Assembly: GCA_964527765.1 (NCBI GenBank) | Contig: CAZGQR010000008.1 | Span: forward strand, 14,264-78,263 | Source of the DNA: an uncultured Planctomycetia bacterium | GTDB lineage: Bacteria > Omnitrophota > Gorgyraeia > Tantalellales > Tantalellaceae | DNA: 64,000 nucleotides | Reading direction: 5' to 3' | Shown here: positions 1 through 64,000 of the stretch, one piece after another | How the letters are laid out: each line of letters begins with the position of its first letter | Numbering within the stretch: the stretch's first letter is position 1 | The notes under the pieces: generated by a model | What the model saw: the letters and a program-made list of their open reading frames with translations, nothing else | What the model was told of the DNA's origin: nothing | The model's database searches: none | Translations under genes and position numbers: made by a program

Positions 1-1274
1 CCTACCAAAAAGGCGGATCTGCCGGACGGGATTTTCTCTATGACCCTGCCGAACGGATCGATGATCTGAGTAACGCCGGTCTGGGTCGTCCTTGCCAGGT
101 ATCTCATGCTTTCAGCGGCTCTCGCCCTTGAGAAGAACGAGGCATATCTTTTAAACCAGGAATAATCAAGGTCCGTATTACTCGACAGGGAAATAAAATA
201 TTCCGCTCCGTCCAGCACGTAATTCCTGAATATCCTTTCGCTGGTCTCCTCCCAGCATAAAGTTATTCCCGCCTTACCCAGGTACAGCTTGCCGTTATTC
301 TCCCTCGAGCGGATACCCCGGTTGAATATCGCCGGCTCCTGCGAATAGTAAATATCCTCAATGGCCCCATCCCTTCCGAAAATAAGGGCGGTATTATAAT
401 TATATTCCTTATTATCCGGATCCGTTAACATGGACCCTATGACAAATCCGGTCCCTGATTTCTTTATTTCATCGGTGATCGGTTTCATCTTCTCGGGAAA
501 CCTGTTCATCACGTCCACGGGAAGAGTGAATTCAGGCCATACCACAAGATCGGCTTTTTGCTTTACGGCTTTTTCGCTTATGTTGACATATTTATTTATT
601 CTCTCGGTTAATCTCTCCGTATAGCCGAATATGGACTTTCTGGGAACGTCGCCCTGGATAAGAGCGATCTTTCTGGATCCTTCCGAAGCATACAGATGCT
701 CCGGGCTGCGAGTTATCGAATAGAGGTACGAGACAAGAAAGACGGAAAGAAGCAAAACCGCTATCGTCAGCGAAAATCCATCCCTCTTTGCCAGGTACCG
801 TGCCGCCGCGGAATTGAATAGAATGATCAACGTGGTTAATCCAATACTGCCCGTAACCCAGATCAGCGGGGCCGATATGGGGAACAATATCCCCACATCA
901 AAAGCGCTGACCGCCAGTGACCTGAAATTCAACAGATAAAGAAGCAGCGTCCAGATAACACAGGGAATGAATGTCGAAAAAGCGGTATCTTTGAAGCGGG
1001 TGATGAGTTTGGCGCTGCCTATTAAAAAAGTCGAGACAAAAACGGTCACGATCAAAATGCCCAGTACATACGCGCTCGCATCGTATGCTGCTACCGGAAA
1101 TAAAACGGCGCAGGCAAGAAAAAACACAAAAAGAACAAGGTGGATATTTTTAATCCCGGTTCCCGTATAGAGCATGTATAGCGCCGGCACAAGAAATACG
1201 AATACCAGATAATTGCTTATCACGTACGGACTGATCAAAAATATTCCTGCTATGGCGAGTTTTTTGATATTCAT
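1..1274 (-). CDS. lnt: Apolipoprotein N-acyltransferase (Lnt)-like membrane CN-hydrolase; the C-terminus runs off the window edge
   Basis: My own minus-strand translation begins MNIKKLAIAGIFLISPYVISNYLVFVFLVPALYMLYTG. It has a multi-TM N-terminus followed by a nitrilase/CN-hydrolase region (GITLCWEETSERIF, YFISLSSNTDLDYSW). The frame stays open to position 1. It is absent from the ORF track because it is truncated. Confidence 0.7.
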   Translation of the reverse strand, partial: MNIKKLAIAGIFLISPYVISNYLVFVFLVPALYMLYTGTGIKNIHLVLFVFFLACAVLFPVAAYDASAYVLGILIVTVFVSTFLIGSAKLITRFKDTAFSTFIPCVIWTLLLYLLNFRSLAVSAFDVGILFPISAPLIWVTGSIGLTTLIILFNSAAARYLAKRDGFSLTIAVLLLSVFLVSYLYSITRSPEHLYASEGSRKIALIQGDVPRKSIFGYTERLTERINKYVNISEKAVKQKADLVVWPEFTLPVDVMNRFPEKMKPITDEIKKSGTGFVIGSMLTDPDNKEYNYNTALIFGRDGAIEDIYYSQEPAIFNRGIRSRENNGKLYLGKAGITLCWEETSERIFRNYVLDGAEYFISLSSNTDLDYSWFKRYASFFSRARAAESMRYLARTTQTGVTQIIDPFGRVIEKIPSGRSAFLV

Positions 1275-1679
1275 ACCGGAACCTTTGATTGCAAGAACCA
1301 TACCTCTTAAAATAGCATCTTTTTGCTTTTTTGTCAACAAATTTTTTATTTTTTATCAAACTACCCCGCTTTAAAAAATCACCCTTAAGGTGATCTTTGT
1401 TTATGCTCGCCCTCTGCCTAAAACCCCCGACAAACGGGCTGTTCCTACAACAGCTAAATATCCCGCCCTCTTTAAAATGGTGAACGTCGACACCGCATTC
1501 ACCTCCCTGTTCAAGAAAAAGAGCCTTAAGACTTCCCCCACTTAGGTATATTTTACTACTTTAAAATCATGAGCTCAACAAGTATCATCCAGCTTTTTTA
1601 AATGTTAACATCGACATATTAACAATACCGTTTTTAAAATTGATCCTGAACAGGTTCGGCTTTGTTTCTAAAAACGGTT

Positions 1680-2686
1680 TTAGATATCGGAGGGTTGTTT
1701 GGCGCCCAGGAGGATGTTTATGTCTTCCATGGTGTGGAGGGTGGTGACGTTCAGGGAACCGTCGATCTTCTTCAAGAGCCCCTTTAACACGCTTCCCGGC
1801 CCGATCTCCAGGTAATCCGTAACGCCGAGCGAGGCGGCTTTCTTCACGGAAGCTTCCCATAGCGTCCTGTTATCAAGCTGATCGGCAAGGTTCTCTTTTA
1901 TTTTTTCCGGGTCTTTCGTCACTTCCGCGCTGATATTGCTTATAAAATCTATTACCGGTTCTTTCAGTTCCATGCCGTCGAGAACGGTTTTAAGCTTTTC
2001 CTTCGCGGGCGCCATGAGCTCCGAGTGAAAAGCGCCGCTGACCTTCAGCATGATAGCGCGTTTCGCCCCCGCGGTTTTTGCCAGGTCCGCCGCGAGTTCC
2101 ACCCTGTTTGCCGGGCCCGATATGACCACCTGACCGGGCGAGTTGAGGTTCGCTACCTGGCACCCGACCCCCTTGCAGAGCTCTTCCACCTTTTCCAGCT
2201 CCAGCCCCATGATGGAAGCCATCTTCCCTTCTTTTTTCTGGGAAGCTTCCTCCATGAACTCGCCCCTCTTCTCGACGAACCTGAGGCCGTCCTCGAAGCT
2301 CAGCGCCCCGGAAGCTACCAGCGCCGTCGGTTCCCCCAGGCTGAGCCCCATAGCAAGAAGACCGACGGACCTTATATCTTCAGGGGAAAATATCTCTCTT
2401 GTCTCTTCCCCGACGGGGCCGCCTTTGATCTTCTCTACCAGGACATTTAACGTGGCTATGCTCGTGGTGAATATCGCGGGCTGTGAGTTCGCCGTGGTCT
2501 GGAGTTCGTTCTCCGGACCTTCGAAACAGAGCTTGGCGATGTCTCTTTTCAGCACCTCGCCTGCGCGGTCGAACACCCACCTGGCCGCGGCCTGGGCCCG
2601 GTAAAGCTCCTTGCCCATGCCCACCGCCTGAGCTCCCTGTCCCGGAAATAACAATCCGAATCTTCTGTCCGACCCGCTTTCTACCA
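1680..2686 (-). CDS. fabD: Malonyl-CoA:ACP transacylase
   Basis: It contains GLLFPGQGAQ and the GLSLGE active-site Ser motif. The 529-aa track ORF is an upstream in-frame artefact. The true start is MVESGSD at 2686, which overlaps the fabH stop. Confidence 0.9.
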
Positions 2687-3661
2687 TTCTATCAACAGAG
2701 CTCCCCAGGTCAGCCCTCCGCCAAAGGCGTCCATCAGAATAGTATCGCCCTTCTTGATCCTTCCTTCTTCTACGGCCTCGGTAAGAGCAACTGCGCTTGA
2801 AGCCGCTGACATATTGCCGTATTTTTTTATGTTGAGGTATACCTTTTTTTCCGGGTCGACCCCCATTTTTTTTGCCAGGGCATTGAGAATGCGCACGTTC
2901 GCCTGGTGAGGAATGATTATATCGATGTCGTCGCCCTTGAGGCCGAGGGGCTCTGTCACGGATAGCGCGGCGTCCGCCATGATCTTCACCGCATGTTTGA
3001 AAAGAACGTTGCCCTCCATCTTTATGGTGTGGAGTTTGTTCTCCACCGTTTTTATGGAGGCCGGCATGCGCGATCCGCCGGCGGGAAGCTGCAAAAGATC
3101 GCCCTTGCTCCCGTCCGCGCCGAGGCTTGCCCCCAGGATACCGCCTTTGTTCACCGGCCCGAGAACGGCAGCTCCTGCCCCGTCGCCGAAGAGCACGCAC
3201 GTGGAGCGGTCCTCCCAATCCGTGACCGCTGACAGTTTCTCGGCGGCTATGACAAGCGCGTACCTGCACGCGCCGTCTTTTATGAACTTGTCCGCTATCG
3301 TAAGGCCGTAAACGTATCCCGAACAGGCGACGGCTATATCGAAAGCCGGGACATGCCTGGCGCCAAGTTTATGCTGGACGAGACAGGCGGTTGAGGGGAA
3401 AAACATGTCCGGCGTTATCGTCGCAACGATTATAAGGTCGATGTCCTTGGGTTCGAGATTCGCTCTCTTTAAAGCGTCCTTTGCGGCTTTCACGGCCATA
3501 TCGCTGGTGGCCTCGTTCTCTGCCGCGATACGTCTTTCCTTGATGCCGGTCCGTGTGGTGATCCATTCATCGGTGGTATCGACCATTCTTTCCAGATCGG
3601 CGTTCGTCAGGACGTTTTCCGGAAGATATTTACCGACTCCCAATATTCCCGTTTTCTTCAA
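2681..3661 (-). CDS. fabH: 3-oxoacyl-ACP synthase III
   Basis: It shows the KAS III fold motifs ACSGYVYGL and HQANVRIL, and has the typical length of 326 aa. Confidence 0.92.
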   Translation of the reverse strand: MKKTGILGVGKYLPENVLTNADLERMVDTTDEWITTRTGIKERRIAAENEATSDMAVKAAKDALKRANLEPKDIDLIIVATITPDMFFPSTACLVQHKLGARHVPAFDIAVACSGYVYGLTIADKFIKDGACRYALVIAAEKLSAVTDWEDRSTCVLFGDGAGAAVLGPVNKGGILGASLGADGSKGDLLQLPAGGSRMPASIKTVENKLHTIKMEGNVLFKHAVKIMADAALSVTEPLGLKGDDIDIIIPHQANVRILNALAKKMGVDPEKKVYLNIKKYGNMSAASSAVALTEAVEEGRIKKGDTILMDAFGGGLTWGALLIEW

Positions 3662-3729
3662 TTTTGCTCCTCATTTGTTCGCTATATGCCGCTACCCTGC
3701 AGGGCGGCGTCAAAAAAAGTCCTTCTCCT

Positions 3730-4722
3730 TTAATAGCTCTGCAGCTCTTCGACGACATGCGTGTTCACCTTACGGCTGACATTCTCGGCCGCGGCCCGTA
3801 TGGCGTTCTTTATGGCCTTGTCGTTAGAGGATCCGTGAGCTATTATTACATTCCCGTCAACTCCTATAAGCGGTGCGCCGCCGTACTCCGAGGCGTCTAT
3901 CTCCTTCTTTATGGCCTTGAACGCCGGGAGGGTCAGCAGTGCCCCTAACTTTGTCACGACATTGCTTTGTTTAAGTTCTCTTCGTATGAGTTCGCCTGCC
4001 GCGTCCGCGAATCCTTCGGTAACCTTGAGAAAGACGTTCCCCACGAATCCGTCGCACAGGACCACGTCGGCCCTGCCCGAGTACACTTCCTTGGGCTCGA
4101 CATTACCTATAAAATTAAGACTGCTTTCACTAAGCATCATATGGGCTTCTCTTATGAAATCGGGACCTTTGCTCGCTTCCTCGCCGATATTCAAAAGCGC
4201 CACGGTAGGGTTCTCCTTGGAGAGTATGTGTTTGGAGTAGGCGTCCCCCATTATAGCGTACTGCAGAAGATGAAATGGCTTGGGATCGATATTGGCCCCG
4301 ACGTCGATGACCAGGGTCGGTTTGATCAGCGTCGGAAAGATCACCGCGATACCCGGCCTGTCGACGCCCGGCAAAAGCCGCAGGCTTAACGTGGCCGCGC
4401 ATACCACGGCACCGGTGTTGCCGGCGCTGACAAAAGCGTCAAATGCCCCTCTCTTCAAAAGGTCGATCCCCTTCACGATGGAAGAATCTCTTTTTTTCCT
4501 CACGGAAAGAGCCGCGGGCTCATGCATCTCTATTGCCTGCGAAGTATTGACAATATCTATCTTATCGCCGGAGTAGCCGAGATCCTGAAACTGTTTTCGT
4601 ATCTCGTTCTCATAACCTATAAGGGTCACGTGATACCCGAACTCCGCGGCAGCCATCACGGCGCCGCTTACCGTGCTTTCAGGAGCTTTATCTCCCCCCA
4701 TTGCGTCCAAACCGATCCTCAT
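3730..4722 (-). CDS. plsX: Phosphate acyltransferase PlsX
   Basis: It begins MRIGLDAMGGDKAP and contains GNTGA, which is the typical PlsX signature. It lies between rpmF and fabH. Confidence 0.92.
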   Translation of the reverse strand: MRIGLDAMGGDKAPESTVSGAVMAAAEFGYHVTLIGYENEIRKQFQDLGYSGDKIDIVNTSQAIEMHEPAALSVRKKRDSSIVKGIDLLKRGAFDAFVSAGNTGAVVCAATLSLRLLPGVDRPGIAVIFPTLIKPTLVIDVGANIDPKPFHLLQYAIMGDAYSKHILSKENPTVALLNIGEEASKGPDFIREAHMMLSESSLNFIGNVEPKEVYSGRADVVLCDGFVGNVFLKVTEGFADAAGELIRRELKQSNVVTKLGALLTLPAFKAIKKEIDASEYGGAPLIGVDGNVIIAHGSSNDKAIKNAIRAAAENVSRKVNTHVVEELQSY

Positions 4723-4736
4723 TCATGTCCTCCGGT

Positions 4737-4961
4737 CTAGGTTTTTTTCTTTTTCTTTTCTCTTCTGGCTTTTCGCTCTTCGATGGTCTCTATATATTTG
4801 ACCTGCCTGCCTCCGTAATAACCGCAATAAGGGCAGACATGATGAGACTTTTTGGCCTTGCCGCATTGCGGGCATTTTGAAAGAACCGGCGCTTCGGCCT
4901 TGTAATGAGTCCGTCTTTTCCGTCCGCGTGATTTCGAATGTCTGTGTTTTACCTTTGGCAT
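4737..4961 (-). CDS. rpmF: 50S ribosomal protein L32 with a Lys-rich C-terminal extension
   Basis: It begins MPKVKHRHSKSRGRKRR and contains the CPQCG...CPYCGYY zinc ribbon. It heads the rpmF-plsX-fabH-fabD cluster. Confidence 0.85.
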   Translation of the reverse strand: MPKVKHRHSKSRGRKRRTHYKAEAPVLSKCPQCGKAKKSHHVCPYCGYYGGRQVKYIETIEERKARREKKKKKT

Positions 4962-5011
4962 ATTCCTGCTCTCCTTTGATCTATCCTGAAAAAACGGCGT
5001 TTCCGCCGCGA

Positions 5012-6160
5012 TTATTTATTCACCGTCTCCGTAACGATCTTATACGTATCTTTCGCGATCAAAAGCTCCTCGTTAGTGCTGATAGTAAGAAATTCTGTCC
5101 CGATCCCCAGCAGGGGGCGCAGATGCTCCCTGATCGAGTCTTTTATCTGCGGGACGTGCTCGCCTATGCCGGCCGTGAAAACCACCGCGTCTACTTTTCC
5201 CAGAACGGCGGCATAAGAACCGATGTACTTCTTTATGCGGTACACGAAAATATCATATGCCAGTTTCGCGCGCTTGTTCTCTTCGCTCATCGCCTTAAGG
5301 ATATCCCTCATGTCGTTGCTTACTCCCGACACCCCCAAAAGTCCGCTCTTCTTGTTCAAGAGATCATTGACCTCTTCGGCGCTGAGCCCTTCTTTATTCA
5401 TGAGAAATGTCACCACAGCCGGGTCAAGATCACCCGAGCGCGTTCCCATGAGAAGCCCTTCAAGCGGCGTGAACCCCATCGACGTGTCCACGCTCTTCCC
5501 CCCGGAAACCGCCGCAATGCTGCATCCGTTCCCCAGATGCACTGTGATCATGTTGAGATCTTCGATCGGTCTTCCCAACAGCTCGGCTGCCTTGCCGGAA
5601 ACATACCTGTGGCTCGTGCCGTGGAACCCGTACTTCCTTATCCCGTACTTCTCGTAAAGCTCGTATGGAACTCCGTAGCAAAACGCGTGTTCGACCATGG
5701 ACTGGTGAAACGCCGTATCGAACACCGCCACCTGCGGAACGCCGCGGAATATCTTCAGGCACCCTCTTATCCCCTCCAGGGACGGCGGATTATGAAGAGG
5801 GGCAAGTTCGGAAAACTTCTCCACGCTCTTCAGGACCCTGTCGTCTATCAGCGTGCTTTTATTGAATTCCTCGCCGCCATGAACGACCCGGTGCCCGACC
5901 CCCGTAACCTCATCAACGCTTGAAAGCACGCCTTTTTTCGCGTCGGTCAGCACATCCCTTATTATCTCGATAGCCCTGTGGTGATCCGGACAATCGACCT
6001 TTTCCCGGACCTTGTCCTTTCCGGTCACCTCATGAGTAAGTTCGGGGGAAGTCTCACCTATACGCTCAACTATGCCCCTGCATAAAGAGGACTCCTCTTC
6101 TACGTTAAAAAGGTCGTACTTTGCCGAAGATGACCCGCAATTTATAACTAATATCAACAT
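5012..6160 (-). CDS. ackA: Acetate kinase
   Basis: It begins LVINCGSSSAKY and contains FDTAFHQSM and HLGNGCS, which are ASKHA-family acetate kinase motifs. Confidence 0.92.
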   Translation of the reverse strand: MLILVINCGSSSAKYDLFNVEEESSLCRGIVERIGETSPELTHEVTGKDKVREKVDCPDHHRAIEIIRDVLTDAKKGVLSSVDEVTGVGHRVVHGGEEFNKSTLIDDRVLKSVEKFSELAPLHNPPSLEGIRGCLKIFRGVPQVAVFDTAFHQSMVEHAFCYGVPYELYEKYGIRKYGFHGTSHRYVSGKAAELLGRPIEDLNMITVHLGNGCSIAAVSGGKSVDTSMGFTPLEGLLMGTRSGDLDPAVVTFLMNKEGLSAEEVNDLLNKKSGLLGVSGVSNDMRDILKAMSEENKRAKLAYDIFVYRIKKYIGSYAAVLGKVDAVVFTAGIGEHVPQIKDSIREHLRPLLGIGTEFLTISTNEELLIAKDTYKIVTETVNK

Positions 6161-6222
6161 TGTATTTTTGCGTTCCGCCCCAATCTATCCTGCCTTCGCG
6201 GGGATGAAAAGCCCCGCCGCCA

Positions 6223-7224
6223 TCACAACCCCTGGGCTCTCACAGCCGTAACTGCCGTCGTATCGACAACATCCTCCCAGCTGCATCCCCGGGACAGATC
6301 GCTGCACGGCTTGTCAAGCCCCTGTATCAGGGGGCCGACGGCCCTGGCGTTCCCGAGACGCTGGCTCAGCTTGTATGAGATGTTCCCCGCGTCGAGGTTG
6401 GGAAATATCAGGACATTCGCCCTGCCTCCCACATCGCTGTCAGGGCATTTACGACGCGCGACATCCGGGACTATTGCGGCGTCGAGCTGTAATTCACCGT
6501 CAATAATAAGATCCGGCCTCTTCTGCTTTATCCGGGTCAGCGCTTCACGGATGGAATCGACCGATTCGCCCTTGGCGCTGCCTTTGGTGGAATAGCTCAG
6601 CATGGCCACGCGGGGCTCGACACCGAACAGTTTATGGAACAGATCGCTCGTGGCTATCGCTATCCCCACAAGCTGCCTTGTGGAAGGATAAGGAATGATG
6701 CCGCAATCCCCGTAAGCAAAAAGCCCGTTCTCGCCGAACGGGCAATTTTCCATTTCCATGATAAACGCACTGGACACCGTCCCTATACTCTTGTCCAGTT
6801 TCAGGCAATGCAGGGCCGCTCTGGCCACGTCTGATGTTTTATGGCTCGCTCCCGCCACGAAACCGTCCGCGATCTCCATTTTTGTCATCACGGCCGCATA
6901 AAACACCGAATTTTCCATCACGGTCTTTTCCGCTTCTTCCGGCGTGATGCCCTTGCGCTCCCTCAGCTTGAAATACGCATTTATAACCTCGCCGCGCTTA
7001 TCATCAGTTGAAGGATCAATAAGGTTGACCCCATCCAGGGACACGCTGTTTTGTTCAGCCAGTTTGCGCATCTCATCTTTACTGCCAAGAACATATATAT
7101 CGGCGATACCTTCGGACGCTATGAACGACGCCGCCTTGATCACCCTGTTATCATTCCCTTCGGGCAGAATGATCTTCTTTTTCTGCTGTTTAGCTTTTTT
7201 TCTTAACGCCAGTATTCTGTCCAT
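6223..7224 (-). CDS. pta: Phosphate acetyltransferase
   Basis: It has the PTA_PTB domain, with the IILPEGNDNRVIKAA start and the downstream catalytic region. It is adjacent to ackA. Confidence 0.88.
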   Translation of the reverse strand: MDRILALRKKAKQQKKKIILPEGNDNRVIKAASFIASEGIADIYVLGSKDEMRKLAEQNSVSLDGVNLIDPSTDDKRGEVINAYFKLRERKGITPEEAEKTVMENSVFYAAVMTKMEIADGFVAGASHKTSDVARAALHCLKLDKSIGTVSSAFIMEMENCPFGENGLFAYGDCGIIPYPSTRQLVGIAIATSDLFHKLFGVEPRVAMLSYSTKGSAKGESVDSIREALTRIKQKRPDLIIDGELQLDAAIVPDVARRKCPDSDVGGRANVLIFPNLDAGNISYKLSQRLGNARAVGPLIQGLDKPCSDLSRGCSWEDVVDTTAVTAVRAQGL

Positions 7225-7225
7225 G

Positions 7226-7702
7226 TCACAACTTTTCTTTCAGTTTCTTTTCGGCATTTTTCGGGACAAAACTTGAGACATCCGCCCCCAAGCGAGCGAC
7301 TTCCTTTATCAATTTACTCGACAGGTACGAGTATGATTCGTTCGGCATCATGAACACCGTCTCGATCTCCGGGTTCAATTTCCTGTTAGTGAGAGCCATC
7401 TGGAATTCATACTCAAAATCCGATATCATCCTGAGGCCCCTGACGACTATCCTGGCGCCTTTCGCGACGGCATAGTCCACCACCAGGCCGTCAAAATCCT
7501 CTACTTCGACATTATCATATTCCGCGACTGCTTCAGCCAGCATCTCCGTGCGTTCCTCGACCGAAAAAAAAGTGGATTTCTCCGGGCTATGCGCCACCGC
7601 GACAAAGACCTTGTCATAGATGACAGAAGCTCTTTTTATCACGTCGAGATGGCCATATGTGACGGGATCGAACGTCCCGGGATAAACGGCTGTTCTGGTC
7701 AT
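7226..7702 (-). CDS. coaD: Phosphopantetheine adenylyltransferase
   Basis: It contains AVYPGTFDPVTYGHLD, the (H/T)xGH nucleotidyltransferase motif. It is 158 aa. Confidence 0.92.
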   Translation of the reverse strand: MTRTAVYPGTFDPVTYGHLDVIKRASVIYDKVFVAVAHSPEKSTFFSVEERTEMLAEAVAEYDNVEVEDFDGLVVDYAVAKGARIVVRGLRMISDFEYEFQMALTNRKLNPEIETVFMMPNESYSYLSSKLIKEVARLGADVSSFVPKNAEKKLKEKL

Positions 7703-8253
7703 TTTTTAAGGAAAACGGATATAGTGGTATCTCCGTAAGTCTTTTGTTTAAAAATAGAAACATCCCTTTCTATTCCGGGGATATTCTCGTCCTTATGGTG
7801 CTCGATGATCAAGAGTCCAGCGGGCTTTAATATATCATAATGACTTACCATAATCAAGGTTTTTTTGCCCATACCCCTGTTATATGGAGGGTCAGAAAAG
7901 ACCAGATCGAACCTTTCCCTGTTCCTTCCGAAGAGTTCCAGCGACCTGAACGCGTCTTCTGTCGTCACTCTCGCGCGGCCCCCTACACCGAGCAGCCGGA
8001 TATTTTCCGTTATGATCCTCCCGCATTCCTCCTTTTCCTCCACGAATGCGCATCTTTGGGCCCCGCGGGACAGCGCCTCCAGGCCGTAGGCTCCGCTCCC
8101 GGCAAATATATCCAGGACATCCGAACCCGGCACTTTTTCCGCGATAATATTAAAGACGGCCTCGCGTATCCGGTCTTTCGTCGGCCTGACCGCTTCGGAG
8201 GCGGGCTGCTTTATCTTCCGCCCCCTGAACTCACCGCCTATTATCCTCATCAT
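7699..8253 (-). CDS. rsmD: 16S rRNA (guanine966-N2)-methyltransferase RsmD
   Basis: It contains RIIGGEFRGRKI, DIFAGSGAYGLEALSRGA and DPPY. The start was chosen at MMRIIGG (8253). The track ORF extends to 8310. Confidence 0.85.
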   Translation of the reverse strand: MMRIIGGEFRGRKIKQPASEAVRPTKDRIREAVFNIIAEKVPGSDVLDIFAGSGAYGLEALSRGAQRCAFVEEKEECGRIITENIRLLGVGGRARVTTEDAFRSLELFGRNRERFDLVFSDPPYNRGMGKKTLIMVSHYDILKPAGLLIIEHHKDENIPGIERDVSIFKQKTYGDTTISVFLKK

Positions 8254-8254
8254 G

Positions 8255-10345
8255 CTATATCCCCAGTTTTCCCTTGAATCTTCCCGAAATGCTTCTTCTG
8301 ATGCCGGCATTATGCGGGTCCCTCAGCCCGGGATCCTCCCCGACCAGGTCAAACGCTTCTTTCCGCGCTTCTTCCATGATCCCAAAATCCCTGGCGATAT
8401 TGCCGAACCTGAGTTCAGGAAGACCGCTTTGCCTGGTCCCCAAAAACTCACCGGGCCCCCTGATATCCAGATCTTTTTCGGATATCTCAAAACCATCGTC
8501 CGTGCCGGTCATGATGGAAAGCCGTTCGTGCGAGGCCTCCGTCCTCGGTTCGCCCATAAGGATACAATAAGAGGCGTACTTGCCCCGCCCTATGCGCCCC
8601 CTCAACTGGTGAAGCTGCGCCAATCCGTACCGTTCAGCGTGTTCTACCAGCATGACGGTAACATTCGGGATATCCATTCCCACTTCGATCACGGTGGTGG
8701 CAACGAGGATATCGTATTTGCCGCGCCGGAAATCATCCATCACTTTTTTCTTCTCCTCGGATTTCATCCGTCCATGGACAAGCGCCAGGCGCAGATCGGC
8801 AAACACCTCCCCCCGCAGACGGGAGAACATCTCTTCTGCGGATCTAAGATCGGAGCGGCCGGTCTTCTTTATCCTTGGATATACTATAAAGACCTGCCTT
8901 CCCCCGGCGACCTCATCGCGCAAAAAAGCGTAAACGGCGCTTCTATGGTCTTCGCCGACCCAGTACGTGGTCACCTTTTCACGACCGGCCGGTTTTTCCT
9001 TCAGCAGGGAAATATCCATGTCCCCGTAGACCGTAAGCGCCAGGCTTCTCGGTATGGGCGTAGCCGTCATGACAAGAGTATCCGGCATGCTTCCTTTGCG
9101 GCGCAGCATGTCCCTCTGTGTGACACCGAATTTATGCTGCTCGTCTATAATGATCAGCCCCGGGTTATGGTAGTCGATGTCCTCCTGTATCAGGGCATGA
9201 GTGCCGATAACTATGTCCGCTTCCCCTTCGGCCAGCTCTTTTTTCACCATATCCTTATCTGCCTCATCGATCCCCCCTATCAGGAGCCTGACGTTCAGCC
9301 CGAGAGGCATGAACGTCTTGCTTACCGTCACGTAATGCTGACGCGCCAGCACCTCGGTGGGGACCATCATCGCGGCCTGGTAGCCGTTCATGACCGTCAA
9401 TAAGAGAGCGTACATGGAGACCACTGTCTTGCCGCTGCCTACATCGCCCTGCAAAAGACGGTACATCGGCTTATCACCGGACATGTCATTCTCTATTTCC
9501 CTTATGCATTTTTTTTGTTCGTCGGTGAACTCGAAAGCGAACAGCTTCCCAAAATCAGCCAGAAGCCCCTCTCCCACCTTGTGCCTGATGCCCTTTTTTC
9601 TGATCTCTTTCCGCCTGAGCGCCATGACCGCCTGCAGGATAAAAAACTCTTCAAAGACCAGTCTCTTGTAGGCCCTTTCAAGGTTCTGAAAAGAATAGGG
9701 AAAATGTATGTTCTCTATGGCGAACCTGGAATCGACCAGTTTCCGCCTGGCCCTTATGCGCGTGGGCAACGGATCCCGCACTTCGCCCGCATGAGAACGT
9801 ATAGCCTCGTGAACGACCTTGCGCACGTATCTCTGGCTGAGATTCTCGGTCAGAGGATAAATGGGGACTATCCTTCCGACATCAAGCGAGGTCTTGAGCT
9901 TGTCGGGAGACAGTTCTTTCTGGTCTTTCTCGGCCAGGATCTCGAAAGTCGGATGGTTTATCTGAAGATGCTTCCCGAGTTCGATCTTTCCGTAAAGCAC
10001 CACGGTCTGTCCCGCTGAAAAGACCTTTTTCATGAACGGCTGGTTATACCATACGGCGAACACCCTGCCGGTCTTACCCCCCACTGCCATCTCAAATATA
10101 CGTGTCCCCGTCCCGGCGGTAAAGATGCTGGTGCTCAGGACTTTCCCGATAACGGCCTGTGTCCGCCCCGGTTCGAGGTCTTTCACTTCCACGATGCGGC
10201 TTCTGTCCTCATACCGGCGCGGCAGGTAGTAAAACAGGTCGGATATGCTTTCGATGCCCACCTTCGCGAACAGGCTCGCCTTCCTGGGGCCTACACCTTT
10301 TATATATCTTATTGGAGTGCTCTGGAGGGGGTTTTTCCCTTGCAT
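8255..10345 (-). CDS. recG: ATP-dependent DNA helicase RecG
   Basis: It has a wedge domain plus the SF2 helicase motifs GDVGSGKT and DEQHKFGV. The start was chosen at MQGKNPLQ, because the upstream 23 codons are probably not translated. Confidence 0.9.
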   Translation of the reverse strand: MQGKNPLQSTPIRYIKGVGPRKASLFAKVGIESISDLFYYLPRRYEDRSRIVEVKDLEPGRTQAVIGKVLSTSIFTAGTGTRIFEMAVGGKTGRVFAVWYNQPFMKKVFSAGQTVVLYGKIELGKHLQINHPTFEILAEKDQKELSPDKLKTSLDVGRIVPIYPLTENLSQRYVRKVVHEAIRSHAGEVRDPLPTRIRARRKLVDSRFAIENIHFPYSFQNLERAYKRLVFEEFFILQAVMALRRKEIRKKGIRHKVGEGLLADFGKLFAFEFTDEQKKCIREIENDMSGDKPMYRLLQGDVGSGKTVVSMYALLLTVMNGYQAAMMVPTEVLARQHYVTVSKTFMPLGLNVRLLIGGIDEADKDMVKKELAEGEADIVIGTHALIQEDIDYHNPGLIIIDEQHKFGVTQRDMLRRKGSMPDTLVMTATPIPRSLALTVYGDMDISLLKEKPAGREKVTTYWVGEDHRSAVYAFLRDEVAGGRQVFIVYPRIKKTGRSDLRSAEEMFSRLRGEVFADLRLALVHGRMKSEEKKKVMDDFRRGKYDILVATTVIEVGMDIPNVTVMLVEHAERYGLAQLHQLRGRIGRGKYASYCILMGEPRTEASHERLSIMTGTDDGFEISEKDLDIRGPGEFLGTRQSGLPELRFGNIARDFGIMEEARKEAFDLVGEDPGLRDPHNAGIRRSISGRFKGKLGI

Positions 10346-10415
10346 AATATCCCCTATTATGATATTATCTCGTACTGTTTTACCCCACCAGAGATTATAA
10401 GAGAAAGGTTCCAAG

Positions 10416-10646
10416 ATGGCAAGAGAATGTTATATATGCGGGAAAAAACCGGCCAGCGGCAGATCGATAAGCCGCAGAGGTATGGCGAAAAGTAAAGGGG
10501 GCGTCGGCCAGAGGATCACCGGGAAGACCCTCCGCCGGTTCACTCCCAATATCCAGACCGTTAGCGTATTGATCGGTGGAAAGAAAAAAAAGATAAAGGT
10601 CTGCGCTAAATGCATCAAGGCCGGCAAGGTCAAAAAAGTGCTCTGA
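10416..10646 (+). CDS. rpmB: 50S ribosomal protein L28
   Basis: It begins MARECYICGKKP, has the L28 fold, and is 76 aa. It is the only plus-strand gene in the window. Confidence 0.85.
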   Translation: MARECYICGKKPASGRSISRRGMAKSKGGVGQRITGKTLRRFTPNIQTVSVLIGGKKKKIKVCAKCIKAGKVKKVL

Positions 10647-10649
10647 AGA

Positions 10650-12359
10650 TCAGATGACAACCTGAAGATCCTTGATATTGAGCTGGATTGAATCGACCCC
10701 CGCCCAGCTGTTGATCGAGGGAGTATAAGCAAGGTTTATAATATCCCCCGACCTGGGCTTTTCAATATCCTTCTTTCTGAACGTTACCGCCTCGCAGGTA
10801 AGGTTCCCGCAGGTCGCCAGGAACTTAAAACCGTTCTTACCTATATCGCGCGGTGAATTCTTCACCTTTATGCCGCCCGTGCAAAAAATCGGTTCGCTGT
10901 TATCGGGACCGTGCGGCATAAGCATCTTGAGCTCATCGATAAGCTTCACGCCTATGTGCGAGAACGGCAGGCGAAGGTCTATCTTGAGTTCCGGGACCAC
11001 GGCCTCGCTTTGCACGGAATACTTTGCAGCCGCCTTATTCAGATCCTTCCTGAACGGCTCGATGTTTTGCTTTGCTATTTTTATACCGCACGCCTGTTCA
11101 TGCCCGCCGAAATCCACCAGATGGGCCCTGGCCTCGCTGATAGCGCCAAAAAGGTTGAATCCTTCCACGCTCCTGCCGGAACCTTTTCCCCTGTCGCCTT
11201 CGGTGGCTATCAGGATCACGGGCTTGCAGTACTCCTCCGTCAGCCGGGAGGCGACTATTCCGATAACGCCCGGATGCCAGTTTTCATCCGCCAAAACGAT
11301 GACCTTCTCCTTCTCCGGGTCCATCTCCTCTTTTACCCGCTGGAAAGCCTGTTTCAATATGTTTTTCTCGATATTCTGACGGTTCCTGTTTTCGCTGTCA
11401 AGAAGACGGGCGATCTCGCGGGCCCTGACGCTATCCCCGCACCTCAAAAGATCAAGGGCCACATTAGCGGATCCGACACGGCCCATCGCGTTTATCCGCG
11501 GCGCGAGGGCAAAACCTATATGCCTGCAAGTCAGCTTCTCGGGATTTACCCTTGCCACGTCCATAAGAGCTCTCAATCCGACCTTGTCGGTCTTCCTGAG
11601 TTCCTTTAGCCCGTTCTTTGCCAGTATCCGGTTCTCTCCCTTAAGCGGAACGATATCCGCTATGGTGCCGAGAGCCACAAGATCGAGATGCCTGTCCGCG
11701 AGCTCTTCCCGCCCTTTCATGAGAGCCCGGGCCAGTTTATACGCCACGCCGACACCCGCCAGGTAGTTGAAAGGATAAGAACAATCCGGCTGATGCGGGT
11801 CGATTATGGCGTACGCCGGCGGATGACTGCCCCCTTTTACGACATGATGGTCCGTAACGATCACGTCTATACCGTAATTATTCGCGCATTTTATTTCCTC
11901 CATGGAATTGATACCGCAATCCACGGTAACGATCAGCTTGACCCCGCGGTCCCTGGCCAGCGCCACGGCCCTTATATTAAGCCCGTACCCTTCTTCCAGC
12001 CGGTTCGGTATGAACGTGTCGTATTCCGCGCCTAAATGATCGAATATATCGGCGAGAAGCGCCGTGGAGGTCACCCCGTCCACATCATAATCGCCGTAGA
12101 TCAATATTTTTTCTTTATTGTCTATCGCTTTCTTTATCCTTTCCACGCCCCTGGCCATGTCCTTCATGAGGAACGGGTCGCTGCAGGAGGAAAACTCGCC
12201 GAAAAGGAATTCCTGGGCCTGCTCGGGGGTCCTGATATTGCGGTTCAGCAAAAGCTGCGCGAAAAGGGGTGATATACCCAGAGCATCACTGAGCACTTTT
12301 TGCAGCCGCGGGTTGGCTTCGTATAATTTCCAGTTCATTCCCATGTCAGACTGATTCAA
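10650..12359 (-). CDS. recJ: Single-stranded-DNA-specific exonuclease RecJ
   Basis: It has a DHH domain (DHH at VTDHH), DHHA1 and a C-terminal OB-like region. It is 569 aa. Confidence 0.88.
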   Translation of the reverse strand: MNQSDMGMNWKLYEANPRLQKVLSDALGISPLFAQLLLNRNIRTPEQAQEFLFGEFSSCSDPFLMKDMARGVERIKKAIDNKEKILIYGDYDVDGVTSTALLADIFDHLGAEYDTFIPNRLEEGYGLNIRAVALARDRGVKLIVTVDCGINSMEEIKCANNYGIDVIVTDHHVVKGGSHPPAYAIIDPHQPDCSYPFNYLAGVGVAYKLARALMKGREELADRHLDLVALGTIADIVPLKGENRILAKNGLKELRKTDKVGLRALMDVARVNPEKLTCRHIGFALAPRINAMGRVGSANVALDLLRCGDSVRAREIARLLDSENRNRQNIEKNILKQAFQRVKEEMDPEKEKVIVLADENWHPGVIGIVASRLTEEYCKPVILIATEGDRGKGSGRSVEGFNLFGAISEARAHLVDFGGHEQACGIKIAKQNIEPFRKDLNKAAAKYSVQSEAVVPELKIDLRLPFSHIGVKLIDELKMLMPHGPDNSEPIFCTGGIKVKNSPRDIGKNGFKFLATCGNLTCEAVTFRKKDIEKPRSGDIINLAYTPSINSWAGVDSIQLNIKDLQVVI

Positions 12360-13243
12360 TCAATATCCCCTGAAGGTTCGACGTGAACGATGACGTCTTT
12401 CACGTTCGGCATCGCCCTGAATATTTCTCTCCTGATCTTCATCGTCACCAGATGCCCTTCCTTAACGGTCTTGCTGCCGTCCACCCCTACGGTAACCTCA
12501 ACGAAAAACTCTATTCCGGTCTTCCTTGCCATTATTTTTTTCACCTCTTCGACCCCATCCACGCTGCTTATCGTATCTTTTATCCTGTTTCTCAATTCAC
12601 TGGGTGGAGCCGCGTCCATTAATTCATCGTAAGCCATGTGAAAAGTTTCAACGCCCATCTTGATTATGAAGCCGGCCACGATGATACCGGCAAGGGGATC
12701 CATGAATGTCCTGCCGAGCTTGGCCCCGGTGATACCTATGATCGCCGCGACCGATGACAGGACATCGCTTCTATGGTGCCGCGCGTCAGCTTTCAGCGAA
12801 GTGCTGTTTATCTTATTGCCCGCGGACATGACACGCCGATAAGTGATCTCTTTTACGATAATGGAAATAAGGGCCGCGATAAAAGCGATACTTCCGGGTT
12901 CGGTCATGTTCCCGGCTATCAGTATCCTCGCGGAATCATAAGCTATCCCCAGGCCGACCGCTATCAGGATAAGCGAGACGATCTTTGCCGCGATGGATTC
13001 TGCCCGGCCGTGCCCGAAAGGATGGTGTTCATCGGCGGGTTTTCGCGCGATCTTGAATCCGATAAAAACACCTATCGAGGTCAGGGCGTCGCTTGCCGTA
13101 TGGAACGCGTCGGCGATAATGGCCTGGGACCTGCCGAAAATGCCGGCGAAAAGTTTCATCACGAAAAGCAGGATATTACTGAGAATGCCCAGCCAGGCAC
13201 CTTTTTCGCCTATCTTGTAACCATATTCGTAACTGTGCGGCAT
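12356..13243 (-). CDS. Cation diffusion facilitator family transporter
   Basis: It has six TM segments, HxxxD motifs (ADAFHTASD, HHRSD) and a C-terminal cytoplasmic domain. Confidence 0.85.
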   Translation of the reverse strand: MPHSYEYGYKIGEKGAWLGILSNILLFVMKLFAGIFGRSQAIIADAFHTASDALTSIGVFIGFKIARKPADEHHPFGHGRAESIAAKIVSLILIAVGLGIAYDSARILIAGNMTEPGSIAFIAALISIIVKEITYRRVMSAGNKINSTSLKADARHHRSDVLSSVAAIIGITGAKLGRTFMDPLAGIIVAGFIIKMGVETFHMAYDELMDAAPPSELRNRIKDTISSVDGVEEVKKIMARKTGIEFFVEVTVGVDGSKTVKEGHLVTMKIRREIFRAMPNVKDVIVHVEPSGDID

Positions 13244-13283
13244 TATTGGACCATAAGGAATGGCACTGCGTTACCCGTGCGCC

Positions 13284-15512
13284 CTATCGCTTTGCTAGCT
13301 TTCTTCCCGGCCAGTCGATCAAGAGCGGGCTGGCAATGAATATGGAAGAATATGTGCCCACTATCACGCCGACGAGGAGCACAAAAGAAAAGTCGTTGAT
13401 CACCGTGCCCCCGAAGATGAACAGCGCAAGGACGACGACCAGGGTTGTCAGAGACGTCAATACCGTGCGTGAAAGCGTCTGATTTATACTGGTGTTTATT
13501 ATTTCTTCCTGTCCGGCTTTACGCATGAATTTCCTGTCCTCCCTTATGCGGTCAAAAAGCACTATCGTGTCGTTTATTGAATAACCGACGATGGTCAAAA
13601 GCGCTGCTATGACGGGCAGTGATATCTCGCGGCCCGTAAGCGCGATCATGCCGAGGGAGACCAGAACATCATGAATGAGCGCTATTATGGCGGTTACGGC
13701 GAACCTGAACTCGAACCGGAAAGAGATATACAGGCACATGCCTATCATGGCGAAGATCAGCGCCTTGATCGCCGCTCTTCTGAGATCCTCCCCGACCGCG
13801 GGACCGACTGTTTCCACCCTCATCACCTCAAAGGACTCCGGGCCGAACCTTTCGCGAAGACCGGAAATTATTTCCTCGGTCTTTCCGCTGAAAGACCTGA
13901 TTATGATCTCCTTGCCTTCCCCGAACTGCTGGATCGCGGATTCACCGAGCCCGGCACTGGAAAGAACGTTCCTTACCTCCGTAACAGGCACGACTTCGGT
14001 AAACTTGAACTGCTGCAGTGTCCCGCCGGTAAAATCCACACCGTAATTCTTCTCTCCGCGCTGCATGAAAAGGACCATTCCGCCCGCGATCACCAGGATC
14101 GAAAGCGCGTACGCTATCTTGCGTATTTTGACGAACGGGATGTTCGGCTGGCTGAAAAACTGCAGCATGGGAAGCTTCTGCATCTGAGGTTTATTTATGG
14201 TAATAACGTCGAATACGAGACGCGTTACCACCAGCGCGGTGAACATGCTGGCGATAATACCTATGCTGAGGACCGTGGCGAACCCCCTGACGGGGCCGGT
14301 ACCGAACTGAAAAAGTATGAGCGCGGTGATCAACGTCGTCACGTTGGCGTCCAGAATGGTCCAGAACGCCTTGTCATAACCGGCGTGAATGGCCGCCCTG
14401 AGGGACTTGCCGAGCCTGGACTCCTCGCGTATGCGTTCGAATATAAGCACGTTAGCGTCAACGGCCATGCCGATCGTAAGAACGAGACCGGCTATGCCCG
14501 GAAGAGTGAGCGTGGCGCCGAAATACGACAGCGCGCCGGTTATGATCAGTATGTTCAAAACAAGGGCAAAATCCGCTATCACGCCGGCGAGAAGATAATA
14601 TATCGCCATGAACGCAAGAACACATATCCCGCCGATGATGATGGCGTTGATGCCTCTCTCCACCGAATCCTTGCCGAGGCCCGGCCCCACGCTGCGTTCC
14701 TCTATGATCTCAACGGGAGCCGGCAATGCGCCGGCCCTCAATACCAGCGCGATATCCTTGGCTTCCTGAACCGAAAAATTGCCGGTTATCTGCGCTCTCC
14801 CGGAAGGTATCCTCTCGCGTATGACCGGGGCCGTATAGGGCTCTCCGTCAAGGACGACGGCCAGCCTGCGGCCGACGTTGGCGCCGGTCGTGTCGGCGAA
14901 GACAGCCCCGCCCTTATCGTTCAGCGTAAGAGAAACGTAAGGCTGGCCGAATCCCTGCTGGCTGAACTCGGTGGTAGCATCTACCAGCATATCTCCTGTC
15001 AGTACGACGTCCGTCTCGATAAGAAGCGTTTCCGTCTTGTCGTCCCTGGTCTTCATCTCCTCAAGTTCATACCCTTCGATCTTCTCTCCCGCCAGGGCCT
15101 TCTTGAGAAGCTCCGGATTGTCGCTCACGAGCCGGAATTCCAGATGAGCGGTCCGGCCTATGATCTCTTTGGCCCTTTCTCTGTCGGTAACGCCGGGGAG
15201 CTGGACAAGTATCCGGTCCTTGCCCTGAAGCTGTATGACGGGTTCAAGGACGCCGAACTGGTCTATTCTGTTCCGTATGATCTCAAGGGCGCGCGCGGGA
15301 GCATCTTTCGCTTCATTGGGAGACAATTTGGAAAGATCCACCCGAAGCACCAGGTGCATGCCGCCCTGCAGGTCAAGCCCGAGATTCAATTTCCCTTCCT
15401 GGGCGACATTTCCTTCCTTGTCGTAAATATCCAGCGGCGGATATGAAAACCATATCGCCAGGGCCGCGATCAGGACCACCAAGGCACTTTTCCACTTAAG
15501 TCTTTTCCACAT
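13284..15512 (-). CDS. secDF: Protein-export membrane protein SecDF (fused)
   Basis: It is 742 aa. The N-terminal SecD periplasmic domain and the C-terminal SecF TM bundle are in a single frame. Confidence 0.88.
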   Translation of the reverse strand: MWKRLKWKSALVVLIAALAIWFSYPPLDIYDKEGNVAQEGKLNLGLDLQGGMHLVLRVDLSKLSPNEAKDAPARALEIIRNRIDQFGVLEPVIQLQGKDRILVQLPGVTDRERAKEIIGRTAHLEFRLVSDNPELLKKALAGEKIEGYELEEMKTRDDKTETLLIETDVVLTGDMLVDATTEFSQQGFGQPYVSLTLNDKGGAVFADTTGANVGRRLAVVLDGEPYTAPVIRERIPSGRAQITGNFSVQEAKDIALVLRAGALPAPVEIIEERSVGPGLGKDSVERGINAIIIGGICVLAFMAIYYLLAGVIADFALVLNILIITGALSYFGATLTLPGIAGLVLTIGMAVDANVLIFERIREESRLGKSLRAAIHAGYDKAFWTILDANVTTLITALILFQFGTGPVRGFATVLSIGIIASMFTALVVTRLVFDVITINKPQMQKLPMLQFFSQPNIPFVKIRKIAYALSILVIAGGMVLFMQRGEKNYGVDFTGGTLQQFKFTEVVPVTEVRNVLSSAGLGESAIQQFGEGKEIIIRSFSGKTEEIISGLRERFGPESFEVMRVETVGPAVGEDLRRAAIKALIFAMIGMCLYISFRFEFRFAVTAIIALIHDVLVSLGMIALTGREISLPVIAALLTIVGYSINDTIVLFDRIREDRKFMRKAGQEEIINTSINQTLSRTVLTSLTTLVVVLALFIFGGTVINDFSFVLLVGVIVGTYSSIFIASPLLIDWPGRKLAKR

Positions 15513-15532
15513 ATTTTCGTGACCTTCCCTTT

Positions 15533-15856
15533 TTATTCCGTCCTGGGCTTCTTGAGCCTGGATATGGAGTTTTTCTGGATCTTCATCCTGGTATTGTCAT
15601 CGATACGAAGAGTCACCACATCATCCTGTATGTTGACTATGGTGCCGTGAATGCCGCCGGAGGTGACGACCTCGTCGTTCTTGGCCAGCGCCTCAAGCAT
15701 TTTTGCGTGTTCCCGCTGGGCTTTTTTCTGCGGCCGGATGAGCAAAAAATAAAAAATGACAAAAATAAGCGCTATCGGCATCAGACTCACCAGCGGACTC
15801 TGCTGGGCCGGACCCGGCCCGGCCGAAGCGCCTTGCGCGAATGCTAAAGTCAGCAT
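15533..15856 (-). CDS. yajC: Preprotein translocase subunit YajC
   Basis: It is 107 aa with a single TM segment and contains LIRPQKK. It lies next to secDF. Confidence 0.85.
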   Translation of the reverse strand: MLTLAFAQGASAGPGPAQQSPLVSLMPIALIFVIFYFLLIRPQKKAQREHAKMLEALAKNDEVVTSGGIHGTIVNIQDDVVTLRIDDNTRMKIQKNSISRLKKPRTE

Positions 15857-15950
15857 AACGGTATCCTTTCCTTTTTATTGTGATTTTCTCACGGGGTAAA
15901 AACAAACCCAATTATACCTATATATACGGAAAAAAACAATACGCCCCGCA

Positions 15951-17093
<1,143 letters not shown>

Positions 17094-17121
17094 TCACGCT
17101 TGAAAACATTTGCGGAATGAC

Positions 17122-17478
17122 TCATGAAAGTTCTTCGACAGCCCTGACAAGATTGTCCACACTGCCGCTTTTGACCAGGAACCGGTCCGCCGTCCGGGCA
17201 TAAACGCTGTTCTCGTATTCATGATAACCGGTATAGATAATGATCCGGGAATACGGAGAGATCTGTTTAAGAGTGGAAAAAATGGACAGTCCGTCCTTTC
17301 CGGGCATCATCAGGTCCAGGATGATAACGGCCGGGGTATTGTCCTCCAGATATGCAAGAAGTTCATAACCGTTGTAAACCGAATCTGCCTCATACCCTGA
17401 TCTTACCAGTATATCGACTACCAGTTCACACAGTGTCCTATTATCGTCGGCTATGACTATCTTTCCCCGCTGCTGCAT
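17122..17478 (-). CDS. Stand-alone response regulator receiver (CheY-like)
   Basis: It contains IADDN, ILDLMMPGKDG (the phospho-Asp) and T/K motifs. The ATG at 17478 has a GGGGTGG Shine-Dalgarno sequence. The track start at 17493 is a TTG. Confidence 0.75.
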   Translation of the reverse strand: MQQRGKIVIADDNRTLCELVVDILVRSGYEADSVYNGYELLAYLEDNTPAVIILDLMMPGKDGLSIFSTLKQISPYSRIIIYTGYHEYENSVYARTADRFLVKSGSVDNLVRAVEELS

Positions 17479-17511
17479 AGTCCCACCCCGCAAGCATGGC
17501 CTTAGCGTCCC

Positions 17512-17541
17512 ATTGTATCACCACTGTCGCCGGGTTGTCAA
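17512..17541 (-). promoter_or_regulatory. Predicted sigma70 promoter for the response regulator
   Basis: On the minus strand the -35 is TTGACA (perfect) and the spacer is 18 nt. An extended -10 TGaTACAAT follows, about 34 nt upstream of the ATG. Confidence 0.45.
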
Positions 17542-17587
17542 TCAAGCGATACCCCGGACAGCGTAAAAAATCCTGCTGATTTTATGT

Positions 17588-17670
17588 TCAAGAGCACAGT
17601 GCGTTCCCTATCAGGGCCCCTCCGCCCGGTGTGGATCCTCCCTGTACGGGAACACACTGTGCTCTTTGAT
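17588..17670. repeat. Long imperfect inverted repeat (19-bp arms, one mismatch) with a structured 45-nt loop
   Basis: The arms are aagagcacagtgcgttccc and gggaacacactgtgctctt. The loop has an inner caggg/ccctg stem and a ggatcc palindrome. The element sits between the VanZ-like stop and the response-regulator promoter. Confidence 0.6.
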
Positions 17671-17676
17671 CAAATT

Positions 17677-18225
17677 TCAAGGTTTTTGAGGTTCCTTTAA
17701 AATGTTAAATCTTATTACCATCAAAGCTATTACACTGCCCGCGGCATTCAGGACGGCATCCCTCCAGTCAAAGACCCTGTTCGGCAGTAACAGCTGAATG
17801 ATCTCATCCAGAAAACCCGCACTCAGGCAGAACAGGGAACCGAAAAGATAGAGTTTTTTATCGAACCTGTCGATGTCTATTTTCAGCGCGTTATAAACAA
17901 AAACCCCCAGAAGCGCGTATTCGATCAGATGTATCTTCTCCACGGGGAATCTCGACAGTCTGTTCAGCGCCAGGAATATCCAGACGAACAGAAAGAATAA
18001 AAGGTAACTGTTCGGGGACCTTTCTTTTTTCACAAAGATCATATAAGCAAAGAGGCAGACAGCCGCGATGAAAAAGACGATGTACACCGGGATAGTGCCT
18101 TTACCGCCTAAAGATGCGTTAAACCCGTCCCAGATCCGCGGAGCGACCCCGAGAGTGGAATAAACAACCATCAGGTATAACGCGGTTATCGCCCACCAGA
18201 CTTTTCTCAGGTATTTCTTTCTCAT
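17677..18225 (-). CDS. VanZ-like family membrane protein
   Basis: It has 4-5 TM segments and contains EKIHLIEYALLGVF and GFLDEIIQLLLPNRVFDWRDAVLNAAG, matching the VanZ-family conserved core. The start was chosen at MRKKYL to avoid a long overlap with the upstream gene. Confidence 0.65.
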   Translation of the reverse strand: MRKKYLRKVWWAITALYLMVVYSTLGVAPRIWDGFNASLGGKGTIPVYIVFFIAAVCLFAYMIFVKKERSPNSYLLFFLFVWIFLALNRLSRFPVEKIHLIEYALLGVFVYNALKIDIDRFDKKLYLFGSLFCLSAGFLDEIIQLLLPNRVFDWRDAVLNAAGSVIALMVIRFNILKEPQKP

Positions 18226-18248
18226 AAGACCCTTCTTTAAACCGCGGT

Positions 18249-19430
18249 TTACTCCGCAGGCGCGGCCACTGCGGACCTTCTGCGGGTACATACGGTTTTG
18301 AGCGTTTTACCGAAAATTATAAGAAAATGCCTTATCAAATAGGGGTACACCATAAAACTCAACAGGACAAATTTCACCGTATCCCATATGCTGTCGAACA
18401 TGACCAGTTCGGCAATGTAACCCGTGCTTGTGCCGGCATTTCTTATCTTACGGAAGAACCAGCGGTCGCTTTTTTTTGCCGACCGCCCCAGGTCCTCGAA
18501 CACCGCCCCGGGCACAGGCGTGCCGAACATATTCTTCGTGAAAAGAAGCGCGTAATAAAGCGGTTTTCTTATCCTGTACTTCCCGGCGGCGCCTGTCACC
18601 TCTTCCCAGCTTATCTCCCCCTCATGCTTCCGGATAAACTCATTGATATCGACATACCATCTGACACCCGAGAAGCTGTGCTGCATGGATACGTGCAGGC
18701 ACTGATAAAGAAGCGTGTGGACGATATCCAGCGTGCGTAACCTCACACCGCCCGCGCTGAGCACTCTCGCACGCTCCAGGATCCCGTTCACATCCATATT
18801 GAGGATCCTGTTGTGCAGCATGCGCCCGATAAAACTCCTGTGAACATCCAGGCATATCCCGTCGTCCCGGACATACAGTTTCTGGGCCCTGTAATCATCG
18901 GGGTCCCCCTTGCCGTCAGAGGGCGTAAATCCCTGCGCCTTCAATATCCCGTGGACCTTCCGCGCGTCTTCCGGCCGCACCAGCAGGTCGATATCAGCCA
19001 TCTCCCTGAGGCCGATATCGCCGTACACATCCATCAGATAGGAAACCCCTTTCGTGAAGATCACGTCCACCCTTTCCTTCCGGAAAAGATCCGACAGCGA
19101 TCCGGCGGCATCGAGGTTCCTGACATTGTAAGCAAAGATCTCGGCGGTCCATTCCCTCAAACGGGCATTCACCCTTTCGGGGATACCGCCGAAACCCTGC
19201 AGGGACCTGTAAGCGAGCGGGGACACCTGATATACATTGGCGAGTTCCAGGAAGCGGTCCCAGTCCACTTTTCCCGAGCGAAGTATCGACCCCGCTTCCG
19301 ACCGCTCCTTTTCGCCTAGAGACGTCCTGGAAAAGAGGATGACGAGCTTTTCCTCGACAGCCCTCGGTCCGGAAGGGCCGAGATCAATGGCCGGAAAAAT
19401 ATCTATCTGCTGCGTGATCATTCTGGGCAT
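18249..19430 (-). CDS. Uncharacterised nucleotidyltransferase family protein (NTP_transf_5 / PF14907-like)
   Basis: It contains ADIDLLV and a surrounding GS...D.D-type Pol-beta-like nucleotidyltransferase core. It is about 390 aa with an alpha-helical C-terminus. This architecture is typical of the family that recurs in RiPP neighbourhoods. Confidence 0.65.
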   Translation of the reverse strand: MPRMITQQIDIFPAIDLGPSGPRAVEEKLVILFSRTSLGEKERSEAGSILRSGKVDWDRFLELANVYQVSPLAYRSLQGFGGIPERVNARLREWTAEIFAYNVRNLDAAGSLSDLFRKERVDVIFTKGVSYLMDVYGDIGLREMADIDLLVRPEDARKVHGILKAQGFTPSDGKGDPDDYRAQKLYVRDDGICLDVHRSFIGRMLHNRILNMDVNGILERARVLSAGGVRLRTLDIVHTLLYQCLHVSMQHSFSGVRWYVDINEFIRKHEGEISWEEVTGAAGKYRIRKPLYYALLFTKNMFGTPVPGAVFEDLGRSAKKSDRWFFRKIRNAGTSTGYIAELVMFDSIWDTVKFVLLSFMVYPYLIRHFLIIFGKTLKTVCTRRRSAVAAPAE

Positions 19431-20138
19431 TTAAAAAAGGTCTATAAAGCTGCTGCCGGTCACGTGGATATCGGACCCGGGACCGTACCGCCTTTCCGCT
19501 GTTTCGATGATCCTCTCAAGAAACCTGCCGGCAAACTCAGCGTTCCTGTCCCTGTGCCTGACATGTATATCGACGATAACACCGTGTTCCTTTTCCATCC
19601 TAACCGCGGCATTCGCGCTCCTGGATCCTCCCACAAAAGCATAGACCTTAAATCCGCCCCTGCTCTTGTGGACGGTGAAAAACATGCCTCTATAAAAAAG
19701 CTTTCTGGTGTTCCTATAAAGCGCGCCTTTGGAAAAAACCAAAAGGACCGGATCGAGGAATCTCCTCTTAATAAGAAGAGGTGTCAGGTTATGGCGTGAA
19801 AGAACGGCGATGACCCTGCCTGCCCGGCGCCGGAGGAAGGAATCCAGGGCAAAGACCCTGTCGCCTCTTTTTACGGTTACCACTTTCCCTCTGACCCCTG
19901 AAAAAGGGACCATCTCGCCTGAACCGGCAAGGGTATTATCGCCCTTGGTAACCAAATATTCCTCTTTCTTATTGACACTGAGAACACGATGGATAGCGGT
20001 CGTCCCGTTCCCGGAGATACTGTAAGTTATTATATCGCCTGACCCGATCAAACAGGGGTCGAATTCCTGACATATACATTCGTCCAGGGTTTTGATAAAA
20101 GGATACATGCTCTGGCCGTGAACAATGATCTTGCTCAT
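19431..20138 (-). CDS. Signal peptidase I-like (S26/S24 Ser-Lys) domain fused to a C-terminal domain of unknown function, possibly GNAT-like
   Basis: The N-terminus contains IVHGQSMYPF (Ser nucleophile box) and YLVTKGDNTLAGSGE (Lys / box-E-like). The C-terminal ~110 aa have no clear motif. It lies immediately downstream of the candidate precursor gene. Confidence 0.6.
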   Translation of the reverse strand: MSKIIVHGQSMYPFIKTLDECICQEFDPCLIGSGDIITYSISGNGTTAIHRVLSVNKKEEYLVTKGDNTLAGSGEMVPFSGVRGKVVTVKRGDRVFALDSFLRRRAGRVIAVLSRHNLTPLLIKRRFLDPVLLVFSKGALYRNTRKLFYRGMFFTVHKSRGGFKVYAFVGGSRSANAAVRMEKEHGVIVDIHVRHRDRNAEFAGRFLERIIETAERRYGPGSDIHVTGSSFIDLF

Positions 20139-20154
20139 AAAAAAATCAAGGTTA

Positions 20155-20454
20155 TTAAATGACGCCTAACCCGCTCTTGCACGTGTTAAAAGCGGCGTTG
20201 CCGTCTTTACAGGAAATAGTAGCCATCATGCCGTCCTTGCAGTGTTTCGGGGTCGGAGAATACTGGGATCCGGTAGAGCACCCCAGCGTGGCCGTACCCC
20301 CGTCCCTACATTGCCCGCCGGCCACCGCGCCGAAATCACAGAGCTGGCCCGCGCTGTGCCCGCTTTTGCAGTTGAACGCCTGGGCCCCCTTGATCGTCGC
20401 GCTGCTCAGATCGTGTGCGAGGGGCGGTGTGTATTTCTTCTTTTTCCTTTTCAT
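20155..20454 (-). CDS. Candidate RiPP/cofactor precursor peptide: 99 aa, Gly-rich, 7 Cys, seven C-x-x-G repeats
   Basis: It has a strong GAGGTGA Shine-Dalgarno sequence 6 nt upstream of the ATG. The sequence is MKRKKKKYTPPLAHDLSSATIKGAQAFN-CKSG-...-CDFG-...-CRDG-...-CSTG-...-CKDG-...-CKDG-...-CKSG-LGVI. It has no hydrophobic signal peptide. It is flanked by PqqD, peptidase, rSAM/SPASM and ABC exporter genes. Confidence 0.6.
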   Translation of the reverse strand: MKRKKKKYTPPLAHDLSSATIKGAQAFNCKSGHSAGQLCDFGAVAGGQCRDGGTATLGCSTGSQYSPTPKHCKDGMMATISCKDGNAAFNTCKSGLGVI

Positions 20455-20465
20455 GCATCACCTCT

Positions 20466-20738
20466 TCAGGTTTTATATCCGATAAATCCGGTCTTTTTCA
20501 TGTCTTTGATAAAAGCACTATAGTCCCCGGCGGCTTTATCGAGAGTGACATCATAGGCCTCTGTCATCTTTTCGACAATGCCGGGGGCCGCATTACCGCC
20601 GTCGCACAGGTCCCAGACGAACATGCCTGTCTCATTTATGCACAGCATATGCCCGTCCGAGGGATTGAAAAGAAGCGCTTCTTTCTGTTCTTTCCGCGCT
20701 ACAATATCAGGATTTCTCACGGGATATTTCTTTTTCAT
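20466..20738 (-). CDS. PqqD-family peptide chaperone (stand-alone RiPP recognition element)
   Basis: It reads MKKKYPVRNPDIVARKEQKEALLFNPSDGHMLCINETGMFVWDLCDGGN...IVEKMTEAYDV...FIKDMKKTGFI. It has a PqqD-like length and motif order. The start was chosen at MKKKY; the track ORF starts at 20810. Confidence 0.7.
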   Translation of the reverse strand: MKKKYPVRNPDIVARKEQKEALLFNPSDGHMLCINETGMFVWDLCDGGNAAPGIVEKMTEAYDVTLDKAAGDYSAFIKDMKKTGFIGYKT

Positions 20739-22452
20739 GGCCGGTCCTCTCTTTTTCAAGTTCGAACACCTTATCAGTGAACCACTCCGCGGTATCTCTA
20801 TGGGTAACAAAAAGAACGGTCATCTCCGGGAAACACGTCCTTATGCCTCTTAGGATATCGTCCTCCATCCCGGGGTCCAGAAAGGAGGTCGCCTCGTCCA
20901 TTATGAGTATCTTTGGTCTTCTCACCAGCGCTCTTGCGATCGCGACACGCTGCTTCTGCCCTCCCGAGAGAGACGACCCCAGCTCCCCTATGTCTGTATT
21001 ATAGCCGATGGACATCTCATCGGCAAGTTCGTCAAGCTTTGCCAGGCGCATGATATCCCGGACAAAACCTTCGGGCTTCTTTTCCCCCAAAAGCACATTT
21101 CTGATAATAGTATCATTGAATATGTACGGTTCCTGATGAACACAGGAGATATGCCTGGAAAAAGAGCTCATATTCATATCACGTATATCTATTCCCCCGA
21201 TCGAGATCCCCCCGCTCCAGGGTTTAAAAAGCCTGAGCAACAGGCCCAGAAGCGTCGTTTTACCCGCGCCGGAAGGCCCGGTTATCAGAGTCCATTTTCC
21301 GGCCGGCGCCACCAGATCCAATCCCCGGAAAAGAGCTTTGTCCCTGCTGTAGCCGAATGTAATATCGCTGGCCTCTATGTCCCCGCTGAACAAGGATACA
21401 TCCGGTACCCGTAAAGCTGGCCGGATCCCCTGGGGCTGCGTGATATCCCTGATGAAAACGGCATTTCTCTCTATTGACCGCCTTTCTTCGCTCAGGTTCT
21501 GGGCTATAGCTCCCAGGTTGTAAAACTCCGACAATATCATGGCGGAATACATGCTTACCGCGCTGAAAGAGCCGAGACTCAGTTTTCCGGTTATGATAAA
21601 ATATCCCCCTAAAAGCCAAAAAACCGCGGTACTCGCCTTCGAGAGGATATCGAATGCGATCCGTTCGTTCTGCCTGAAGACAGAAGACTTTCGCTCCATC
21701 CGGACCTTCCGCCGGAAAAGCTTCATTATCCTGTCCACTGCCCAGTCTTCCTTGAAAAAGCTCTTCACCAGTTTGATGTTTATAAGAAGATCATTGAACA
21801 GCGCGCCGTACCTGCTCGAAAAAAAGATATAACCGCTCTTTAGCCGCTGACGGCCCCGTGCCGCCCAGACCGTATGGATCGCCACCAGCGGCAGCGATAA
21901 AAGCACGAGCAGGCTCAGCTGCCAGGAAAGCAGGAACGAGAGGATAAAAAATACGGGTATCTTGACAAAGGAAAAGAAAGCCGGCAGTTCATAGAACACC
22001 AGGTTTTCGATGACTCCGCAGTCGTAATTCGCGAAAAAAGCGTTCTCCGCGGAACTCAGCTTTTTTATTTTCAGGTAATCGAGCCCGAAAAGCCTCCTCG
22101 CAAGATCATAGTTAACTTCAATGGAAAACTCTGTCCTGGCGCCGAGCATCAACCTCTCCGCCGCTATCTGCAATGCCTTCATCAACAGGAACACCAGAAG
22201 CCCGAGCACGGTGAACTTCACAAAAGCGCTAAGATCCCCGGCCATTATACCCTTATCCAGCGTGATCTTGGTTATGTAGATGATCAGAAGCCCGAGCGGA
22301 AAACTCAAAAGCTTCAGGATAAAGGCACGGGTCAATGAATTTCGGAACTTTCTCAGGATACCGAAAGCATAGACCAGAATGGTCCTGATATCCCCGAGAA
22401 CGGAAGTACCTCTCCCCAGCAGCGGATCCAGACTAAGTTTCAGGTCAAACAT
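20707..22452 (-). CDS. ABC exporter, fused permease/ATPase (type I exporter; no N-terminal C39 peptidase domain)
   Basis: It has six N-terminal TM segments, then Walker A GPSGAGKTTL, the signature LSGGQKQR and Walker B ILIMDEATS. Confidence 0.85.
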   Translation of the reverse strand: MFDLKLSLDPLLGRGTSVLGDIRTILVYAFGILRKFRNSLTRAFILKLLSFPLGLLIIYITKITLDKGIMAGDLSAFVKFTVLGLLVFLLMKALQIAAERLMLGARTEFSIEVNYDLARRLFGLDYLKIKKLSSAENAFFANYDCGVIENLVFYELPAFFSFVKIPVFFILSFLLSWQLSLLVLLSLPLVAIHTVWAARGRQRLKSGYIFFSSRYGALFNDLLINIKLVKSFFKEDWAVDRIMKLFRRKVRMERKSSVFRQNERIAFDILSKASTAVFWLLGGYFIITGKLSLGSFSAVSMYSAMILSEFYNLGAIAQNLSEERRSIERNAVFIRDITQPQGIRPALRVPDVSLFSGDIEASDITFGYSRDKALFRGLDLVAPAGKWTLITGPSGAGKTTLLGLLLRLFKPWSGGISIGGIDIRDMNMSSFSRHISCVHQEPYIFNDTIIRNVLLGEKKPEGFVRDIMRLAKLDELADEMSIGYNTDIGELGSSLSGGQKQRVAIARALVRRPKILIMDEATSFLDPGMEDDILRGIRTCFPEMTVLFVTHRDTAEWFTDKVFELEKERTGHEKEISREKS

Positions 22453-23246
22453 GAAAAAACGCTTTCGTGTTTTTTAAAATCCAGCATTCGAAACCCGACA
22501 CGTTCAACGATGTCGTTCATTATATCAAAAACATTCCTCAAGTATTCTCCCCTGTCCACAGCTCCCACGTTTTCGCGGAAAAAAGAGGCCGATTCGGGCA
22601 GGGCCCTGCGCAGGGCCTCGATCCCGGAAACGGAGCTTACCCCGTTCTTATCGGACTTGTTGAGCAGAAAAACGCCGCCTATCTCCCATTCCTCGGGATG
22701 GCCCCACAGAGGTAGAAAACACGGAAAACGCGCCGCGAAAAACCTCTCGCCGGACCTTTTTACCACGCAGAAATCATCATGTATCACATGCAGGCCTTTT
22801 TTCCCGGCCAGGGAACATATCGTGCTTTTTCCGCCCCCGCTCGGAGCGATGAAAAGATGGGCTTTACCGTTCATCACCACGGAAGCCGAATGTATAAAAA
22901 CTATATCCAGGACGCTTTGAAGATCCATGACCGAAAGATTAAGAAGCCTGTCCACCAAAAAATCGACAGATAGTCCCCTTTCGAAAAAACAGAATATTCT
23001 CCTTCTTTCGGCGTCATAAAGCTGCGCGACCCTTTTCCCGTGAACCGTTTTAATGTCGGCTCTCAGGGAACTTTTTTGTATCCTGACCGATATATCCGTC
23101 CTCCCGCACCTGTACAGGAATATATCAAGATCCGCTTGTTCCGCCTCGGACGGACCGGCTGGCTTGAATATCACCGGCCTTTCCTGAAAATTAAGAAAAT
23201 TCAGCCGTATGTTCGTTCCCAGAGCTTTATAACAGATCTTTTCCAT
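22440..23246 (-). CDS. HPr kinase/phosphorylase C-terminal-domain-like P-loop kinase (HprK-related)
   Basis: It contains FIHSASVVMNGKAHLFIAPSGGGKSTICSLA (P-loop) and HDDFCVV. It is 268 aa and has no HprK N-terminal domain. This type tailors peptides in RiPP clusters. Confidence 0.65.
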   Translation of the reverse strand: MEKICYKALGTNIRLNFLNFQERPVIFKPAGPSEAEQADLDIFLYRCGRTDISVRIQKSSLRADIKTVHGKRVAQLYDAERRRIFCFFERGLSVDFLVDRLLNLSVMDLQSVLDIVFIHSASVVMNGKAHLFIAPSGGGKSTICSLAGKKGLHVIHDDFCVVKRSGERFFAARFPCFLPLWGHPEEWEIGGVFLLNKSDKNGVSSVSGIEALRRALPESASFFRENVGAVDRGEYLRNVFDIMNDIVERVGFRMLDFKKHESVFSCLT

Positions 23247-24369
23247 ATCCCGCTCTCAGGGCTTCAGGCACGAGCCTGGTCGAAGGGAAAAAACCGTTAT
23301 CATAGGCTTCCTGACAGAACCAGTATGGAGCGAAAAGGTTCCCGGTGTTATGGTAGACCTCGGCTCTGCAGCTCCCCAGACATCTGTTCCTGAAAACACA
23401 GATACCGCAAACGCCCTCCAGGTTGAACGGTATTTCCTTCTTTATCCTGTTAAGAAGGGCGTTCTCGCGCCATATATGCCCCAATTTGGAAGGGTCTTTC
23501 CTGACCGTTCCGAAAACCAGTTTTTCATCAATATGGCCTATTCCGCATATAGATACGCTCCCGTCGGGCAGGATGCCGAGTATGTTCTTGATATTGCACA
23601 CCCCGCAGATCCCCGTGCGCACTTCCTCGACGCTCTTAAAAGCCACCGGTATGTCCAGATACAACAATCCACGGTATGATCTCCTGATGCCTTCAAGCTT
23701 CTCGGCGAATTCCAGGAGCTCTCTGACGGAAGGCACTTCCCCTCTTTCATGCAGTTCGGCTCCCCTGCCCAGGGGTGATATCGTATTCAATTTGATATTG
23801 TTCACCCCCAGTTCCCACATCGACTCTATAAACCCGATAATATCGGCAAAATTCTCCCTGTACATGCTTATTATCACCTGCGGGAACACGCCTTCCGCGA
23901 CCAGCGCCCTGATCCCTGCCAATGCCCTTTTGAACGCCCCCTTCCTTCCTCTGAAATGGTCGTTCATTTCCTCCAGGTGGCTGTCAAGGCTTACGGATAT
24001 ATAAAACGCCTTGTATTTTTTTATGGCGGAGGCCATCTTGCCGTCAATGAGGGTACCGTTCGTTTCTATGCCCACTTTTATATCCTCATCATGGCAAAAC
24101 CGTAATAGTTCTCCGATATCTTTCCGCAGCAACGGTTCGCCTCCGGTAAACTTCACATCCTTAAGCCCCAGTTCTTTCGCCGCTTTAATAATGGCGACTA
24201 TCTCCCCTGTCGATAGCTCCTCGTCATCATCCAGGCTTTCTTTCAAGGGAGGGGATATCCAACAATGCCTGCACCTCAGGTTACAATACCTGGTGGGATT
24301 TATATATAAACTTGTGAGATCTTTCCCGGGTATCCCGCTATCCGTGTTCCTCTTGTCACATAACCCCAT
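23227..24369 (-). CDS. Radical SAM/SPASM-domain enzyme 1
   Basis: It has a CNLRCRHC (CxxxCxxC) site near the N-terminus. The C-terminus has Cys clusters CGVCNIKN...SICGIG and CGICVFRNRCLGSCRAEVY (SPASM). The start was chosen at MGLCDK (24369), directly after the upstream stop. The track ORF is extended 5-prime. Confidence 0.8.
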   Translation of the reverse strand: MGLCDKRNTDSGIPGKDLTSLYINPTRYCNLRCRHCWISPPLKESLDDDEELSTGEIVAIIKAAKELGLKDVKFTGGEPLLRKDIGELLRFCHDEDIKVGIETNGTLIDGKMASAIKKYKAFYISVSLDSHLEEMNDHFRGRKGAFKRALAGIRALVAEGVFPQVIISMYRENFADIIGFIESMWELGVNNIKLNTISPLGRGAELHERGEVPSVRELLEFAEKLEGIRRSYRGLLYLDIPVAFKSVEEVRTGICGVCNIKNILGILPDGSVSICGIGHIDEKLVFGTVRKDPSKLGHIWRENALLNRIKKEIPFNLEGVCGICVFRNRCLGSCRAEVYHNTGNLFAPYWFCQEAYDNGFFPSTRLVPEALRAGYGKDLL

Positions 24370-24374
24370 ATAGC

Positions 24375-25472
24375 TTACCTCTGTTTTGACAAAACAATAT
24401 CCTCTTGCACCCTGAAGCCGTACAGATCCGAGAAAACAAGACAGGTCGACATGTTGATACCTCTCAAGTTCTCTCCGGCCGAATAATAAGCCGCCGCCCG
24501 GCATCCTCCGTTGCAATACGTGAGATAATCGCACCTGCTGCATTCTTTCCCGTATTTGACGAGAGGCTCATCCGCAAGCGACCTTATCTCGTTAAGGACT
24601 CCGGAATTCTCCCAGATATCCCTGAGCGACTGCTTCCTTGTGTCGCCGCAGACCAGCGTCCAGAACGCCGAACACGGGACCACCTTTCCGTCGGAACGTA
24701 TGGCCAGCATGGTATGTCCCGCGGGACAGGTAGAAAACGTCCCCCTGGCCCCCTTATCGCGGCCTTTCGCATAAAAGTCGCAAAGCATGTTTGTTTTCTG
24801 GCCGAGCGTCCCGCCCAGGCTGAAACCGGGATATTTCTCTTTCAACCGGAACATGGTCTCCATTATCCGGCGGTGCATCCCGCCCTCAAAGGTCAGTTCA
24901 TTGGCATAAACGGAAGCTCTGCCGCATGTCACGGCATCGCCGAAATCCATGCCCGAAAGGCCGAGGTCCATGGCCAGACGGACCATGTTCTCGATATCGT
25001 CCAGATTGTGTCTGTTGACTATGGCCTTGATGGAAACCGGAAGCTTTTCTTTTATGAGAAGTCTGACGCCGTTCAACGCTTTCTCGAATGAACCTTCCCC
25101 CCGCTGCCAGTCGTGGGCGGAAGCGCTGGAACCGTCGATGCTCACCTGCGTCCCGGCCAGGAACCTCATGCCTCTCATCCACTCCACGGCTTCCTCTCCG
25201 ATAAGGGTACCGTTGGTAAGGATGGTGACCCTCATCGGATAATTGTTAAGTATGCCCAGAAGTTCACGGATCCTCGGATAAATGAACGGCTCTCCGCCGA
25301 AGAGGTTCAGGCTAAAAACCTTCTCTGCCTTAAGCTGGTCCAGCACCTTTATTAATTCATCAAAGGAAAGCTGGTCTTTAAGATGCCAGGTGTCGGAAGT
25401 ATTGCAGTGCTTGCACCTCAGATTGCACCTGCCGGTAATGGCCAGGTCCACTATGGTGGGAAAAGGTCTCAT
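24375..25472 (-). CDS. Radical SAM/SPASM-domain enzyme 2
   Basis: It contains ITGRCNLRCKHC at residues 13-23. The C-terminus has CPAGHT...VVPCSAF...CGDT...CSRCDYLTYCNGGCRAAAY (twitch/SPASM). It has no N-terminal RRE. Confidence 0.85.
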   Translation of the reverse strand: MRPFPTIVDLAITGRCNLRCKHCNTSDTWHLKDQLSFDELIKVLDQLKAEKVFSLNLFGGEPFIYPRIRELLGILNNYPMRVTILTNGTLIGEEAVEWMRGMRFLAGTQVSIDGSSASAHDWQRGEGSFEKALNGVRLLIKEKLPVSIKAIVNRHNLDDIENMVRLAMDLGLSGMDFGDAVTCGRASVYANELTFEGGMHRRIMETMFRLKEKYPGFSLGGTLGQKTNMLCDFYAKGRDKGARGTFSTCPAGHTMLAIRSDGKVVPCSAFWTLVCGDTRKQSLRDIWENSGVLNEIRSLADEPLVKYGKECSRCDYLTYCNGGCRAAAYYSAGENLRGINMSTCLVFSDLYGFRVQEDIVLSKQR

Positions 25473-25491
25473 TTCAGGTTTTTCAATGTGT

Positions 25492-26269
25492 TTAATATTT
25501 TTCTCCGAATACCGACGCGCAGTGCTTAAATATTATCAGGCCCTCGGAATTAAAAAGCCATATTATCCTGTAAAAATCCTCTTTGGACAACGCGGTTGCC
25601 AATTTCTTGTTCACATCCCGCCGGACGGCTTTCAGGTCTCTTGTGCCGTCAAAAAATTTTACAAGATCCATAAGGGCTTTATCATCAAGACCGGGATTCG
25701 CAAAATCACGGCGAGAGGTAACCAGGCCGCATTTGCTCGTAACGTCCTTTACGAAATGAAGTTCCCTTTTTTCCCTGGAATAAAAAAGCGTCTTCAACCT
25801 GGTAAGAGGATTTGAAACGAACTTCATATCCTCCTTAAGCATTTCCATGATATACTCGTCAAGGCCTTTTTTCCTTTCCTTTTCGGGCTTCCGGCCCCTG
25901 GGCAGGTAGGCAAAGGATATTTGCCAGCCGTCCCTGCAGTAAAATTTTCTGCACGCCCCCGGCCTGTCCGGATAGATCGAGCATCTGTTGTCCTTGCCCA
26001 GGTACACGCAGGACCTGTCAGGTCTCCTCTCAAGCCACCACTCCCTGTTAACGCAGCTGGAGTCCTTGTTTTCGCATTCCTTCCTGGTCAGCCTGCATAC
26101 CTCCCTGGCCTTGTATTTTCCGGACCGGAACTCCTTCTCGCTGAGATTTACGTCATACGTCCTGCAGCAGATCGCCTCGCACAGGTCGCGGACCTCATCG
26201 CAGTTCCCGTTGCCGAAGAAAAGCCTTTTGTTTTTCGCGTCCAGTTTTAATTTTTGAGATCTCTTCATG
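25492..26269 (-). CDS. YkgJ-family (UPF0153, CxxCxxCC-type) putative Fe-S/Zn-binding protein with a C-terminal PqqD-like tail
   Basis: It contains CDEVRDLCEAICC and CVYLGKDNRCSIYPDRPGACRKFYC, matching the YkgJ pattern. The C-terminal ~100 aa (LMDLVKFFDGTRDLKAVRRDV...YRIIWLFNSEGLI) resemble a PqqD/RRE fold. The start is MKRSQK, with a GGGGGC Shine-Dalgarno sequence. The track ORF is over-extended. Confidence 0.6.
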
Positions 26270-26308
26270 ACGCCCCCGGGTGCTTGTGTAAGATGTGTGA
26301 CTCTTTGC

Positions 26309-26336
26309 TGAAACGTTATTATAACAGATTTTCCCT
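26309..26336 (-). promoter_or_regulatory. Predicted strong sigma70 promoter heading the rSAM/precursor operon
   Basis: On the minus strand the -35 is TTGATG and the spacer is 16 nt. An extended -10 TGTTATAAT follows. It lies in the 72-nt gap between the aminotransferase stop and the YkgJ start. Confidence 0.5.
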
Positions 26337-26341
26337 TATCA

Positions 26342-27403
26342 TCAAAGGTATGCCTTGACCGCGTCGATGACCCTTTCCTGTTCTTGCGCGCTGAGGGAAG
26401 GGTAGATAGGTATGGACAAACAGCCGGAATAGGCCTCGTCCGTGCTCCGGAAACCGGACCTGAGCTCCAGGTACCGGTGCAGCGGTTTATACACGGGCCT
26501 TTTGCAGATAATGCCCTTTTCACCCATCCGTGAGATCGCCGCCGATATATCCTTTTTTGTCCTTACTACGTACCGGTAATAAACATGGTCGAATTCGCCC
26601 TTCGGCAACACCAGGTCCAGGTCCTTGAAAGCTTTATCATAACGCACGGCTATTTCTTTTCTCCGTCGGATAAATCCGGGGAGTTTTTCAAGCTGCGCCA
26701 CTCCCATGGCGGCCTGCACGTCCGTCATCTTGTAATTGAAGCGGACCCTGTAGTCCTCTTTCTCGTCATAATCGCGGAGGTCCCGCGCGAGGCGAAGGAT
26801 CTCCTCGTCATCGGAAAGAAGCGCCCCGCCTTCGCCGCAGGCCAGCATCTTATTGGCGTAAAAGGAAAGGATGCCGAAACGCCCGATACTTCCCGCCCGC
26901 CTGTCCCCGTACATCGCCCCGATAGACTGGGCGCAATCCTCAACAACGGGAACACCCGCCTCCTTGATCCTCCCGATGTCAGCGGGATTTCCGAACATGT
27001 GCGGCACGATAACGGCACCGGCGGCATCCGTTATATTATCTTTAACGCTCTCCGGGGAAATATTAAAACTTTCCGGTTCTATATCGCAGAGGCGGGGCCC
27101 GGCACCTGTCTGATATACGGCATTCAACGGCGCGCTGCACACATAGGACGGAAGCAGCACATCATCACCCGGACCCACTCCCAGGGCCGCAAGGCCCAGA
27201 TGCAGGGCTGATGTGCCTGAACTGGTCACGACCGCCGCCCTGACGCCCGCGAACCGGGCCAGGCGCTCCTCAAGCTCCCTTACCCTGTCCCCCTGGGTAA
27301 TATGTCCTGACTTTATTACTTCCGAAACTGCCTTTAACTCTTCATCTCCCAGAGTAGGCCTCGAATGCGGAATGATCTTTTCGGCCATATATGATCCTTT
27401 CAT
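26342..27403 (-). CDS. DegT/DnrJ/EryC1/StrS-family PLP-dependent sugar aminotransferase
   Basis: It contains a TSSGTSALHL...ED.AQS...G region and the catalytic-Lys region SFYANKML. Confidence 0.85.
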   Translation of the reverse strand: MKGSYMAEKIIPHSRPTLGDEELKAVSEVIKSGHITQGDRVRELEERLARFAGVRAAVVTSSGTSALHLGLAALGVGPGDDVLLPSYVCSAPLNAVYQTGAGPRLCDIEPESFNISPESVKDNITDAAGAVIVPHMFGNPADIGRIKEAGVPVVEDCAQSIGAMYGDRRAGSIGRFGILSFYANKMLACGEGGALLSDDEEILRLARDLRDYDEKEDYRVRFNYKMTDVQAAMGVAQLEKLPGFIRRRKEIAVRYDKAFKDLDLVLPKGEFDHVYYRYVVRTKKDISAAISRMGEKGIICKRPVYKPLHRYLELRSGFRSTDEAYSGCLSIPIYPSLSAQEQERVIDAVKAYL

Positions 27404-27408
27404 TCTTG

Positions 27409-28029
27409 CTACTCGATATCCAGCAGATACCTTAGCGCCCGGAATCCCTCGGCATATTTGACCTTGGCCTGGAATCCGCGAAAATTGGCAACCGCAATAA
27501 CACTCTCGACCATATCCAGACTGGTAGGGTATTCCCTTTCCACCTGCGACCTGTGAAGCTTTAGAAGTTTGCCCTTTTCATGCAGTTCTTCCCCGATATC
27601 CACGAAGATATCCGGCTCGAAGTTCCTGGACGTGTAATCCTCGTAAAAGATGACCTTCTTGTGATATCGCGCGGCGACGATGGTGCTTTCGGTAAGATAC
27701 CTGTGATCCTGGTGAGTGTCGTCGGGGTAATTGACGAAGATCAGGTCAGGATCGCATTCCTTTATGGCTTCTTCTATCTTCTCTATAAGTTCTTTACTGG
27801 CCGTGAGGCGCGTATCCATGAACCCGCCCCAGTAGACCTTTTTCACCCCCAGAAATTCAGCGGCTTTTTCCTGCTCCTTTATCCTGACCTCCGCTCCCCC
27901 GCTGAAATCACCATGGGTCGCTATGAAAAAACGTATATCCGCCTTTCGCCGTTTTTTCAGCTTCAAAAGCGTCCCCCCGCATCCGTACTCTATGTCATCC
28001 GGGTGCGCGCCTATCGCTAATATATTCAT
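27409..28029 (-). CDS. PIG-L/LmbE-family N-acetyl-sugar deacetylase
   Basis: It contains LAIGAHPDDIEYGCGGT and HQDH, which are zinc-dependent LmbE-like motifs. Confidence 0.8.
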   Translation of the reverse strand: MNILAIGAHPDDIEYGCGGTLLKLKKRRKADIRFFIATHGDFSGGAEVRIKEQEKAAEFLGVKKVYWGGFMDTRLTASKELIEKIEEAIKECDPDLIFVNYPDDTHQDHRYLTESTIVAARYHKKVIFYEDYTSRNFEPDIFVDIGEELHEKGKLLKLHRSQVEREYPTSLDMVESVIAVANFRGFQAKVKYAEGFRALRYLLDIE

Positions 28030-28712
28030 TGCTTTCTCCCTTCTCTTATAATGTCAAGACTTTTCCCGCCGCAGCAGAACAGTAGGTCCACGACCGACAT
28101 GTGCGGATAGAATCCGTTGAATATCTGGCTGTAACCGGGGTGCGAATAAGCCTGGAATTCAAGCGCGATCCCGCTTTTCCGGAACCGTTCTTTATCAAGG
28201 TAGTCGTCCCCGCCCGCTCCGGACACATACGTATCGGCTTTCAATTTTTCACAAATATCGACCAGTCTCTCCGTCTTGCCCGTTCCAACCCCTAAAGAAG
28301 AACTCCTGATGAGCTCCGCGCCTATTCCCAGCGTCTCTTTCAAATAACGGATGAAATGAATGTTAACATCCGCCAGGAACTCCCATTCCCTGTTAAAAGT
28401 ATCACTGAAAAACGGAAGATATTCCTTGAAATAAGGCGCGCGCGAGTAATTGAGCTCCAGCCCCTTGAGATGCTTGTTTCGCCAGGGCTGACGGCCATCT
28501 ATCCTGACGTCCTTGAGCAGCTGGCCGAACTCATACAGGACCGGCACCGTGAGCCACTGCCATCCTTCGGCATTGCGGATCTTGTTCCGGTTCTGCCACT
28601 CGTTCTTCTTGTACTGCACGTCATCCAGCAGGACAAAAACATCCGCCCGGTCCATTTTATCAAAATATCCCAGCCAGGGCAAATATTGCGGTTGATGAAT
28701 GGCTACTTTCAT
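28026..28712 (-). CDS. WbqC-like family protein
   Basis: It contains MKVAIHQPQYLPWLGYFDKM...DDVQY, the characteristic N-terminus of the WbqC-like family found in O-antigen loci. Confidence 0.65.
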   Translation of the reverse strand: MKVAIHQPQYLPWLGYFDKMDRADVFVLLDDVQYKKNEWQNRNKIRNAEGWQWLTVPVLYEFGQLLKDVRIDGRQPWRNKHLKGLELNYSRAPYFKEYLPFFSDTFNREWEFLADVNIHFIRYLKETLGIGAELIRSSSLGVGTGKTERLVDICEKLKADTYVSGAGGDDYLDKERFRKSGIALEFQAYSHPGYSQIFNGFYPHMSVVDLLFCCGGKSLDIIREGRKQ

Positions 28713-29734
28713 GTTCTCAGAAAATACCCCTTGTTTTGAACGACCCAGTCAATGAGGGCCTGCACGCCCTCTTCGACCTTGACTTTCGGCTTCCAGCCGA
28801 GGTCCTTGCGGGCTTTTTCGATATCACAGACAAACGTTTTCTGGTCTCCCGGGCGCCAATCGTCGAAACCGTACCGGACTTTCCTGTCCAGGGACCGCTC
28901 CAGCATGGAGATCAGCTCAAGCAGAGACAGGACATTTCCCGCCCCCCCGCCTATATTGTAAGCATTCCCGCCGGCTTTACCGATCTTATCGATCGCCTTC
29001 AGATAACAATCAACAAGATCACCTATCCAAAGGATATCTCTGGTCTGTTTGCCGTCGCCGTAAATAGTGATGGGGCTTCCCAGAACGGAGCATATCGTAA
29101 AGTGCGCCACCCAGCCCTGGTCCTCCACGCCAAACTGGCGCGGCCCATAAATGCATGACTGGCGGAAATCCACAGTCCTTAAACCGTATATCCTGGCGTA
29201 ATCCACTACATATTGATCCGCGGCGCCCTTGGAACAGCCATACGGAGAATGAAAATCCAGGGTCCTGTCCTCCGGGATGCCGCGAGGCAAGGACTTATAC
29301 CGATATTTTCCCTCTTTCTCGACCACTTCCAGATCATCCATGGCCCCGTAGACCTTGTTGGTCGAAGCGTTAAGAAGGACCGCCTCCGGCCGGAACCTCC
29401 TTACGCCCTCGCATATGTTAAACGTTCCCAGGGCATTGATCTCAAAATCTTCCCTCGGGTCCGACACGGAGAGGGTCACCGCGACCTGTGCCGCCATGTG
29501 CAGGACAACATCAATGCCCTTGCAATCAGTAAAACATGCCTTGACCTGCCTAAAATCCCTTATATCCCCTTTTAAAAAAGTGAATTTCGCCCGCTGTTCC
29601 AGCCATTCAAGGTTTTTTCCGGCGCCTTTACGGGACAAGTTATCAAAAATAATGACCTCATGACCTTCTTTAAGGAACCGTTCCGCGGAGTTTATCCCTA
29701 TAAAACCGGCCCCGCCGGTGATCAAGACTTTCAT
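28709..29734 (-). CDS. NAD-dependent sugar epimerase/dehydratase (CDP-paratose 2-epimerase-like SDR)
   Basis: It contains a TGGAGFIG Rossmann motif, a YxxxK site (YGCSKGAADQY) and a PRQFGVEDQGWVAHF region. Confidence 0.85.
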   Translation of the reverse strand: MKVLITGGAGFIGINSAERFLKEGHEVIIFDNLSRKGAGKNLEWLEQRAKFTFLKGDIRDFRQVKACFTDCKGIDVVLHMAAQVAVTLSVSDPREDFEINALGTFNICEGVRRFRPEAVLLNASTNKVYGAMDDLEVVEKEGKYRYKSLPRGIPEDRTLDFHSPYGCSKGAADQYVVDYARIYGLRTVDFRQSCIYGPRQFGVEDQGWVAHFTICSVLGSPITIYGDGKQTRDILWIGDLVDCYLKAIDKIGKAGGNAYNIGGGAGNVLSLLELISMLERSLDRKVRYGFDDWRPGDQKTFVCDIEKARKDLGWKPKVKVEEGVQALIDWVVQNKGYFLRT

Positions 29735-30912
29735 TTCCTTACCTCGCTTCCTGTTCTCGCGCTGAGCAACTCCCTGTATAACGCGTCCAGTGCGTCCACC
29801 ATTTTTTCCGCGGAATAATCGGCAAGCGCTTTTTTCCTTTCCTTCTCCCCCATGTGACGGGCCTCTTCAGTGTTGTCAAGAAGCTCATCCAGCGCTTTCG
29901 ATATGGCATCGGAAGAAGCCGACTCTATCAGAATACCGGCATTATCAAAAACAAGGGAAGAGACGCCGCCGACACGCGTCGCTATTACAGGTTTTCCCAA
30001 AAACATGGCTCCGACCAGCGTCCGCCCCATACCTTCGTTTAGCGAAGGCAGGACAAAAATATCAAGCGCGTTAAGCACGGCTCCGGTATTCTCCTGCCAC
30101 GGAATTATGTGAAATCTGTCCGTGATATCCGCGGCTGTCAGCATTTTCAGATATTTCCCGCGAAGCGGGCCATCGCCGGCTAAAAGAAAATGTATGTCTC
30201 TCTTCTTTTCCAGCTGTTTTACCGCCGCTTCTATAAAATACTCATATCCTTTTATTTCTATGAAACGCCCTATGGACCCTACCAGAACCTTGTCCGGCGG
30301 TATCCCGAGTTTTTTTCTCCAATCGACGCCGCTATTCACTTCACGTTCCAGATTTTCAAACTCTATGCCGCTGGGGATAGCGGTATAAAGATCTTCACCG
30401 CCGATCTCGTAACACAACCATTCATAACACTCCGCGCCGGTAAGGCCGATGATCTTGTCCGTTATCCGCGCGGCCATCCTCTCGGCCGATAATATCAGGT
30501 CGGTCAATATTCTTCCGAAATATTCGTAAAACACGTGCCCGTGAGGCGTAAAAACTATTTTTTCAATTCCCGCGCACCTGGCCGCGACACGGCATATGAA
30601 TCCCGCTTTATGCGAATGAGCGTGCATTATATCATATTTATTCCGGCGCATGAAACGCAGTATCTTAAAGAAAGCTATAATATCCCTTACCGGATGAACA
30701 TTTCTCACAAGGTCTTTTTGCGAAATAAAACGAACGCCCGCTTTTTTAGCCCTTTCAATAAGATCTTCATAAGGGTTTTCCGTATACCCGAATAAAAGAT
30801 CTACCGCGTATCCTTTTTGCGCGAGCCCGATAACGCTCAAAAGCGTATTCTCCGAAGAACCGCCTTTATCAAGCCTGGTAATCGCGTGTAATATTTTAAT
30901 TTTCTTTCTCAT
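29731..30912 (-). CDS. Glycosyltransferase family 4 (GT-B)
   Basis: It has a C-terminal EGMGRTLVGAMFLGKPVIATRVGG EX7E-like motif. Confidence 0.8.
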   Translation of the reverse strand: MRKKIKILHAITRLDKGGSSENTLLSVIGLAQKGYAVDLLFGYTENPYEDLIERAKKAGVRFISQKDLVRNVHPVRDIIAFFKILRFMRRNKYDIMHAHSHKAGFICRVAARCAGIEKIVFTPHGHVFYEYFGRILTDLILSAERMAARITDKIIGLTGAECYEWLCYEIGGEDLYTAIPSGIEFENLEREVNSGVDWRKKLGIPPDKVLVGSIGRFIEIKGYEYFIEAAVKQLEKKRDIHFLLAGDGPLRGKYLKMLTAADITDRFHIIPWQENTGAVLNALDIFVLPSLNEGMGRTLVGAMFLGKPVIATRVGGVSSLVFDNAGILIESASSDAISKALDELLDNTEEARHMGEKERKKALADYSAEKMVDALDALYRELLSARTGSEVRK

Positions 30913-30915
30913 ATA

Positions 30916-33063
30916 TTATTTCCGCAGGCGTCCTGTTTCAGCCAGCGATCCCTTTATTTCCATGAACACATCCCCGGGATCAATAAGGGAAAAACAGTCA
31001 AATTTTTTGCATTTTACCCTGCCGTTCCTGTAACAGGGGCTGCACTTGAGGTCCTTGCGGACGATCTTTGCGTGTTTTGATAAGGGACGTGTTTTCCTGT
31101 AATCCGTCGGACCGAATATCGCGACAACAGGAACATCCAGGGAAGCGGCAAAATGCATGATCCCGGAATCGTTGCCGACAACAACATCACATTTCCTTAT
31201 CAGGGAAGCCAATTGATGAAAATCGGTCTTTCCGACGGAAGAGGCAAATTTTACATCCGTCTCAGCGGCCAATTGTTCTTCCAGGCCCCTTTCGTTGCTC
31301 CCCCCGAGCAATATGACCTGGGCGTTCAGTTCTTTATGCGCCAGATCTACAAGCGCCGCAAATCCGGCTATCGGCCATCTCCTGAAATATGCCTGTTTCT
31401 CCCCGGACCCCGCATGCATGCCGATTATAATATTGCCGGTATTCATTTCGTTCTCTCTAAAAAATTCTTCAGCAAACCTTTCGTCACCTTCAATATCTAT
31501 CCTGGGATACGGCGGTAATTTCAACCCGAAATATTCGGCAAATCTCTTATGAACGTCATATTCATGAAGCGAAGGATCGGATACGCCTTTATCGGCAAGA
31601 AAAGAAAATGCCCCGGGGAGGGAAAACACCTTGCGTTTTACCGCCGCCGCGCTGAAAAAAAGCCAGCTTTTTAACCAGTCGGTATACGCGGCAGCTATGC
31701 CGATGTCGAACTTTTCCTTTCTGATATTCAGTATTTCTCTTGCCGGGCCGATAGCCCGCGGTTCCAGCAGAAGCATTTCTTCATCGGAAAAACCCAGGGC
31801 CGTTAATAATCCATAAACGACTTTCTCGCTGACAATGATCTTCACTTCACATTTTTCCTGTTCTTTCAATGCCCTGATCAGGGGATAGATAAGAATGGTG
31901 TTTCCGACCCCGCCCAGATCAAGAATAAGGGCTTTCGCGCCGGAAGCGCTTTCTCCGGCGCCTTCAAGGATGTCCAGCATCCTTTGCGCCATATCTTCAG
32001 GGTTAAACAGTGCCGCTCTTTCATGGCCGCGTTCCGCACATTGTTTCCTGGTATCTTCCTCCTCGAGCAGTTTAAGGACGGTTTCGGAGATGTTGTCCAC
32101 GTTATAAGGATCAAAGAACACGGCGGCTTCACCGAGCACTTCGGGCATCGGCCCGGCATTTGAAGCCGCCACGGGCACGCCTGCGGCCATCGCTTCTATC
32201 AGCGGTATCCCGAAACCTTCGGCCAGTGAAGGAAAAACAAGGACGGAAGCGTTTTTCAGGAAGATATATATATCGTCGTGACTGAGATTCATAACGGGTA
32301 TGATCTTCCCGCCCAACTGCTTCTCTTCGATAACCGACTTGATATTTACCGTCTCGTTCCTGGAACCGCCGACCAGCATCAGCCTGTGGGTTTCCTTTAC
32401 ATGCTCCGGCAGCAGATCAAAGGCCGAGATCAATCTCGATAAATTCTTATGCGGTTTAAAATTCCCGAGATATAGGATATACGGCTTGTGCAGATCGTAT
32501 CGCGCCGTAAGCTCCGTGATCCTTTTATCCGGTTTTTCCGGCGCCGCCGGCATTTTCACCGACGGATAGACCACCTCCAGTTTGTCCCGCTTTATCCTGA
32601 ATATCCTCGACACCCTGTCTTTTGCGTCCTCGGAAAGGGTAATGACCTTCGCCGCCCGGCGGCTGCAAAAAAAGGAATAAAATGAAAAATGCGCCTTTTC
32701 CAGTATGGCCTTGGCGCCTTTATATTTTGAGACGGTCAGCGGTATAACGTCGCACACGGTATTTACATACGGGCACACGCGCCGGAAAGGCGTTTTAATG
32801 TACGGGGAGAAAAAAACATCTATTTTTTCTCTCCCGAGCGCCGCCGGGAGCCGGAACTGATCCCACAAAAAAGTATTTTTCTCCGGGATGATGACCTTTT
32901 TGCATCCATCCGGTAAAAAAGCCGTGTCGGTGAACTGATTGCAGAACAGGACGAACTCGTGCTTCCAGGATATCCTGGCATACGTGAGAAAGTTCTCAAG
33001 GATACTGCGTATTCCCGTAAAGGTATTTTTCCGGAATTCCCGGACATCGATCCCGATTTTCAT
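30916..33063 (-). CDS. Bifunctional glycosyltransferase: N-terminal GT4 domain fused to C-terminal GT9 (heptosyltransferase-like) domain
   Basis: Residues 1-360 are GT4 (FPSLAEGFGIPLIEAMAAGVPV). Residues ~370-715 are GT9 (MHAGSGEKQAYFRRWP, GNDSGIMHFAASLDVPVVAIFGPTD). Confidence 0.75.
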   Translation of the reverse strand: MKIGIDVREFRKNTFTGIRSILENFLTYARISWKHEFVLFCNQFTDTAFLPDGCKKVIIPEKNTFLWDQFRLPAALGREKIDVFFSPYIKTPFRRVCPYVNTVCDVIPLTVSKYKGAKAILEKAHFSFYSFFCSRRAAKVITLSEDAKDRVSRIFRIKRDKLEVVYPSVKMPAAPEKPDKRITELTARYDLHKPYILYLGNFKPHKNLSRLISAFDLLPEHVKETHRLMLVGGSRNETVNIKSVIEEKQLGGKIIPVMNLSHDDIYIFLKNASVLVFPSLAEGFGIPLIEAMAAGVPVAASNAGPMPEVLGEAAVFFDPYNVDNISETVLKLLEEEDTRKQCAERGHERAALFNPEDMAQRMLDILEGAGESASGAKALILDLGGVGNTILIYPLIRALKEQEKCEVKIIVSEKVVYGLLTALGFSDEEMLLLEPRAIGPAREILNIRKEKFDIGIAAAYTDWLKSWLFFSAAAVKRKVFSLPGAFSFLADKGVSDPSLHEYDVHKRFAEYFGLKLPPYPRIDIEGDERFAEEFFRENEMNTGNIIIGMHAGSGEKQAYFRRWPIAGFAALVDLAHKELNAQVILLGGSNERGLEEQLAAETDVKFASSVGKTDFHQLASLIRKCDVVVGNDSGIMHFAASLDVPVVAIFGPTDYRKTRPLSKHAKIVRKDLKCSPCYRNGRVKCKKFDCFSLIDPGDVFMEIKGSLAETGRLRK

Positions 33064-33068
33064 CTCTA

Positions 33069-33920
33069 TTATGAAGGTAAATATTTACGGCGCTTTCCCA
33101 GTTTCTTTTTTGCGCCGTCCGTAATTCCGTCCAGTATGGCAATCGCCCTTTTTATCTTACCACCGGTAATATGAAAACAAAAGTTCTTTACGCCGTGAAG
33201 GAACAGTTTTAATGCCTTAAAATACTCCCTGTACTTGATATGCACCCATAATTCATTCCTGTATGCATAGTATATGCGAAAAGGCTGGGTATATGATTCC
33301 GTTCTGACCGTTCCGATCTTCCCCTGGATTTTTCCGGAAAAATCCAGGGAATCTATCCTGCTGGAAAAAATCAGATACATCCGATATCCCGCTTTCCTGA
33401 TCCGCAGGCCGTATTCCATGTCCCCGCCGTAAAGGAAGAGGGTTTTTTCGGGAAGTCCCGTTTTCTTTACGACTTCGGAAGAGACAAGCGTCCCCCGCCA
33501 GGCGAACAGGTCCTCGATCTCAAGGATGGGTGAATCTTTTTCGCTATCCCAGGACCGCGCGCTTCTTACGGCTCCCACTTTACCCTCTTTGCCGAGCATT
33601 ATCGCCCACTTGAGCAGTTCAGCAAGAGCGTTCTTCTCGGAAACACAGTCATCATCAAGCAACCAGACATAATCGCTGTCTTCATATGCAAGTTTTATGC
33701 CTTCGCAATACCCGCCCTCGCTTCCGATGTTATCCGGAAAATGTTCGTACTTCACGAAACTAAAATATGTTTCTATCATGCTCCTTGTATCGGTTCCCGG
33801 GCTGTTGTCGATCACGTATATCCGCTCCGGCACTACTGTCTGGGCCAGCATGCTCTCCAGGCATTTTTTCAAAATATGCGGGCGGTTATACGTCACCACG
33901 ACCGCGGCGATCTTTTCCAT
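33069..33920 (-). CDS. Glycosyltransferase family 2
   Basis: It contains VVVTYNRP, DNSPGTD, LLDDDC (DxD) and a GT-A fold. The start was chosen at MEKIAAV. Confidence 0.8.
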   Translation of the reverse strand: MEKIAAVVVTYNRPHILKKCLESMLAQTVVPERIYVIDNSPGTDTRSMIETYFSFVKYEHFPDNIGSEGGYCEGIKLAYEDSDYVWLLDDDCVSEKNALAELLKWAIMLGKEGKVGAVRSARSWDSEKDSPILEIEDLFAWRGTLVSSEVVKKTGLPEKTLFLYGGDMEYGLRIRKAGYRMYLIFSSRIDSLDFSGKIQGKIGTVRTESYTQPFRIYYAYRNELWVHIKYREYFKALKLFLHGVKNFCFHITGGKIKRAIAILDGITDGAKKKLGKRRKYLPS

Positions 33921-33924
33921 CTTT

Positions 33925-34935
33925 CTACCCCTTCCCCGCATAAACGAGTATTTCGCTGCTTTGCCCGATAATTTTCAGGAGAAAACCCAACGGAAGAAAA
34001 ATCCCCCGAAGCACTTTGTTCTCTATGTTAAAAAATCCAGTTATCCAAAGAGGGGCCCCTCTTTCCTCCAGGATACGTCCAATGCCCGAGATCATGTAGT
34101 TGATATACAGGGCCTGACTGATCTTAAGCGGTTTTAACCCGCTTTTTAATACTAGTTTACTGATGGTCCTGCGATCAAAATGAAAACGGTGTCTCGGCAG
34201 GTCGTAAGCGCGCCAGCGCTTTCCGAATACAGCCATCTCTATCCTGCTTTGATTGGGGACCCTTATAACCAGCAGGCCCCCGGGTTTCAAGATCTCGCGT
34301 ATTTTTTTAAGGTCGACCAGAGGATTTATAAGGTGCTCCAGCACATGACGCAGGCTAATTACGTCGAAGAAATCACTTTTATACTCGATATCCTTAAAAT
34401 CGCCGGTGATGACGTTGAGATCTCTCACCTCGCGCGCGTAAGAAGCCTTTTTCTCCTCCAGCTCGACCCCATAGACCTCCCATCCAAGCCTTTTCTCAAG
34501 GGATAACAGTTTACCGCTGCCGCACCCTATATCCAATAATCTGCCCGGCTTATCCCTGTACGGAAAACATCTGTTCCGGTAGCGGTAAAAAGGAAAGGAA
34601 AGAATATTTTCGAAAAAATCGATCATCTGAGGCAAAAAATTCCTGTCCTCTCCGGCCAGCATTCTCCATAACAGCCTGCTATATCGCTTTGAAAGCCAGG
34701 ATTCAAAGCTGCTTACCGCCGCAACGGGTCCAGCGCTTTCAATGCCGCAGCGCTCATCCGGATAAAACTCCCGTATATCCCCGATGTCCGCGTCCGGCAA
34801 AGTATAGACCAAGCCGCAACCCCGGCATTTTACCACGCTGAACTCACCTTTTGCCTGGCCCGATCTGTCCCGGTCTTTAAAAAGCAACTCGGGATCCGAC
34901 GAACCGCACAATATACAGCTTCCTTTGACCGTCAC
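33925..34935 (-). CDS. Class I SAM-dependent methyltransferase with N-terminal Cys4 zinc ribbon
   Basis: It contains CILCG...CRGCG, then LLDIGCGSGKL (motif I) and LKPGGLLVI. Confidence 0.8.
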   Translation of the reverse strand: MTVKGSCILCGSSDPELLFKDRDRSGQAKGEFSVVKCRGCGLVYTLPDADIGDIREFYPDERCGIESAGPVAAVSSFESWLSKRYSRLLWRMLAGEDRNFLPQMIDFFENILSFPFYRYRNRCFPYRDKPGRLLDIGCGSGKLLSLEKRLGWEVYGVELEEKKASYAREVRDLNVITGDFKDIEYKSDFFDVISLRHVLEHLINPLVDLKKIREILKPGGLLVIRVPNQSRIEMAVFGKRWRAYDLPRHRFHFDRRTISKLVLKSGLKPLKISQALYINYMISGIGRILEERGAPLWITGFFNIENKVLRGIFLPLGFLLKIIGQSSEILVYAGKG

Positions 34936-34959
34936 AAATAGCCCTCTCTGTAAGCTCTT

Positions 34960-36084
34960 TTATGCCAGTTCCAGATATACCCGCTCCGTTTCCCCGGCAT
35001 TTCTTTTCACGTCAAAAAGCTCTTCCGCGCGCGCTCTTGCCTTCTGTCCCATCCTGATCCTCTTCGCATCATCATTCAATAGATCCAATACGGCAGCGGC
35101 AAAGCCGTTTATATCATCCGGTTCTACCAGTATCCCCGTAACTCCGCTCTCCACTAATTCGGGGTTACCCCCGTCATCCATGGCGACAACCGGTTTTCCC
35201 GCGGCCATGGATTCGATTATCGCTCTTGAACACGCTTCCCTTTCAGTAACGTGAGCGGATATGTCAAAGGACGCTAAAAATCCGGTGACATCTCTTTTGA
35301 AACCGGTAAAGATCACATGACTGCCCAGCCCTGATTTATCCGCTATCTTTTTCAGCTCTTCCATCCTGCCGTTTTCACTGTCCGAGAATTCACCGCCTAC
35401 CACCAGAAACAGCACATCACCGGATTTTCTTAAAATAAGGGGAGCCGCTTCCAAAAAGTATTCGACCCGCTTCCTTTTGCTTAAATTAGTAAGCACGCCG
35501 ACGATTTTCCTGCTGCCCGCGTTCAATTCCTTCTTTACCTCGCCTCCATCTGTCGCGGGATTGAACCGGTCCAGATCGACCCCGTTCAATATCGTCCTGA
35601 CCTTGGAAGGGGCCTTTCCGTTCTTTTCAAACCTTTCCGCGACCGCACGGGAGTTGCATATGACCCTGTCCGGGAGAAATAAGAATCTCTTCGTTAGATC
35701 GGCTTCTCCGCCAAATATCAGATTTCTCTCATGCCACACAACGGGCACTCCCGAGATCTTCCCTGCAAGCGCGCTCAGAATATTATTCCTGGGCGTATAA
35801 GAATGGATGATATTAATCCTGTTTTTCCTGATGTATTTTATCAAAATGGACAAAACTTTCAGAATTTCAAACAGATTCCCGACATTCACCCCGGGGACTT
35901 CAAGGAACAGGACATTTACGCCCAGCTTTCTTGCTTCTCTTTCAAACTCTCCTCCGCCCGGTACGGCCAGATAGGGCTTGAACCTGGAGCCATCCAGGTT
36001 CTCCCACAGGTTAAGCAGGCTTCTCTCCCCTCCGCTCACCCCTGTCTTGTTATGGAGATATAAAATATTGAGTCTTTCGGACAT
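34960..36084 (-). CDS. Glycosyltransferase family 4
   Basis: It has a GT-B fold and contains TEREACSRAIIESMAAGKPVVAMDDGG. Confidence 0.8.
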   Translation of the reverse strand: MSERLNILYLHNKTGVSGGERSLLNLWENLDGSRFKPYLAVPGGGEFEREARKLGVNVLFLEVPGVNVGNLFEILKVLSILIKYIRKNRINIIHSYTPRNNILSALAGKISGVPVVWHERNLIFGGEADLTKRFLFLPDRVICNSRAVAERFEKNGKAPSKVRTILNGVDLDRFNPATDGGEVKKELNAGSRKIVGVLTNLSKRKRVEYFLEAAPLILRKSGDVLFLVVGGEFSDSENGRMEELKKIADKSGLGSHVIFTGFKRDVTGFLASFDISAHVTEREACSRAIIESMAAGKPVVAMDDGGNPELVESGVTGILVEPDDINGFAAAVLDLLNDDAKRIRMGQKARARAEELFDVKRNAGETERVYLELA

Positions 36085-36102
36085 GGCTTTACAAAACCCT
36101 AT

Positions 36103-37236
36103 TTACTTCTTTTGCAAACCTTTCGCATCCAGTAAAGTGTTGTATAGTTTTTCTATTTCTTCAAGCATTATCTCAGAAGAAAATCTTTGCTTGCTGATGT
36201 TTTGTCCTTCTTTCCCCATCTGTTTTGCCATCTGTTTATCTTTTAACAAAGCTATTATGGCCTCGGATAACGCTTTGGGATCTTTAGGCGGCACCAGGAT
36301 ACCGTTCACTCCATGCTTAACAACCTCGGGTATCCCTCCGATACTATTCGCTATAACCGGCTTGCCCGCAGCCATGGCCTCAATAACAGATATGCCCAGT
36401 CCTTCCCTTTCACAAGAAGTGAGTACGAATATATCCATCATCGAGAGTACCTCGGGAATGTCTCTTCTTGCGCCGGCAAAAATAACTTGAGGGGTGATCC
36501 CCAACTTCCGTGCTTCTTTTTGAAGTTCTTCTTTGAAATAACCATTGCCTATGATCAGCAATTTGGTTTTAGGAAAGAGGGGCAATAGCCTGGCTGCCGC
36601 TGAAAAAAGGTACTTATGTCCTTTGTTCGGGGTCAAAGAAGCAACTATCCCGATGATCGAATCATCCGGTTTTATCTTAAGCTGTTCTTTTTCTTCTGAA
36701 ATGTCTCCAACATTAAAAAATCTATCTGTATCCACGCCGTTATAAATGACCACCGTCTTCAGGGGGTCGATCTTTTCGTGCTCTCTTATAAAACCCTCCA
36801 CTGCTTTCGAGCAAGATATGATCTTATCGGTAAAGGTGCTTAAAAACTTTTCCATCAACACATGTCTTTTTCTATATTCAAAATAAGTGCTGTGTACATG
36901 ATTAATGATAATTTTGACCCCAGCTATTTTAGCGGCGATCCTTCCGATAACGGAGGAAAAATAACCATGGGTTTGGATCATATCTATCCCGGCTTTTCTC
37001 AGCAAAAAGACCAGCTTTAAAATATTTAAAGGGTTATGATAAGTTGAAATGTTCAAAATGCGTACTGTAATTCCTTCCTTTTCCAATTCATCGGCGATCT
37101 CCCCTCCTCGAGCGACACACCAGACTTCAAGATCATACTTTTCGCGATCCAGGCCGCGGGCTATCGCAGCAACAACATTCTCCATCCCCCCCACTTTCAA
37201 GTCTTCTGCTAACTGTAAAACTTTTATCTTTTTCAT
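36103..37236 (-). CDS. Glycosyltransferase family 4
   Basis: It has a GT-B fold and contains SCEREGLGISVIEAMAAGKPVIANSIGG. Confidence 0.8.
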   Translation of the reverse strand: MKKIKVLQLAEDLKVGGMENVVAAIARGLDREKYDLEVWCVARGGEIADELEKEGITVRILNISTYHNPLNILKLVFLLRKAGIDMIQTHGYFSSVIGRIAAKIAGVKIIINHVHSTYFEYRKRHVLMEKFLSTFTDKIISCSKAVEGFIREHEKIDPLKTVVIYNGVDTDRFFNVGDISEEKEQLKIKPDDSIIGIVASLTPNKGHKYLFSAAARLLPLFPKTKLLIIGNGYFKEELQKEARKLGITPQVIFAGARRDIPEVLSMMDIFVLTSCEREGLGISVIEAMAAGKPVIANSIGGIPEVVKHGVNGILVPPKDPKALSEAIIALLKDKQMAKQMGKEGQNISKQRFSSEIMLEEIEKLYNTLLDAKGLQKK

Positions 37237-38819
37237 TCTCTCCCGCCATCTACCATGGTATAAACGGCATTTGATCCATTTTCGTATAAAAATAGAAACT
37301 TATCGTGCCTTCTCTCCACTAAGGGTCGCAAATTCCTACGTGTTTCAGCGCTAATGCTGTCAACGAGCACATAATCGGGCTTACTTCTTTCTATAAAAGC
37401 AAGTAACTCCTCTTTATCGACTGCAACAGCTAAAAAGTCGGGTGAGCGCCTAAGCGAGTACAGGTAAAGTGTCCGGGGCACAAGACTCACAACCGCAGCA
37501 TCGGATGGGGTGTTTTCTTTCATCCAACTGCACGTTTCTAAAAAAGCTCTGTAAGAAACCTCTGCCTGATTATCCGCTTTTGGTTTTACGATAAAACGAG
37601 CATAACGGCTCGAGAAATGTCCCAGATTAAGAATAAACAGTAAAGCAATCGCTAAAGCAAAAATATTATTCCCTACTTTTGATTTTATTCGCAATAAAAG
37701 CAAAAGATCCCTTACGCCGATAATAAAATAATAAAAGATGAATGGAGCTAGGGGTGTAATAAATCGAAAACCGGACGTCTGGGTCCATGGCCAGAAAAAC
37801 AAACATATAAGATACAGAACAACATAACAATCTACGGTTCGGCGTTCTTTTATCAATGAGGATATCAACCCATAACCGAAAACGAAAGCAAGTAAAAAGG
37901 CAAAGGCAGTGCGATGTGTAAAGTGGACATTGACCAGGGTTTCCGGGATAGAATAAAAAATACAGGCATACATGCCCTTAATGCCTCTCATAATAAAATC
38001 AAAAACAGTAAAATCTTTAAGAATGGGATTAAACGGATCATTAATCCTGAAATATGCAGCAAAATAATCAAATCCTCTTGCCCCCCTTAAAAGATAGTTT
38101 CTCAAAGACCATAACCCGATAGGAACAAATGAAAATAATGCGACGGAGTTTATTTTTTTATACAACAGAGCTTTTTGAGCAAAGTTTTTTCTATTTAAAA
38201 ATAAACTTATCAAAAAAGCTAAAACTAAACACAAACCCATATATCTTGTAAAATAAGAAAGCAGCAAGAAAAGAATGGTTCCAAAAGATAATCCGAATGA
38301 ATTTTTATCTTCCCTGGCATACTCAGTGGCACACAATAAAGCAATAAACGAAAAAAGCATGTATGGTATCTCTCTCATGACGCTATGGGAAAGTGCGATC
38401 ACCTGAGAGCATATCCCTGTTAAAACCGCCACCAAAAGAGCTGTTTCTTTATCAATAAAACGCCTGACTAAAATATATGTAAAGATCAAAACAAAAATCC
38501 CGAGAATCGTAACGAATAATTTTAAAATCAGAAAATTATAACCCGCGAAATAAATTATTGCAGCCAAAAGTAAGGGAAATAAAAATGGCACCATGGTGTG
38601 AGGCGGCACCCCAACAAGCCAGAGCGAACGATAGCCCTGACCAGAGGTAATGGATTTACCGAGCAAAATATAGGCAGATGCATCTTCTCCTATAATGGGT
38701 TGCCGATTTAGCAACGATAGATAAAAAACGGTAATTGCGGCAAAAAAGCAAAGGACCAAAAAGCTGAACAGCCGTCTCCTCTTATCACTCACATACTTTC
38801 CACTATAAGTAAATTCCAT
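37233..38819 (-). CDS. ArnT/PMT-like (GT39/GT83) polytopic membrane glycosyltransferase
   Basis: It is 528 aa with more than 10 TM segments. An N-terminal loop, GEDASAYILLGKSITSGQGY, is typical of the PMT_2 family. Confidence 0.65.
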   Translation of the reverse strand: MEFTYSGKYVSDKRRRLFSFLVLCFFAAITVFYLSLLNRQPIIGEDASAYILLGKSITSGQGYRSLWLVGVPPHTMVPFLFPLLLAAIIYFAGYNFLILKLFVTILGIFVLIFTYILVRRFIDKETALLVAVLTGICSQVIALSHSVMREIPYMLFSFIALLCATEYAREDKNSFGLSFGTILFLLLSYFTRYMGLCLVLAFLISLFLNRKNFAQKALLYKKINSVALFSFVPIGLWSLRNYLLRGARGFDYFAAYFRINDPFNPILKDFTVFDFIMRGIKGMYACIFYSIPETLVNVHFTHRTAFAFLLAFVFGYGLISSLIKERRTVDCYVVLYLICLFFWPWTQTSGFRFITPLAPFIFYYFIIGVRDLLLLLRIKSKVGNNIFALAIALLFILNLGHFSSRYARFIVKPKADNQAEVSYRAFLETCSWMKENTPSDAAVVSLVPRTLYLYSLRRSPDFLAVAVDKEELLAFIERSKPDYVLVDSISAETRRNLRPLVERRHDKFLFLYENGSNAVYTMVDGGRE

Positions 38820-38842
38820 TTATAGAACTCCAATGCTTCTTA

Positions 38843-39547
38843 TTACTGTTTTTTCGCAACGTAATATGGCGATATTTCAAAAAATATCATCGAAAAACCC
38901 TTATTATATTTTCTCCCTACGGCCTCGAGAACCCTGAATCCCATCTTTTCCAGATTGTTTTTCTCGATGAACGGAATGCCGTGATACGTGCAGATCACGC
39001 CGCTGGGAGAAACTTCCATTCTGTATTTGGTAAAGAGTTTCAGATTAATTAAATTTCTTATAAAGACTTTCATCAGTTCCCTGTTCTTGGGAACGCATAA
39101 AGCGTTGTGGGATGAAAATACAAAGAGCCCGCCTTTTTTCAGAACCCTGCGTGCTTCATTTATACATTTAATTCTTTTCTTGTAGGGATGAATGTAGTCT
39201 ATACCATTGAAGGAAAAGAAAATATAATCAAAACTCGCATCCTTAAAATCCAGATCGCACGCATCCATTACCCTGAAATCGATACCTTCATGCTTCTTTC
39301 TGGCGAAATCTATCATCTCTTTAGACAGATCTATGCCTGTGACCTCAAAACCTCTTTGCTTAAAAGGCATCGTGGTGCGGCCCGTTCCGCATCCCAGATC
39401 CAGAATCTTCCCCTTTTTCCTGAAATACTTTTCAACAATATATCCTTCTGGCCCCTGAAAACCTTCTTTATTATATGTTTCTTTCACGGCATAAATATTC
39501 GAAAAGGTCTCAAGATTAATTTTTTCCTGCGGTGTTAATTTGTCCAC
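38843..39547 (-). CDS. Class I SAM-dependent methyltransferase
   Basis: It contains ILDLGCGTGRTT and LKKGGLFVFSSHN. Confidence 0.8.
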   Translation of the reverse strand: MDKLTPQEKINLETFSNIYAVKETYNKEGFQGPEGYIVEKYFRKKGKILDLGCGTGRTTMPFKQRGFEVTGIDLSKEMIDFARKKHEGIDFRVMDACDLDFKDASFDYIFFSFNGIDYIHPYKKRIKCINEARRVLKKGGLFVFSSHNALCVPKNRELMKVFIRNLINLKLFTKYRMEVSPSGVICTYHGIPFIEKNNLEKMGFRVLEAVGRKYNKGFSMIFFEISPYYVAKKQ

Positions 39548-39553
39548 GATCCC

Positions 39554-40588
39554 CTATGCCTTCCGGCTGATGATCGACAAAATCTCCTCGATCCTGTGCC
39601 TGTAAGTATGCTTTTTTAAGACTTCCGTCCTGCCTTCCCCGGCGACCATCTTCCTTTGCCCGGGATCGGCCAGATAGGACTTTATCAGATCTATCAACTC
39701 ATCGGCATTCCTATAACATACCAAATGTTTCTTATCCTCAAACAGGGTCATTACGTCCGCTTTCGCGTCCACAAGCTGAAAAGCGCCACAACCCAATATC
39801 TCAAAAACCTTTGTATTGGTCATGCGAAAATCTTTCTCGTCAACATAAGGCTCCATAACATCGCACCTGTGCCCTATAATGTTCAATACCATCTTTGAGG
39901 CGCTGAATATCTTCACCCATTCATCAGGCGTTACTACGCCTCCGCGGATAGAACTTCCCAGGGGCGAGTTTTTGGGTATCCTCTTCCACCCGATACCCCA
40001 TATGCCCAGATCAAAATCTGTCAATTTTTCCAGTATCTCCACGCGCTCGGTATAATTCGATCCCACGAAGCATATATCACAGGCGTACTTTTTTTTCTCT
40101 TCCGCGCTTAAATCTATCGGTTTGTGGATAGCGGGATCGCAGGCAAAAGGCAGCCAATATCCGTTCTTATTGCCTGCCTCCCTGTATTTATTCAGAGCAT
40201 CAGTTCCGCAGGTAAAGAAATAATCGTAATAGGGCCCGTTCCGCAAATAATCATTAAACATCAGAGGGAAATCAGCTATCCAGTTGACCGTTATTACCTT
40301 GAAAGAGCTTCGTATCTCGGAAACGGTTTCAGGGAATATGGTCCAGCCGCCATTTACTATCAACAGATCCGGCCTGAACTTTTCGACTCGCCGGATCAAA
40401 TCCCTGTTGATCCTTCTCATATCCCGGGAATGCAGAGCAGGAACACATTGTCTTATTCTTGCGGGTATACGCCAGTCGCGAAAATCAAAAACTTCGAGAG
40501 TATGACCTAGGCTTGTTATCGCCCGCTCGATATACTCTGTAAAACTTATAAACCGCGGATTGTGATACCCGACAAAAAGAATCTTCAT
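39554..40588 (-). CDS. CgeB-like glycosyltransferase (DUF3880 + Glyco_trans_1_2)
   Basis: The N-terminus is DUF3880-like and the C-terminus is a GT-B half (FEILGCGAFQLVD). The start is at MKILFVGYH. Confidence 0.6.
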   Translation of the reverse strand: MKILFVGYHNPRFISFTEYIERAITSLGHTLEVFDFRDWRIPARIRQCVPALHSRDMRRINRDLIRRVEKFRPDLLIVNGGWTIFPETVSEIRSSFKVITVNWIADFPLMFNDYLRNGPYYDYFFTCGTDALNKYREAGNKNGYWLPFACDPAIHKPIDLSAEEKKKYACDICFVGSNYTERVEILEKLTDFDLGIWGIGWKRIPKNSPLGSSIRGGVVTPDEWVKIFSASKMVLNIIGHRCDVMEPYVDEKDFRMTNTKVFEILGCGAFQLVDAKADVMTLFEDKKHLVCYRNADELIDLIKSYLADPGQRKMVAGEGRTEVLKKHTYRHRIEEILSIISRKA

Positions 40589-40589
40589 A

Positions 40590-41942
40590 TTACTTTCCCG
40601 ATAGAACTCTATCAAGCACCCCGGACAATTTTTCCGTTAATGTTTTTCTGTCATATTTGCTTATCTCTCCCCGATCAGGTTCGATCCTCAGCATGCCCTC
40701 ATTGTGCCTCTGATAGAGCCTGTATAATAAGTCTTTCACGGCGCTGACATTATTGGGCTCAACGACAAAACCTGTTCCGGTCTTCTCTATCAGATCCGCT
40801 TCAAATCCCGGAGGCGTGATAGCCAGGATAGGAACACCTGTATAAATATATTCAAAGATTTTTGCCGGAACTGAACCTGAAAATTCATAGGAAAACTTTT
40901 TGCCTTTATGAGATTCGATGATCAAAAGTAAAATGTCCGAGTCCATCAAATACTTTATACATTCTTTATGGCTCACGAAACCCGTAAAATTTATCACGCG
41001 CTCCAGATCTAACTTTCGCACCAAATCCCGTAATCGAATTTGATAGTCCAAGGATACCGTTCCGGCGAATATAACCTGGATCTCGCCCTTTAAGATTTTC
41101 TTTTCCCCGATCAGCTGCCCCAGGGCATGAAGAAAACTTTCCGGTGAATAGCAAAACCTTTCCGACAATCTGCCCGTATAAGTAATTACAAGTTTCGACC
41201 GTTTTTTCTTCTCTAAATTCAGAAAATCCTCCGCGTCATACCCGTTGGGGATCAAGTCAAATTTATTTTCACTTATACCGGGAAAATTTTCTCTTATCCC
41301 TCTGATGGTTTCCTTCTTAACGGAAATCACCCTGTCGGCGATCTCAAGTATTTTATGTTCCAGAGATCTGCGGATTCGCTGCTTGACCCCCTTTGCGTTT
41401 TTTGCATAGACAGAAGTCGTCCAGGAGTCGTCATAATCGATCACCAGGGGTTTACCGGTAAACTTTTTCAGCAAAAAACCGATCACAAATGAGGAAAAAG
41501 GCTGTCCATGTACATAGATCAAATCCGTATTTTCCTTATTTATGATCTCTATTCCCTTTTTGAAACCGAACGGGATCCACCCGTCGTACCAGTCGACGAT
41601 CACTATCCTGTAATAGATCACGCTATAGATCTTCAAGATCATCTTAAGGAACCCGCGGCTGATTTTGCCTATATTCTTCCGCTCAAGACTTTCCTGCAAG
41701 ATCAGATCCAAACTTATCGGATCCAGCGAGAAAACGCCATTGACCGAAATCCCCTCCGGCACTTCCTTAACAAGTGAATGATCAAGAGGTTCGCTTTTTC
41801 TCCCGATAGTGACCACATAGGGCTTCCATCCATAAACAGGAAGCAATTTTGCAAATTTTAAGGGCCTTTGAACCGCGCTGCCCCCGGCAGGCGGAAAGGA
41901 ATAAGAAACCATTAAAATCTTTTTCTGTTTAAAATCCGACAT
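40590..41942 (-). CDS. Glycosyltransferase family 4
   Basis: It has a GT-B fold and is 450 aa. It contains PPAGGSAVQ and a C-terminal GT1 domain. Confidence 0.75.
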   Translation of the reverse strand: MSDFKQKKILMVSYSFPPAGGSAVQRPLKFAKLLPVYGWKPYVVTIGRKSEPLDHSLVKEVPEGISVNGVFSLDPISLDLILQESLERKNIGKISRGFLKMILKIYSVIYYRIVIVDWYDGWIPFGFKKGIEIINKENTDLIYVHGQPFSSFVIGFLLKKFTGKPLVIDYDDSWTTSVYAKNAKGVKQRIRRSLEHKILEIADRVISVKKETIRGIRENFPGISENKFDLIPNGYDAEDFLNLEKKKRSKLVITYTGRLSERFCYSPESFLHALGQLIGEKKILKGEIQVIFAGTVSLDYQIRLRDLVRKLDLERVINFTGFVSHKECIKYLMDSDILLLIIESHKGKKFSYEFSGSVPAKIFEYIYTGVPILAITPPGFEADLIEKTGTGFVVEPNNVSAVKDLLYRLYQRHNEGMLRIEPDRGEISKYDRKTLTEKLSGVLDRVLSGK

Positions 41943-42935
41943 TTAGCGCGGGAACTCCTTAAACAGCTCGCCGGATCGACGTTTTATAGGCAATATCCGG
42001 CGCACTAAAAGCTTAAAAAACAAGATCCAGCTCCTTCTGGCGAACAGGTCCGTGCAAATGGATCTCAGAAGCCATTCTTTCGCCCTGGTATAATTGCCGA
42101 CGCAATATGAAACCTCTGCCAAATAGAGACAGTTGGAGGCCAGGATCCTTTTTTCATTGCGCTTAGTTTTCGGCATTATATCATCCAGGAGCTCATCAAT
42201 GCCTTCCTCCGTCAGGTCATTAAGCCTGTCCCGTCCGTTGGCCCTTCTCTCCTTAGCCAACATTCTTACAAGCGAATAGCGCCTATTCTGATCAAATCTA
42301 TTGCGCGCACAGATAGAATCCGGATTGATCCTAACCTTATAAAGCGGTTCTGCGATGTTGGCAACATCAAAAGCTTCCGAAACGCGAAATAATAGATCAT
42401 AATCTTCCACGAATTTAAGCTTTTCCCGATAAAGTCCCGCCTTTTCCATGCATACCTTCCTGCACATGATCGAAGCATGGCAAACCGGGACATCATGCCA
42501 TAAGGCATCCTTTATATCTCTGTTTTCGGTGCTTGACTTATAGATCTTTACCTCTTTACCATCTTCATCTATTTGAACAACGAAAGTCCCGACCAGGGCA
42601 ATGTCTTTATGCTCTTCCAGAAAATCTACCTGCTTTTTAAATCTTTCGGGAAGCGATATATCATCCGCGTCGTGGCGGGCAATGTATTCACCTTTTGCCA
42701 TTCTAATTGCTTTGTTCAGCGATTTTATCAGGCCCAGATTTTCCTGTTGGACCAGACGTATTCTGACATCGCTGAATGTCTCCAGAATTTCCTGAGTTCT
42801 ATCTGTTGATCCGTCATTGATAATAATAAGTTCAAAATTCTTATAGGTCTGATTTAAAATACTGCACACAGCTTCCCTGACGTATTTTTCCCCGTTATAA
42901 ACACTCATTATCACGCTTACTTTGGGATTATTCAT
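41943..42935 (-). CDS. Glycosyltransferase family 2
   Basis: It contains VSVIMSVYNGEKYV and HDADD (DxD) and has a helical C-terminal tail. Confidence 0.8.
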   Translation of the reverse strand: MNNPKVSVIMSVYNGEKYVREAVCSILNQTYKNFELIIINDGSTDRTQEILETFSDVRIRLVQQENLGLIKSLNKAIRMAKGEYIARHDADDISLPERFKKQVDFLEEHKDIALVGTFVVQIDEDGKEVKIYKSSTENRDIKDALWHDVPVCHASIMCRKVCMEKAGLYREKLKFVEDYDLLFRVSEAFDVANIAEPLYKVRINPDSICARNRFDQNRRYSLVRMLAKERRANGRDRLNDLTEEGIDELLDDIMPKTKRNEKRILASNCLYLAEVSYCVGNYTRAKEWLLRSICTDLFARRSWILFFKLLVRRILPIKRRSGELFKEFPR

Positions 42936-42972
42936 TCAGATCTCTTTTTTAAAACTCCCGCATATTCAAGCA

Positions 42973-43851
42973 CTATCGCCCTCTCGGGATCTTCCCCTTG
43001 AGATCCCTGATCTTCGTCACTATCAAAGGGTCCAGAAAAAGCAGGGTTAGCAGTCTTAAGACATTAAGATTAAACGGATTGGACAGGAAGGATCTTGTTA
43101 ACAGTCTTTTAGCGCTTTGATGATCTCCCCCGTAAAAAGCTTTTGCGCCGTGCTGATAATACCTTAAAGCCGCGGGGATATATTTATCCCTTACCTTTTG
43201 CGCCTGTTTTTCCACCTCTCCGGCATCATGCCGGCCGGTCAAGCTGTCTTTGTGCACTCTGAAATAATACAGATACTCGTTTAATTTTTGCATGCGAAAC
43301 CTGTTGTAATATATCCGTAACCAATATTCATAATCTTCGACCAGAAAAGCCTCGGGATCATAGCCGCCTAACCGTTCATAAACTTTCTTCCTGTACAGGA
43401 AGCAAAGCCCTAAACGATTTACCCTGCGTAAACTCCCGGGAGGCCCCACGCTGACGGATTGTAATATTTTCCCCGTCTCATCGATCTCATGGTAATTAGC
43501 ATATACATAGTCTGTTTTTTTGTTTTTTTCCAGCGCTTCGACCATGGACCCTATCGCCTGGGGGGAATAGATATTATCGTCTGACGTCCAGGTCAGATAC
43601 TCGCCCGAGGCATTTGAAAAACCGGTATTAAGCGCACGGGCCTGCCCTAAATTCCTTTCATGCCTTAAATATCTTACCCTTTTATCATGATAAGATGTAA
43701 TGATCTTGGAAATATTATCAGAAGAGCCGTCGTCAACGACGATCAACTCGATATTTTTATAGATCTGCTCCAGACAGCTATCGATCGCTTCGCGGATATA
43801 CCTGTCGCCGTTATGCGTCGGCAGGATAATACTCACTTTTTTGGGGATCAT
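42973..43851 (-). CDS. Glycosyltransferase family 2
   Basis: It contains VSIILPTHNGDRYI and TSDDN and has a GT-A fold. Confidence 0.8.
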   Translation of the reverse strand: MIPKKVSIILPTHNGDRYIREAIDSCLEQIYKNIELIVVDDGSSDNISKIITSYHDKRVRYLRHERNLGQARALNTGFSNASGEYLTWTSDDNIYSPQAIGSMVEALEKNKKTDYVYANYHEIDETGKILQSVSVGPPGSLRRVNRLGLCFLYRKKVYERLGGYDPEAFLVEDYEYWLRIYYNRFRMQKLNEYLYYFRVHKDSLTGRHDAGEVEKQAQKVRDKYIPAALRYYQHGAKAFYGGDHQSAKRLLTRSFLSNPFNLNVLRLLTLLFLDPLIVTKIRDLKGKIPRGR

Positions 43852-43863
43852 TTTTTATATCGC

Positions 43864-44640
43864 CTAAACTGTTCTTGCGGGCTTTTTGCCCACCGTGACA
43901 AGCAACCATCCCTGGTTAAGCGCTTTTAACGCCTTTAAGGGTATTCTGTAAAGTAATCGCAATATCATCTTTCCGATAGCGTTGCCGCTTAACATGGCCA
44001 AGAATTCAAACGAATGACGGGGATCTATGGAATATTCGACAATATTCTCTAACCCGGCTTTTTTAAAATAACCCCGAAGCGTATATTCCGGGGTTTCTCT
44101 GCCGTATGGCCAGGCCCCCTTTAACTGCTGATACCATTTTCCGATCCTGTACGAGACAGAAGCGGCATTTGGGATCATGGCAATAACTACGCCATTAGAA
44201 ACTCTTGCTGATTCACTCATAATAAAGTCTATCTCATCATCAGTAAAATGCTCAAGGAGCCCCTGACTCCACACACAATCAAAAACACTGTCACAAAAAG
44301 GAAACGGCTTAAGAATATCGCCGCGAACAAACTTTCCGTTAAGTCCTGCGTGCTGAAAAACAGTTTTGCTGAATTCCAGATTTTCAGAACTCAAATCCAG
44401 AAGAACCGCCTCTCTTTTATTTTTCGCCAGCACTCCGGATAATAATCCTGTCCCGCTGCCTATCTCCAATATTGTTTGGCCGGAAAGCGTATGCTCTTCC
44501 ACGGGTTTATACCATTGTTTCACGCGCCCGGAAGCTATATCAGCCGCCGCCTCCTCGGCATCGGTGTTCCCCACTATTACCCGATGCCACTGGTTGCTGT
44601 TCAAAGGCTCGTATCCCGCAGTATCTTTATCGGCCCCCAT
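43864..44640 (-). CDS. Class I SAM-dependent methyltransferase
   Basis: It contains ILEIGSGTGLLSG and a VWSQGLLEHF region. Confidence 0.75.
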   Translation of the reverse strand: MGADKDTAGYEPLNSNQWHRVIVGNTDAEEAAADIASGRVKQWYKPVEEHTLSGQTILEIGSGTGLLSGVLAKNKREAVLLDLSSENLEFSKTVFQHAGLNGKFVRGDILKPFPFCDSVFDCVWSQGLLEHFTDDEIDFIMSESARVSNGVVIAMIPNAASVSYRIGKWYQQLKGAWPYGRETPEYTLRGYFKKAGLENIVEYSIDPRHSFEFLAMLSGNAIGKMILRLLYRIPLKALKALNQGWLLVTVGKKPARTV

Positions 44641-45724
44641 AAAAGACCCTTCTCAAGAACGAGATCTTAAATTCATTATTTTGATTCATCGCCAGTATCT
44701 TTTTGTAATAATCAACTTCCATCTTGTCAATTCTGTCCTTCTCAAAACGCTCAACACTTTTTCTCGCGTTATTCTTTAAAGCGTCTCTTATCCCACGGTC
44801 ATTGCAAGCGGACCTGATGGCTTCAGCAAGCGCCCGGGGATCCTCATGATCTTTAACAAGAAGACCGTTTTTCATGTGCATAATATACTCATTCATGGGC
44901 GCAATATCGGAAGTTACGACCACGCCCCCACAGGCAAGAGCCTCAATAAATACTATGCCGAATCCTTCCCACCTGCTTGGAACGCATACGCAGTCCGCCC
45001 AGGAATAATAACGCGCCAGATCCTCATTTTCTATCGATTCAATAAAATAACACCGTTCTATGACCCCCTGTTCCCGGGCCAATTCTTCATACCTATGCAC
45101 ATTTCCCCTCCCGACCGCCACCAGGCAATAGTCTTCAGCCAACACTTTTAAAGCCCTGATAAGCGTATCGAGATTCTTTTGCTTTTCTTTTCTTCCTATA
45201 TGCAATATTTTATGCTTGGAAGGATATTTTCTGTTCAGATCCTCAAACTTATCCCCAGCTGCCGGACGCATCACCTTAAAATCCACTCTATTGGGAAGCA
45301 CCCAGACCCTATCCGGCTTTCTGAATTTCGCTAACGCGTGTTTTCTGACCGCCTCTGAGACGCAAAAAACAATATCAGCTTTTTTTATTGAATTATGCAA
45401 TAATTCCGGATTTGTATCATGGACCGAAACGACAGTTGGAACCCCTTCTGTCTTATAATTGCATGCCATATCGCACGCCCAGTCAGCGCCATACGCCCGG
45501 ACTATATCTATGCCTAATTCTTTAACGCGATTCCCAAGCTGCCTCGGACCGGTAGGTATTATTTTCATGCCAAACTCAAATTTTTTTTCTTTTTCCAGGG
45601 GAGACAAAAGATAAACACCATCGAAAAAATGCAAGGGAGTGTAGTAATCCTTCAATCTTACCGATATCCCCTTGCTTTTATAGGCTTCAATTGAATCGCT
45701 TGGTATAACCGCTAATCTGGGCAT
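44627..45724 (-). CDS. Glycosyltransferase family 4
   Basis: It has a GT-B fold and contains SRWEGFGIVFIEALACGGVVVTSD. Confidence 0.8.
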   Translation of the reverse strand: MPRLAVIPSDSIEAYKSKGISVRLKDYYTPLHFFDGVYLLSPLEKEKKFEFGMKIIPTGPRQLGNRVKELGIDIVRAYGADWACDMACNYKTEGVPTVVSVHDTNPELLHNSIKKADIVFCVSEAVRKHALAKFRKPDRVWVLPNRVDFKVMRPAAGDKFEDLNRKYPSKHKILHIGRKEKQKNLDTLIRALKVLAEDYCLVAVGRGNVHRYEELAREQGVIERCYFIESIENEDLARYYSWADCVCVPSRWEGFGIVFIEALACGGVVVTSDIAPMNEYIMHMKNGLLVKDHEDPRALAEAIRSACNDRGIRDALKNNARKSVERFEKDRIDKMEVDYYKKILAMNQNNEFKISFLRRVFYGGR

Positions 45725-45745
45725 TTTTTACCTGTTAATAACCTG

Positions 45746-46522
45746 TCATTCATATACGAAACAATCAAACTTGCCGTCCCAGAGAAAGATCGTTTCCATT
45801 ACCGGAGAATGGGAATACCATATCTTTCTTAGAAGTTTTGAAAGGCGGGGCATTTTTTGCTTTCTCCTGTACCACCCCCCGTCGTTTAAAAGAATATCAA
45901 AAGGGTTTGTATTTCCTTCAACTATCCATCCCGTCCCGCTACTTTGCTTAGGGTGTTCCCCGAAAGGTTTATTCTCGAGAGGTCTTTTTTTAAAGAAAAA
46001 TATAGCACCGCCGCGTTCTATCACCAGCCACCTGTGATAAGATCTGCCGAACATCAATTCCGCGAATATTGAGGGCGTGATAATCACCCCGGACCTGGCA
46101 ACCCGCATCATCTCCCCGCAAGCTGCAGCGGGGTTTTCTAAATGCTCGAATACGTGATTACTGTACGCGAAATCAAATTCTTTATCCCCGAACGGAAGGA
46201 CAGCGTCGATCCTTGAATTTACGAAGGTTATGCCTTTTTCCTTCATCTTTTCAACATCTATCTTAGGGCCGGACCCGAGCAGCCTTTCTTTGGGCTCTAT
46301 ATATAGATCAACCCCGACTCTGGCGCCTTTAACGGGGTTATTGCCGCATCCGAGGTCGATTATATTTTTTGACTCCGATAGCTTCTTTTGAACGGCTATC
46401 CATTTTTGATCTAATTCGATTTTCGGCTGGACTCCCCTCATCCTGTGATATATCGGCTTCAGGATCCGTTTTACCTCCCCGGGCATCAACATGCTGACAG
46501 CTTCTTTCACTGAACGCTTCAT
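45746..46522 (-). CDS. Class I SAM-dependent methyltransferase
   Basis: It contains IIDLGCGNNP and a YSNHVFEHLENP region. The start was chosen at MKRSVK. Confidence 0.7.
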   Translation of the reverse strand: MKRSVKEAVSMLMPGEVKRILKPIYHRMRGVQPKIELDQKWIAVQKKLSESKNIIDLGCGNNPVKGARVGVDLYIEPKERLLGSGPKIDVEKMKEKGITFVNSRIDAVLPFGDKEFDFAYSNHVFEHLENPAAACGEMMRVARSGVIITPSIFAELMFGRSYHRWLVIERGGAIFFFKKRPLENKPFGEHPKQSSGTGWIVEGNTNPFDILLNDGGWYRRKQKMPRLSKLLRKIWYSHSPVMETIFLWDGKFDCFVYE

Positions 46523-47766
46523 TAAACCTCCGCTTCCCATTTAGTAGGCAGCTTCACCGAGCCCCTGGCATTTTTAGCTCTCCCGACCACAAACCTGTAA
46601 ACCATATTATGCCAATCCAATAGATTGTTCACATCTCCTTCCGCCACTATTGCGGAACAGAGATAATTATCGGCGGGGATATGAAAACGCGGAATATTAA
46701 TTCTCACCCTCACCTTCCCCGGGGGAAGGTCTTTGAAATCCACATTCTCGTAATCGCTGTTCGCGCAGTACATAAAACCGCTGTCAGCGTAAAAATTGAC
46801 CCCAAAAATAGGATTTTTAATTTTCTCGCGTATAATGCATTCAAGCATTATGTTAAGCTCACCGCCTGATTCAATAAAAGATATTTCGTTGAAATCTTTA
46901 TCAAAAAATTTTACAGGCAAAAGCTCGGCTTTTTCCTTTAAGCCTTCTCCCGCGGCTAAACCTCTTCCGGCCGTGTCCCTGTCGCTTCTTTCCTGGAGCC
47001 CCTCTTTTATATACAGACTTATTCCCTCTTCGCTCGGCCCCAGAAAGCGCGCTCTGCCGTCCTTAAGATATAAGCAATTTAAAGTCTGTTCCCGGATCAC
47101 ATATTCATTATGAGATACAAGAACTATGGAAACACCGCTTTTGCGTATCTGGTGCATCTTCTGATAACATTTTATATTAAATTCTCTATCTCCCACGGCC
47201 AGTATTTCATCTATCAATAAAATGTCGGGCTGGCAGTGCACGGCTACGGCAAACCCCAATCTTACGTACATCCCGGAAGAATAATGTTTGACCGGCGCGT
47301 CAAGGAAATCCCCTATATCGGCAAAATCAACAATAGAATCAAATTTTCTGTCGATCTCTTTCCTGCCCATACCAAGGATCGCGCCGTTCACGTAAATATT
47401 TTCCCGTCCGGTAAGCATCGGGTGAAAACCCGCGCCGATCTGAATGAGAGCGCCGACCCTACCCCTTATCTTGATCTTTCCTTTGTCGGGCATAAAAATA
47501 CCGTTTAACATTTTTAAGAGAGTGGTTTTGCCCGAGCCGTTAGGTCCGATGATCCCGAGAGTTTCCCCTCTTTTCAATTCGAAAGAGATGTTATCCACTG
47601 CTTTGAATTCACCCTCTCTTAATCTGCCGGTAGCCGCCTCCATGCCAAGAACATTTCTGGTAATATCCTGCATACCGTACAGCATCATATGCTTCAGGCT
47701 CTTGCTGAATTTTTTATCCGCATTTTCAACTTTTATCACTGTCTCGGGCATTCTGTTTTTCTCCAA
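46522..47766 (-). CDS. wzt: Polysaccharide ABC transporter ATP-binding protein Wzt with C-terminal glycan-binding domain
   Basis: It has Walker A GPNGSGKTTLLK, the signature YSSGMYVRLGFA and Walker B ILLIDEILAVGD. A further ~170 aa form a beta-rich C-terminal extension. Confidence 0.85.
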   Translation of the reverse strand: MEKNRMPETVIKVENADKKFSKSLKHMMLYGMQDITRNVLGMEAATGRLREGEFKAVDNISFELKRGETLGIIGPNGSGKTTLLKMLNGIFMPDKGKIKIRGRVGALIQIGAGFHPMLTGRENIYVNGAILGMGRKEIDRKFDSIVDFADIGDFLDAPVKHYSSGMYVRLGFAVAVHCQPDILLIDEILAVGDREFNIKCYQKMHQIRKSGVSIVLVSHNEYVIREQTLNCLYLKDGRARFLGPSEEGISLYIKEGLQERSDRDTAGRGLAAGEGLKEKAELLPVKFFDKDFNEISFIESGGELNIMLECIIREKIKNPIFGVNFYADSGFMYCANSDYENVDFKDLPPGKVRVRINIPRFHIPADNYLCSAIVAEGDVNNLLDWHNMVYRFVVGRAKNARGSVKLPTKWEAEV

Positions 47767-47778
47767 TCCGTTAATTAA

Positions 47779-48609
47779 TTACAATCTCTCCGGTATTTTG
47801 GTTTTCGCGAGATAAAACACCCGCCAGGAAACAAAAAACAACAAAAATGATAATACAGATACGATAAAAAAGTCGATGGGCTCTTTAATATGCCCGTATA
47901 CGATCAGGTCCCTGGGAGCGGTTATCAGCGGGGACAAGGGATTTAATTTGAAAAAAACACTTTTTCCGGCGGATATAGGATACAGCACCGGGGTTAAAAA
48001 CATCAGAAATGTCGTAAGCAGCGACACTATATTCACGGTATCCCTCAGAACGCCGTTGACCAGGGACAAGATCAGGGATAACCCCAGTGTCAGGATCAGA
48101 ACAGGTATAAGCGCCAGGGGGAAAAATATGATGCCCCATGAAGGCACGAACTTGAATACAAAAAAGAATACTATGATCAAGCCGAATTTTATTAAAAATT
48201 CGAATATCGATTGGGCCACCGACGAAAACACTAAAGCCTCCAACGGAAAATTGATCTTGGAGATCATGCCGCCGGCAGATACGATGCTGTTGCAGCCGGA
48301 AATGATGCCCGTTGAAAACAATTGCCATACGGCAAGACCTATCAACGCAAACAAGGGATACGGGATGCCCGTAGAAGCAATGTTCAAAATCCCGGCTTTA
48401 TTCAGGAACATGAACGTTCCTATGGCGACAAAAGGCATTATCAATGCCCATAAATACCCCAAGGCCGCCTGTTTGTATCTCGCTGACCAATTCCGTATAA
48501 AAAGCCGCCAGATAAGTTCCCTGCTTTGAACAAGCTCTTTAAACATCTTGGGCCAGATCCTGATACCGAGCTTCAGGTACCTGTCAGGTTCATAAACGAT
48601 ATAATCCAT
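47779..48609 (-). CDS. wzm: ABC-2 type polysaccharide export permease Wzm
   Basis: It has 6 TM segments, an ABC-2 fold and is 276 aa. It is adjacent to wzt. Confidence 0.85.
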   Translation of the reverse strand: MDYIVYEPDRYLKLGIRIWPKMFKELVQSRELIWRLFIRNWSARYKQAALGYLWALIMPFVAIGTFMFLNKAGILNIASTGIPYPLFALIGLAVWQLFSTGIISGCNSIVSAGGMISKINFPLEALVFSSVAQSIFEFLIKFGLIIVFFFVFKFVPSWGIIFFPLALIPVLILTLGLSLILSLVNGVLRDTVNIVSLLTTFLMFLTPVLYPISAGKSVFFKLNPLSPLITAPRDLIVYGHIKEPIDFFIVSVLSFLLFFVSWRVFYLAKTKIPERL

Positions 48610-48624
48610 ATTCCGGTGCCCCTC

Positions 48625-49920
48625 CTATCGCATTCTGCGCTCCTTTATCGCTGCTTTTCCTGTCTCTATATCAACGAGTTTTATGACGATCGCCGTAAAG
48701 AACCAGAAGGGTTCCGCTATCCTTATGATGACAAAAGTATTAGACCCTATGGCATGGAATAACAGCCCGGCAAACCCGGCTATGTACCCCAGGGTCAACC
48801 CCTTGAACTCGGGCTTCTCCACCGTATAATACGTATGATACGCGGTTCTCCATATCCTCCACATGATCCATAAAAATAAAAATAGACCTATAAAACCGGT
48901 TTCCCCTAAAGCCAGAATATATTGACTGTCCAGAAACCCTATTCCGGTCACGCCGCCGCCAAAAAAAGGCTTTCTCGGAACCTTTGTCGTCAAAACACGA
49001 TGCCACGATTCCACCCTTGCCGCGGGCGAAGGGCCGAGAGCGACGGGACCCACTCGCTTAAGGGCCTGGGCCTCTTCCGGCTGGAAGGTTCCCAGCACCC
49101 TGTCTTTTAACACCTGTGGCCCAAAAGCGACCGCCAGGACAAATGCCAAAGCCAGGATCGAGATACCGGCTATGACTTTCCTGCTCTTTGAAATCGCCGT
49201 AAATGCGACCAGCGACGCAAACATGCCGAGATAAGAAGCCCGGGAGAGCGTGAACAAAAATGTCGGTATCAGGAAAAGGAATACCAGGATCAGAATGTGG
49301 CGTCTTTTACCGTAACAATAGATCAACCCTCCCAGTATCGATAATATGAAAAGAATATAACCCCCGAGGGTATTCGGCTCCCCTTCGCCCTCAAAGGGGG
49401 CGGATATCCGCTCGACCGCCCCGATATGGGTGTTGCCGTATATCCCCACCACGATGCTTGTCAGAAAAAGCACGGTCAGGAACATCTTCACCTGTTTTTC
49501 AGTGGTGGTCTGGTTGAGAACTATGAAAAACAGGACAAAATATTCAACAAGTTTCAAGACATAGAACGTGCCTTTTACGGGCGTAATGTCACCGGCGGCC
49601 ATTCCGCGTATGGTGGAGAAAGCCATAACAGCGATATAAAGGCCGATGGGAACATTCAGCGGACTTTGTCTTATCAGGGGAGCCTTTCTTACGGCCATCC
49701 TGGCCAGCCATGTGATCGAAACTATGATCAAAAGCAGGTCCTCGGCCCTGACAACAATGGCACGATCGGCTGCAGCTCCCGCTTCCAGCTCCGGAGAAAG
49801 CAGCATCGATAACAGAATAGCAATAAGCCCGATGTTCGTATTGATGAATGTCGCGATCGCAAAGATAATAGCGGCAATTATTATAACAGCTCTGGGGATA
49901 TCCGGCGTTCCGGCTATCAA
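48625..49920 (-). CDS. O-antigen ligase/polymerase-like (Wzy_C) membrane protein
   Basis: It is 431 aa with more than 10 TM segments. A large periplasmic loop includes an FTLSRASYLG-type motif. Confidence 0.65.
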   Translation of the reverse strand: MIAGTPDIPRAVIIIAAIIFAIATFINTNIGLIAILLSMLLSPELEAGAAADRAIVVRAEDLLLIIVSITWLARMAVRKAPLIRQSPLNVPIGLYIAVMAFSTIRGMAAGDITPVKGTFYVLKLVEYFVLFFIVLNQTTTEKQVKMFLTVLFLTSIVVGIYGNTHIGAVERISAPFEGEGEPNTLGGYILFILSILGGLIYCYGKRRHILILVFLFLIPTFLFTLSRASYLGMFASLVAFTAISKSRKVIAGISILALAFVLAVAFGPQVLKDRVLGTFQPEEAQALKRVGPVALGPSPAARVESWHRVLTTKVPRKPFFGGGVTGIGFLDSQYILALGETGFIGLFLFLWIMWRIWRTAYHTYYTVEKPEFKGLTLGYIAGFAGLLFHAIGSNTFVIIRIAEPFWFFTAIVIKLVDIETGKAAIKERRMR

Positions 49921-50037
49921 ACGAGCAGAAATAATGACCGCGAGGAAGGTAAAAAGGACTGTTATGTATATTTTATAATTCGGATTTTGGAAACTGAAAA
50001 AGCTGATGGTGCCCTCCCCCCGCTTCGCGGAAAGGCG

Positions 50038-51972
50038 TTATGTCTTTTTTTCTTCCTGTTCCCCGTAATATTTCTGGTAATAGTAATAAGATGGAGAACC
50101 GAACCTCATATCCGAAGCCCTCATGCTGTTCAGGACAACACCGATAGGCTTACCTTTAGCGTTTTCTATTTGCAGCTTGCATCTCCGAAGAGCAAGCCGT
50201 GAAGTGCGCCCCGCCTTATAGACTATGATAATACCGTCCATTTTGGATCCCAGTATGGTTGAATCGGGTACAGGCAGAACCGGCGCCGAATCAAATAAGA
50301 CGACCTGAAACCCGGCTTTTACTTCCTTGATGAATTCCGACATGCTCTCTGAGCCAAGCACCTCGGACGGATTAGCCGGCAGATGCCCGGCCGTTATAAT
50401 ATGCAGGTTCTCTATGCCCGGCGTTTTCATGAGCACGCTTGATTTGATGTTACCCATCATCATATCATTGATAGACTTGATTACATCGTCCAGCTTGAAA
50501 GTCCCGAGCACGATCTCTGTCAGCCCCATCTCTCTCCCTATGCCGAAAACCTCGTGCACGGCAGGCCTCCTAAGGTCTGCATCGACAAGCAGCACTTTAT
50601 ACCCCATCTGAGCCATGCTGAGAGCAGAGTTAACAGCGGTTATTGTCTTTCCTTCCTGGATACCTGCGCTTGTGAACATGAGACAATTACCCACTTTATT
50701 TAAGCCGGAAAATTTTATGTAAGTCTGGAGATTTTTATATGCCTCCGCCATGGAAGATTTGGGCTGATAAAGCACTACCAGGCGCCTCATTATCTCTGCG
50801 TATCTTTTCTCTTCTTCGGGCGGAAGCGGTTTTTTCCAATAGTCTGCCTGCTCCTTCTTGTCTATCTCGATCTGAGGAATAACGCCGAGTACCGGTACTT
50901 CGAGGTATTCCTCGACATCCTCGATCGTCCCGATGGAGGTATCCAGGCTCTCGACGACGAACGCCGCTACAAGCCCAAGAACAAGCCCAATAGCGGCTGC
51001 CAGAAGAACGTTAGAGCCTCTCTGCGCGTTAACCGGGGACTTTGGCACAACGGCAGGATTTACAATTTGTGTGTCTTTGGCTTTTGACGCTTCCATGATC
51101 AGGGCTTTTTCATACCGTTCTTTCAGGAGAGCATACAATTTCTTATTTATCTCAAGTTCGTTTTCAAGATCATCCACGTTGAGAGTCTCTACATCAAGTT
51201 CGCCTTCCTCGGGAGGAGATTGCTTCAAATGTTTCTTAATGTTCCTTATTTCGGCCAGCCTGTTGATGATCCCCGGATAATTGTCAGTATAACGTTCCCG
51301 AAGGTTGCTGAGTTCAAGCTCTAATTGTGCCAGTCGCACTCTCAAATCGACCTCGCCGGCGGGCATCTTACCGCCCGTCGAATCGACCCCCAGGCTTTTT
51401 AATTTTTTTCTTATGTCGGCAATCGTCTGCGACATTTTTCTAAGCTGCTTCTCCACGAATTCTTTAGTGGCTTTGGCGTCTTTTACCTGCTCATCCCAGC
51501 GTTTCTGCATGAAAACTTCAGCAACGACATCCACGATCTTTTTGGCCCTAAACGGATCAGTATCTATAACGCTTATCGTAACTAACTCGGTAGCAGTCTG
51601 CTCCTCGACCGAAATCTTGCCCCTCAAAGATGCGACAATTGCCTGGACCTTTTCACTATCCATGTCGGGTGTTATATATCCCAGCCGGAGCGCAACATCC
51701 TGCAGGATATTAAAACTGCGGATAAGCTCAAGTTGCGTGGAAAGATCTTCGCCCCCTCCTCCCCAGAATGTCACGCCGGTCCCGGTAACCTCGGCTACGG
51801 GTGTCCTTCGCGTATTTATATATATTGTCACGCTGGCCTTATAGATCGGCACAACTTTCTCAACGAATAAATATGAACTTGCAACGGAAACCAGAAAAAC
51901 GGATATTATGATCCATTTCCGTTTATAGATAATGCGCCAGTAATCCCACAGGTTTAATGCATATTCAGGCAT
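50038..51972 (-). CDS. wzc: Polysaccharide co-polymerase with C-terminal BY-kinase domain (Wzc-like)
   Basis: It has two TM segments flanking a coiled-coil periplasmic domain. The C-terminus has a Walker A (GKTITAVNSALSMAQ) and a DADLRRP region. Confidence 0.85.
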   Translation of the reverse strand: MPEYALNLWDYWRIIYKRKWIIISVFLVSVASSYLFVEKVVPIYKASVTIYINTRRTPVAEVTGTGVTFWGGGGEDLSTQLELIRSFNILQDVALRLGYITPDMDSEKVQAIVASLRGKISVEEQTATELVTISVIDTDPFRAKKIVDVVAEVFMQKRWDEQVKDAKATKEFVEKQLRKMSQTIADIRKKLKSLGVDSTGGKMPAGEVDLRVRLAQLELELSNLRERYTDNYPGIINRLAEIRNIKKHLKQSPPEEGELDVETLNVDDLENELEINKKLYALLKERYEKALIMEASKAKDTQIVNPAVVPKSPVNAQRGSNVLLAAAIGLVLGLVAAFVVESLDTSIGTIEDVEEYLEVPVLGVIPQIEIDKKEQADYWKKPLPPEEEKRYAEIMRRLVVLYQPKSSMAEAYKNLQTYIKFSGLNKVGNCLMFTSAGIQEGKTITAVNSALSMAQMGYKVLLVDADLRRPAVHEVFGIGREMGLTEIVLGTFKLDDVIKSINDMMMGNIKSSVLMKTPGIENLHIITAGHLPANPSEVLGSESMSEFIKEVKAGFQVVLFDSAPVLPVPDSTILGSKMDGIIIVYKAGRTSRLALRRCKLQIENAKGKPIGVVLNSMRASDMRFGSPSYYYYQKYYGEQEEKKT

Positions 51973-52003
51973 GGTTTATGATTCTCATAATATTATGATC
52001 TTT

Positions 52004-52786
52004 TTATTCCCAGAACCCGCGTTTCCTAAAGACATCTTTCCAGTCATATCCACCGTCCACGATATCCCTCTTAAGAGTGACGAGTCTTTCCGCAAAATAG
52101 AGCGACGGGAACACTTTGCCTAATGCGGCATTATAATTCGTTATTTCCGATTCGGGGACATAGACAATATCTCCTTCCATGAGATACACGTTCTGTGAAA
52201 TATCCCCTTGATGGATCAGCCGGGCAAGGTTGATCCTTACCATCTGGGGATCGTCGTATCCACCCCTTATTATGTATGTGCAGGAAGGAGTAGCATCATC
52301 CGTAAACCCGCCGGCCCTTGTGATCAGATCGATGATCCTGTCTTCTTTTTCCAGGCGGTATGTTCCCTGAGCGGGCACTTCCCCCAGGATGAAAACCTTT
52401 TTTTCGCCGAATTTTTTCACTCCGACAGCGATCCGGGGTTCCTTGACATAAAGTGCTATCTTATTGCTTATGGACTCCGCGAGCTCCTTGGGGGTCAATC
52501 CATCCGCTTTGACGTCTCCTACCAACGGCAATGTGATACTCCCGTCCTCCGGCCTTACGGTCACGATGCTGTCCAGCTCCGGACACCTCCATACAACCAC
52601 TTCCAGCTCGTCCCGAACACCTATGATATATTGTCCTCTGGCCGCTATTGAACTTTCGGGAGAATATAAAGAGTACTCCAGCTTTGACTGTGGCGCCGCA
52701 AAACGGCTACACCCCGCAGTACCTGCCAACAATACAGCTGTCAATGCAAGTAATAAAGATTTTTGTAATTTGTTATTTTTGAACAT
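52004..52786 (-). CDS. wza: Polysaccharide export lipoprotein (Wza / Poly_export + SLBB)
   Basis: It has a lipobox (LAGTAGC), a Poly_export motif (PEDGSITLPLVGDVKADGLT) and an SLBB domain. Confidence 0.8.
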   Translation of the reverse strand: MFKNNKLQKSLLLALTAVLLAGTAGCSRFAAPQSKLEYSLYSPESSIAARGQYIIGVRDELEVVVWRCPELDSIVTVRPEDGSITLPLVGDVKADGLTPKELAESISNKIALYVKEPRIAVGVKKFGEKKVFILGEVPAQGTYRLEKEDRIIDLITRAGGFTDDATPSCTYIIRGGYDDPQMVRINLARLIHQGDISQNVYLMEGDIVYVPESEITNYNAALGKVFPSLYFAERLVTLKRDIVDGGYDWKDVFRKRGFWE

Positions 52787-52829
52787 CTTCCGCTCCCGCA
52801 TTAAGTTGTAATGATCAAAAATAAAAAAC

Positions 52830-53882
52830 CTAAAGACCCTGCAGTTCTTCCGGATTAACGCACCGTTCCACGTATATCAAAAGTTGCTTTGACAGGTCCA
52901 GTGTACGGCTTTTTTCCAAACGCCTTTTTTCTCTGTCAAAAACAACATCAATAACGGGGCGCATGGGTGTTTTCTCGTTTATCCGCACTACATTGCCGAT
53001 CTCGCCGGAACTTACCTTGACCCATGACCCTGCCGGAAACATCGATATCTGGCGCAGCATGGCCTTCATGAAATGCGGATCATAGGTATTGGCTTCATTA
53101 TCAAGGATCTGTTGCATCGTCTCATCCGGCAGAAAACGCGGCCTCCATAACCGGCTGTGAGTCTGGGCCTCATATCTGTCAACAAGCGATATAAGGCGTG
53201 CCAGGTAATGAATATCGTCCCTTTTTAAATGCCCGGGGTATCCGGTCCCGTCCGACCTCTCGTGATGCTGGCCTATTACCACGGGGACCACTTCCCAAAG
53301 GTCGGTAAAGTTCTTGAATATCTGCTCCCCGTAAAGAGCATGTTTCTGGACTTCCCCATATTCGGCGCTGTTCAATCTGCCGTTCTTATTCCATATGTTT
53401 ATCGGCACCTTCATCATGCCCGTATCGTGGAACAGAGATGCCGCCAGCAACTCAGACAGCCTGTCCCTGGAAAAATTAAGCTTGCAGGCTATATGGAGCG
53501 ACAGAAAACACACGTTGACGGAATGAGTATAAAGGTAATTGTCCTTGTACTCATCTTTCTGAAAAACGAGACGCGCAAGATCATTGGAATCTATAAACTT
53601 GAGAAAATGATCACAGGACGCTTCCGTCCATTTGCGTATGTCTTTGCCGTGGATCTGGGCCTCCTTGCCCTCGGCGACCTTATTCAGGATAGCCGTAACG
53701 AACTCCAGAGCGTTCCCGTAAAAATCCTCAGCCCTGTCCAGATCCGATTTCGATTCCAATTGCTTGGCTTCATCAGCGGTCTTGTCAGCCTGCTTTGATA
53801 AAGACAGATCCGGGGGTTTTTCTTCCCGCCTGCGGGGACCCAGCTTCCCATAACCTTCCAGCCCGTCACTTAATTCCACCAT
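52830..53882 (-). CDS. HD-GYP domain protein (putative c-di-GMP phosphodiesterase)
   Basis: It contains HSVNV and LFHDTGM, and HHERSDGTGYPG (the HD-GYP signature). Confidence 0.8.
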   Translation of the reverse strand: MVELSDGLEGYGKLGPRRREEKPPDLSLSKQADKTADEAKQLESKSDLDRAEDFYGNALEFVTAILNKVAEGKEAQIHGKDIRKWTEASCDHFLKFIDSNDLARLVFQKDEYKDNYLYTHSVNVCFLSLHIACKLNFSRDRLSELLAASLFHDTGMMKVPINIWNKNGRLNSAEYGEVQKHALYGEQIFKNFTDLWEVVPVVIGQHHERSDGTGYPGHLKRDDIHYLARLISLVDRYEAQTHSRLWRPRFLPDETMQQILDNEANTYDPHFMKAMLRQISMFPAGSWVKVSSGEIGNVVRINEKTPMRPVIDVVFDREKRRLEKSRTLDLSKQLLIYVERCVNPEELQGL

Positions 53883-53883
53883 G

Positions 53884-54696
53884 TTATATCTCTTCCCCTA
53901 AATCTTTGATAACGTCACGGACTATGTTCTCATCGATCCGATCGGCTCTCTTTATAAACCCCACAAGAAAAGACATATCACAAATATTATTTATCTGCCT
54001 CGGCATTCCGCGGGACGCCTGATATATCATGGTATTTGCCTCCGGGGCAAAGATCTCCCGCTCCGTGCCCGCGATCCTCAGCCTGTGCCGGATATATTTG
54101 GCGGTCTCTTCCCTGTCCAGATGTTTCAGTACATAAAATATCGCGAATCTTTGCTTGAATTGCGGCACAGTGTTTATTATGTCCCGCATCTCAAGCTGCC
54201 CCATCAGGATCAATGTTGCCAGGAACCGGTTCTTGAACTGAAGGTTCATCAAGAGCCTCAATTCTTCCAGAACATCATTACGCGACAAAAGATGCGCTTC
54301 GTCGACGATAACAACAGTATGACGGTTTTCGAACATGACCCTTCGAAAGTTCTCCTCGATGAAATGGCGTAATTCCAGCCGGGAATGTTCCTTCTCTTTT
54401 AGCCCCAGTTGATAAGCTATCTCCTGCAATAACTCGCCCGGATCCAGTAAAGGGTTACTTATGTAAATACTCTGGTAATCTTCGCTCTCTCTGATCTCCA
54501 GCATCAGCTCGTTGGCGATCGTCGTCTTTCCGGTTCCGTAATCACCGGCCAGTAAAGCCCCCGCCTTGTTCTCGCTTATAACATAAGTGAGCCGCACCAG
54601 CGCCTCTTTGTGGCTCGGTGAATAATAAAAAAACCTCGGGTCCCCGGTATTTTCGAACGGTTTCTCGTCCAGATTCCAGTAATCTAAAAAATCCAT
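53884..54696 (-). CDS. ExeA-like AAA ATPase (secretion ATPase type found in EPS/PEP-CTERM loci)
   Basis: It has Walker A GDYGTGKTT and Walker B VVIVDEAHLL. It is 270 aa. Confidence 0.7.
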   Translation of the reverse strand: MDFLDYWNLDEKPFENTGDPRFFYYSPSHKEALVRLTYVISENKAGALLAGDYGTGKTTIANELMLEIRESEDYQSIYISNPLLDPGELLQEIAYQLGLKEKEHSRLELRHFIEENFRRVMFENRHTVVIVDEAHLLSRNDVLEELRLLMNLQFKNRFLATLILMGQLEMRDIINTVPQFKQRFAIFYVLKHLDREETAKYIRHRLRIAGTEREIFAPEANTMIYQASRGMPRQINNICDMSFLVGFIKRADRIDENIVRDVIKDLGEEI

Positions 54697-54733
54697 GATA
54701 TCAGCGAGTCCTTTTCCGAAGATGAATTGTTTT

Positions 54734-55789
54734 CTATTCTTTCAGCCGGTTTTTGAAAAAATGGTTCTTTTCAAGATACCCCCGGCCCGCGATCATAAGC
54801 ACTGCCACTATAACAAGAATAAGACCGCCCTGGAACAGCAGTAATACGGCTTGGAATGTTGTCGCTTTTTTTAATACAAGCGCCCCCAGGGCAAAAACCA
54901 TGCTGACCAGATAGATAAACAGCACTGTCTGGACCTGACTCAATCCCATTCCCATCAGGCGGTGATGCAGGTGATCCCTATCGACATACTCTATCCATTC
55001 CTTGAAAGTTTTTACCTTTCCCCGGGCAATACGCGAAACGGAAATGTAAGTTATATCAAAGATCAGGACGGCAAGGATCAATAGAGGGATGCTGAGCGCC
55101 ACGATGGGCCTGTTCTCGGCCCATTCTCCCATTACCGCCAGAACTGCCAGGCTGAAACCGAGAAAACTGCTCCCGGCGTCACCCAGGAAGATCTTAGCCG
55201 GGTAAAAATTGAACACCAGAAACCCCAGGCACGCGCCTGCCAGAGCGACATTCAAGAACACAAAATACGGCTGTCCCGTCTGATACGCAATAGCAGCGAA
55301 CGTCCCCGATGCGATGAAGGCAAATCCGGCCGCCAGGCCGTCAATACCGTCCATGAAATTCATGGCATTGGTGATCCCCACTATCCAGATAACAGTTATT
55401 ATTACTTCGAGAAAATAGGCAAAAGGGAGTCTATCGGAAATAATGTTAAGATGCATGCCGAACGATATAACCAACAGCGAACAAAGTACCTGTATGACCA
55501 ATCTGGCGCCCGCCGAAAGTTTTTTTACATCATCGATCAGTCCGGAGATCATGATAAAGAACGAAGCTATTATTATCCCTTTGAGCTTCCAGGAAAAATG
55601 AAAATTCAGCAAAAGTGCGATAATATACGCGCTAAAAACCGCCACCCCGCCCAGAAGCGGTACGGGTCTAATGTGCATTTTTCTCTCTGTATCGGGATAA
55701 TCCAGAACGCGGAATTTGTTAGCTATTTTAATGGCTAACCAGGTAAAAACAAGGGACCCAGCAAAAGCAGAAACAAAGATTTTAAGCAT
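54734..55789 (-). CDS. Polyprenyl-phosphate N-acetylhexosamine-1-phosphate transferase (WecA/MraY family; initiating enzyme)
   Basis: It has 10-11 TM segments and contains LIDDVKKL, NAMNFMDGIDGLAAG and a DDxxD-like loop. Confidence 0.85.
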   Translation of the reverse strand: MLKIFVSAFAGSLVFTWLAIKIANKFRVLDYPDTERKMHIRPVPLLGGVAVFSAYIIALLLNFHFSWKLKGIIIASFFIMISGLIDDVKKLSAGARLVIQVLCSLLVISFGMHLNIISDRLPFAYFLEVIITVIWIVGITNAMNFMDGIDGLAAGFAFIASGTFAAIAYQTGQPYFVFLNVALAGACLGFLVFNFYPAKIFLGDAGSSFLGFSLAVLAVMGEWAENRPIVALSIPLLILAVLIFDITYISVSRIARGKVKTFKEWIEYVDRDHLHHRLMGMGLSQVQTVLFIYLVSMVFALGALVLKKATTFQAVLLLFQGGLILVIVAVLMIAGRGYLEKNHFFKNRLKE

Positions 55790-55953
55790 GCATGTCCTTT
55801 TCTTCGACTATTCCCTCGAAATAGTCTCCGTCACAGCCTTTATTGCTACGGCTTTATATATTATTGTGCCATAAATTATTGTGTTTTTCTTCACTCTTAA
55901 GTATAAGTATTATGGGAAAAAAAACAAGTTTCCGGTTATTTTTTCTTCCGGAT

Positions 55954-56400
55954 CTATTGATCATTTATACTTTCTTGTTTTTTAACAGGTCCGGATACCC
56001 CCCAGATAATACTTTTTGGCACCTCTATCGGTGCCTCCTCCGTTGGTGTTTCCTCTGCCGGCAGCTCATAAAATATATGATCTTTTATCTCCTTCGTCTT
56101 TACCCCGGCCCCTTTTCCCGTTTCGGGGAGTTTAAATTTGGGAAATACCAGAAACTTGTCCCCTACCATGGGCCCGTATTTGGTATTTTCATAAGGTTCA
56201 CGATATTCTGCGGGAAGAAGAACCTCATACTCTCCATGTCCCTTGGGCATGACTTCGTACCCCCCTCCCAGGTCAATGCCCAGATCTCCGTCCGGGTATT
56301 CCACTATTCCATTACCCCTTTCCCTTGCAAGACCAGGACAGGATATTAAGAACATTGACGCGAATAGCACGAGAAATATGCTCCCTCGCCTTATATCCAT
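55954..56400 (-). CDS. Hypothetical lipoprotein
   Basis: It has a signal peptide with an LISC lipobox. It is acidic with a Pro/Glu-rich segment. Confidence 0.5.
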   Translation of the reverse strand: MDIRRGSIFLVLFASMFLISCPGLARERGNGIVEYPDGDLGIDLGGGYEVMPKGHGEYEVLLPAEYREPYENTKYGPMVGDKFLVFPKFKLPETGKGAGVKTKEIKDHIFYELPAEETPTEEAPIEVPKSIIWGVSGPVKKQESINDQ

Positions 56401-56459
56401 GTGTTACCCCTTTGTTTGCGCTCCTTTTGAAATGTCCCCGGGCCGGAACATCTATTGTC

Positions 56460-56918
56460 TTATAACCTGCCCTGCTTCACTTCACCGTATTCCAGATAGA
56501 ACTTGCCGTTGGACGCGCGGCAGTATTCATAAAAATCATTGCCGAAGATGATAATTTCGGATGCGCCCAAACCCGCTTCGCGCACGGCCGTAATTATCTT
56601 CTGCCCTTTCTTATTTTTAGAAACAAGTAAAGCGGATATTCCCTCGCTGACAAGGGTATTGGTTATTTCATACAGCGCGCCTTCTTCTACCCTGCCTTCC
56701 CGGTTACTCTCAATAACTTTCTCCAATTTAACGGTTCCTTCTGCCTCGTCGATAACATATGTCGCTTCAAGGCCGTCTTCGCCCGGCGTAAACTTTCCAT
56801 CCTCGTATACTCCGCTGGAAACCGGTTTAGCTGTGACCGTCAACGCAAAAACGTCTGTACCGGCAAAACCGGTCATAATCATCAGTGTTAAAATAAAAAT
56901 TATCCTTTTCATTATCAC
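56460..56918 (-). CDS. Hypothetical secreted protein
   Basis: It has an N-terminal signal peptide. No recognisable domain. Confidence 0.45.
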   Translation of the reverse strand: MIMKRIIFILTLMIMTGFAGTDVFALTVTAKPVSSGVYEDGKFTPGEDGLEATYVIDEAEGTVKLEKVIESNREGRVEEGALYEITNTLVSEGISALLVSKNKKGQKIITAVREAGLGASEIIIFGNDFYEYCRASNGKFYLEYGEVKQGRL

Positions 56919-56934
56919 ACCCCTTTGCCGTTGT

Positions 56935-57975
56935 TTAAATTATCAGCATTGCGTCCCCGTACGAAAAAAATCTAAAACCCGACCTCATCGCTTTCCTGTA
57001 GGCCTTGAAAATAAGATCCCTGCCGGCAAAAGCACACACCAGCATGAGAAGCGTTGATCCCGGCAGATGAAAATTAGTGATAACAGCATCTGTCATTTTG
57101 AACTCATACCCGGGGTAAATAAAAAGATCTGTTTCCCCTGCTAGCGGCAAAACCCTGCCCGTCTTCCCGGCAGCTGTTTCTATCGCCCGCGTCGAAGTTG
57201 TCCCCACGGCAAATACCTTGCCGCCTGAAGCTTTCGTATCGTTAATCACATGCGCGGCCTCCTCGCTTATCTCGTAATGTTCCGCATGTATAACATGTTC
57301 TTCGATATTTTCGGCCGTAACGGGCGCAAAGGTCCCGTAACTGGTATGTAAAGTGATATAAGCGGTTTTTATGCCTTTTTCGTCAAGTTTCTCCAGCAAC
57401 TCGCCCGTAAAGTGCAGTCCCGCCGTAGGAGAAGCTGTCGCACCGTCCTTGCGCGCAAACACTGTCTGGTAATCATCCTTATCTTCCGGACGTTCTTCAC
57501 GTGATACGTAAGGCGGCAAGGGCACGTGTCCTCCTCTTAAAACTTCTTCGAGAGACGCGTCAAACTGCACGAAACGCCCGGCATCTGCCGGGCCGAGAAT
57601 AGTAGCGCGCACGCCGCTTTCAAGCTCGATCTCCTCTCCTTCCCTGACACGTTTTGAGGGCCGGATAAGCGCCCGGCATGCAGGGAAACTTTTTTCCGGC
57701 ATGGCAGGCATCTTTGGATCGAGATCAAGAAGAAATATCTCGACTTTTCCGCCTGTCTTTCTCCTGCCGTAAAGCCGGGCGGGAATCACACGCGTGTCAT
57801 TCAGGACCAGACAATCTCCCTTCTTTACATAATCGGTTATGTCACTAAAAACTTTTTCCGTAATGGTCCTTTCAGTCCGGTCAAGAACCATCAAACGCGC
57901 CGCATCTCTCTTCTCCAGAGGTTCCTGGGCTATCAGTTCCCTGGACAGATCGTAATAAAATTCACTGAGCTTCAT
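56935..57975 (-). CDS. queA: S-adenosylmethionine:tRNA ribosyltransferase-isomerase
   Basis: It begins MKLSEFYYDLSRELIAQEP and contains VLNDTRVIPARL. It is 346 aa. Confidence 0.9.
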   Translation of the reverse strand: MKLSEFYYDLSRELIAQEPLEKRDAARLMVLDRTERTITEKVFSDITDYVKKGDCLVLNDTRVIPARLYGRRKTGGKVEIFLLDLDPKMPAMPEKSFPACRALIRPSKRVREGEEIELESGVRATILGPADAGRFVQFDASLEEVLRGGHVPLPPYVSREERPEDKDDYQTVFARKDGATASPTAGLHFTGELLEKLDEKGIKTAYITLHTSYGTFAPVTAENIEEHVIHAEHYEISEEAAHVINDTKASGGKVFAVGTTSTRAIETAAGKTGRVLPLAGETDLFIYPGYEFKMTDAVITNFHLPGSTLLMLVCAFAGRDLIFKAYRKAMRSGFRFFSYGDAMLII

Positions 57976-58008
57976 AATGACTTCTGCACAAACATTTTCT
58001 CTGAGCTT

Positions 58009-59220
58009 TTATTTCTTTAAGACCTTTAATAGATCAGCGATCTCCGCGCCCGGATAATAATATTCCAGGATCCTCTCGGTACTCCACCTCCTGAGCCCCA
58101 GACCGAACGCGCCCCACTGGCACATCCCTACCCCATGCCCCCAGCCATACCCGCTGAAAAGGTAAAAAAGCGGGTACCTCTTTACTTTAAAATTGGCGCT
58201 TTTCAGGATCCTTCTGCCGATGACAGACCTGAAATCTTCAGTCGTTATTTCAAACCATTTGTTTTTTGATTTTATCCTCACATATTCCAGGCGCCCCGAG
58301 TTATCCCGTTTTCCGCCCCTGATATCGTCGATCTTTTTTATCTGATAGCCCCTGTCGTTGAGTCTTTCAAGAATAAGGCGGGTCGGCACGCGCACCTGCC
58401 AGCGAAAATGAGGTGACCACCTGCACCAGGAACATTTCACGCTTTTGAGGGGGCCGGCATTTTCTCCCGCAACAGACCATTCCGGGTTCTTTCCCCATAT
58501 ACGTGAAACATCCTGGGTATGTCCGCCGCAACAGGAATGAAAATACGCCGGCAGGATCTTCCCCCTATATTCCAGGACTTTGCTCCCCGTAGCTTCAACC
58601 GCCTTGGTTGTCCGCCATCTCTCGCTGGACTTCCCGCCATAAACCTGCGAAGACGTATCGGCGGTCAGGTCATATTCTTTGTCCCCTCGGCGCAGCGCCT
58701 GATATACCGCGAAACTGCGCGAGGCGATCGCCTGCGCTTTTATTACCGCGAACGGCCAGAAACGGTGCACCTCCCGCGGTACTACACCTTTCAGATAATC
58801 TTCCAGCTCCACCCTGTTGACCGCATCAAACCCTTTGTCCGTTCTCACAATATCCATCTGCCCCCTGTAGATCACGCCGTTCAGCATAATGCCATCACCC
58901 GGGACAGAAGAGATCCGGATACGCGGAACGTTAAATACTTTCCCGCCGAGATCTATGCCTCCGCCGGCAGGCATGACTTTCGTGGCGCCGGGGATCACGA
59001 TCCCGCTTTCCAGCAGGTTTCCCGTTTCAGCATCACGCACTTCGCATTTCTTTTTTTCGCTTCCGAGCTTCAACTCGCCCGCATCATGGACAAGACGGAC
59101 GCGTATAACAAAAGGGCGCTTTTTTACGGGGAATGGTTCCAGGGGGATAAAAAGGAATTTAAAAACTGCAAGGGCCAGTACAAGAATTATACCCAGCCGG
59201 ATCATTCTTTTATTCAGCAT
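58009..59220 (-). CDS. SpoIID/LytB domain protein
   Basis: It has an N-terminal TM segment and contains FHSCCGGHTQ and GHGVGMCQWGA, which are SpoIID motifs. Confidence 0.85.
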   Translation of the reverse strand: MLNKRMIRLGIILVLALAVFKFLFIPLEPFPVKKRPFVIRVRLVHDAGELKLGSEKKKCEVRDAETGNLLESGIVIPGATKVMPAGGGIDLGGKVFNVPRIRISSVPGDGIMLNGVIYRGQMDIVRTDKGFDAVNRVELEDYLKGVVPREVHRFWPFAVIKAQAIASRSFAVYQALRRGDKEYDLTADTSSQVYGGKSSERWRTTKAVEATGSKVLEYRGKILPAYFHSCCGGHTQDVSRIWGKNPEWSVAGENAGPLKSVKCSWCRWSPHFRWQVRVPTRLILERLNDRGYQIKKIDDIRGGKRDNSGRLEYVRIKSKNKWFEITTEDFRSVIGRRILKSANFKVKRYPLFYLFSGYGWGHGVGMCQWGAFGLGLRRWSTERILEYYYPGAEIADLLKVLKK

Positions 59221-59322
59221 AATTATTTACTTTGACGATCTGCGATTCGCCGTCATGAGCGGAGAAGCAAAAATATCAGGATTGGTTCAAGTCAGCGCCG
59301 CGTCATCCTGGCGGCACCGGGA

Positions 59323-59550
59323 TTATCTTCTGAAAAACAGAAAAAACAACAGAGACAACAATATGCTTACCAGGATACAGGTAGCCAGGGGAAAATAAAA
59401 CGTAAAGTTTCCGCGCCTGAGAATGATATCTCCCGGCAATCTCCCCAACCACGGCAATTTCGATGCCAGAAGAACTATTCCTCCTACCAAAACCAATAAC
59501 AAACCAAACGCAATAAGATATTTCCCGATAATCTGCACCAAGGAGCTCAA
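59323..59550 (-). CDS. DUF2905 small membrane protein
   Basis: It is 75 aa and contains LPGDIILRRGNFTFYFPLATCILVS. It overlaps the ruvB stop by 4 nt. Confidence 0.6.
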   Translation of the reverse strand: MSSLVQIIGKYLIAFGLLLVLVGGIVLLASKLPWLGRLPGDIILRRGNFTFYFPLATCILVSILLSLLFFLFFRR

Positions 59551-60593
59551 AACAATTCTTTCTGGCGGTTACCCCTCTTGTCCATGTACTTATACGCTTC
59601 TTCCGTCAGCTCGCGCCCGCGCGGTGTTCTTCTTAAAAACCCTATTTTTAAAAGATACGGTTCGACAATATCCTCTATGGTATCCGTCTCTTCGTTAAGC
59701 GACGAAGCAATGGCATCTATGCCTACCGGGCCGCCTTTGTAAGACGTGTACATCACATCAAGCATTTTGCGGTCTATCCTGTCCAGCCCCTTTTCATCTA
59801 TACCATGGCCGCTTAAAGCGTTGATGGTGGCTTCACGGGTAATACGTCCGTCCGCCTTGACCTCCGCCCAATCCCTGACCCTTCTTAACAGACGGTTAGC
59901 TATGCGGGGCGTACCTCTTGAACGTTTCGCGATATCCGTAGCTCCCTCATCATCGATAAAGATGCCCAGAAGCTTGGCGGAACGCTTGAGGATCATTTCC
60001 AGTTCTTTCGGGGAATAAAAGTCAAGATGAAAGAACATGCCGAATCTGTCCCTGAGAGGAGAGCTCAAAAGGCCCGCGCGTGTAGTGGCCCCGACAAGAG
60101 TGAAACGTTTGAGATTGAACTTTATCGTTTTTGCGTAAGGCCCTTTATCCACCAGAAAGTCTATCTGAAAGTTCTCCATGGCAGGGTAAATGAACTCCTC
60201 CACGACCTTGGACAGGCGATGGATCTCATCGATAAAAAGGATATCCCCTTCCGACAGATTGGTCAATATGCCTATAAGATCACCCGCTCTCTCAATAGCC
60301 GGACCGCTCGTGGCTGTTATCTTGCTGCCTTTCTCATTCGCGATTATATGCGCCAGTGATGTCTTCCCGAGGCCCGGAGGCCCGGAAAGAAGTATATGCT
60401 CTATCGGTTCGTTCCTTTTCTTGGCCGCCTGAAGTCCCACGCTGAGGGGCTCTACCACTGCGCTCTGCCCGATGAAATCCTTGATCAGGCTCGGCCTGAG
60501 CGTAAGGTTCATGATAACATCGTCTTCGGTCTCGCCCTGGCGGACTATTTGCTCGCTTTTATCAATAAATTTTTCGCGTTCATCCCCTGACAT
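59547..60593 (-). CDS. ruvB: Holliday junction branch migration helicase RuvB
   Basis: It has the AAA+ motifs GPPGLGKTSLA (Walker A) and LFIDEIHRL (Walker B). Confidence 0.93.
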   Translation of the reverse strand: MSGDEREKFIDKSEQIVRQGETEDDVIMNLTLRPSLIKDFIGQSAVVEPLSVGLQAAKKRNEPIEHILLSGPPGLGKTSLAHIIANEKGSKITATSGPAIERAGDLIGILTNLSEGDILFIDEIHRLSKVVEEFIYPAMENFQIDFLVDKGPYAKTIKFNLKRFTLVGATTRAGLLSSPLRDRFGMFFHLDFYSPKELEMILKRSAKLLGIFIDDEGATDIAKRSRGTPRIANRLLRRVRDWAEVKADGRITREATINALSGHGIDEKGLDRIDRKMLDVMYTSYKGGPVGIDAIASSLNEETDTIEDIVEPYLLKIGFLRRTPRGRELTEEAYKYMDKRGNRQKELF

Positions 60594-60595
60594 GT

Positions 60596-61219
60596 TTAGG
60601 GCGCCTTTCTCTCTCTGTAAACCTCGTTCAATAATTCCCCGCTTGTCTTGACATCCGGGGCCCTTTCCAGGGCTTTCCGGACCATATCCTCCGCCTCGCT
60701 CTTTTTATATTGCAACTGAAGCAGGATATCAAGGGCCTCGCTCCCGATATCCTCGTGCCCTTCCATTTTGCCGACAAACTCATCCCGTATAAGCCCGTAC
60801 TTGCCTACCTTGCCCTGAAGCTTTGCCACGATCTGCCGGGCCCTTTGTTCCCCTATGCCGGGCAGTTTCTTAAGAAAAGAGATATCGCCGCTGTCAATGG
60901 CCCCGGCTATTACCGAGAACGGTTCCACGAGGGCCTTGCAAGCTGCCTTGGGACCTACTCCGGAGACCGAAATGAATTTCTCAAAAAACTCTCTTTCAAC
61001 TTCGTTCTGAAAACCGATAAGCACCGGAACGGTGCGTGAAGGTTCAACTTGGTGGTAATGATAAGTTATGAGCCCAAGCTGCCCCTTAAACCCGTTCTCC
61101 TTTTCTATCGCCTTCATGACGGTAAACGGGATAAGGATCTCGTAGCATATGCCGCCGGTATCTACAAGGATCGCTCCTTCTTTTTCGCCTACAACAGTAC
61201 CGGATATTCGCGATATCAT
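60596..61219 (-). CDS. ruvA: Holliday junction DNA helicase RuvA
   Basis: It has an OB fold, 2x HhH (LPGIGEQRARQIV) and a C-terminal domain. It lies between ruvC and ruvB. Confidence 0.9.
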   Translation of the reverse strand: MISRISGTVVGEKEGAILVDTGGICYEILIPFTVMKAIEKENGFKGQLGLITYHYHQVEPSRTVPVLIGFQNEVEREFFEKFISVSGVGPKAACKALVEPFSVIAGAIDSGDISFLKKLPGIGEQRARQIVAKLQGKVGKYGLIRDEFVGKMEGHEDIGSEALDILLQLQYKKSEAEDMVRKALERAPDVKTSGELLNEVYRERKAP

Positions 61220-61731
61220 GATGCCTTCCCTTTTGTCACGGATCTTTTCTGCTCCACACCTTCAATATACACGTAACTGATCGCCATAGCAAGAGCATCA
61301 CTGACATCAGGAGGCTCGGGAAGCGTATTAAGTTTTAGAAGCGACTTGACCATCCTTTGTACCTGGTGCTTGCCTGCTCTGCCGTTGCCGGTAACGGCTT
61401 TCTTGATACGCGTTGCCGGGTAATTTATAAGCTCCACATTGTTCACTCCGCATGCCAAGCAGACAACCCCCCTGGCATGCCCCATGAGTATCGACGTAGT
61501 GGGATGCTTGTAATGAGAGTAAAGTTTCTCCAGGACAAGGACCCGGGGCTTATGCTCCGCTATTATATCCGTCAGATTCTTATATATACCGGCAACGCGC
61601 TCGGAGATACCGTCCTCAGGAGAAGTCCTGATGATCCCGGCTTCTAATAACCTCACCCGGTCCGGCCCGTCCGCTTCGATCAGGCCGTATCCGGTCCTCA
61701 ACAATCCTGGGTCAACTCCTAAAATCCTCAC
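61216..61731 (-). CDS. ruvC: Crossover junction endodeoxyribonuclease RuvC
   Basis: It begins MRILGVDPGL and contains the acidic catalytic residues. It is 171 aa. Confidence 0.9.
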   Translation of the reverse strand: MRILGVDPGLLRTGYGLIEADGPDRVRLLEAGIIRTSPEDGISERVAGIYKNLTDIIAEHKPRVLVLEKLYSHYKHPTTSILMGHARGVVCLACGVNNVELINYPATRIKKAVTGNGRAGKHQVQRMVKSLLKLNTLPEPPDVSDALAMAISYVYIEGVEQKRSVTKGKAS

Positions 61732-61735
61732 AAAA

Positions 61736-62494
61736 TCAGCCGCTATCTTCTACTTTCTTTAAAATCTCATCCGGGATATCAAAATTGGAATAGACATTCT
61801 GAACGTCATCATTATCTTCAAGATCCTCCACGAGAGCCAGGACTTTTTTCGCGGTTTCCATGTCTTCGACCCTGATGGTATTCTTTGGGACCATGCTCAG
61901 CTCCCCGGATTCGATCGGCACGTTCTTTTTATTAAGCCCTGACCGAACTTTATCAAAATCCGTGGGCGCGCAGACGATCTGATAAAAATCCTCATCAAAA
62001 GTAAGGTCTTCAGCGCCCGCCTCCAGTGCTATGTTCAAAAGCTCATCCTCATCCGCATCCCCTCTCTTCACCATGAAGACGCCTTTCTTATCGAACTGAA
62101 ACGTGACTGACCCGGCTCCCGCCATGTTCCCTCCGCGCTTTGTAAAGATATTGCGGACTTCGCTGGTCGTGCGGTTCTTATTATCCGTCAGGCCTTCCAC
62201 TATCACAGCCACGCCGCCGGGCGCGTATCCTTCGAAGGACACGGTTTCATAAGAAACGCCCCCCAACTCACCGGTACCCTTTTTTATCCCGCGCTCGATA
62301 TTATCCGCCGGCATGTTGGCGTCTTTGGCTTTCTGGATCGCCAGGCGTAACCTGGGGTTGGAATCCACTCCTCCTCCGCCTTCCCTCGCCGCCACGGTTA
62401 TTTCCCGGATCAGTTTTGTGAATATCTTGCCGCGCTTGGCATCCGCTGCCCCTTTTTTGTGCTTGATGCTTGCCCATTTGGAATGTCCGGACAT
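61736..62494 (-). CDS. yebC: YebC/PmpR-family transcriptional regulator
   Basis: It begins MSGHSKWASIKHKKGAADAKRGKIFTKL, the classic YebC N-terminus. Confidence 0.9.
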   Translation of the reverse strand: MSGHSKWASIKHKKGAADAKRGKIFTKLIREITVAAREGGGGVDSNPRLRLAIQKAKDANMPADNIERGIKKGTGELGGVSYETVSFEGYAPGGVAVIVEGLTDNKNRTTSEVRNIFTKRGGNMAGAGSVTFQFDKKGVFMVKRGDADEDELLNIALEAGAEDLTFDEDFYQIVCAPTDFDKVRSGLNKKNVPIESGELSMVPKNTIRVEDMETAKKVLALVEDLEDNDDVQNVYSNFDIPDEILKKVEDSG

Positions 62495-62497
62495 GTA

Positions 62498-64000
62498 TTA
62501 CTCCTCTTCTTTTTTCCCTTTCTTGCTCTGTTCGATGATCTTCTGCGCCAGATTGGAGGGAACCTGCTCGTAATGAGAAAATGACATCGTGTAAGTCGCC
62601 CTCCCCGCGGTAAGCGATTTCAATTCGTTGGCGTACTTATACATCTCCTCCAGAGGTATCTGGGCTTTCACGACCTGCATGCCGCCCTCGGGATTCATTC
62701 CCTGAACCCGGCCGCGACGGGAACTTAAACTCCCTGTTATGTCGCCCATATTCTCCTCGGGAACCGTAAGCTCCACGTTCATGATGGGTTCCAGGAGCGC
62801 CGGCTTGGCTTTTCCGCAGGCTTCGCGAAACGCATGCGCGGCGGCTATCTGAAAAGCGATGTCCTTGGAATCCACGGGGTGGGTCTTGCCGTCATAGACG
62901 ACCACCCTTATATCGATCACCGGATACCCCGCTACCGCCCCTTCTTCCAACGCGTTCTTTATGCCCTTTTCACAGCTCCCGACAAACTGCCTGGGTATGG
63001 CCCCGCCGACAACCTCATCGACAAACTGGAATCCCTCGCCGCGGGCAAGCGGCTCGACCCGCATCCAGACTTCGGCAAACTGCCCGGCTCCGCCTGTCTG
63101 CTTCTTGTGTCTGTACTTGGAATCACCGTTAGCAGTTATGGTCTCCTTATAGGCCACTTTCGGGGTCCCTATCTCCACATCCACTCCGTAACGGTTCTTC
63201 ATCCTTCCGATCATCGCTTTGAGATGAAGATCCCCCATGCCGGAAACGATGAGCTCGTGGGTCTGCTTGTCCCTGGTCATCTGAAACGTCGGATTCTCAG
63301 CCGTAAGCTTCATAAGAACATTGGATATTTTATCCTCGTCAGACCGGCTCTTGGGTTTTATCGAAAAGCTTATGGCCGGTTCGGGAAAACTGATATTCTT
63401 GAATCTTACCGGCGCCTTATCGTCAGAAAGAGAGTCGCCTGTATCGGTATCTTTCAGTTTTGCCACTGCCGCGATATCCCCGGCAATCGCGGAATCAGCC
63501 TGCACCTGCTCCTTTCCCTTCAGGTACATTAGCTGCCCGATTTTTTCGACACTGTCCTTCGTGGAGTTTTTAATCGATTGGTTTGAAACGGCTTTTCCGG
63601 ACCTCACACGGAACACCGATATCTGCCCGGCATAAGGATCCGATATCGTCTTGAACACCTGGGCGGAAAAAGTGCCTTCGGCTTTCGGCTCCACGATTGC
63701 CGCGCTTTCGCCTTCGGTTTCCCCGCCGGGAGATTCCAGCTCAGCCCCGGGACGATCTTCGGGAGAAGGCATATAATCGCTTATTATTTTCATGATCTCA
63801 TCGACACCTATATCCTTTTCTACCGATGCCGGAATGACCGGAATGATCTTGCCCGACACGACACCGGCCCTGAACGCTTTTCTGAAATCTTCCGGCGAAA
63901 GCTCCCCCTCCTCCAGATATTTCTCAAGAAGAGCGTCGTCAGACTCGGCTACCCCTTCGGTCATCTCGTTGGAAAGCTTGTCCGCTTTTTCTTTGTCAGT
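62498..64000 (-). CDS. Elongation factor G-family GTPase, partial (G domain beyond the window end)
   Basis: EF-G domains II-V are present (GDLHLKAMIGRM, YRHKKQTGGAGQFA, PVIDIRVVVYDGKTHPVDS). The frame is open to position 64000. Confidence 0.85.
   Translation of the reverse strand, partial: TDKEKADKLSNEMTEGVAESDDALLEKYLEEGELSPEDFRKAFRAGVVSGKIIPVIPASVEKDIGVDEIMKIISDYMPSPEDRPGAELESPGGETEGESAAIVEPKAEGTFSAQVFKTISDPYAGQISVFRVRSGKAVSNQSIKNSTKDSVEKIGQLMYLKGKEQVQADSAIAGDIAAVAKLKDTDTGDSLSDDKAPVRFKNISFPEPAISFSIKPKSRSDEDKISNVLMKLTAENPTFQMTRDKQTHELIVSGMGDLHLKAMIGRMKNRYGVDVEIGTPKVAYKETITANGDSKYRHKKQTGGAGQFAEVWMRVEPLARGEGFQFVDEVVGGAIPRQFVGSCEKGIKNALEEGAVAGYPVIDIRVVVYDGKTHPVDSKDIAFQIAAAHAFREACGKAKPALLEPIMNVELTVPEENMGDITGSLSSRRGRVQGMNPEGGMQVVKAQIPLEEMYKYANELKSLTAGRATYTMSFSHYEQVPSNLAQKIIEQSKKGKKEEE

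Follow-up and report, generated by a model that had tools for sequence, protein, structure and literature searches.

A probable divergent and rearranged SynChlorMet cassette for a Cys-rich modified peptide in an Omnitrophota genome

To which kind of peptide system does the compact gene cluster in this 64-kb stretch of Omnitrophota DNA (the whole stretch analyzed, called the window below) belong? The initial annotation had described it as an operon for a radical SAM (rSAM)-modified peptide matching no characterized RiPP family. The results showed that the cluster is a real, tightly packed locus for a Cys-rich modified peptide. Its best explanation, mechanism included, is quite probably a divergent, rearranged SynChlorMet (SCM) cassette, a widespread RiPP system. 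The earlier description therefore held in one respect, since we found no experimental characterization of an SCM product in the literature and no report demonstrating any chemical step of the cassette, and failed in another, since a named family does match.

The cassette occupies positions 17677-26268 on the minus strand, and its gene set was nearly identical to that listed in the initial annotation; all the listed genes were found on this strand, the YkgJ-like one with a weak family match. The gene order is Y-E-F-C-T-D-a-P-N-Z (Y, YkgJ-like; E, F, C, and D, ScmE, ScmF, ScmC, and ScmD; T, ABC exporter; a, precursor; P, S26 peptidase; N, NTP_transf_5; Z, VanZ), and neighboring genes overlap by up to 32 nt or are separated by at most 19 nt. 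The cassette lies at the 3' end of a co-directional gene run of about 35 kb. Because all the large ORFs taken as coding in the window are on the minus strand (the few ORFs on the plus strand overlap these), the co-directionality of the cassette was uninformative.

A near-consensus promoter had been proposed ahead of the operon. A sigma-70-like match was indeed found at 26318..26345 on the minus strand (TTGATG-16-TATAAT, with a TG before the -10 element, i.e., an extended -10), in agreement at 10 of 12 positions, but the promoter scan returned 16 such sites in the stretch against 9.6 +/- 3.3 in shuffled sequences, a modest enrichment. The site lies 50 nt ahead of the first cassette gene and shares bases with the stop codon of DegT, the next gene upstream. 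In the interval from DegT to the cassette, the scan found no terminator-like site, and read-through from upstream could occur. At the other end, directly after the VanZ stop codon, a long hairpin with 18-bp arms (17591..17665, minus strand) precedes a small stem and a U-run. This inverted repeat, noted earlier, is real (MFE -53.9 kcal/mol, z -6.8). Its arms occur at no other place in the window, an Rfam search gave no match, and it was missing from the closest relatives compared (L001, L005, and L006). It is probably a transcript end or stabilizer and probably not a component of the peptide system. The response regulator ORF beyond it (17122-17478/17493, minus strand), previously counted as an operon member, has its own promoter-like site, which at 11/12 positions is better than that of the cassette; it is probably a neighboring gene outside the system.

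SCM proteins are represented by models in NCBIfam/TIGRFAM (ScmA, TIGR04252; ScmC, TIGR04249; ScmD, TIGR04248; ScmE, TIGR04250; ScmF, TIGR04251) and in Pfam (ScmC, PF27840). These were the best NCBIfam match for the ScmE-, ScmF-, and ScmD-like proteins and the second-best for the ScmC-like protein. All five equivalog cut-offs were missed (ScmE, 221/400; ScmF, 316/400; ScmC, 21/125; ScmD, 45/100; no ScmA match), and therefore NCBI rules would not name the window proteins Scm.

Two rSAM/SPASM enzymes are encoded in tandem. The ScmE-like enzyme (24375..25472, minus strand; 365 aa; PF04055, E 5e-22; PF13186, E 5e-11) carries a CxxxCxxC motif (residues 16-23) and all 7 Cys of the SPASM motif. Its top NCBIfam model was TIGR04250 (220.9 bits versus 400), and its top solved relative was SkfB (6efn, E 8e-21), followed by CteB, SuiB, PqqE, and anSME. 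The ScmF-like enzyme (23227..24369, minus strand; 380 aa; PF04055 and PF13186 matches) had TIGR04251 as its top model (316.4 bits versus 400). It has 1887 homologues at E<1e-20, one of which (P0005) was 100% identical, and many of those at 40-60% identity carry the JGI or NCBI label ScmF. The rSAM and SPASM Cys motifs are intact. Neither enzyme has its own RiPP recognition element (RRE), the N-terminal one being absent from the ScmE-like enzyme. A stand-alone PqqD-type RRE (20466..20738, minus strand; 90 aa; PF05402, E 4.6e-15) is ScmD-like (TIGR04248 as the top model, 44.9 bits versus 100), and the gene calls in relatives likewise give 90 aa.

The precursor gene (20155..20454, minus strand) encodes a 99-aa ScmA-type peptide with the leader K-Y-T-P-P-L-A-H-D-L, the junction A-Q-A-F-N, and seven C-x-x-G-x-x-A/V/Y units that recur about every 10 residues. 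It has a GAGGTGA ribosome-binding site, and its differences from relatives are concentrated at third codon positions. Homologues in syntenic loci were 54-88% identical and retained every one of the 7 Cys and of the Gly residues. A family HMM detected a peptide adjoining ScmF in 61 of 86 loci, from many bacterial phyla and methanogens; 73 hits lay no more than 4 kb from ScmF and 2 lay farther away, over about equal sequence space. The conservation of the small peptide gene with the rSAM genes, on which the initial annotation had made its reading depend, thus extended to very distant genomes. The family signature is a leader K-Y-E-P-P-x-L-x-D-L followed by decapeptide repeats C-x-x-G-x-x-A, and according to a profile-profile comparison with hhalign (against distant precursors, probability 98.8%, E 1e-16), the window precursor is homologous to those of canonical SCM cassettes. 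TIGR04252 did not match the window precursor; it matched some distant family members below threshold. Among 101 precursor peptides, Gly was found at +3 in 94% and Ala/Pro/Val at +6 in 80%, Cys-Cys spacing was 10-11 residues, and 6-9 residues always followed the last Cys. Within each repeat, only Cys is invariant. Ser or Thr was frequent, though not universal, at +2, +4, and +5 (about 36% each). Lasso-associated kinases target a C-terminal Ser; no conservation of such a residue was seen among the family precursors.

The ScmC-like HprK-related P-loop protein (22440..23246, minus strand; 268 aa), a putative Ser/Thr kinase, had no match in the local Pfam copy. Its NCBIfam matches, TIGR04352 HprK_rel_A (best, E 5e-6) and TIGR04249 ScmC (second, E 1.5e-4), were both far below cut-off, and an identical protein bears a precomputed Pfam hit to PF27840. 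The family profile matched the HprK/P structure 1jb1 (E 2.8e-7) in an alignment that pairs the His, GxGKS, and DD motifs, and H119, G139-K140-x-T142, and D157-D158 show little or no variation; the HprK-type catalytic set (His/P-loop/DD) is intact. The PF14907 (NTP_transf_5) nucleotidyltransferase-fold enzyme (18249..19430, minus strand; 393 aa; E 2.3e-50), found in 42 of the 86 loci, retains conserved G128, D146-x-D148, H197, and D261, with the G...DxD set intact. The S26-like protein, a putative leader peptidase (19431..20138, minus strand; TIGR02228, 52.2 bits versus a cut-off of 51.85), has a Sec11/archaeal-type S26 domain at residues 1 to ~90 with no membrane anchor. In a 32-sequence alignment (A4), G8-x-S10-M11-x-P13, H50-R51, and G66-D67 were invariant and N68 nearly so, leaving the Ser/His/GDN set intact; Pfam S26 matched 27 of the 32 members, and the family profile matched SEC11C (7p2q, E 2e-14). 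The fused C-terminal domain of about 140 aa gave a poor AF2 model and only weak GNAT matches in Foldseek (E >= 0.008). In L087, the S26-like protein is fused to NTP_transf_5, which shows a functional coupling of the two proteins. The ABC exporter (20707..22452, minus strand; 581 aa; PF00664 and PF00005) has a transmembrane and a nucleotide-binding domain, without a C39 peptidase domain.

Two further genes are additions of this Omnitrophota clade, with one Chloroflexota exception for VanZ. The YkgJ/CxxCxxCC-like Cys-cluster protein (25492..26268, minus strand; 258 aa; PF03692, E 7e-4, 20.7 bits versus a cut-off of 23) is encoded only in close Omnitrophota loci. Its Cys cluster lies in the N-terminal half, and residues ~152-247 weakly resemble a PqqD-type RRE (hhalign against the PqqD family, probability 11%, E 0.0027). 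Eleven Cys are invariant across six homologues; the AF2 model (pLDDT 35) was unusable. The VanZ-like membrane protein (17677..18291, minus strand; PF04892, E 2.3e-9) starts at 18291 or at an internal ATG near 18225. Among the 86 screened loci, VanZ occurred in the six close Omnitrophota loci and in L077 (Chloroflexota), and the gene calls of L087-L089 also contain it. An immunity role for VanZ is pure conjecture.

The cassette therefore holds the RiPP-type toolkit that the initial annotation had recognized: precursor, stand-alone RRE, two rSAM/SPASM enzymes, HprK-like kinase, PF14907 enzyme, S26-type peptidase, and exporter. That annotation had also suggested that the HprK/PqqD/NTP_transf_5 trio, paired with two SPASM enzymes and a repeat peptide, may be undescribed. 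This did not hold, since the core is the SCM cassette already modeled in TIGR04248-04252 and PF27840. The canonical cassette L072 could be scored against four NCBIfam cut-offs and passes them all; its order is PqqD, ScmE, ScmF, precursor, ScmC, S26 peptidase, ABC exporter, NTP_transf_5. Canonical above-cut-off cassettes also encode an ABC exporter together with a PF14907 nucleotidyltransferase and an S26 peptidase of the cytoplasmic Sec11 type; therefore, the supposedly unusual pairing is the family norm. Across 32 complete distant loci, PqqD was found in 30, ScmE in 27, the precursor and ScmC in 25 each, S26 in 19, the exporter (within 6 kb of ScmF) in 18, and NTP_transf_5 in 17, so that NTP_transf_5 and the S26 peptidase are absent from a sizeable fraction.

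From this gene content and the conserved motifs, we propose a pathway whose chemical steps would be thioether-type crosslinks, phosphorylation, and phosphate decoration. The stand-alone PqqD-type RRE (ScmD) would bind the 99-aa precursor, contacting its leader at K-Y-x-P-P-x-hydrophobic-x-D-L. ScmE and ScmF would then modify the seven decapeptide units (C-x-x-G-x-x-A) by radical chemistry, most likely forming one intra-repeat Cys thioether (sactionine/ranthionine type) per unit, and the second rSAM enzyme would install another kind of modification. A thioether is suggested because the core consists of Cys-rich repeats and the best solved relatives of ScmE, SkfB and CteB, are thioether forming. 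The HprK-like ScmC would phosphorylate Ser/Thr hydroxyls of the peptide, and the PF14907 enzyme would then add a sugar or nucleotide-derived group to the phosphate. These two steps are proposed because of a lasso peptide precedent, pseudomycoidin, whose nucleotidyltransferase attaches hexoses to a phosphate (PMC8498205). The cytoplasmic, anchor-less Sec11-type Ser/His S26 peptidase would cut off the leader, possibly after the conserved A-Q-A (A-x-A cleavage has loose support across the precursor family), and the ABC exporter would secrete the product.

There is some chance, if a limited one, that the same cassette performs non-thioether chemistry, such as C-C/C-O crosslinks, epimerization, oxidative decarboxylation, or Cys conversion on the C-x-x-G-x-x-A units, with ScmC as an ATP-dependent activating enzyme (e.g., phosphorylation then elimination) instead of a tailoring kinase. 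For both rSAM enzymes, the next-best NCBIfam models were WgkB (a Trp-Lys crosslink maturase), the AhbD/NirJ decarboxylases, and MftC, at 110-150 bits, on par with StsB, PapB, and AlbA, and the top solved relative of ScmF was the decarboxylase BlsE. Because ScmE and ScmF resemble the heme/d1 decarboxylases AhbD and NirJ, as well as WgkB, MftC, and BlsE, roughly as strongly as they resemble thioether synthases, their reaction may be of another type. To our knowledge, the Gly that is almost invariant at +3 and the Ala/Pro at +6 also have no precedent among thioether acceptor motifs. However, Cys alone is invariant in each repeat, and to date most Cys-rich repeat cores paired with rSAM/SPASM enzymes have proved to be thioether peptides, one example being PapB, which acts on repeated Cys/Asp motifs (PMC9413430). 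Moreover, the sactisynthase SkfB is the top solved relative of ScmE.

It is unlikely, but worth weighing, that the Omnitrophota product is not a free secreted peptide but a glycosylated or envelope-associated one made with the adjacent polysaccharide pathway. An amino-sugar nucleotide would come from the neighboring DegT, PIG-L, WbqC, epimerase, and glycosyltransferase genes, and the PF14907 enzyme would link it to the phosphorylated peptide, in line with the hexose transfer in pseudomycoidin. The place of the cassette at the end of the ~35-kb run, the lack of a terminator-like site after DegT, and the genes just upstream in relatives (glycosyltransferases, epimerase, WbqC, PIG-L, and DegT) are consistent with this, and the junction is kept in Omnitrophota relatives with ScmF only 52-59% identical. 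L007 has PIG-L, GT4, and WbqC after NTP_transf_5; L012 has WbqC, PIG-L, and DegT abutting the cassette; and in L077, NTP_transf_5 is immediately preceded by VanZ, Bac_transf, a dehydratase, a sugar-1-P nucleotidyltransferase, and DegT. However, such genes occurred in only 3 of 80 distant loci screened, sugar clusters are common, adjacency within Omnitrophota may be mere inherited synteny, and a promoter-like site separates the sugar block from the cassette. Far less probable still is an intracellular redox cofactor or modified carrier protein. The PQQ and mycofactocin pathways are characterized by PqqD together with PqqE-like rSAM/SPASM enzymes, and the MftC and PqqE models matched both enzymes at 98-120 bits, but these scores are far under the cut-offs (265 and 381) and the other PQQ or mycofactocin genes are absent. 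Moreover, a dedicated exporter and leader peptidase are conserved, and the long, repetitive, highly variable, often multicopy precursors (five tandem genes in L057) fit diversifying secreted peptides rather than cofactors.

Among known systems, the SCM cassette shares with the locus two PqqE-like rSAM/SPASM enzymes, a stand-alone PqqD, the HprK-like ScmC, and a Cys/Gly repeat precursor, with an S26-type peptidase, an ABC exporter, and NTP_transf_5 as common neighbors. The locus differs in its order (Y-E-F-C-T-D-a-P-N-Z instead of D-E-F-a-C-P-T-N), in the extra YkgJ-like and VanZ-like proteins, in being embedded at the end of an Omnitrophota polysaccharide gene cluster, and in missing every equivalog cut-off. 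The clusters of phosphorylated and phosphoglycosylated lasso peptides (paeninodin and pseudomycoidin) likewise combine an HPr-kinase homologue with a PF14907-type nucleotidyltransferase, a PqqD-type RRE, and an ABC exporter, and the nucleotidyltransferase is fused to a leader protease, B2, in lasso clusters (PMC8498205) as it is to the S26-like protein in L087. The locus lacks a lasso cyclase and the B2 transglutaminase-type protease, its core would be modified by two rSAM/SPASM enzymes, and the family precursors are without a conserved C-terminal Ser; the earlier view that the locus is not a lasso, mycofactocin, or PQQ cluster was borne out, with scores far under the cut-offs of those families. 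Sactipeptide and ranthipeptide systems (SkfB, CteB/SCIFF, PapB/freyrasin, and AlbA) likewise combine an rSAM/SPASM maturase with a Cys-rich precursor, and the short Cys motif, repeated as it is, recalls the Cys/Asp motifs repeated in the PapB substrate. In contrast, the motif of the locus is C-x-x-G-x-x-A with a 10-residue period, its two rSAM enzymes differ from each other, its RRE is separate, and its partners include a kinase, a nucleotidyltransferase, and an S26 protein; the NCBIfam models of those maturases were all far below cut-off. HPr-rel-A (TIGR04352/TIGR04353) and GeoRSP (TIGR04302/TIGR04303) are, like SCM, computationally defined, uncharacterized neighborhoods, with an HprK-related kinase and/or PqqD next to rSAM/SPASM or nucleotidyltransferase genes. 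Their scores on the proteins of the locus were far below cut-off (25.8/200, 39.8/100, and 116-119/400) and under the Scm scores, except for ScmC, whose best match is HprK_rel_A.

The initial annotation had proposed a possibly undescribed RiPP (ribosomally synthesized, posttranslationally modified peptide) operon in this part of the window. Every ORF that it named could be located on the minus strand in the interval 17122 to 26268, and most of its gene assignments were confirmed by Pfam and NCBIfam searches. The genes, all on the minus strand, came in the following order: a YkgJ-like Cys-cluster protein specific to this clade (25492 to 26268, starting at 26268; weak PF03692 match), two radical SAM (rSAM)/SPASM enzymes, one ScmE-like (24375 to 25472) and one ScmF-like (23227 to 24369), an HprK-related, ScmC-like kinase-like protein (22440 to 23246; recognized by a family profile against structure 1jb1), an ABC exporter lacking a C39 peptidase domain (20707 to 22452), a stand-alone, ScmD-like PqqD (20466 to 20738), the precursor peptide (20155 to 20454; recognized by family conservation), an S26 fusion protein (19431 to 20138; recognized by its catalytic boxes and a SEC11C profile match), a PF14907 (NTP_transf_5) nucleotidyltransferase (18249 to 19430; PF14907 E value of 2e-50), and a VanZ-like protein (17677 to 18291). 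The rSAM enzymes, the ABC exporter, PqqD, and the VanZ-like protein were identified by Pfam and NCBIfam. The rSAM and 7-Cys SPASM motifs were intact, and the RiPP recognition element (RRE) was a protein separate from either rSAM enzyme. The cassette genes overlapped or were at most 19 nt apart, and those for the two rSAM/SPASM enzymes, PqqD, ScmC, and the precursor lay within 5.3 kb, overlapping or nearly abutting. Co-directionality as a sign of an operon was uninformative and was dropped, because all the large ORFs taken as coding in the 64-kb window share the minus strand. The near-consensus promoter claimed for the cassette corresponds to a promoter-like site (26345 to 26318, with 10 of 12 positions matched), but such sites were just mildly enriched in the stretch.

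Most probably, the locus is a divergent orthologue of the SynChlorMet (SCM) cassette and works like one. This cassette, a database-named set composed of the precursor ScmA, the HprK-like ScmC, the PqqD-type ScmD, and the rSAM/SPASM enzymes ScmE and ScmF, was reportedly first described by Haft and Basu in 2011. The ScmE-like enzyme scored 220.9 bits with TIGR04250 (cut-off, 400), the best of 84 NCBIfam families, with WgkB next at 152 bits; the ScmF-like enzyme scored 316.4 bits with TIGR04251 (cut-off, 400), the best of 89 families, with AhbD next at 138 bits. PqqD matched TIGR04248 at 44.9 bits (cut-off, 100), the best of 6 PqqD-type families, and for the ScmC-like protein TIGR04249 was the second-best NCBIfam match (21.2 bits; E value of 1.5e-4; cut-off, 125). 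An Scm model was thus the top NCBIfam match for three of the four core proteins (ScmE, ScmF, and ScmD). For PF27840 (ScmC), a precomputed match of class E ≤ 1e-5 is on record for a protein that shares 100% identity with the window ScmC. The ScmF-like enzyme had 1,887 homologues at an E value of <1e-20, and many of those with 40 to 60% identity carry the JGI/NCBI label "SynChlorMet cassette radical SAM/SPASM protein ScmF." The window proteins fall outside membership at the curated equivalog thresholds, which explains why NCBI names them no more precisely than "radical SAM protein" or "hypothetical protein." In the full-text literature that was searched, no experimental work on SCM was found, the cassette being present there as database models alone. 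SCM is computationally defined and chemically uncharacterized, and the window locus adds a new variant.

The HprK-related protein had no match in the local Pfam copy, which was without the PF27840 model, and its NCBIfam matches were weak. A profile built from 29 members of the ScmC family, however, matched the HprK/P structure 1jb1 (E value of 2.8e-7), and its His, GxGKS, and DD residues lined up with those of the structure. H119, G139-K140-x-T142, and D157-D158 were conserved at ≥90% in 72 sequences, and the window protein carries the His, the Walker A motif GxxGxGK[ST], and the downstream Asp-Asp pair in the HprK register. The profile match and the conserved motif residues support the earlier prediction of an HprK-related kinase. 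In the family of the putative S26 peptidase, the catalytic Ser box G-x-S-M-x-P and the H-R and G-D-N boxes were invariant, and the family profile matched SEC11C, a eukaryotic signal-peptidase subunit (E value of 2e-14); the score of the window protein with TIGR02228 was 52.2 bits (cut-off, 51.85). Only 7 residues precede the catalytic Ser box in this protein, which therefore has no N-terminal transmembrane anchor, an atypical condition for S26 signal peptidases of the Sec11/archaeal Ser-His type. The Sec11-type signal peptidase family is not known to provide RiPP leader peptidases. An AlphaFold2 model of the fusion, made with a 4-sequence alignment, had a mean pLDDT of 50.7. Its C-terminal part gave weak GNAT-like matches with Foldseek (best E value of 0.008, none ≤0.001), and Pfam found no GNAT match among 32 members of the family; a GNAT identity was not adopted. 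In an Omnitrophota relative (L087, 14228 to 16093), the S26-like and PF14907 parts were fused in one 621-aa protein, which echoes the B2-nucleotidyltransferase fusions of lasso clusters (PMC8498205).

The window peptide had four close homologues (54 to 88% identity) from Omnitrophota-type metagenome contigs with an identical gene order, flanks included. Seven Cys residues and the accompanying Gly were invariant across these peptides, nucleotide differences in the gene fell preferentially at third codon positions, and the ATG was preceded by a ribosome-binding site of sequence GAGGTGA. When a profile of the five peptides was searched against 1.84 billion representative proteins, 47 further small proteins were obtained, with a leader and a repeat core in common. 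Another 80 loci were fetched around distant ScmF homologues (34 to 46% identity) from Desulfobacterota, Chloroflexota, Nitrospirota, Aminicenantes, Chlorobium, Bacteroidota, methanogens, and others, and a precursor HMM was run on six-frame ORFs of the loci. Its matches fell in 61 of 86 loci; 73 of them were no more than 4 kb from ScmF and 2 were farther away, the two zones being about equal in the amount of DNA. The 101 distinct peptides had the leader signature K-Y-E-P-P-x-[LVI]-x-D-L and a first Cys about 19 to 21 residues after the leader Tyr, followed by repeats of C-x-x-G (Gly in 94%) and -x-x-[A/P/V] (80%) at a Cys-Cys spacing of 10 or 11; 6 to 9 residues always trailed the last Cys. A profile-profile comparison (hhalign) aligned the window clade with the distant precursors, including those beside canonical cassettes, over the leader and first repeats (probability of 98.8%; E value of 1e-16). 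The ScmA model TIGR04252 matched some distant peptides at 15 to 30 bits (cut-off, 35), so the precursor class already has a name, although the family extends well beyond what this model covers; the window peptide had no match to the model at an E value of ≤10. At the leader/core junction, an A-x-A signal-peptidase rule fits the window clade (A-Q-A-F-N-C), but family-wide there was just an enrichment of small residues, and A-x-A cleavage is for this reason suggested with low confidence. Precursor size and number varied. A Bacteroidota locus (L057, 8308 to 9508) had five tandem short genes for peptides of 56 to 63 aa, each with a leader and two C-x-x-G units, and a deltaproteobacterial locus (L020, 11969 to 12631) had a 220-aa precursor ORF that ran on past seven repeats for about 110 aa with many Lys, Glu, Gly, Ser, and Pro residues, an extension that may be genuine or may reflect a missed stop or frameshift.

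To the same 86 loci, iterated HMMs built from the window proteins were applied. The SCM neighborhood content recurred: PqqD was found in 75 loci, ScmC in 67, the S26-like protein in 59, and PF14907 in 42. The YkgJ-like protein was limited to six close relatives, and VanZ to these six and one distant locus (L077). For 32 distant loci, the sequence extended 6 kb or more to either side of ScmF; of these, 30 had PqqD, 27 ScmE, 25 the precursor, 25 ScmC, 19 S26, 18 ABC, and 17 NTP_transf_5, and 8 had all seven. The commonest gene order was PqqD, ScmE, ScmF, precursor, ScmC, S26, ABC, NTP_transf_5. One locus (L072) has this order and scores above the NCBIfam cut-offs for ScmD (133 bits), ScmE (614), ScmF (604), and ScmC (290), and is therefore a canonical cassette. 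The S26 peptidase, HprK-like kinase, ABC exporter, and PF14907 enzyme are thus recurrent SCM partners and the family norm. The architecture that had been suggested as possibly undescribed has an SCM core, with partners that are usual in the family and found in canonical cassettes such as L072. Relative to the commonest order, the genes of the window locus are rearranged, their content being unchanged apart from the addition of two clade-specific genes (YkgJ-like and VanZ). Variants were also seen. Six loci (L033, L037, L039, L066, L070, and L076) had two SCM sets within 20 kb, with duplicate ScmE, ScmF, and PqqD genes and separate precursors. Three loci of Syntrophaceae or Syntrophobacter (L024, L030, and L051) had a minimal set of just precursor, ScmE, ScmF, and PqqD, with no ScmC, S26, or PF14907 gene detected by the family profiles; their precursors were 54 to 56 aa long with three Cys and ended in G-S-[NK]-H-S-W, and in L051, ABC-2-type transporter genes lay next to the cassette.

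The assignment of the first gene to the YkgJ type was weak, PF03692 matching at an E value of 7e-4, under the gathering score. Residues ~152 to 247, in the C-terminal half (25492 to 25960), aligned in register with the PqqD/RRE domain over its full length, through the strands, then F-D-G-x-R-x-L, then the helices, with weak hhalign values (probability of 11%; E value of 0.0027). A pair of PqqD genes is seen in many canonical cassettes, so this half could be a fused second RRE. An AlphaFold2 model of the protein from its single sequence was unusable (pLDDT of 35). Between VanZ and the response regulator, the inverted repeat noted earlier is real: a 75-nt hairpin (17591 to 17665) with a perfect stem of 18-bp arms, which folds strongly (z score of −6.8) and is unique within the window. 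However, it was not present in the closest related contigs, and the idea of a conserved regulatory RNA was therefore rejected; Rfam had no family for it or for any other part of the window. The hairpin could be an inserted element, or else a terminator peculiar to this strain. The response regulator, initially counted as an operon member, was also rejected as a component, since it has its own promoter-like site, better than that of the cassette (11 versus 10 of 12 positions), and response-regulator matches near ScmF in distant loci were rare and weak.

In the Omnitrophota clade, the cassette was always located 3′ of glycosyltransferases, an epimerase, WbqC, PIG-L, and DegT and 5′ of the response regulator and tgt, and these flanks were kept even at an ScmF identity of just 52 to 59%. 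Upstream of the cassette in the window (27400 to 62500), the large ORFs were all on the minus strand over ~35 kb, and synteny with the relatives indicated WbqC, PIG-L, DegT, epimerase, and GT4 glycosyltransferases. The G+C content was distinctly lower at ~36 to 48 kb (0.40 to 0.45 versus 0.50 to 0.54), resembling a variable O-antigen or capsule island. Sugar genes also abutted the cassette in other arrangements in another Omnitrophota genome (L007), a Desulfobacteraceae locus (L012), and a locus of Leptolinea, Chloroflexota (L077). In the last, the only distant locus with VanZ, genes for NusG-like, VanZ, Bac_transf (an initiating sugar transferase), dehydratase, sugar-1-P nucleotidyltransferase, and DegT proteins (1236 to 8107) ran on the same strand directly upstream of NTP_transf_5. 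Such varied arrangements hint at a sugar nucleotide made locally as a possible substrate of the PF14907 enzyme, but the adjacency was seen in just 3 of the 80 distant loci, which counts against this reading. Just upstream of the L007 cassette (3895 to 7982), a TolC-like outer-membrane factor, an HlyD-type adaptor, and a second ABC protein suggest a tripartite export route.

Based on these sequence comparisons, ScmD would bind the conserved leader and present the core to ScmE and ScmF, which would modify each C-x-x-G-x-x-A unit. Most likely, each unit would receive one thioether, because the Cys is invariant, the unit is always complete through position +6, and among solved structures ScmE comes closest to the thioether synthases SkfB (E value of 8e-21) and CteB. 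The reaction type is nevertheless the weakest link of the mechanism, since ScmE and ScmF resemble AhbD, NirJ, WgkB, MftC, and BlsE about as closely as they resemble the thioether synthases. ScmC may phosphorylate Ser or Thr, and the PF14907 enzyme may then decorate the phosphate, for which the lasso peptides paeninodin and pseudomycoidin provide a precedent (PMC8498205). The soluble S26 peptidase would cut off the leader, perhaps after A-Q-A, and the ABC protein would export the product. It is possible, if rather doubtful in all its parts together, that the SCM product is a chemically undescribed RiPP class with about seven small rings. In that case, each C-x-x-G-x-x-A decapeptide would hold one ring, formed by the joint action of the two rSAM/SPASM enzymes, and the peptide would then be phosphorylated by the HprK-like kinase, phospho-glycosylated or nucleotidylated by the PF14907 enzyme, and freed of its leader by a soluble Sec11-type signal peptidase, the donor in this lineage maybe being an amino-sugar from the adjacent DegT, PIG-L, and WbqC.

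The SCM cassette is present in at least several hundred genomes, across Desulfobacterota, Omnitrophota, Chloroflexota, Nitrospirota, Chlorobium, Bacteroidota, and methanogenic archaea, among others. What is new is a precursor family tied to SCM and far wider than TIGR04252, with a K-Y-E-P-P leader and C-x-x-G-x-x-A decapeptide repeats; the recurrence of its soluble Sec11-type peptidase, HprK-like kinase, ABC exporter, and PF14907 partners; and a compact 10-gene Omnitrophota version, accessible to synthesis and expression and a good expression target. Once solved, the product structure would give the chemistry of two large orphan rSAM/SPASM families and the role of the HprK/PF14907 pair outside lasso peptides.

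As for other named systems, the window locus falls outside the lasso, HPr-rel-A, GeoRSP, mycofactocin, and PQQ types. Neither an Asn-synthetase-like lasso cyclase (C) nor a transglutaminase-like B2 protein was matched by Pfam or NCBIfam among the ORFs of the locus, and the sole lasso-type match was that of PqqD, at 26 bits against cut-offs of 70 to 80. For HPr-rel-A, TIGR04352 gave 25.8 bits (cut-off, 200), and PqqD had no match to TIGR04353 (PqqD_rel_X). For GeoRSP, the rSAM enzymes scored 116 and 119 bits with TIGR04303 (cut-off, 400), and PqqD scored 39.8 bits with TIGR04302 (cut-off, 100). The two enzymes scored 120 and 113 bits with MftC (TIGR03962; cut-off, 265) and 98 and 109 bits with PqqE (TIGR02109; cut-off, 381). 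With scores far under the cut-offs and no cyclase or B2, the exclusion of lasso, mycofactocin, and PQQ in the initial annotation was correct. In sactipeptides and ranthipeptides, rSAM/SPASM enzymes link a Cys sulfur by a thioether to a C-alpha (sactipeptides) or to a C-beta or C-gamma (ranthipeptides). For the window locus, the hints of such a linkage are indirect, namely, the Cys-repeat core of its peptide and the presence of SkfB and CteB among the closest solved structures to its ScmE.

What the first reader, a model, noticed from the sequence alone, without database searches (positions are those of the whole stretch)
18249..23246. HprK-like kinase and PF14907 nucleotidyltransferase as probable peptide-tailoring enzymes
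The 268-aa protein has the HprK C-terminal P-loop (APSGGGKST...HDDF) but no HPr-binding N-terminal domain. Kinases of this type phosphorylate precursor Ser residues in some lasso pathways. The 393-aa ADIDLLV-containing nucleotidyltransferase belongs to a family repeatedly seen next to RiPP genes, with unknown chemistry. The precursor's Ser/Thr-rich inter-Cys spacers and C-terminal region offer many acceptor sites. Phosphorylation or nucleotidylation combined with radical crosslinking would be an unusual pairing.
Basis: inference. Interest (0 to 1): 0.6.

Follow-up and report, generated by a model that had tools for sequence, protein, structure and literature searches.

The report
Lasso-type kinase/nucleotidyltransferase pair in radical-SAM peptide operon
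Two enzymes known from lasso-peptide pathways, a peptide kinase and a partner that decorates the added phosphate, sit inside a conserved radical-SAM peptide operon of Omnitrophota bacteria, which predicts an uncharacterised phosphate-decorated, cross-linked peptide.

Summary
A 268-aa P-loop protein (22440-23246, minus strand) carries APSGGGKST and HDDF. A 393-aa PF14907 nucleotidyltransferase (18249-19430, minus strand) carries ADIDLLV. Both lie in one tightly packed minus-strand operon (about 17677-26268). It also encodes two radical SAM/SPASM enzymes, an ABC exporter, PqqD, a 99-aa precursor with seven CxxG repeats, an S26-type peptidase and VanZ.

The 268-aa protein belongs to Pfam PF27840 (ScmC). 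It has a PEPCK/HprK-like fold and the His-Lys-Asp-Asp catalytic motif of lasso-peptide kinases.

The whole cassette is syntenic in all 12 evaluable Omnitrophota loci. In 63 independent PF14907 loci from metagenomes, 13 of 18 with at least 3 kb upstream also encode an HprK-like protein. These loci are either lasso clusters or radical-SAM/PqqD clusters.

The pairing is therefore a recurrent, portable module, already characterised in the lasso peptide pseudomycoidin. There PsmK phosphorylates the C-terminal Ser and PsmN adds hexose to the phosphate.

Two things are new here: the radical-SAM host pathway, and the lack of the C-terminal Ser that nearly all related precursors have.

Verdict: a new variant of a known kind, of moderate interest.

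The parts
22440..23246 (-). 268-aa ScmC-family (PF27840), HprK/PEPCK-fold P-loop protein; the predicted peptide kinase. Key residues: H119 (22890-22892), Walker A APSGGGKST (22821-22847), D157-D158 within HDDF (22770-22781).
18249..19430 (-). 393-aa PF14907 (NTP_transf_5) Pol-beta-fold nucleotidyltransferase. K127, G128, D146 and D148 are invariant (ADIDLLV at 18978-18998), and the D-x-H motif at 195-197 is also conserved. It has a hydrophobic C-terminal helix at about residues 354-373.
19431..20138 (-). 235-aa soluble S26B-type (Ser/His) signal-peptidase-like protein with motifs GQSMYP, AIHRV and TKGDN, plus a C-terminal domain of about 130 aa of unknown function. It is the probable leader peptidase. 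Its stop codon abuts the NTase start codon, and the two are fused in relatives.
   Evidence: (TIGR02228, 52.2 bits against a cutoff of 51.85)
20155..20454 (-). 99-aa precursor peptide. The leader is MKRKKKKYTPPLAHDLS...AQA. The core has seven C-x-x-G repeats. The C-terminus is ...CKSGLGVI, with no C-terminal Ser.
20466..20738 (-). 90-aa PqqD-family RiPP recognition element. Its best NCBIfam hits are ScmD, GeoRSP PqqD and lasso PqqD, all below the curated cutoffs.
20707..22452 (-). 581-aa ABC exporter with fused permease and ATPase. It overlaps both of its neighbours.
23227..24369 (-). 380-aa radical SAM/SPASM enzyme, ScmF-like (316 bits against a cutoff of 400).
24375..25472 (-). 365-aa radical SAM/SPASM enzyme, ScmE-like (221 bits against a cutoff of 400).
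25492..26268 (-). 258-aa protein with a weak CxxCxxCC (PF03692) match. It is present in only some clade members.
17677..18291 (-). VanZ-like membrane protein, the last gene of the conserved cassette.

Best explanation
The two genes form a maturation and decoration module of a radical-SAM RiPP operon. The same module is known from Firmicutes-type lasso pathways (PsmK/PsmN).

Proposed sequence of events:
1. The PqqD protein binds the lasso-like YxxP leader of the 99-aa precursor.
2. The ScmC-family P-loop protein, using H119, K140 and D157/D158, transfers the gamma-phosphate of ATP or GTP to a Ser/Thr hydroxyl of the precursor.
3. The two SPASM radical-SAM enzymes cross-link the seven CxxG cysteines.
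4. The PF14907 enzyme, using the D146-x-D148 metal site, adds a further group to the phosphate. By analogy this is a hexose or other sugar from an NDP-sugar, or a nucleotidyl group.
5. The NTase works next to the S26-type peptidase, to which it is translationally coupled and in relatives fused. That peptidase removes the leader, probably after the conserved A-x-A-like site (AQA) just before the first Cys.
6. The ABC transporter exports the product.

What is shown: the gene content, the motifs, the folds, the homology to kinases found in lasso clusters, and the strong co-occurrence.

What is inferred: every catalytic step, their order, and the acceptor residue. The acceptor cannot be the canonical C-terminal Ser in this clade. 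The candidates are the two conserved hydroxyls: the L-[ST] position in the leader and the Ser/Thr of the first CxSG repeat.

My estimates: about 0.7 that both enzymes act on the peptide, about 0.55 that the 268-aa protein phosphorylates it, and about 0.35-0.4 that the NTase then modifies that phosphate.
For: Operon embedding: genes overlap or abut, and gene calls are identical in public contigs.

Fold and motifs of the kinase: Foldseek matches ATP-PEPCK and HprK/P. His-Lys-Asp-Asp is invariant or nearly so. That motif is the experimentally required catalytic set of the lasso kinases (PMC9266682). PsmK D158A/D159A is inactive.

Homology: hhalign gives 98.4% (E 6e-15) to HprK-like proteins from lasso clusters and 99.7% (E 1e-26) to those from radical-SAM clusters.

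NTase: PF14907 at E 2e-50, with K, G and DxD invariant. The fold neighbours are ANT(2'')-Ia, LnuA and MenT. The ANT(2'') entries 5cfs and 4xje are the ones reported as structural matches for PsmN, and PsmN D134A/D136A is inactive.

Co-occurrence: the cassette is complete in 12 of 12 evaluable Omnitrophota loci, down to about 30% kinase identity. A rearranged version is in L021. A lasso version is in L026. Of dereplicated metagenomic PF14907 loci, 13 of 18 with at least 3 kb upstream and 11 of 14 with at least 4 kb upstream carry an HprK-like gene. The HprK-like superfamily has only about 10,800 representatives among 1.84 billion proteins.

Precursors: precursors in related radical-SAM loci with the kinase and NTase carry a YxxPx[LIF] leader, and 5 of 6 distinct types end in Ser, as do the two clearest lasso-cluster precursors (L026, L028).

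Peptidase link: peptidase-NTase fusions occur in P0018, P0023, P0040 and L062. This parallels the B2-NTase fusions reported in lasso clusters (PMC8498205).
Against: No biochemical data exist for any ScmC-family or radical-SAM-linked PF14907 protein.

The window precursor and 11 of 12 clade relatives lack the C-terminal Ser that defines the substrate of the characterised kinases.

Only the C-terminal 150 residues align with lasso-cluster kinases, and the N-domain is clade-specific.

The Pfam Hpr_kinase models do not match, and no solved structure is detectable by sequence.

PsmN's direct activity was never shown in vitro, and an indirect role through host glycosyltransferases was not excluded.

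PF14907 also occurs without kinases in glycan and nucleotide-type clusters. About a quarter of well-flanked loci lack an HprK-like gene.
Confidence: 0.55

Rival explanations
1. The ScmC-family protein is a core, non-decorating component of radical-SAM maturation. It could be an ATP-driven chaperone or scaffold working with PqqD. It could also be a kinase whose phosphate is transient, for example activating Ser/Thr for elimination or serving as a timing signal, so that it is absent from the final product.
For: NCBIfam treats ScmC as one of the named components of the SynChlorMet cassette, and the window proteins' best hits are ScmC, ScmD, ScmE and ScmF. ScmC-like genes accompany two radical-SAM genes and PqqD without any PF14907 gene in L007/L022. 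The C-terminal Ser acceptor is missing in this clade. The core is rich in Cys and Ser/Thr.
Against: The catalytic His-Lys-Asp-Asp set is fully conserved, which argues for real phosphotransfer. No lyase or cyclase-like gene is in the cassette. The tight pairing with an NTase, whose only characterised relative acts on the phosphate, argues that the phosphate persists.
Confidence: 0.2
2. The PF14907 enzyme, possibly together with the peptidase-like protein and VanZ, acts on a cell-envelope glycan or a nucleotide-sugar rather than on the peptide. Its position in the operon would then reflect the neighbouring polysaccharide genes.
For: PF14907 genes lie in a teichoic-acid or polysaccharide cluster in L105. 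They also lie in an Azospirillum EPS cluster and a Rhizobium APRT/radical-SAM/Prs cluster. The NTase ORF of L062 continues into Poly_export/SLBB domains. The window cassette directly abuts WbqC, PIG-L, DegT, an epimerase and glycosyltransferases in every Omnitrophota locus and in L039.
Against: The NTase lies downstream of the precursor and abuts the peptidase gene, separated from the sugar genes by eight RiPP genes. Of well-flanked PF14907 loci, 72-79% carry an HprK-like gene, mostly with PqqD, and most lack sugar genes. PsmN-dependent adducts are on the peptide.
Confidence: 0.12
3. The NTase nucleotidylates a peptide hydroxyl directly (AMPylation or UMPylation), independently of the kinase. 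The kinase modifies a different site.
For: The closest solved folds are O-nucleotidyltransferases acting on hydroxyl groups (ANT(2'')-Ia, LnuA) and the MenT toxins. The DxD and D-x-H metal-site motifs are intact. Some PF14907 loci lack a kinase.
Against: In the only genetic study, the NTase-dependent products were hexose adducts. They appeared on the phosphorylated forms, and psmK deletion left only unmodified peptide. Kinase co-occurrence is very strong.
Confidence: 0.1

Closest known systems
PsmK/PsmN of the pseudomycoidin lasso cluster (Bacillus pseudomycoides; PMC6993621)
   Same: An HprK-like kinase with an essential Asp-Asp pair, plus an 'uncharacterised nucleotidyltransferase' with an essential DxD and an ANT(2'')-like fold. 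Both clusters also have a PqqD-type recognition protein, a YxxP leader and an ABC exporter. I found the same HprK-like/PF14907 pair in lasso clusters (L026; L028, L040, L061, L078, L087 and L100).
   Different: The class-defining enzymes here are two radical SAM/SPASM proteins, not B2/C. The leader peptidase is S26-type, not transglutaminase-like. The precursor lacks the C-terminal Ser. The kinase shares only about 23% identity, limited to the C-domain. PsmN's membership of PF14907 is inferred from its description, not tested here.
PadeK / ThcoK / SyanK lasso-peptide kinases (reviewed in PMC9266682 and PMC8498205)
   Same: A catalytic His-Lys-Asp-Asp motif, and action on the linear precursor before the core modification.
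   Different: Those kinases act on a strictly conserved C-terminal Ser, which the window precursor lacks. No NTase is needed in the paeninodin cluster.
SynChlorMet (SCM) cassette ScmC/ScmD/ScmE/ScmF (NCBIfam TIGR04248-04251; Pfam PF27840)
   Same: The best NCBIfam hit of four window proteins is the corresponding Scm model. The kinase-like protein is PF27840 in the precomputed tables.
   Different: All four scores fall below the curated equivalog cutoffs: 21 against 125, 45 against 100, 221 against 400 and 316 against 400. The window cassette adds the PF14907 NTase, an S26 peptidase, an ABC exporter, VanZ and a CxxCxxCC protein, and it has an identifiable precursor.
HPr kinase/phosphorylase (HprK/P)
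   Same: The P-loop kinase fold shared with PEPCK, and the same order of motifs: His, then Walker A, then Asp-Asp.
   Different: There is no match to Pfam Hpr_kinase_N or Hpr_kinase_C and no PDB hit at sequence level. The N-domain and the genomic context are different.
Pol-beta-fold O-nucleotidyltransferases ANT(2'')-Ia and LnuA, and MenT toxins
   Same: The fold of the catalytic core and the G-x(n)-DxD metal site.
   Different: Sequence identity is only 11-16%. The window protein has large helical N- and C-terminal extensions, and its substrates are unknown.

Membership tests
PF14907 NTP_transf_5 (uncharacterised nucleotidyltransferase) | Full-length match to the Pfam model above the gathering score | tested here: met
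   E 2.3e-50, 171.9 bits against 31.2; model positions 2-249 of 249
PF14907 NTP_transf_5 (uncharacterised nucleotidyltransferase) | Pol-beta NTase catalytic signature (KG...DxD plus a third acidic residue followed by His) | tested here: met
   K127, G128, D146 and D148 are invariant in 44 sequences, and [DE]-x-H is at 195-197. The fold matches ANT(2'')-Ia, LnuA and MenT.
PsmN-type phospho-peptide decorating enzyme | Adds hexose to a phospho-Ser of the peptide in a kinase-dependent way | not testable with these tools
   Only genetic data for PsmN exist. What I could test is the context analogy: an adjacent HprK-like gene in 13 of 18 well-flanked loci.
HPr kinase/phosphorylase (HprK/P) | Match to Pfam Hpr_kinase_C and Hpr_kinase_N | tested here: not met
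   No Pfam family at E <= 0.01. A profile search of PDB sequences finds only generic P-loop hits.
HPr kinase/phosphorylase (HprK/P) | PEPCK-like P-loop kinase fold with His, then Walker A, then Asp-Asp | tested here: met
   Foldseek matches PEPCK (E about 1e-6) and HprK/P entries 1ko7, 1knx and 1jb1 (E about 2-5e-5). Motifs are shown.
Lasso-type HprK-like peptide kinases (PadeK/ThcoK/PsmK) | Conserved catalytic His-Lys-Asp-Asp | tested here: met
   H119 and K140 are invariant, D157 is at least 90% conserved, and position 158 is D or E. The motif definition comes from PMC9266682.
Lasso-type HprK-like peptide kinases (PadeK/ThcoK/PsmK) | Detectable homology to kinases encoded in lasso clusters | tested here: met
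   hhalign 98.4%, E 6e-15, 142 columns, against six HprK-like proteins taken from loci with a lasso Asn-synthetase-type cyclase gene. Their own activity is untested.
Lasso-type HprK-like peptide kinases (PadeK/ThcoK/PsmK) | The cognate precursor ends in Ser, the phospho-acceptor | tested here: not met
   The window precursor ends in ...GLGVI, and only 1 of 12 clade precursors ends in Ser. In related radical-SAM loci, 5 of 6 precursor types do end in Ser.
Lasso-type HprK-like peptide kinases (PadeK/ThcoK/PsmK) | Lasso core genes (B2 transglutaminase-like peptidase, C Asn-synthetase-like cyclase) in the cluster | tested here: not met
   Neither is present in the window cassette. Both are present in L026.
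SynChlorMet cassette (ScmC/D/E/F) | Each protein scores above the curated NCBIfam equivalog cutoff | tested here: not met
   ScmC 21.2 against 125, ScmD 44.9 against 100, ScmE 220.9 against 400, ScmF 316.4 against 400. All four are nonetheless the best or near-best hits.
SynChlorMet cassette (ScmC/D/E/F) | Co-located ScmC-like, PqqD-like and two radical SAM/SPASM genes | tested here: met
   PF27840:ScmC appears in the precomputed tables.

The most novel reading that the evidence does not exclude
The Omnitrophota cassette makes a new kind of RiPP: a multiply cross-linked (7 x CxxG) radical-SAM peptide that carries a phosphodiester-linked sugar or nucleotide on an internal Ser/Thr rather than on a C-terminal Ser. 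More generally, the recognition protein, kinase, NTase and leader peptidase would form a portable unit that has been swapped between lasso and radical-SAM pathways. On this reading the clade-specific N-domain of the kinase re-targets the phosphorylation site.
Probability: 0.3. Interest if true: 0.72.

Novelty: new variant of a known kind. Interest (0 to 1): 0.55.

Why it matters
Phosphorylation is rare among peptide natural products. A 2025 survey lists only microcin C, two lasso peptides, phospeptin, one lanthipeptide and a few others, with no radical-SAM class (PMC12639078). If this module is active here, it defines phospho-decorated radical-SAM peptides and gives the large, uncharacterised ScmC (PF27840) and PF14907 families a testable function. 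It also shows that leader-recognition and decoration modules move between RiPP classes, which is useful for engineering. The rule that nearly all related precursors end in Ser, while this clade's do not, offers a clean experiment on how the kinases choose their site.

Tried and rejected
Literature searches for 'SynChlorMet', ScmC-F, 'NTP_transf_5', and HprK with radical SAM, RiPP and PqqD found nothing relevant. 'HPr kinase' with radical SAM and precursor peptide gave only a lasso mention. The Haft & Basu 2011 paper (tried by DOI) and the Zhu 2016 JBC paper (tried by PMC id) are not held.

Profile searches of PDB sequences gave only generic P-loop hits or noise for both families.

One context look-up of a distant ScmC representative (P0099) landed on a 1.6-kb contig and was uninformative.

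I considered that the sugar genes upstream (WbqC, PIG-L, DegT) supply the NTase's donor. They are adjacent in all clade loci and in L039. However, L039 also has a WecA-type transferase there, so plain envelope-glycan synteny is at least as likely, and the question is left open.

I considered a lanthipeptide-like route of phosphorylation followed by elimination. It is kept only as part of a rival explanation, because no lyase or cyclase is present.

I did not obtain the PsmN sequence, so its PF14907 membership is inferred from the paper's description, its DxD mutants and the shared ANT(2'') structural matches.

The NJ trees are rough distance trees without support values or an HprK/P outgroup.
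Full report
**1. What is in the sequence**

The finding spans part of a single minus-strand operon. Reading from its 5' end, at high coordinates, the genes are:
- a 258-aa protein with a weak CxxCxxCC match (25492-26268)
- a 365-aa radical SAM/SPASM enzyme (24375-25472)
- a 380-aa radical SAM/SPASM enzyme (23227-24369)
- the 268-aa P-loop protein (22440-23246)
- a 581-aa ABC exporter (20707-22452)
- a 90-aa PqqD protein (20466-20738)
- a 99-aa Cys-rich precursor (20155-20454)
- a 235-aa S26-type peptidase-like protein (19431-20138)
- the 393-aa nucleotidyltransferase (18249-19430)
- a VanZ-like protein (17677-18291)

Neighbouring genes overlap by 13-43 nt or abut. The peptidase stop codon and the NTase start codon are adjacent. 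Public contigs that carry the identical genes are called the same way.

The quoted motifs are exact: APSGGGKST, HDDF and ADIDLLV. The flanks are housekeeping genes below the cassette (response regulator, tgt, yajC, secDF). Above it are sugar-modifying genes (DegT, PIG-L, WbqC, an epimerase and glycosyltransferases). Close relatives are labelled Candidatus Omnitrophota.

**2. The 268-aa protein**

The local Pfam copy gives no hit. The precomputed tables assign the protein to PF27840 'ScmC'. NCBIfam gives weak hits to HprK-related kinase A and to SynChlorMet protein ScmC.

The AlphaFold model is confident (pLDDT 84.6, pTM 0.81). Its best PDB matches are ATP-dependent PEP carboxykinases over the whole length, and the catalytic domain of HPr kinase/phosphorylase (1ko7, 1knx, 1jb1, 1kkl). 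This is the PEPCK/HprK P-loop kinase fold.

In ten clade members (24-86% identical to the window protein), H119, the Walker A motif A-P-S-G-G-G-K-[ST]-T and K140 are invariant. D157 is nearly invariant, and position 158 is always Asp or Glu. His-Lys-Asp-Asp is the motif shown by mutagenesis to be essential in the lasso-peptide kinases (PMC9266682). PsmK D158A/D159A is inactive (PMC6993621).

Profile-profile comparison links the clade to two groups. One is HprK-like proteins from lasso clusters (98.4%, E 6e-15). The other, more closely related, is HprK-like proteins from other radical-SAM clusters (99.7%, E 1e-26). In both cases only the C-terminal 150 or so residues align. The N-terminal domain of about 110 residues is clade-specific.

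An exhaustive HMMER search finds about 10,800 superfamily representatives but only 28 at E <= 1e-30. No member is detectable by sequence in the PDB.

HPr binds the catalytic C-domain, as shown by 1kkl, which is a 166-residue fragment.

**3. The 393-aa protein**

It is a full-length PF14907 member (E 2.3e-50). K127, G128, D146 and D148 are invariant across 44 homologues, and a [DE]-x-H motif lies at 195-197.

The model is very confident (pLDDT 90.8). Its nearest solved folds are MenT1/MenT3, ANT(2'')-Ia, LnuA and TM1012. The ANT(2'') entries (5cfs, 4xje) are the ones reported as the Phyre matches of PsmN.

**4. Comparative genomics**

*Omnitrophota clade.* In genome contigs, every evaluable Omnitrophota locus keeps the order: two radical-SAM genes, ScmC, ABC, PqqD, precursor, peptidase, NTase, VanZ. 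That is 12 distinct loci, with kinase identity falling to about 30%.

*Rearranged and lasso versions.* A rearranged cluster in an Omnitrophota single-cell genome (L021) retains the NTase, an S24 peptidase, ScmC-like and PqqD genes, and several radical-SAM genes. L026 is a lasso cluster with the order HprK-like, PF14907, PqqD, transglutaminase-like B2, Asn-synthetase-like C and a glycosyltransferase. L007/L022 have the radical-SAM genes, PqqD, ScmC-like gene and a precursor but no NTase.

*Survey starting from the NTase.* I fetched 80 metagenomic PF14907 loci at 22-34% identity and dereplicated them to 63. An HprK-like gene is present in 13 of 18 loci with at least 3 kb upstream, and in 11 of 14 with at least 4 kb upstream. 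Five of these 13 loci are radical-SAM/PqqD clusters, five have a lasso Asn-synthetase-type cyclase gene, and three have PqqD but neither of those markers. Given how rare the HprK-like superfamily is, this is far beyond chance.

*Trees.* A rough NJ tree separates HprK-like proteins from radical-SAM clusters from those in lasso clusters. The window clade lies on the radical-SAM side. The NTase tree is star-like, with RiPP contexts throughout.

*Non-RiPP contexts.* Some PF14907 members lie elsewhere. One is in a glycerophosphotransferase/glycosyltransferase cluster (L105). Others are in an Azospirillum EPS cluster and a Rhizobium APRT/radical-SAM/Prs cluster. The family is therefore heterogeneous.

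**5. Precursors and peptidase**

The clade precursors share a leader of the form K-K-K-K-Y-x-P-P-[LIV]-x-x-x-L-[ST]. They have an A-x-A-like site just before the first Cys, and a core of five to seven C-x-x-G repeats.

In other radical-SAM clusters with the kinase and NTase, the precursors are short (51-59 aa). They carry the motif Y-x-x-P-x-[LIF], which to my knowledge is the lasso leader recognition motif. Five of six distinct types end in Ser:
- L027: ...NVAS
- L038 type: ...TSTTS
- L039: ...VYGS
- L062: ...QQGS
- L097: ...PKAS
- the exception, L053: ...AASG

The two clearest lasso-cluster precursors, in L026 and L028, also end in Ser. This matches the C-terminal Ser rule of the characterised kinases and strongly suggests that these radical-SAM peptides are phosphorylated at the C-terminus.

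The window clade breaks the rule: 1 of 12 precursors ends in Ser. Only two hydroxyl positions are conserved there. The leader L-[ST] position is conserved in 11 of 13 aligned precursors, and the Ser/Thr of the first CxSG repeat in 12 of 13 (the 13 include L007).

The 235-aa protein has the Ser/His/GDN motifs of S26B signal peptidases and just passes TIGR02228. S24/S26 peptidases are present in six other clusters of this type. They are fused to the NTase in P0018, P0023, P0040 and L062. This mirrors the B2-NTase fusions reported for lasso clusters (PMC8498205).

**6. Mechanism**

The best-supported reading is that this is the lasso-type two-step decoration module transplanted into a radical-SAM pathway. 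In step one, PqqD-assisted phosphorylation of the precursor is carried out by the ScmC-family kinase. In step two, the PF14907 enzyme elaborates the phosphate, working with the S26-type leader peptidase before ABC export.

The only experimental precedent is pseudomycoidin. There PsmK (poly)phosphorylates the C-terminal Ser, and PsmN is needed for one or two hexoses on the phosphate. PsmN was never assayed in vitro.

The gene content, motifs, folds and co-occurrence are shown here. All catalytic steps, the acceptor site and the donor are inferred.

Three rivals are scored in the report sections:
- The ScmC protein is a core or transient-phosphate maturation factor.
- The NTase acts on envelope glycan.
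- The NTase nucleotidylates the peptide independently of the kinase.

**7. Comparison with known systems and novelty**

The system works like PsmK/PsmN, but it is not a lasso system. It has no B2 or C genes, its precursor has no C-terminal Ser, and its leader peptidase is of a different type.

It is the nearest relative of the bioinformatically defined SynChlorMet cassette, but it fails all four curated cutoffs and has extra genes.

I found no report of a characterised radical-SAM RiPP with an HprK-like kinase. A late-2025 list of phosphorylated RiPPs contains none.

I rate it a new variant of a known kind, with interest 0.55.

Noticed in passing
window 19431-20138 (-) and its junction with 18249-19430: This is a soluble S26B-type signal-peptidase-like protein with motifs GQSMYP, AIHRV and TKGDN, no N-terminal membrane anchor, and an unassigned C-terminal domain of about 130 aa. 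Its stop codon abuts the NTase start codon. Relatives are fused to the NTase: P0018 (599 aa), P0023 (621 aa), the S24-NTase fusion P0040, and L062 2682-5387.
   Followed up: partly
window 20155-20454 (-); precursors of L004-L019: The precursor family has a Lys-rich start, a Y-x-P-P-[LIV] leader similar to the lasso YxxPxL motif, a conserved A-x-A-like site (AQA) just before the first Cys, and five to seven C-x-x-G repeats. The A-x-A site fits cleavage by a signal-peptidase-type enzyme. The cross-link chemistry of the two SPASM enzymes is unknown.
   Followed up: partly
L027 5752-5928; L038 9496-9657; L039 8131-8304; L062 1422-1586; L097 6942-7112; L026 and L028 lasso precursors: Short precursors in other radical-SAM clusters with the HprK-like and PF14907 genes almost all end in Ser and carry YxxPx[LIF] leaders. 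The two clearest lasso-cluster precursors, in L026 and L028, do too. This predicts C-terminal phosphorylation outside the lasso class. The window clade is the exception.
   Followed up: partly
window 26342-30912 (-); L039 2758-6639: The WbqC, PIG-L and DegT genes, with an epimerase and glycosyltransferases, sit directly upstream of the cassette in every Omnitrophota locus. They also sit upstream in L039, whose cassette has a different architecture and which additionally has a WecA-type Glycos_transf_4 gene there. This could be a sugar-donor supply for the NTase or simply conserved envelope-glycan synteny.
   Followed up: partly
window 25492-26268 (-): This 258-aa protein has a weak CxxCxxCC (PF03692) match at the head of the operon. 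It is present in only some clade members and absent from L006, L009 and L012-L014. Its role is unknown.
   Followed up: no
window 18249-18370 (-) (NTase residues about 354-373): The NTase ends in a strongly hydrophobic helix, VLLSFMVYPYLIRHFLIIF (Kyte-Doolittle mean 1.83). This suggests membrane association next to the ABC exporter and VanZ.
   Followed up: no
L062 2682-5387: A single 901-aa ORF combines an S24 peptidase, PF14907 and Poly_export/SLBB (Wza-like) domains. It is either a real three-way fusion or an assembly artefact, and it hints at a link between this NTase family and polysaccharide export.
   Followed up: no
L021 7819-19591: An Omnitrophota single-cell genome carries a larger relative of the cassette: the NTase on the opposite strand, an S24 peptidase, an ScmC-like gene, three PqqD domains (one fused to a radical-SAM enzyme), four radical-SAM genes and an ABC exporter.
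   Followed up: partly
L105 1307-8628; plasmids NZ_CP039640.1 and NZ_CP017243.1: PF14907 genes also occur without kinases in teichoic-acid or EPS-type clusters, and in a Rhizobium cluster with the order APRT, radical SAM, NTase and PRPP synthase. The family is therefore not RiPP-specific.
   Followed up: partly
L024 5977-6150: A Gammaproteobacteria MAG encodes a 58-aa Cys-rich peptide (MNTNRHYIKPHITV...CNCAPDARCRCSAGCDDTC) with a YxxPxI leader, about 0.9 kb downstream of the HprK-like match in that locus. It may be another precursor type served by this kinase family.
   Followed up: no

Follow-up and report, generated by a model that had tools for sequence, protein, structure and literature searches.

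An anchorless S26B-like peptidase with a GNAT-derived domain is the probable leader peptidase of a radical SAM cassette

Gene content of the cassette

The window, a stretch of 64,000 nucleotides, contains a cassette of nine genes on the reverse strand, which encode in this order ScmE, ScmF, ScmC, an ABC exporter without a C39 domain, PqqD, a precursor peptide, the S26-GNAT fusion protein, NTP_transf_5 and VanZ (Table 1). Amino-sugar and glycan genes adjoin the cassette in every long context seen, with PIG-L, DegT and WbqC genes adjacent.

Table 1. Coordinates of the cassette genes and of the predicted protein features in the window.
Feature	Coordinates	Strand	Basis or remark
ScmE-like radical SAM/SPASM enzyme	24375..25472	-	TIGR04250 220.9 bits, below cut-off 400; Pfam matches
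ScmF-like radical SAM/SPASM enzyme	23227..24369	-	TIGR04251 316.4 bits, below cut-off 400; Pfam Radical_SAM and SPASM
ScmC, HprK-related P-loop protein	22440..23246	-	TIGR04352 5e-6; TIGR04249 1.5e-4
ABC exporter, permease and ATPase, 581 aa	20707..22452	-	Pfam ABC_membrane 43-307, ABC_tran 377-523
PqqD-like leader-recognition protein (ScmD-like)	20466..20738	-	Pfam PqqD 56 bits; TIGR04248 E 9.8e-12
Precursor peptide gene, 99 aa, Cys-rich	20155..20454	-	RBS GAAGAGGTGATGC ahead of ATG, strong Shine-Dalgarno-like
Predicted leader, 26 aa, MKRKKKKYTPPLAHDLSSATIKGAQA	20377..20454	-	Precursor alignment, hydropathy
AQA, C-terminus of predicted leader	20377..20385	-	
Predicted core, 73 aa, seven CxxG repeats	20158..20376	-	Translation, alignment
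S26-GNAT fusion gene, 235 aa, soluble S26B-like peptidase and GNAT-derived domain	19431..20138	-	Stop 19431-19433
S26 peptidase core, aa 1-97, beta-rich, no TM helix before core	19848..20138	-	TIGR02228, SEC11C phmmer alignment, Foldseek
Ser10 codon, predicted nucleophile, GQSMYP	20109..20111	-	Aligns with Ser of SGSMEP in SEC11C
His50 codon, predicted general base, IHRV	19989..19991	-	Aligns with VHRV of SEC11A/C
Asp67 codon, KGDN box (K65-G66-D67-N68)	19938..19940	-	Aligns with TKGDN of SEC11
Helical segment, aa 98-151, three amphipathic helices	19686..19847	-	AF2 secondary structure, conservation
Truncated GNAT-fold domain, aa 152-235	19434..19685	-	Foldseek, weak sequence matches, family member P0028
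NTP_transf_5 (PF14907), nucleotidyltransferase-fold protein	18249..19430	-	Pfam 171.9 bits
VanZ-like membrane protein, last conserved cassette gene	17677..18291	-	Pfam VanZ 38.4 bits

The best NCBIfam matches of four cassette proteins were to ScmE, ScmF, ScmD and ScmC of the SynChlorMet cassette (TIGR04248-04251). All four scores were below the curated cut-offs, including those of ScmC (21.2 bits, cut-off 125) and of the PqqD-like protein (44.9 bits with TIGR04248, cut-off 100), which suggests that the cassette is related to SynChlorMet but distinct from it. The PqqD-like protein also matched the lasso PqqD models at about 6e-6, and the ScmC orthologues bear PF27840. The start position of the ScmF-like gene was chosen by comparison with its orthologues, and the PqqD-like protein is 90 aa long if started at the Met of its orthologues. 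The true start of the VanZ-like gene is probably internal, since the orthologues are 179 aa long. As had been predicted, the exporter is of the type that lacks a C39 peptidase domain: the 581-aa protein gave no Pfam match to Peptidase_C39. Apart from S26, no peptidase family was identified among the cassette proteins by Pfam or NCBIfam.

The S26-GNAT gene begins 16 nt downstream of the precursor gene, and the ATG of the NTP_transf_5 gene directly abuts its TAA stop codon. Its open reading frame is real and conserved, as originally called. A mis-called start that masks a transmembrane (TM) helix was considered and rejected, since no in-frame start exists upstream and the orthologues start at the same place. 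Full-length orthologues with 86, 79 and 57% identity were obtained by protein search. A word-indexed protein search recovered just 4-7 members of the family, and an exhaustive HMMER search was needed to see the family; it gave about 1,400 matches in all and yielded 18 representative clusters at E<=1e-30, 17 of which aligned across nearly the whole query profile. Further loci were sought in metagenome contigs with the degenerate DNA pattern [IV][RK][HY]RDRNxxFAxxF, which returned 10 loci, six of them true. An alignment-based scan of genome contigs gave nothing beyond the metagenome-assembled genome (MAG) of locus L001, and a tblastn search of plasmids with the S26-GNAT protein gave no match. 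Matches to NTP_transf_5 were found on plasmids in HprK, ABC and glycan contexts, from which the S26 gene is absent. The protein structure was modelled by AF2 from an alignment of 19 sequences (mean pLDDT 90.5); a model from a 4-sequence alignment (pLDDT 50.7) was discarded.

The S26 core and its catalytic type

The NCBIfam model of the archaeal-type signal peptidase I, TIGR02228, matched residues 3-89 of the S26-GNAT protein (E 5.9e-14), with a score of 52.2 bits that passed the cut-off of 51.85 by a marginal 0.35 bits. The Pfam models PF10502 and PF00717, which the original prediction had named for a check of the domain, gave no match to the protein at E<=0.1. For the bacterial Ser-Lys type of signal peptidase I, TIGR02227 scored just 15.2 bits (cut-off 47), and the SodX model TIGR02754 did not match the S26-GNAT protein itself. 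The closest PDB matches of the core in both sequence (phmmer) and fold (Foldseek) were human SEC11A/C. The Foldseek alignments to 7p2p_A and 7p2q_A had a probability of 1.00 and an rmsd of 3.2-3.4 over approximately 100 columns, with a TMt of 0.49-0.51 and an E-value of only about 0.05.

The predicted catalytic residues are highly conserved. Ser was found at the nucleophile column in 135 of 139 aligned relatives and Asp at the column of Asp67 in 150 of 151, and the general-base column was occupied by His in 150 of the 152 nearest relatives and by Lys in none. S10, H50, R51 and D67 are invariant across 23 family members and essentially invariant in 153 relatives; E75, a candidate for the third residue of the triad, is conserved only in part. 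Because the invariant His50 sits at the position of the general base, the alignments place the core in the Ser-His type of the endoplasmic reticulum (ER) and archaea (S26B; SEC11, SipW and archaeal enzymes). The description of the enzyme as a Ser/Lys protease was thus wrong. The S26/S24 boxes GQSMYP and KGDN are present as described, but the core comprises about 97 residues rather than the approximately 120 assumed.

The hydropathy profile agreed with the claim that the enzyme has no membrane anchor. The Kyte-Doolittle maximum over 19 residues is 1.06, below the usual TM threshold of 1.6, and neither a signal peptide nor a TM segment was seen by hydropathy. The predicted nucleophile lies only 10 residues from the start of the protein, and an N-terminal TM-like stretch occurs in only three of 123 short relatives. 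The protein is predicted to be cytoplasmic, and the lack of a TM anchor would place Sec substrates at the outer membrane face out of its reach.

These features argue against a housekeeping signal peptidase I, or a self-cleaving LexA-like regulator of the S24 family, that has been placed in the cassette by chance. Automated naming would agree with such an enzyme, given the narrow pass in TIGR02228; the relative P0047 has been named 'signal peptidase I' by JGI, and weak Peptidase_S24 matches were obtained in relatives. However, the missing anchor, the His in place of the Lys of S24 and S26A enzymes, the strict linkage to the cassette across 23-57% identity and the translational coupling to NTP_transf_5 effectively refute this explanation, which we regard as highly improbable. 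The S24 regulator was also rejected on account of the GDN box and the lack of a DNA-binding domain.

The helical linker and the GNAT-derived domain

Three helices follow the S26 core in the AF2 model (residues 101-115, 120-136 and 139-151). The 'LSR' helix at residues ~101-115 is also found in relatives without a GNAT domain (sequences P0035 and P0037), and the part of the linker at residues ~118-151 is limited to the GNAT-bearing family. The segment includes the motif (A/F)LSRxxLTP, within which S114 is invariant. Hydrophobic moments of 0.58 and 0.60 were calculated for the segment, and its amphipathic helices are only suggestive of membrane association.

The suspicion that the C-terminal half of the protein is GNAT-like agrees with the AF2 model and the Foldseek matches. 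The modelled domain consists of four strands, a helix equivalent to alpha3 of GNAT proteins and a strand equivalent to beta5. Foldseek aligned it to 3pp9, 1xeb, 7n1l and 8yv7 over 70-88 columns (rmsd 2.2-3.2, probability 0.98-1.0), and the match to the core of GNAT N-acetyltransferases (PF00583; RimI-like) spans residues about 152-226, around the CoA loop. Equivalents of alpha4, beta6 and beta7 are absent from the model: the protein ends nine residues after the beta5 strand, and thus the part of the fold that holds motif B and the contacts to the adenine and pantetheine moieties of CoA is missing. The loop RHRDRNAEFA lies at the CoA-pyrophosphate position. Its equivalent of motif A (Q/R-x-x-G-x-G/A) reads R198-N-A-E201-F-A203. 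Its two ends, R198 for Q/R and A203 for the last G/A, are kept and conserved in the family, and the central Gly is replaced by Glu. Relative to the GNAT enzymes, the last third of the fold and the Gly at the centre of motif A are both absent. The domain also fails the GNAT HMMs, in that no GNAT model matched the S26-GNAT protein or its relatives P0006, P0015, P0020 and P0022, and a profile of the domain searched against PDB acetyltransferases gave a best E-value of 0.24. Weak sequence matches to NAA20 and 7wx5 were observed. The distant family member P0028 has a complete GNAT domain, with a Pfam-significant match of 46 bits to Acetyltransf_1 (PF00583) and a cross-match to a rimI-like (N-terminal acetyltransferase) model. 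The contig of P0028 is only 1.1 kb long.

The presence of the domain is associated with NTP_transf_5. In the cassettes examined, the GNAT-like domain was missing wherever NTP_transf_5 was missing, and in P0005 and P0016 the S26-GNAT protein is further fused to NTP_transf_5.

According to the original prediction, the C-terminal domain could acetylate the newly exposed N-terminus; the protein would then be a bifunctional enzyme, with leader removal by its S26 domain followed by N-acetylation of the core by its GNAT domain at the expense of acetyl-CoA. Microviridins (MdnD) and goadsporin (GodH) are N-acetylated once their leaders have been removed, which counts for this explanation, as do the GNAT fold, the matches of P0028 and the conservation of R198 and A203. 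However, the missing alpha4-beta6-beta7 part, the Glu in the RxxGxG/A motif, the negative GNAT searches and the E-value of 0.24 argue against an active enzyme, and the domain tracks NTP_transf_5 and is dispensable in the GNAT-less cassettes. Thus, N-terminal acetylation is possible but not favoured, and we consider a bifunctional enzyme improbable. The C-terminal domain is rather, as judged from the model, a GNAT remnant with a decayed acetyltransferase fold, for which a link to NTP_transf_5 is more likely than acetylation. A role in docking or coupling is suggested because the domain is restricted to proteins that are followed by NTP_transf_5 or, in some cases, fused with it.

The precursor peptide and the leader-core junction

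The predicted leader of the precursor is rich in Lys at its start, contains a KYxPPL motif that resembles a recognition sequence and has no hydrophobic core. This result agrees with the earlier claim that the peptidase gene adjoins a precursor without a signal peptide. Loci L001, L004, L006, L007, L022 and L023 contain homologous precursor ORFs in the equivalent place. In these precursors, an A-x-A or another motif with small residues at -1 and -3 is located 1-3 residues ahead of the Cys of the first CxxG repeat. With the junction marked by a slash, the sequences in the GNAT-type cassettes are AQA/FNC (three times), ARA/QNC, AQA/SC, HAAA/NC and FMA/VC, and those in the GNAT-less cassettes are VLG/VC, LSG/C and PMG/VC. 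The residue at -1 is A or G in all 10 precursors and that at -3 is A, V or L in eight of them; the motif is not strict, with F at -3 in L004 and P in L024. The cut site is predicted from this motif.

We also considered two other roles of the S26 domain, either as a non-proteolytic chaperone that binds peptides or proteins, as does SipA, a pilus factor of streptococci, or as a transpeptidase that resolves the acyl-enzyme with an amine, as does the S26-related pilin cyclase TraF. The transpeptidase could make the peptide cyclic or attach it to an amino-sugar produced by the adjacent PIG-L, DegT and WbqC genes. SipA (4n31) is among the Foldseek matches, the amino-sugar and glycan genes are constant neighbours of the cassette in the long contexts seen, and some relatives are encoded beside large surface proteins and near a sortase-like gene. 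On the other hand, the Ser, His and Asp are invariant, whereas catalytically dead homologues such as SipA do not retain these residues, and the protein, which has neither signal peptide nor TM segment, is predicted to be cytoplasmic. TraF-type enzymes are Ser-Lys enzymes with a membrane anchor, which counts against the transpeptidase, and the precursors show neither a conserved acceptor residue nor a sorting-type motif at their C-termini. We therefore find both of these roles unlikely.

Distribution of the cassette and of related S26 proteins

The order of the cassette genes was found in seven lineages and persists as identity falls from 57% to 23%. It is complete in the window, L001/L012, L004, L022 and L023; in L006 it is seen from a partial ScmE gene onward and in L007 from a partial ABC gene onward. 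The S26-GNAT gene is directly downstream of the precursor gene in all of these. Loci L010 and L015 show only the S26-GNAT, NTP_transf_5 and VanZ genes. Of the seven GNAT-type cassettes, six are from PVC/Omnitrophota-like genomes that are related and share the flanking synteny, which suggests that the conserved order is in part due to inheritance.

Soluble relatives without the GNAT domain occur in other Scm-like cassettes, namely in L024, L025/L026, L028, L029, L030 and L031. Some of the GNAT-less relatives adjoin ScmC and large proteins with Propeptide_C25, DUF11 or Laminin_G domains, and L028 contains no radical SAM gene, suggesting that the S26 module may have other substrates.

Comparison with known systems

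The S26B signal peptidases (SEC11A/C, yeast Sec11, SipW of B. subtilis and the archaeal signal peptidase) share the core fold and the SM.P, HRV and KGDN boxes with the S26-GNAT protein, and their preference for small residues at -1 and -3 is compatible with the AxA junction of the cassette precursors. In contrast to these enzymes, the S26-GNAT protein is predicted to be cytoplasmic and has neither an N-terminal TM anchor nor partner subunits, its presumed substrate lacks an h-region and is not a Sec substrate, and the protein carries a helical and GNAT extension and is encoded in a peptide cassette.

A precedent for a dedicated peptidase of this kind is SodX, which removes a short N-terminal propeptide from NiSOD that is not a secretion signal. 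Like the S26-GNAT protein, it is a small S26 homologue dedicated to one substrate encoded by a neighbouring gene, and its model TIGR02754 cross-matches relatives of the S26-GNAT protein. SodX has been described as the 'cognate peptidase for SodN' (PMC3919588). It differs in that its substrate is an enzyme, in that PqqD, radical SAM and ABC genes are absent from its context and in that it has no GNAT-like domain.

The lasso peptide clusters of the paeninodin and pseudomycoidin type, in which the leader peptidase is split into B1 and B2, contain the genes A, C, B1, B2 and D, an HprK-type kinase K and an NTP-transferase N (PMC6993621), and they show a one-to-one parallel with the cassette in the B1/ScmD-like PqqD protein, the separate protease and the ABC exporter without C39. 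By type of part, the parallel extends to the HprK-related proteins PsmK and ScmC, the latter at most a putative kinase, and to NTP_transf_5 and the uncharacterised NTP-transferase PsmN, at most a putative member of PF14907. The protease is of another kind in the two systems, since B2 is a transglutaminase-like Cys protease whereas the cassette protease has a Ser-His S26 fold. Moreover, the cassette has no lasso cyclase but contains two radical SAM/SPASM enzymes and a precursor with CxxG repeats.

A literature search returned no paper on the SynChlorMet cassette and nothing relevant on S26 or signal peptidases in RiPP clusters or on PF14907. To our knowledge, the curated definition of SynChlorMet names neither a precursor nor a peptidase.

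Proposed function and implications

Taken together, the S26-GNAT protein is a fixed member of the radical SAM cassette and most likely cuts the leader off the neighbouring Cys-rich peptide. We estimate a probability of roughly 60% that this cytoplasmic, anchorless S26B homologue is the dedicated leader peptidase of the Scm-type cassette. This central claim of the original prediction fits with the enzyme being the sole peptidase of the cassette, the conserved gene order, the GNAT-less soluble relatives in the equivalent niche of other Scm-like cassettes, the invariant residues and the junction motif, and it is kept as the likeliest reading with the catalytic type revised to Ser-His. In the best reading of the sequences, the leader peptidase would depend on the PqqD recognition protein.

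From these data we infer which substrate is cut and where, in what order the steps occur and what the GNAT remnant does. The leader would first be bound at its conserved KYxPPL stretch by the stand-alone PqqD-like protein, and the CxxG-repeat core would be modified by both radical SAM/SPASM enzymes together with ScmC and NTP_transf_5. The S26 domain would then cut after A24-Q-A26 and before F27, two residues ahead of the first Cys, and the core would leave the cell through the ABC exporter without C39. Protection of the producer may be the task of VanZ. The GNAT remnant may serve as a docking or a phosphate- or nucleotide-binding module that couples cleavage to tailoring by NTP_transf_5, rather than as an active acetyltransferase. 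The enzyme would have lost its membrane anchor, and the substrate would resemble a signal peptide with a Lys-rich n-region and an AxA c-region in which the h-region is lacking.

More tentatively, the anchorless Ser-His S26 homologues may constitute an unrecognised and widespread class of PqqD-dependent leader peptidases in ScmC/PqqD/radical SAM cassettes, in which enzyme and substrate have co-evolved from the Sec system and have both lost their membrane-embedded parts. In the Omnitrophota-type cassettes, the decayed GNAT domain would hand the peptide to NTP_transf_5, and the end product would be a Cys-rich peptide with thioether bridges and phospho-glycosylation that is connected with the neighbouring pathway for cell-surface glycans. 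We regard this broader reading as a whole as conceivable, yet clearly less probable than the peptidase function itself.

The leader peptidases of RiPPs known so far include S8, S9, C39, M16, M50 and transglutaminase-like enzymes, among others, and an S26B peptidase would add a new protease fold to these. For many radical SAM clusters, including those of the SynChlorMet type, the precursor and the enzyme that removes the leader are not known, and heterologous production is therefore blocked; with its readable small-x-small cut site, a soluble peptidase of the S26B type would offer a testable route to the mature product. For the anchorless S26 clade, the automated annotation as 'signal peptidase I' would be misleading. 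The combination of an anchorless enzyme and a 'signal peptide' without an h-region would represent a secretion module that has been re-used in the cytoplasm.

An S26B-type peptidase domain

The 235-aa S26-GNAT protein is encoded by an ORF that starts 16 nt downstream of the stop codon of a Cys-rich candidate precursor ORF and whose TAA stop is followed without a gap by the ATG of the neighbouring gene. Inspection of the sequence revealed no upstream in-frame start, and the first Met is the start common to the orthologues. Full-length homologues with 86, 79 and 57% identity are found in public assemblies, confirming that the gene is real and conserved. HMMER, run exhaustively against 1.84 billion representatives, yielded 18 clusters at E<=1e-30, 17 of which align over nearly the whole query profile (the exception, P0021, covers the C-terminal part only), and about 1,400 weaker matches covering the peptidase core only.

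Pfam gave no match at E<=0.1 for the N-terminal domain. The NCBIfam model for archaeal-type signal peptidase I, TIGR02228, matched residues 3-89 (E 5.9e-14; 52.2 bits, exceeding the cut-off by just 0.35 bits), and the bacterial model TIGR02227 scored only 15 bits. The best PDB sequence matches were human SEC11C and SEC11A, with which the motifs GQSMYP/SGSMEP, IHRV/VHRV and TKGDN/TKGDN are paired. The first ~100 residues of an AlphaFold2 model (19-sequence alignment; mean pLDDT 90.5, pTM 0.76) superpose on SEC11A/C (7p2p, 7p2q; prob 1.0, rmsd 3.2-3.4), with further fold likenesses to SipA and SpsB. Residues M11, P13, H50, R51, K65, G66, D67 and N68 are invariant across 23 family members, as is S10 wherever the N-terminus is present. 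Across the 153 best relatives, His occupies the base position in 150/152 and Lys in none. Thus, the N-terminal domain is an S26B peptidase of the Ser-His type. The original prediction of a peptidase with an extra domain was confirmed, apart from its Ser/Lys catalytic type. In B. subtilis SipW and Sec11, both Ser and His were shown to be critical. A third acidic catalytic residue is uncertain because the candidate, E75, is only partly conserved among the 153 relatives.

Ser10 falls within the first ten residues of the chain, and the 19-residue Kyte-Doolittle average peaks at 1.06, well below the reference value of 1.6. A TM-like window within the first 40 residues was present in only 3/123 short relatives, showing that the whole clade is anchorless at the N-terminus. 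Both domains are separated by amphipathic Arg/Lys-rich helices (aa 98-151; hydrophobic moment ~0.6), which include the invariant S114. The counterpart of this segment is Trp-rich in the related locus L024 and hydrophobic in the homologues P0030 and P0032; in some relatives, a hydrophobic C-terminal helix takes the place of the amphipathic 'AVLSR' helix. The character of the aa 98-151 helices hints at peripheral membrane association close to the exporter.

A candidate precursor and its predicted cleavage junction

The precursor sequence is MKRKKKKYTPPLAHDLSSATIKGAQA/FNCKSG... (the slash marks the predicted cut), then seven CxxG repeats, and hydropathy revealed no hydrophobic stretch in the leader. 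Conserved across the homologous precursors are a Lys-rich start, KY[TE][PA]P[LIM] and a small-x-small motif right before the first Cys, and the family has 6-7 C-x-x-G repeats at 9-13 residue spacing. These ORFs are a candidate precursor family for an Scm-type cassette; to our knowledge, the curated SynChlorMet description names no precursor.

The junctions are AQA/FNC (window, L001, L022), ARA/QNC (L006), AQA/SC (L023), HAAA/NC (L007) and FMA/VC (L004) in GNAT-type cassettes, and VLG/VC (L031), LSG/C (L025) and PMG/VC (L024) in GNAT-less cassettes. The -1 residue is A or G in 10/10 junctions, with variable adjacent positions, so the predicted cut site is consistent with the -1/-3 rule of type I signal peptidases. 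Profile searches of the cassette proteins found neither a C39 domain on the ABC exporter nor another peptidase. The suggested role as leader peptidase is an unproven assignment that comparative evidence supports, namely the conserved cassette position, the small-x-small junctions and the lack of a C39 or other peptidase.

Conservation of the cassette

Wherever the flank suffices, the gene order is ScmE-like rSAM (radical SAM), ScmF-like rSAM, ScmC, ABC exporter, PqqD, precursor, S26-GNAT, NTP_transf_5 and VanZ. It is complete in the window, L001/L012 (57% identity), L004 (23%), L022 and L023, and is seen from a partial ScmE onward in L006 (40%) and from a partial ABC gene onward in L007 (41%); L010 and L015 cover only S26-GNAT, NTP_transf_5 and VanZ. 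Part of this conservation is inheritance, since most lineages are related PVC/Omnitrophota-like MAGs with common flanks (glycan operon upstream; response regulator, tgt, yajC and secDF downstream). The surroundings of the L004 cassette differ, showing that the cassette moves as one piece.

The cassette lies at the 3' end of a very long glycan operon on the same strand, and PIG-L and WbqC adjoin it also in L004, where the context is otherwise different. Glycosylation of the peptide, or a connection between it and a surface glycan, is possible. The 258-aa protein upstream of ScmE has only a weak CxxCxxCC match (PF03692, E 0.0012) and is not present in L004 or L023. The VanZ-like protein, possibly a self-immunity factor, ends the cassette in every lineage and also occurs in the distant L024 cassette. 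For four genes, the longest ORFs begin 24-85 codons ahead of the starts called in the orthologues, and the actual starts are probably internal.

Coordinates and gene orders of the features in the window and in related loci (L numbers)
Feature	Location	Strand	Remarks
S26-GNAT gene	window 19431-20138	-	ORF, 235 aa
aa 98-151 helices	window 19686-19847	-	
Precursor	window 20155-20454	-	99 aa; strong Shine-Dalgarno-like sequence
Homologous precursors	L001 9681-9977; L004 9711-9980; L006 4520-4852; L007 1015-1365; L022 12832-13125; L023 12862-13161	L006 -	
NTP_transf_5	window 18249-19430	-	
ScmC	window 22440-23246	-	
VanZ-like membrane protein	window 17677-18291; L024 8528-9124	-	longest ORF (window); start probably internal
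PqqD	window 20466-20810	-	longest ORF; probable start 20738
ScmF	window 23227-24543	-	longest ORF; probable start 24369
258-aa conserved protein	window 25492-26268; L001 3877-4653; L022 6979-7755	- (window)	just upstream of ScmE; longest ORF 25492-26523, probable start 26268
Glycan operon	window 26342-39547 and onward	-	PIG-L, DegT, WbqC, epimerase, several GT4, GT9, GT2, PMT_2, methyltransferases
Glycan-operon counterparts	L001 1-3819; L004 13510-20773; L022 1-6833; L023 1-7711		
L024 cassette			PqqD, rSAM, rSAM, precursor, ScmC, S26-like (210 aa), ABC
L024 flanking genes	7199-7978 and 9204-11792	- (first)	sortase-like and DUF4012
L025/L026 cassette			precursor, rSAM::ScmC fusion, rSAM, PqqD, S26-like, rSAM
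L025 fusion	2982-4817		611 aa
L028 cassette			ScmC, PqqD, 91-aa ORF, S26-like; without rSAM
L029 cassette			PqqD, S26-like, rSAM
L030 cassette			ScmC, S26-like, then Propeptide_C25/DUF11 protein
L031 cassette			rSAM, 64-aa precursor, ScmC, S26-like
ScmC + S26-like pairs	L028 2261-6434; L030 352-3068; L031 619-2630		

The C-terminal GNAT-like domain

In the AlphaFold2 model, the peptidase core is followed by helices 101-115, 120-136 and 139-151, four strands, a long helix (200-218) and one more strand (224-226). Foldseek placed residues ~152-226 onto the GNAT acetyltransferases 3pp9, 1xeb, 7n1l and 8yv7 (70-88 columns, rmsd 2.2-3.2, prob 0.98-1.0), with E only 0.06-0.2. Sequence support in the window protein is weak (NAA20 at E~1; domain profile against the PDB, E 0.24). 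The distant family member P0028 scored 46 bits on PF00583, with significant S24 and S26 matches and a cross-match to rimI; the ancestry is thus a genuine S26+GNAT fusion. The chain stops nine residues past the strand matching GNAT beta5, and alpha4-beta6-beta7 are thus absent. The CoA loop is R198-N-A-E-F-A203, that is, RxxGxA with Glu for Gly.

In the homologues P0005 (621 aa) and P0016 (643 aa), the chain continues into a full NTP_transf_5 domain. These S26-like, GNAT-like and NTP_transf_5 triple fusions in one polypeptide constitute a Rosetta-stone link between the S26-GNAT protein and the downstream NTP_transf_5 gene. In the sampled cassettes, the GNAT-like domain is seen only where NTP_transf_5 follows and is missing where NTP_transf_5 is missing. 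The possible GNAT-like character noted originally has support from the Foldseek matches. That the remnant acetylates is weakly supported, at the fold level only, and is improbable for a domain that is truncated, tied and occasionally fused to NTP_transf_5, and dispensable in GNAT-less cassettes. For these reasons, we favour a role in coupling or in phosphate/nucleotide binding over active N-acetyltransferase function.

GNAT-less relatives

Every sampled peptidase-core relative with usable context has an Scm-like setting. In the L025 fusion, the C-terminal portion of one radical SAM/SPASM enzyme is joined to a ScmC-like domain, which argues that ScmC physically cooperates with the radical SAM maturase. 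The ScmC and S26-like pairs of L028, L030 and L031 lie beside large Laminin_G_3 or Propeptide_C25/DUF11 proteins, and L028 contains no radical SAM gene, so the ScmC/PqqD/S26 module could serve a further type of client. The L024 cassette, on a groundwater metagenome contig, is flanked by genes for a sortase-like protein (faint Pfam match) and a DUF4012 protein.

Proposed pathway and relation to known systems

In the proposed pathway, the PqqD-like protein would recognise the precursor leader, the radical SAM enzymes, ScmC and NTP_transf_5 proteins would modify the core, the S26 domain would cut after A26 and the ABC exporter would export the product; VanZ may confer self-protection. The part-list corresponds one-to-one with that of paeninodin/pseudomycoidin-type lasso clusters (B1, the PqqD-like protein; B2 protease; ABC exporter D; HprK-type kinase PsmK; NTP-transferase PsmN), except that the cassette has an S26 fold in place of the Cys protease and radical SAM enzymes in place of the cyclase. 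PsmK puts a phosphate on the peptide in these lasso clusters, and attachment of hexose to that phosphate requires PsmN (PMC6993621). ScmC, an HprK-related P-loop protein, co-occurs with the NTP_transf_5 protein, a pairing that matches PsmK/PsmN, the pair responsible for phosphorylation and subsequent hexosylation of the lasso peptide pseudomycoidin (PMC6993621). The plasmids L020 and L021 carry NTP_transf_5 genes alongside HPr-kinase-like, ABC and glycosyltransferase genes.

A search of the accessible literature turned up no publication describing this cassette or an S26-type leader peptidase for RiPPs. SodX of NiSOD offers the nearest functional parallel, being an S26 propeptide peptidase that is dedicated and non-secretory (PMC3919588).
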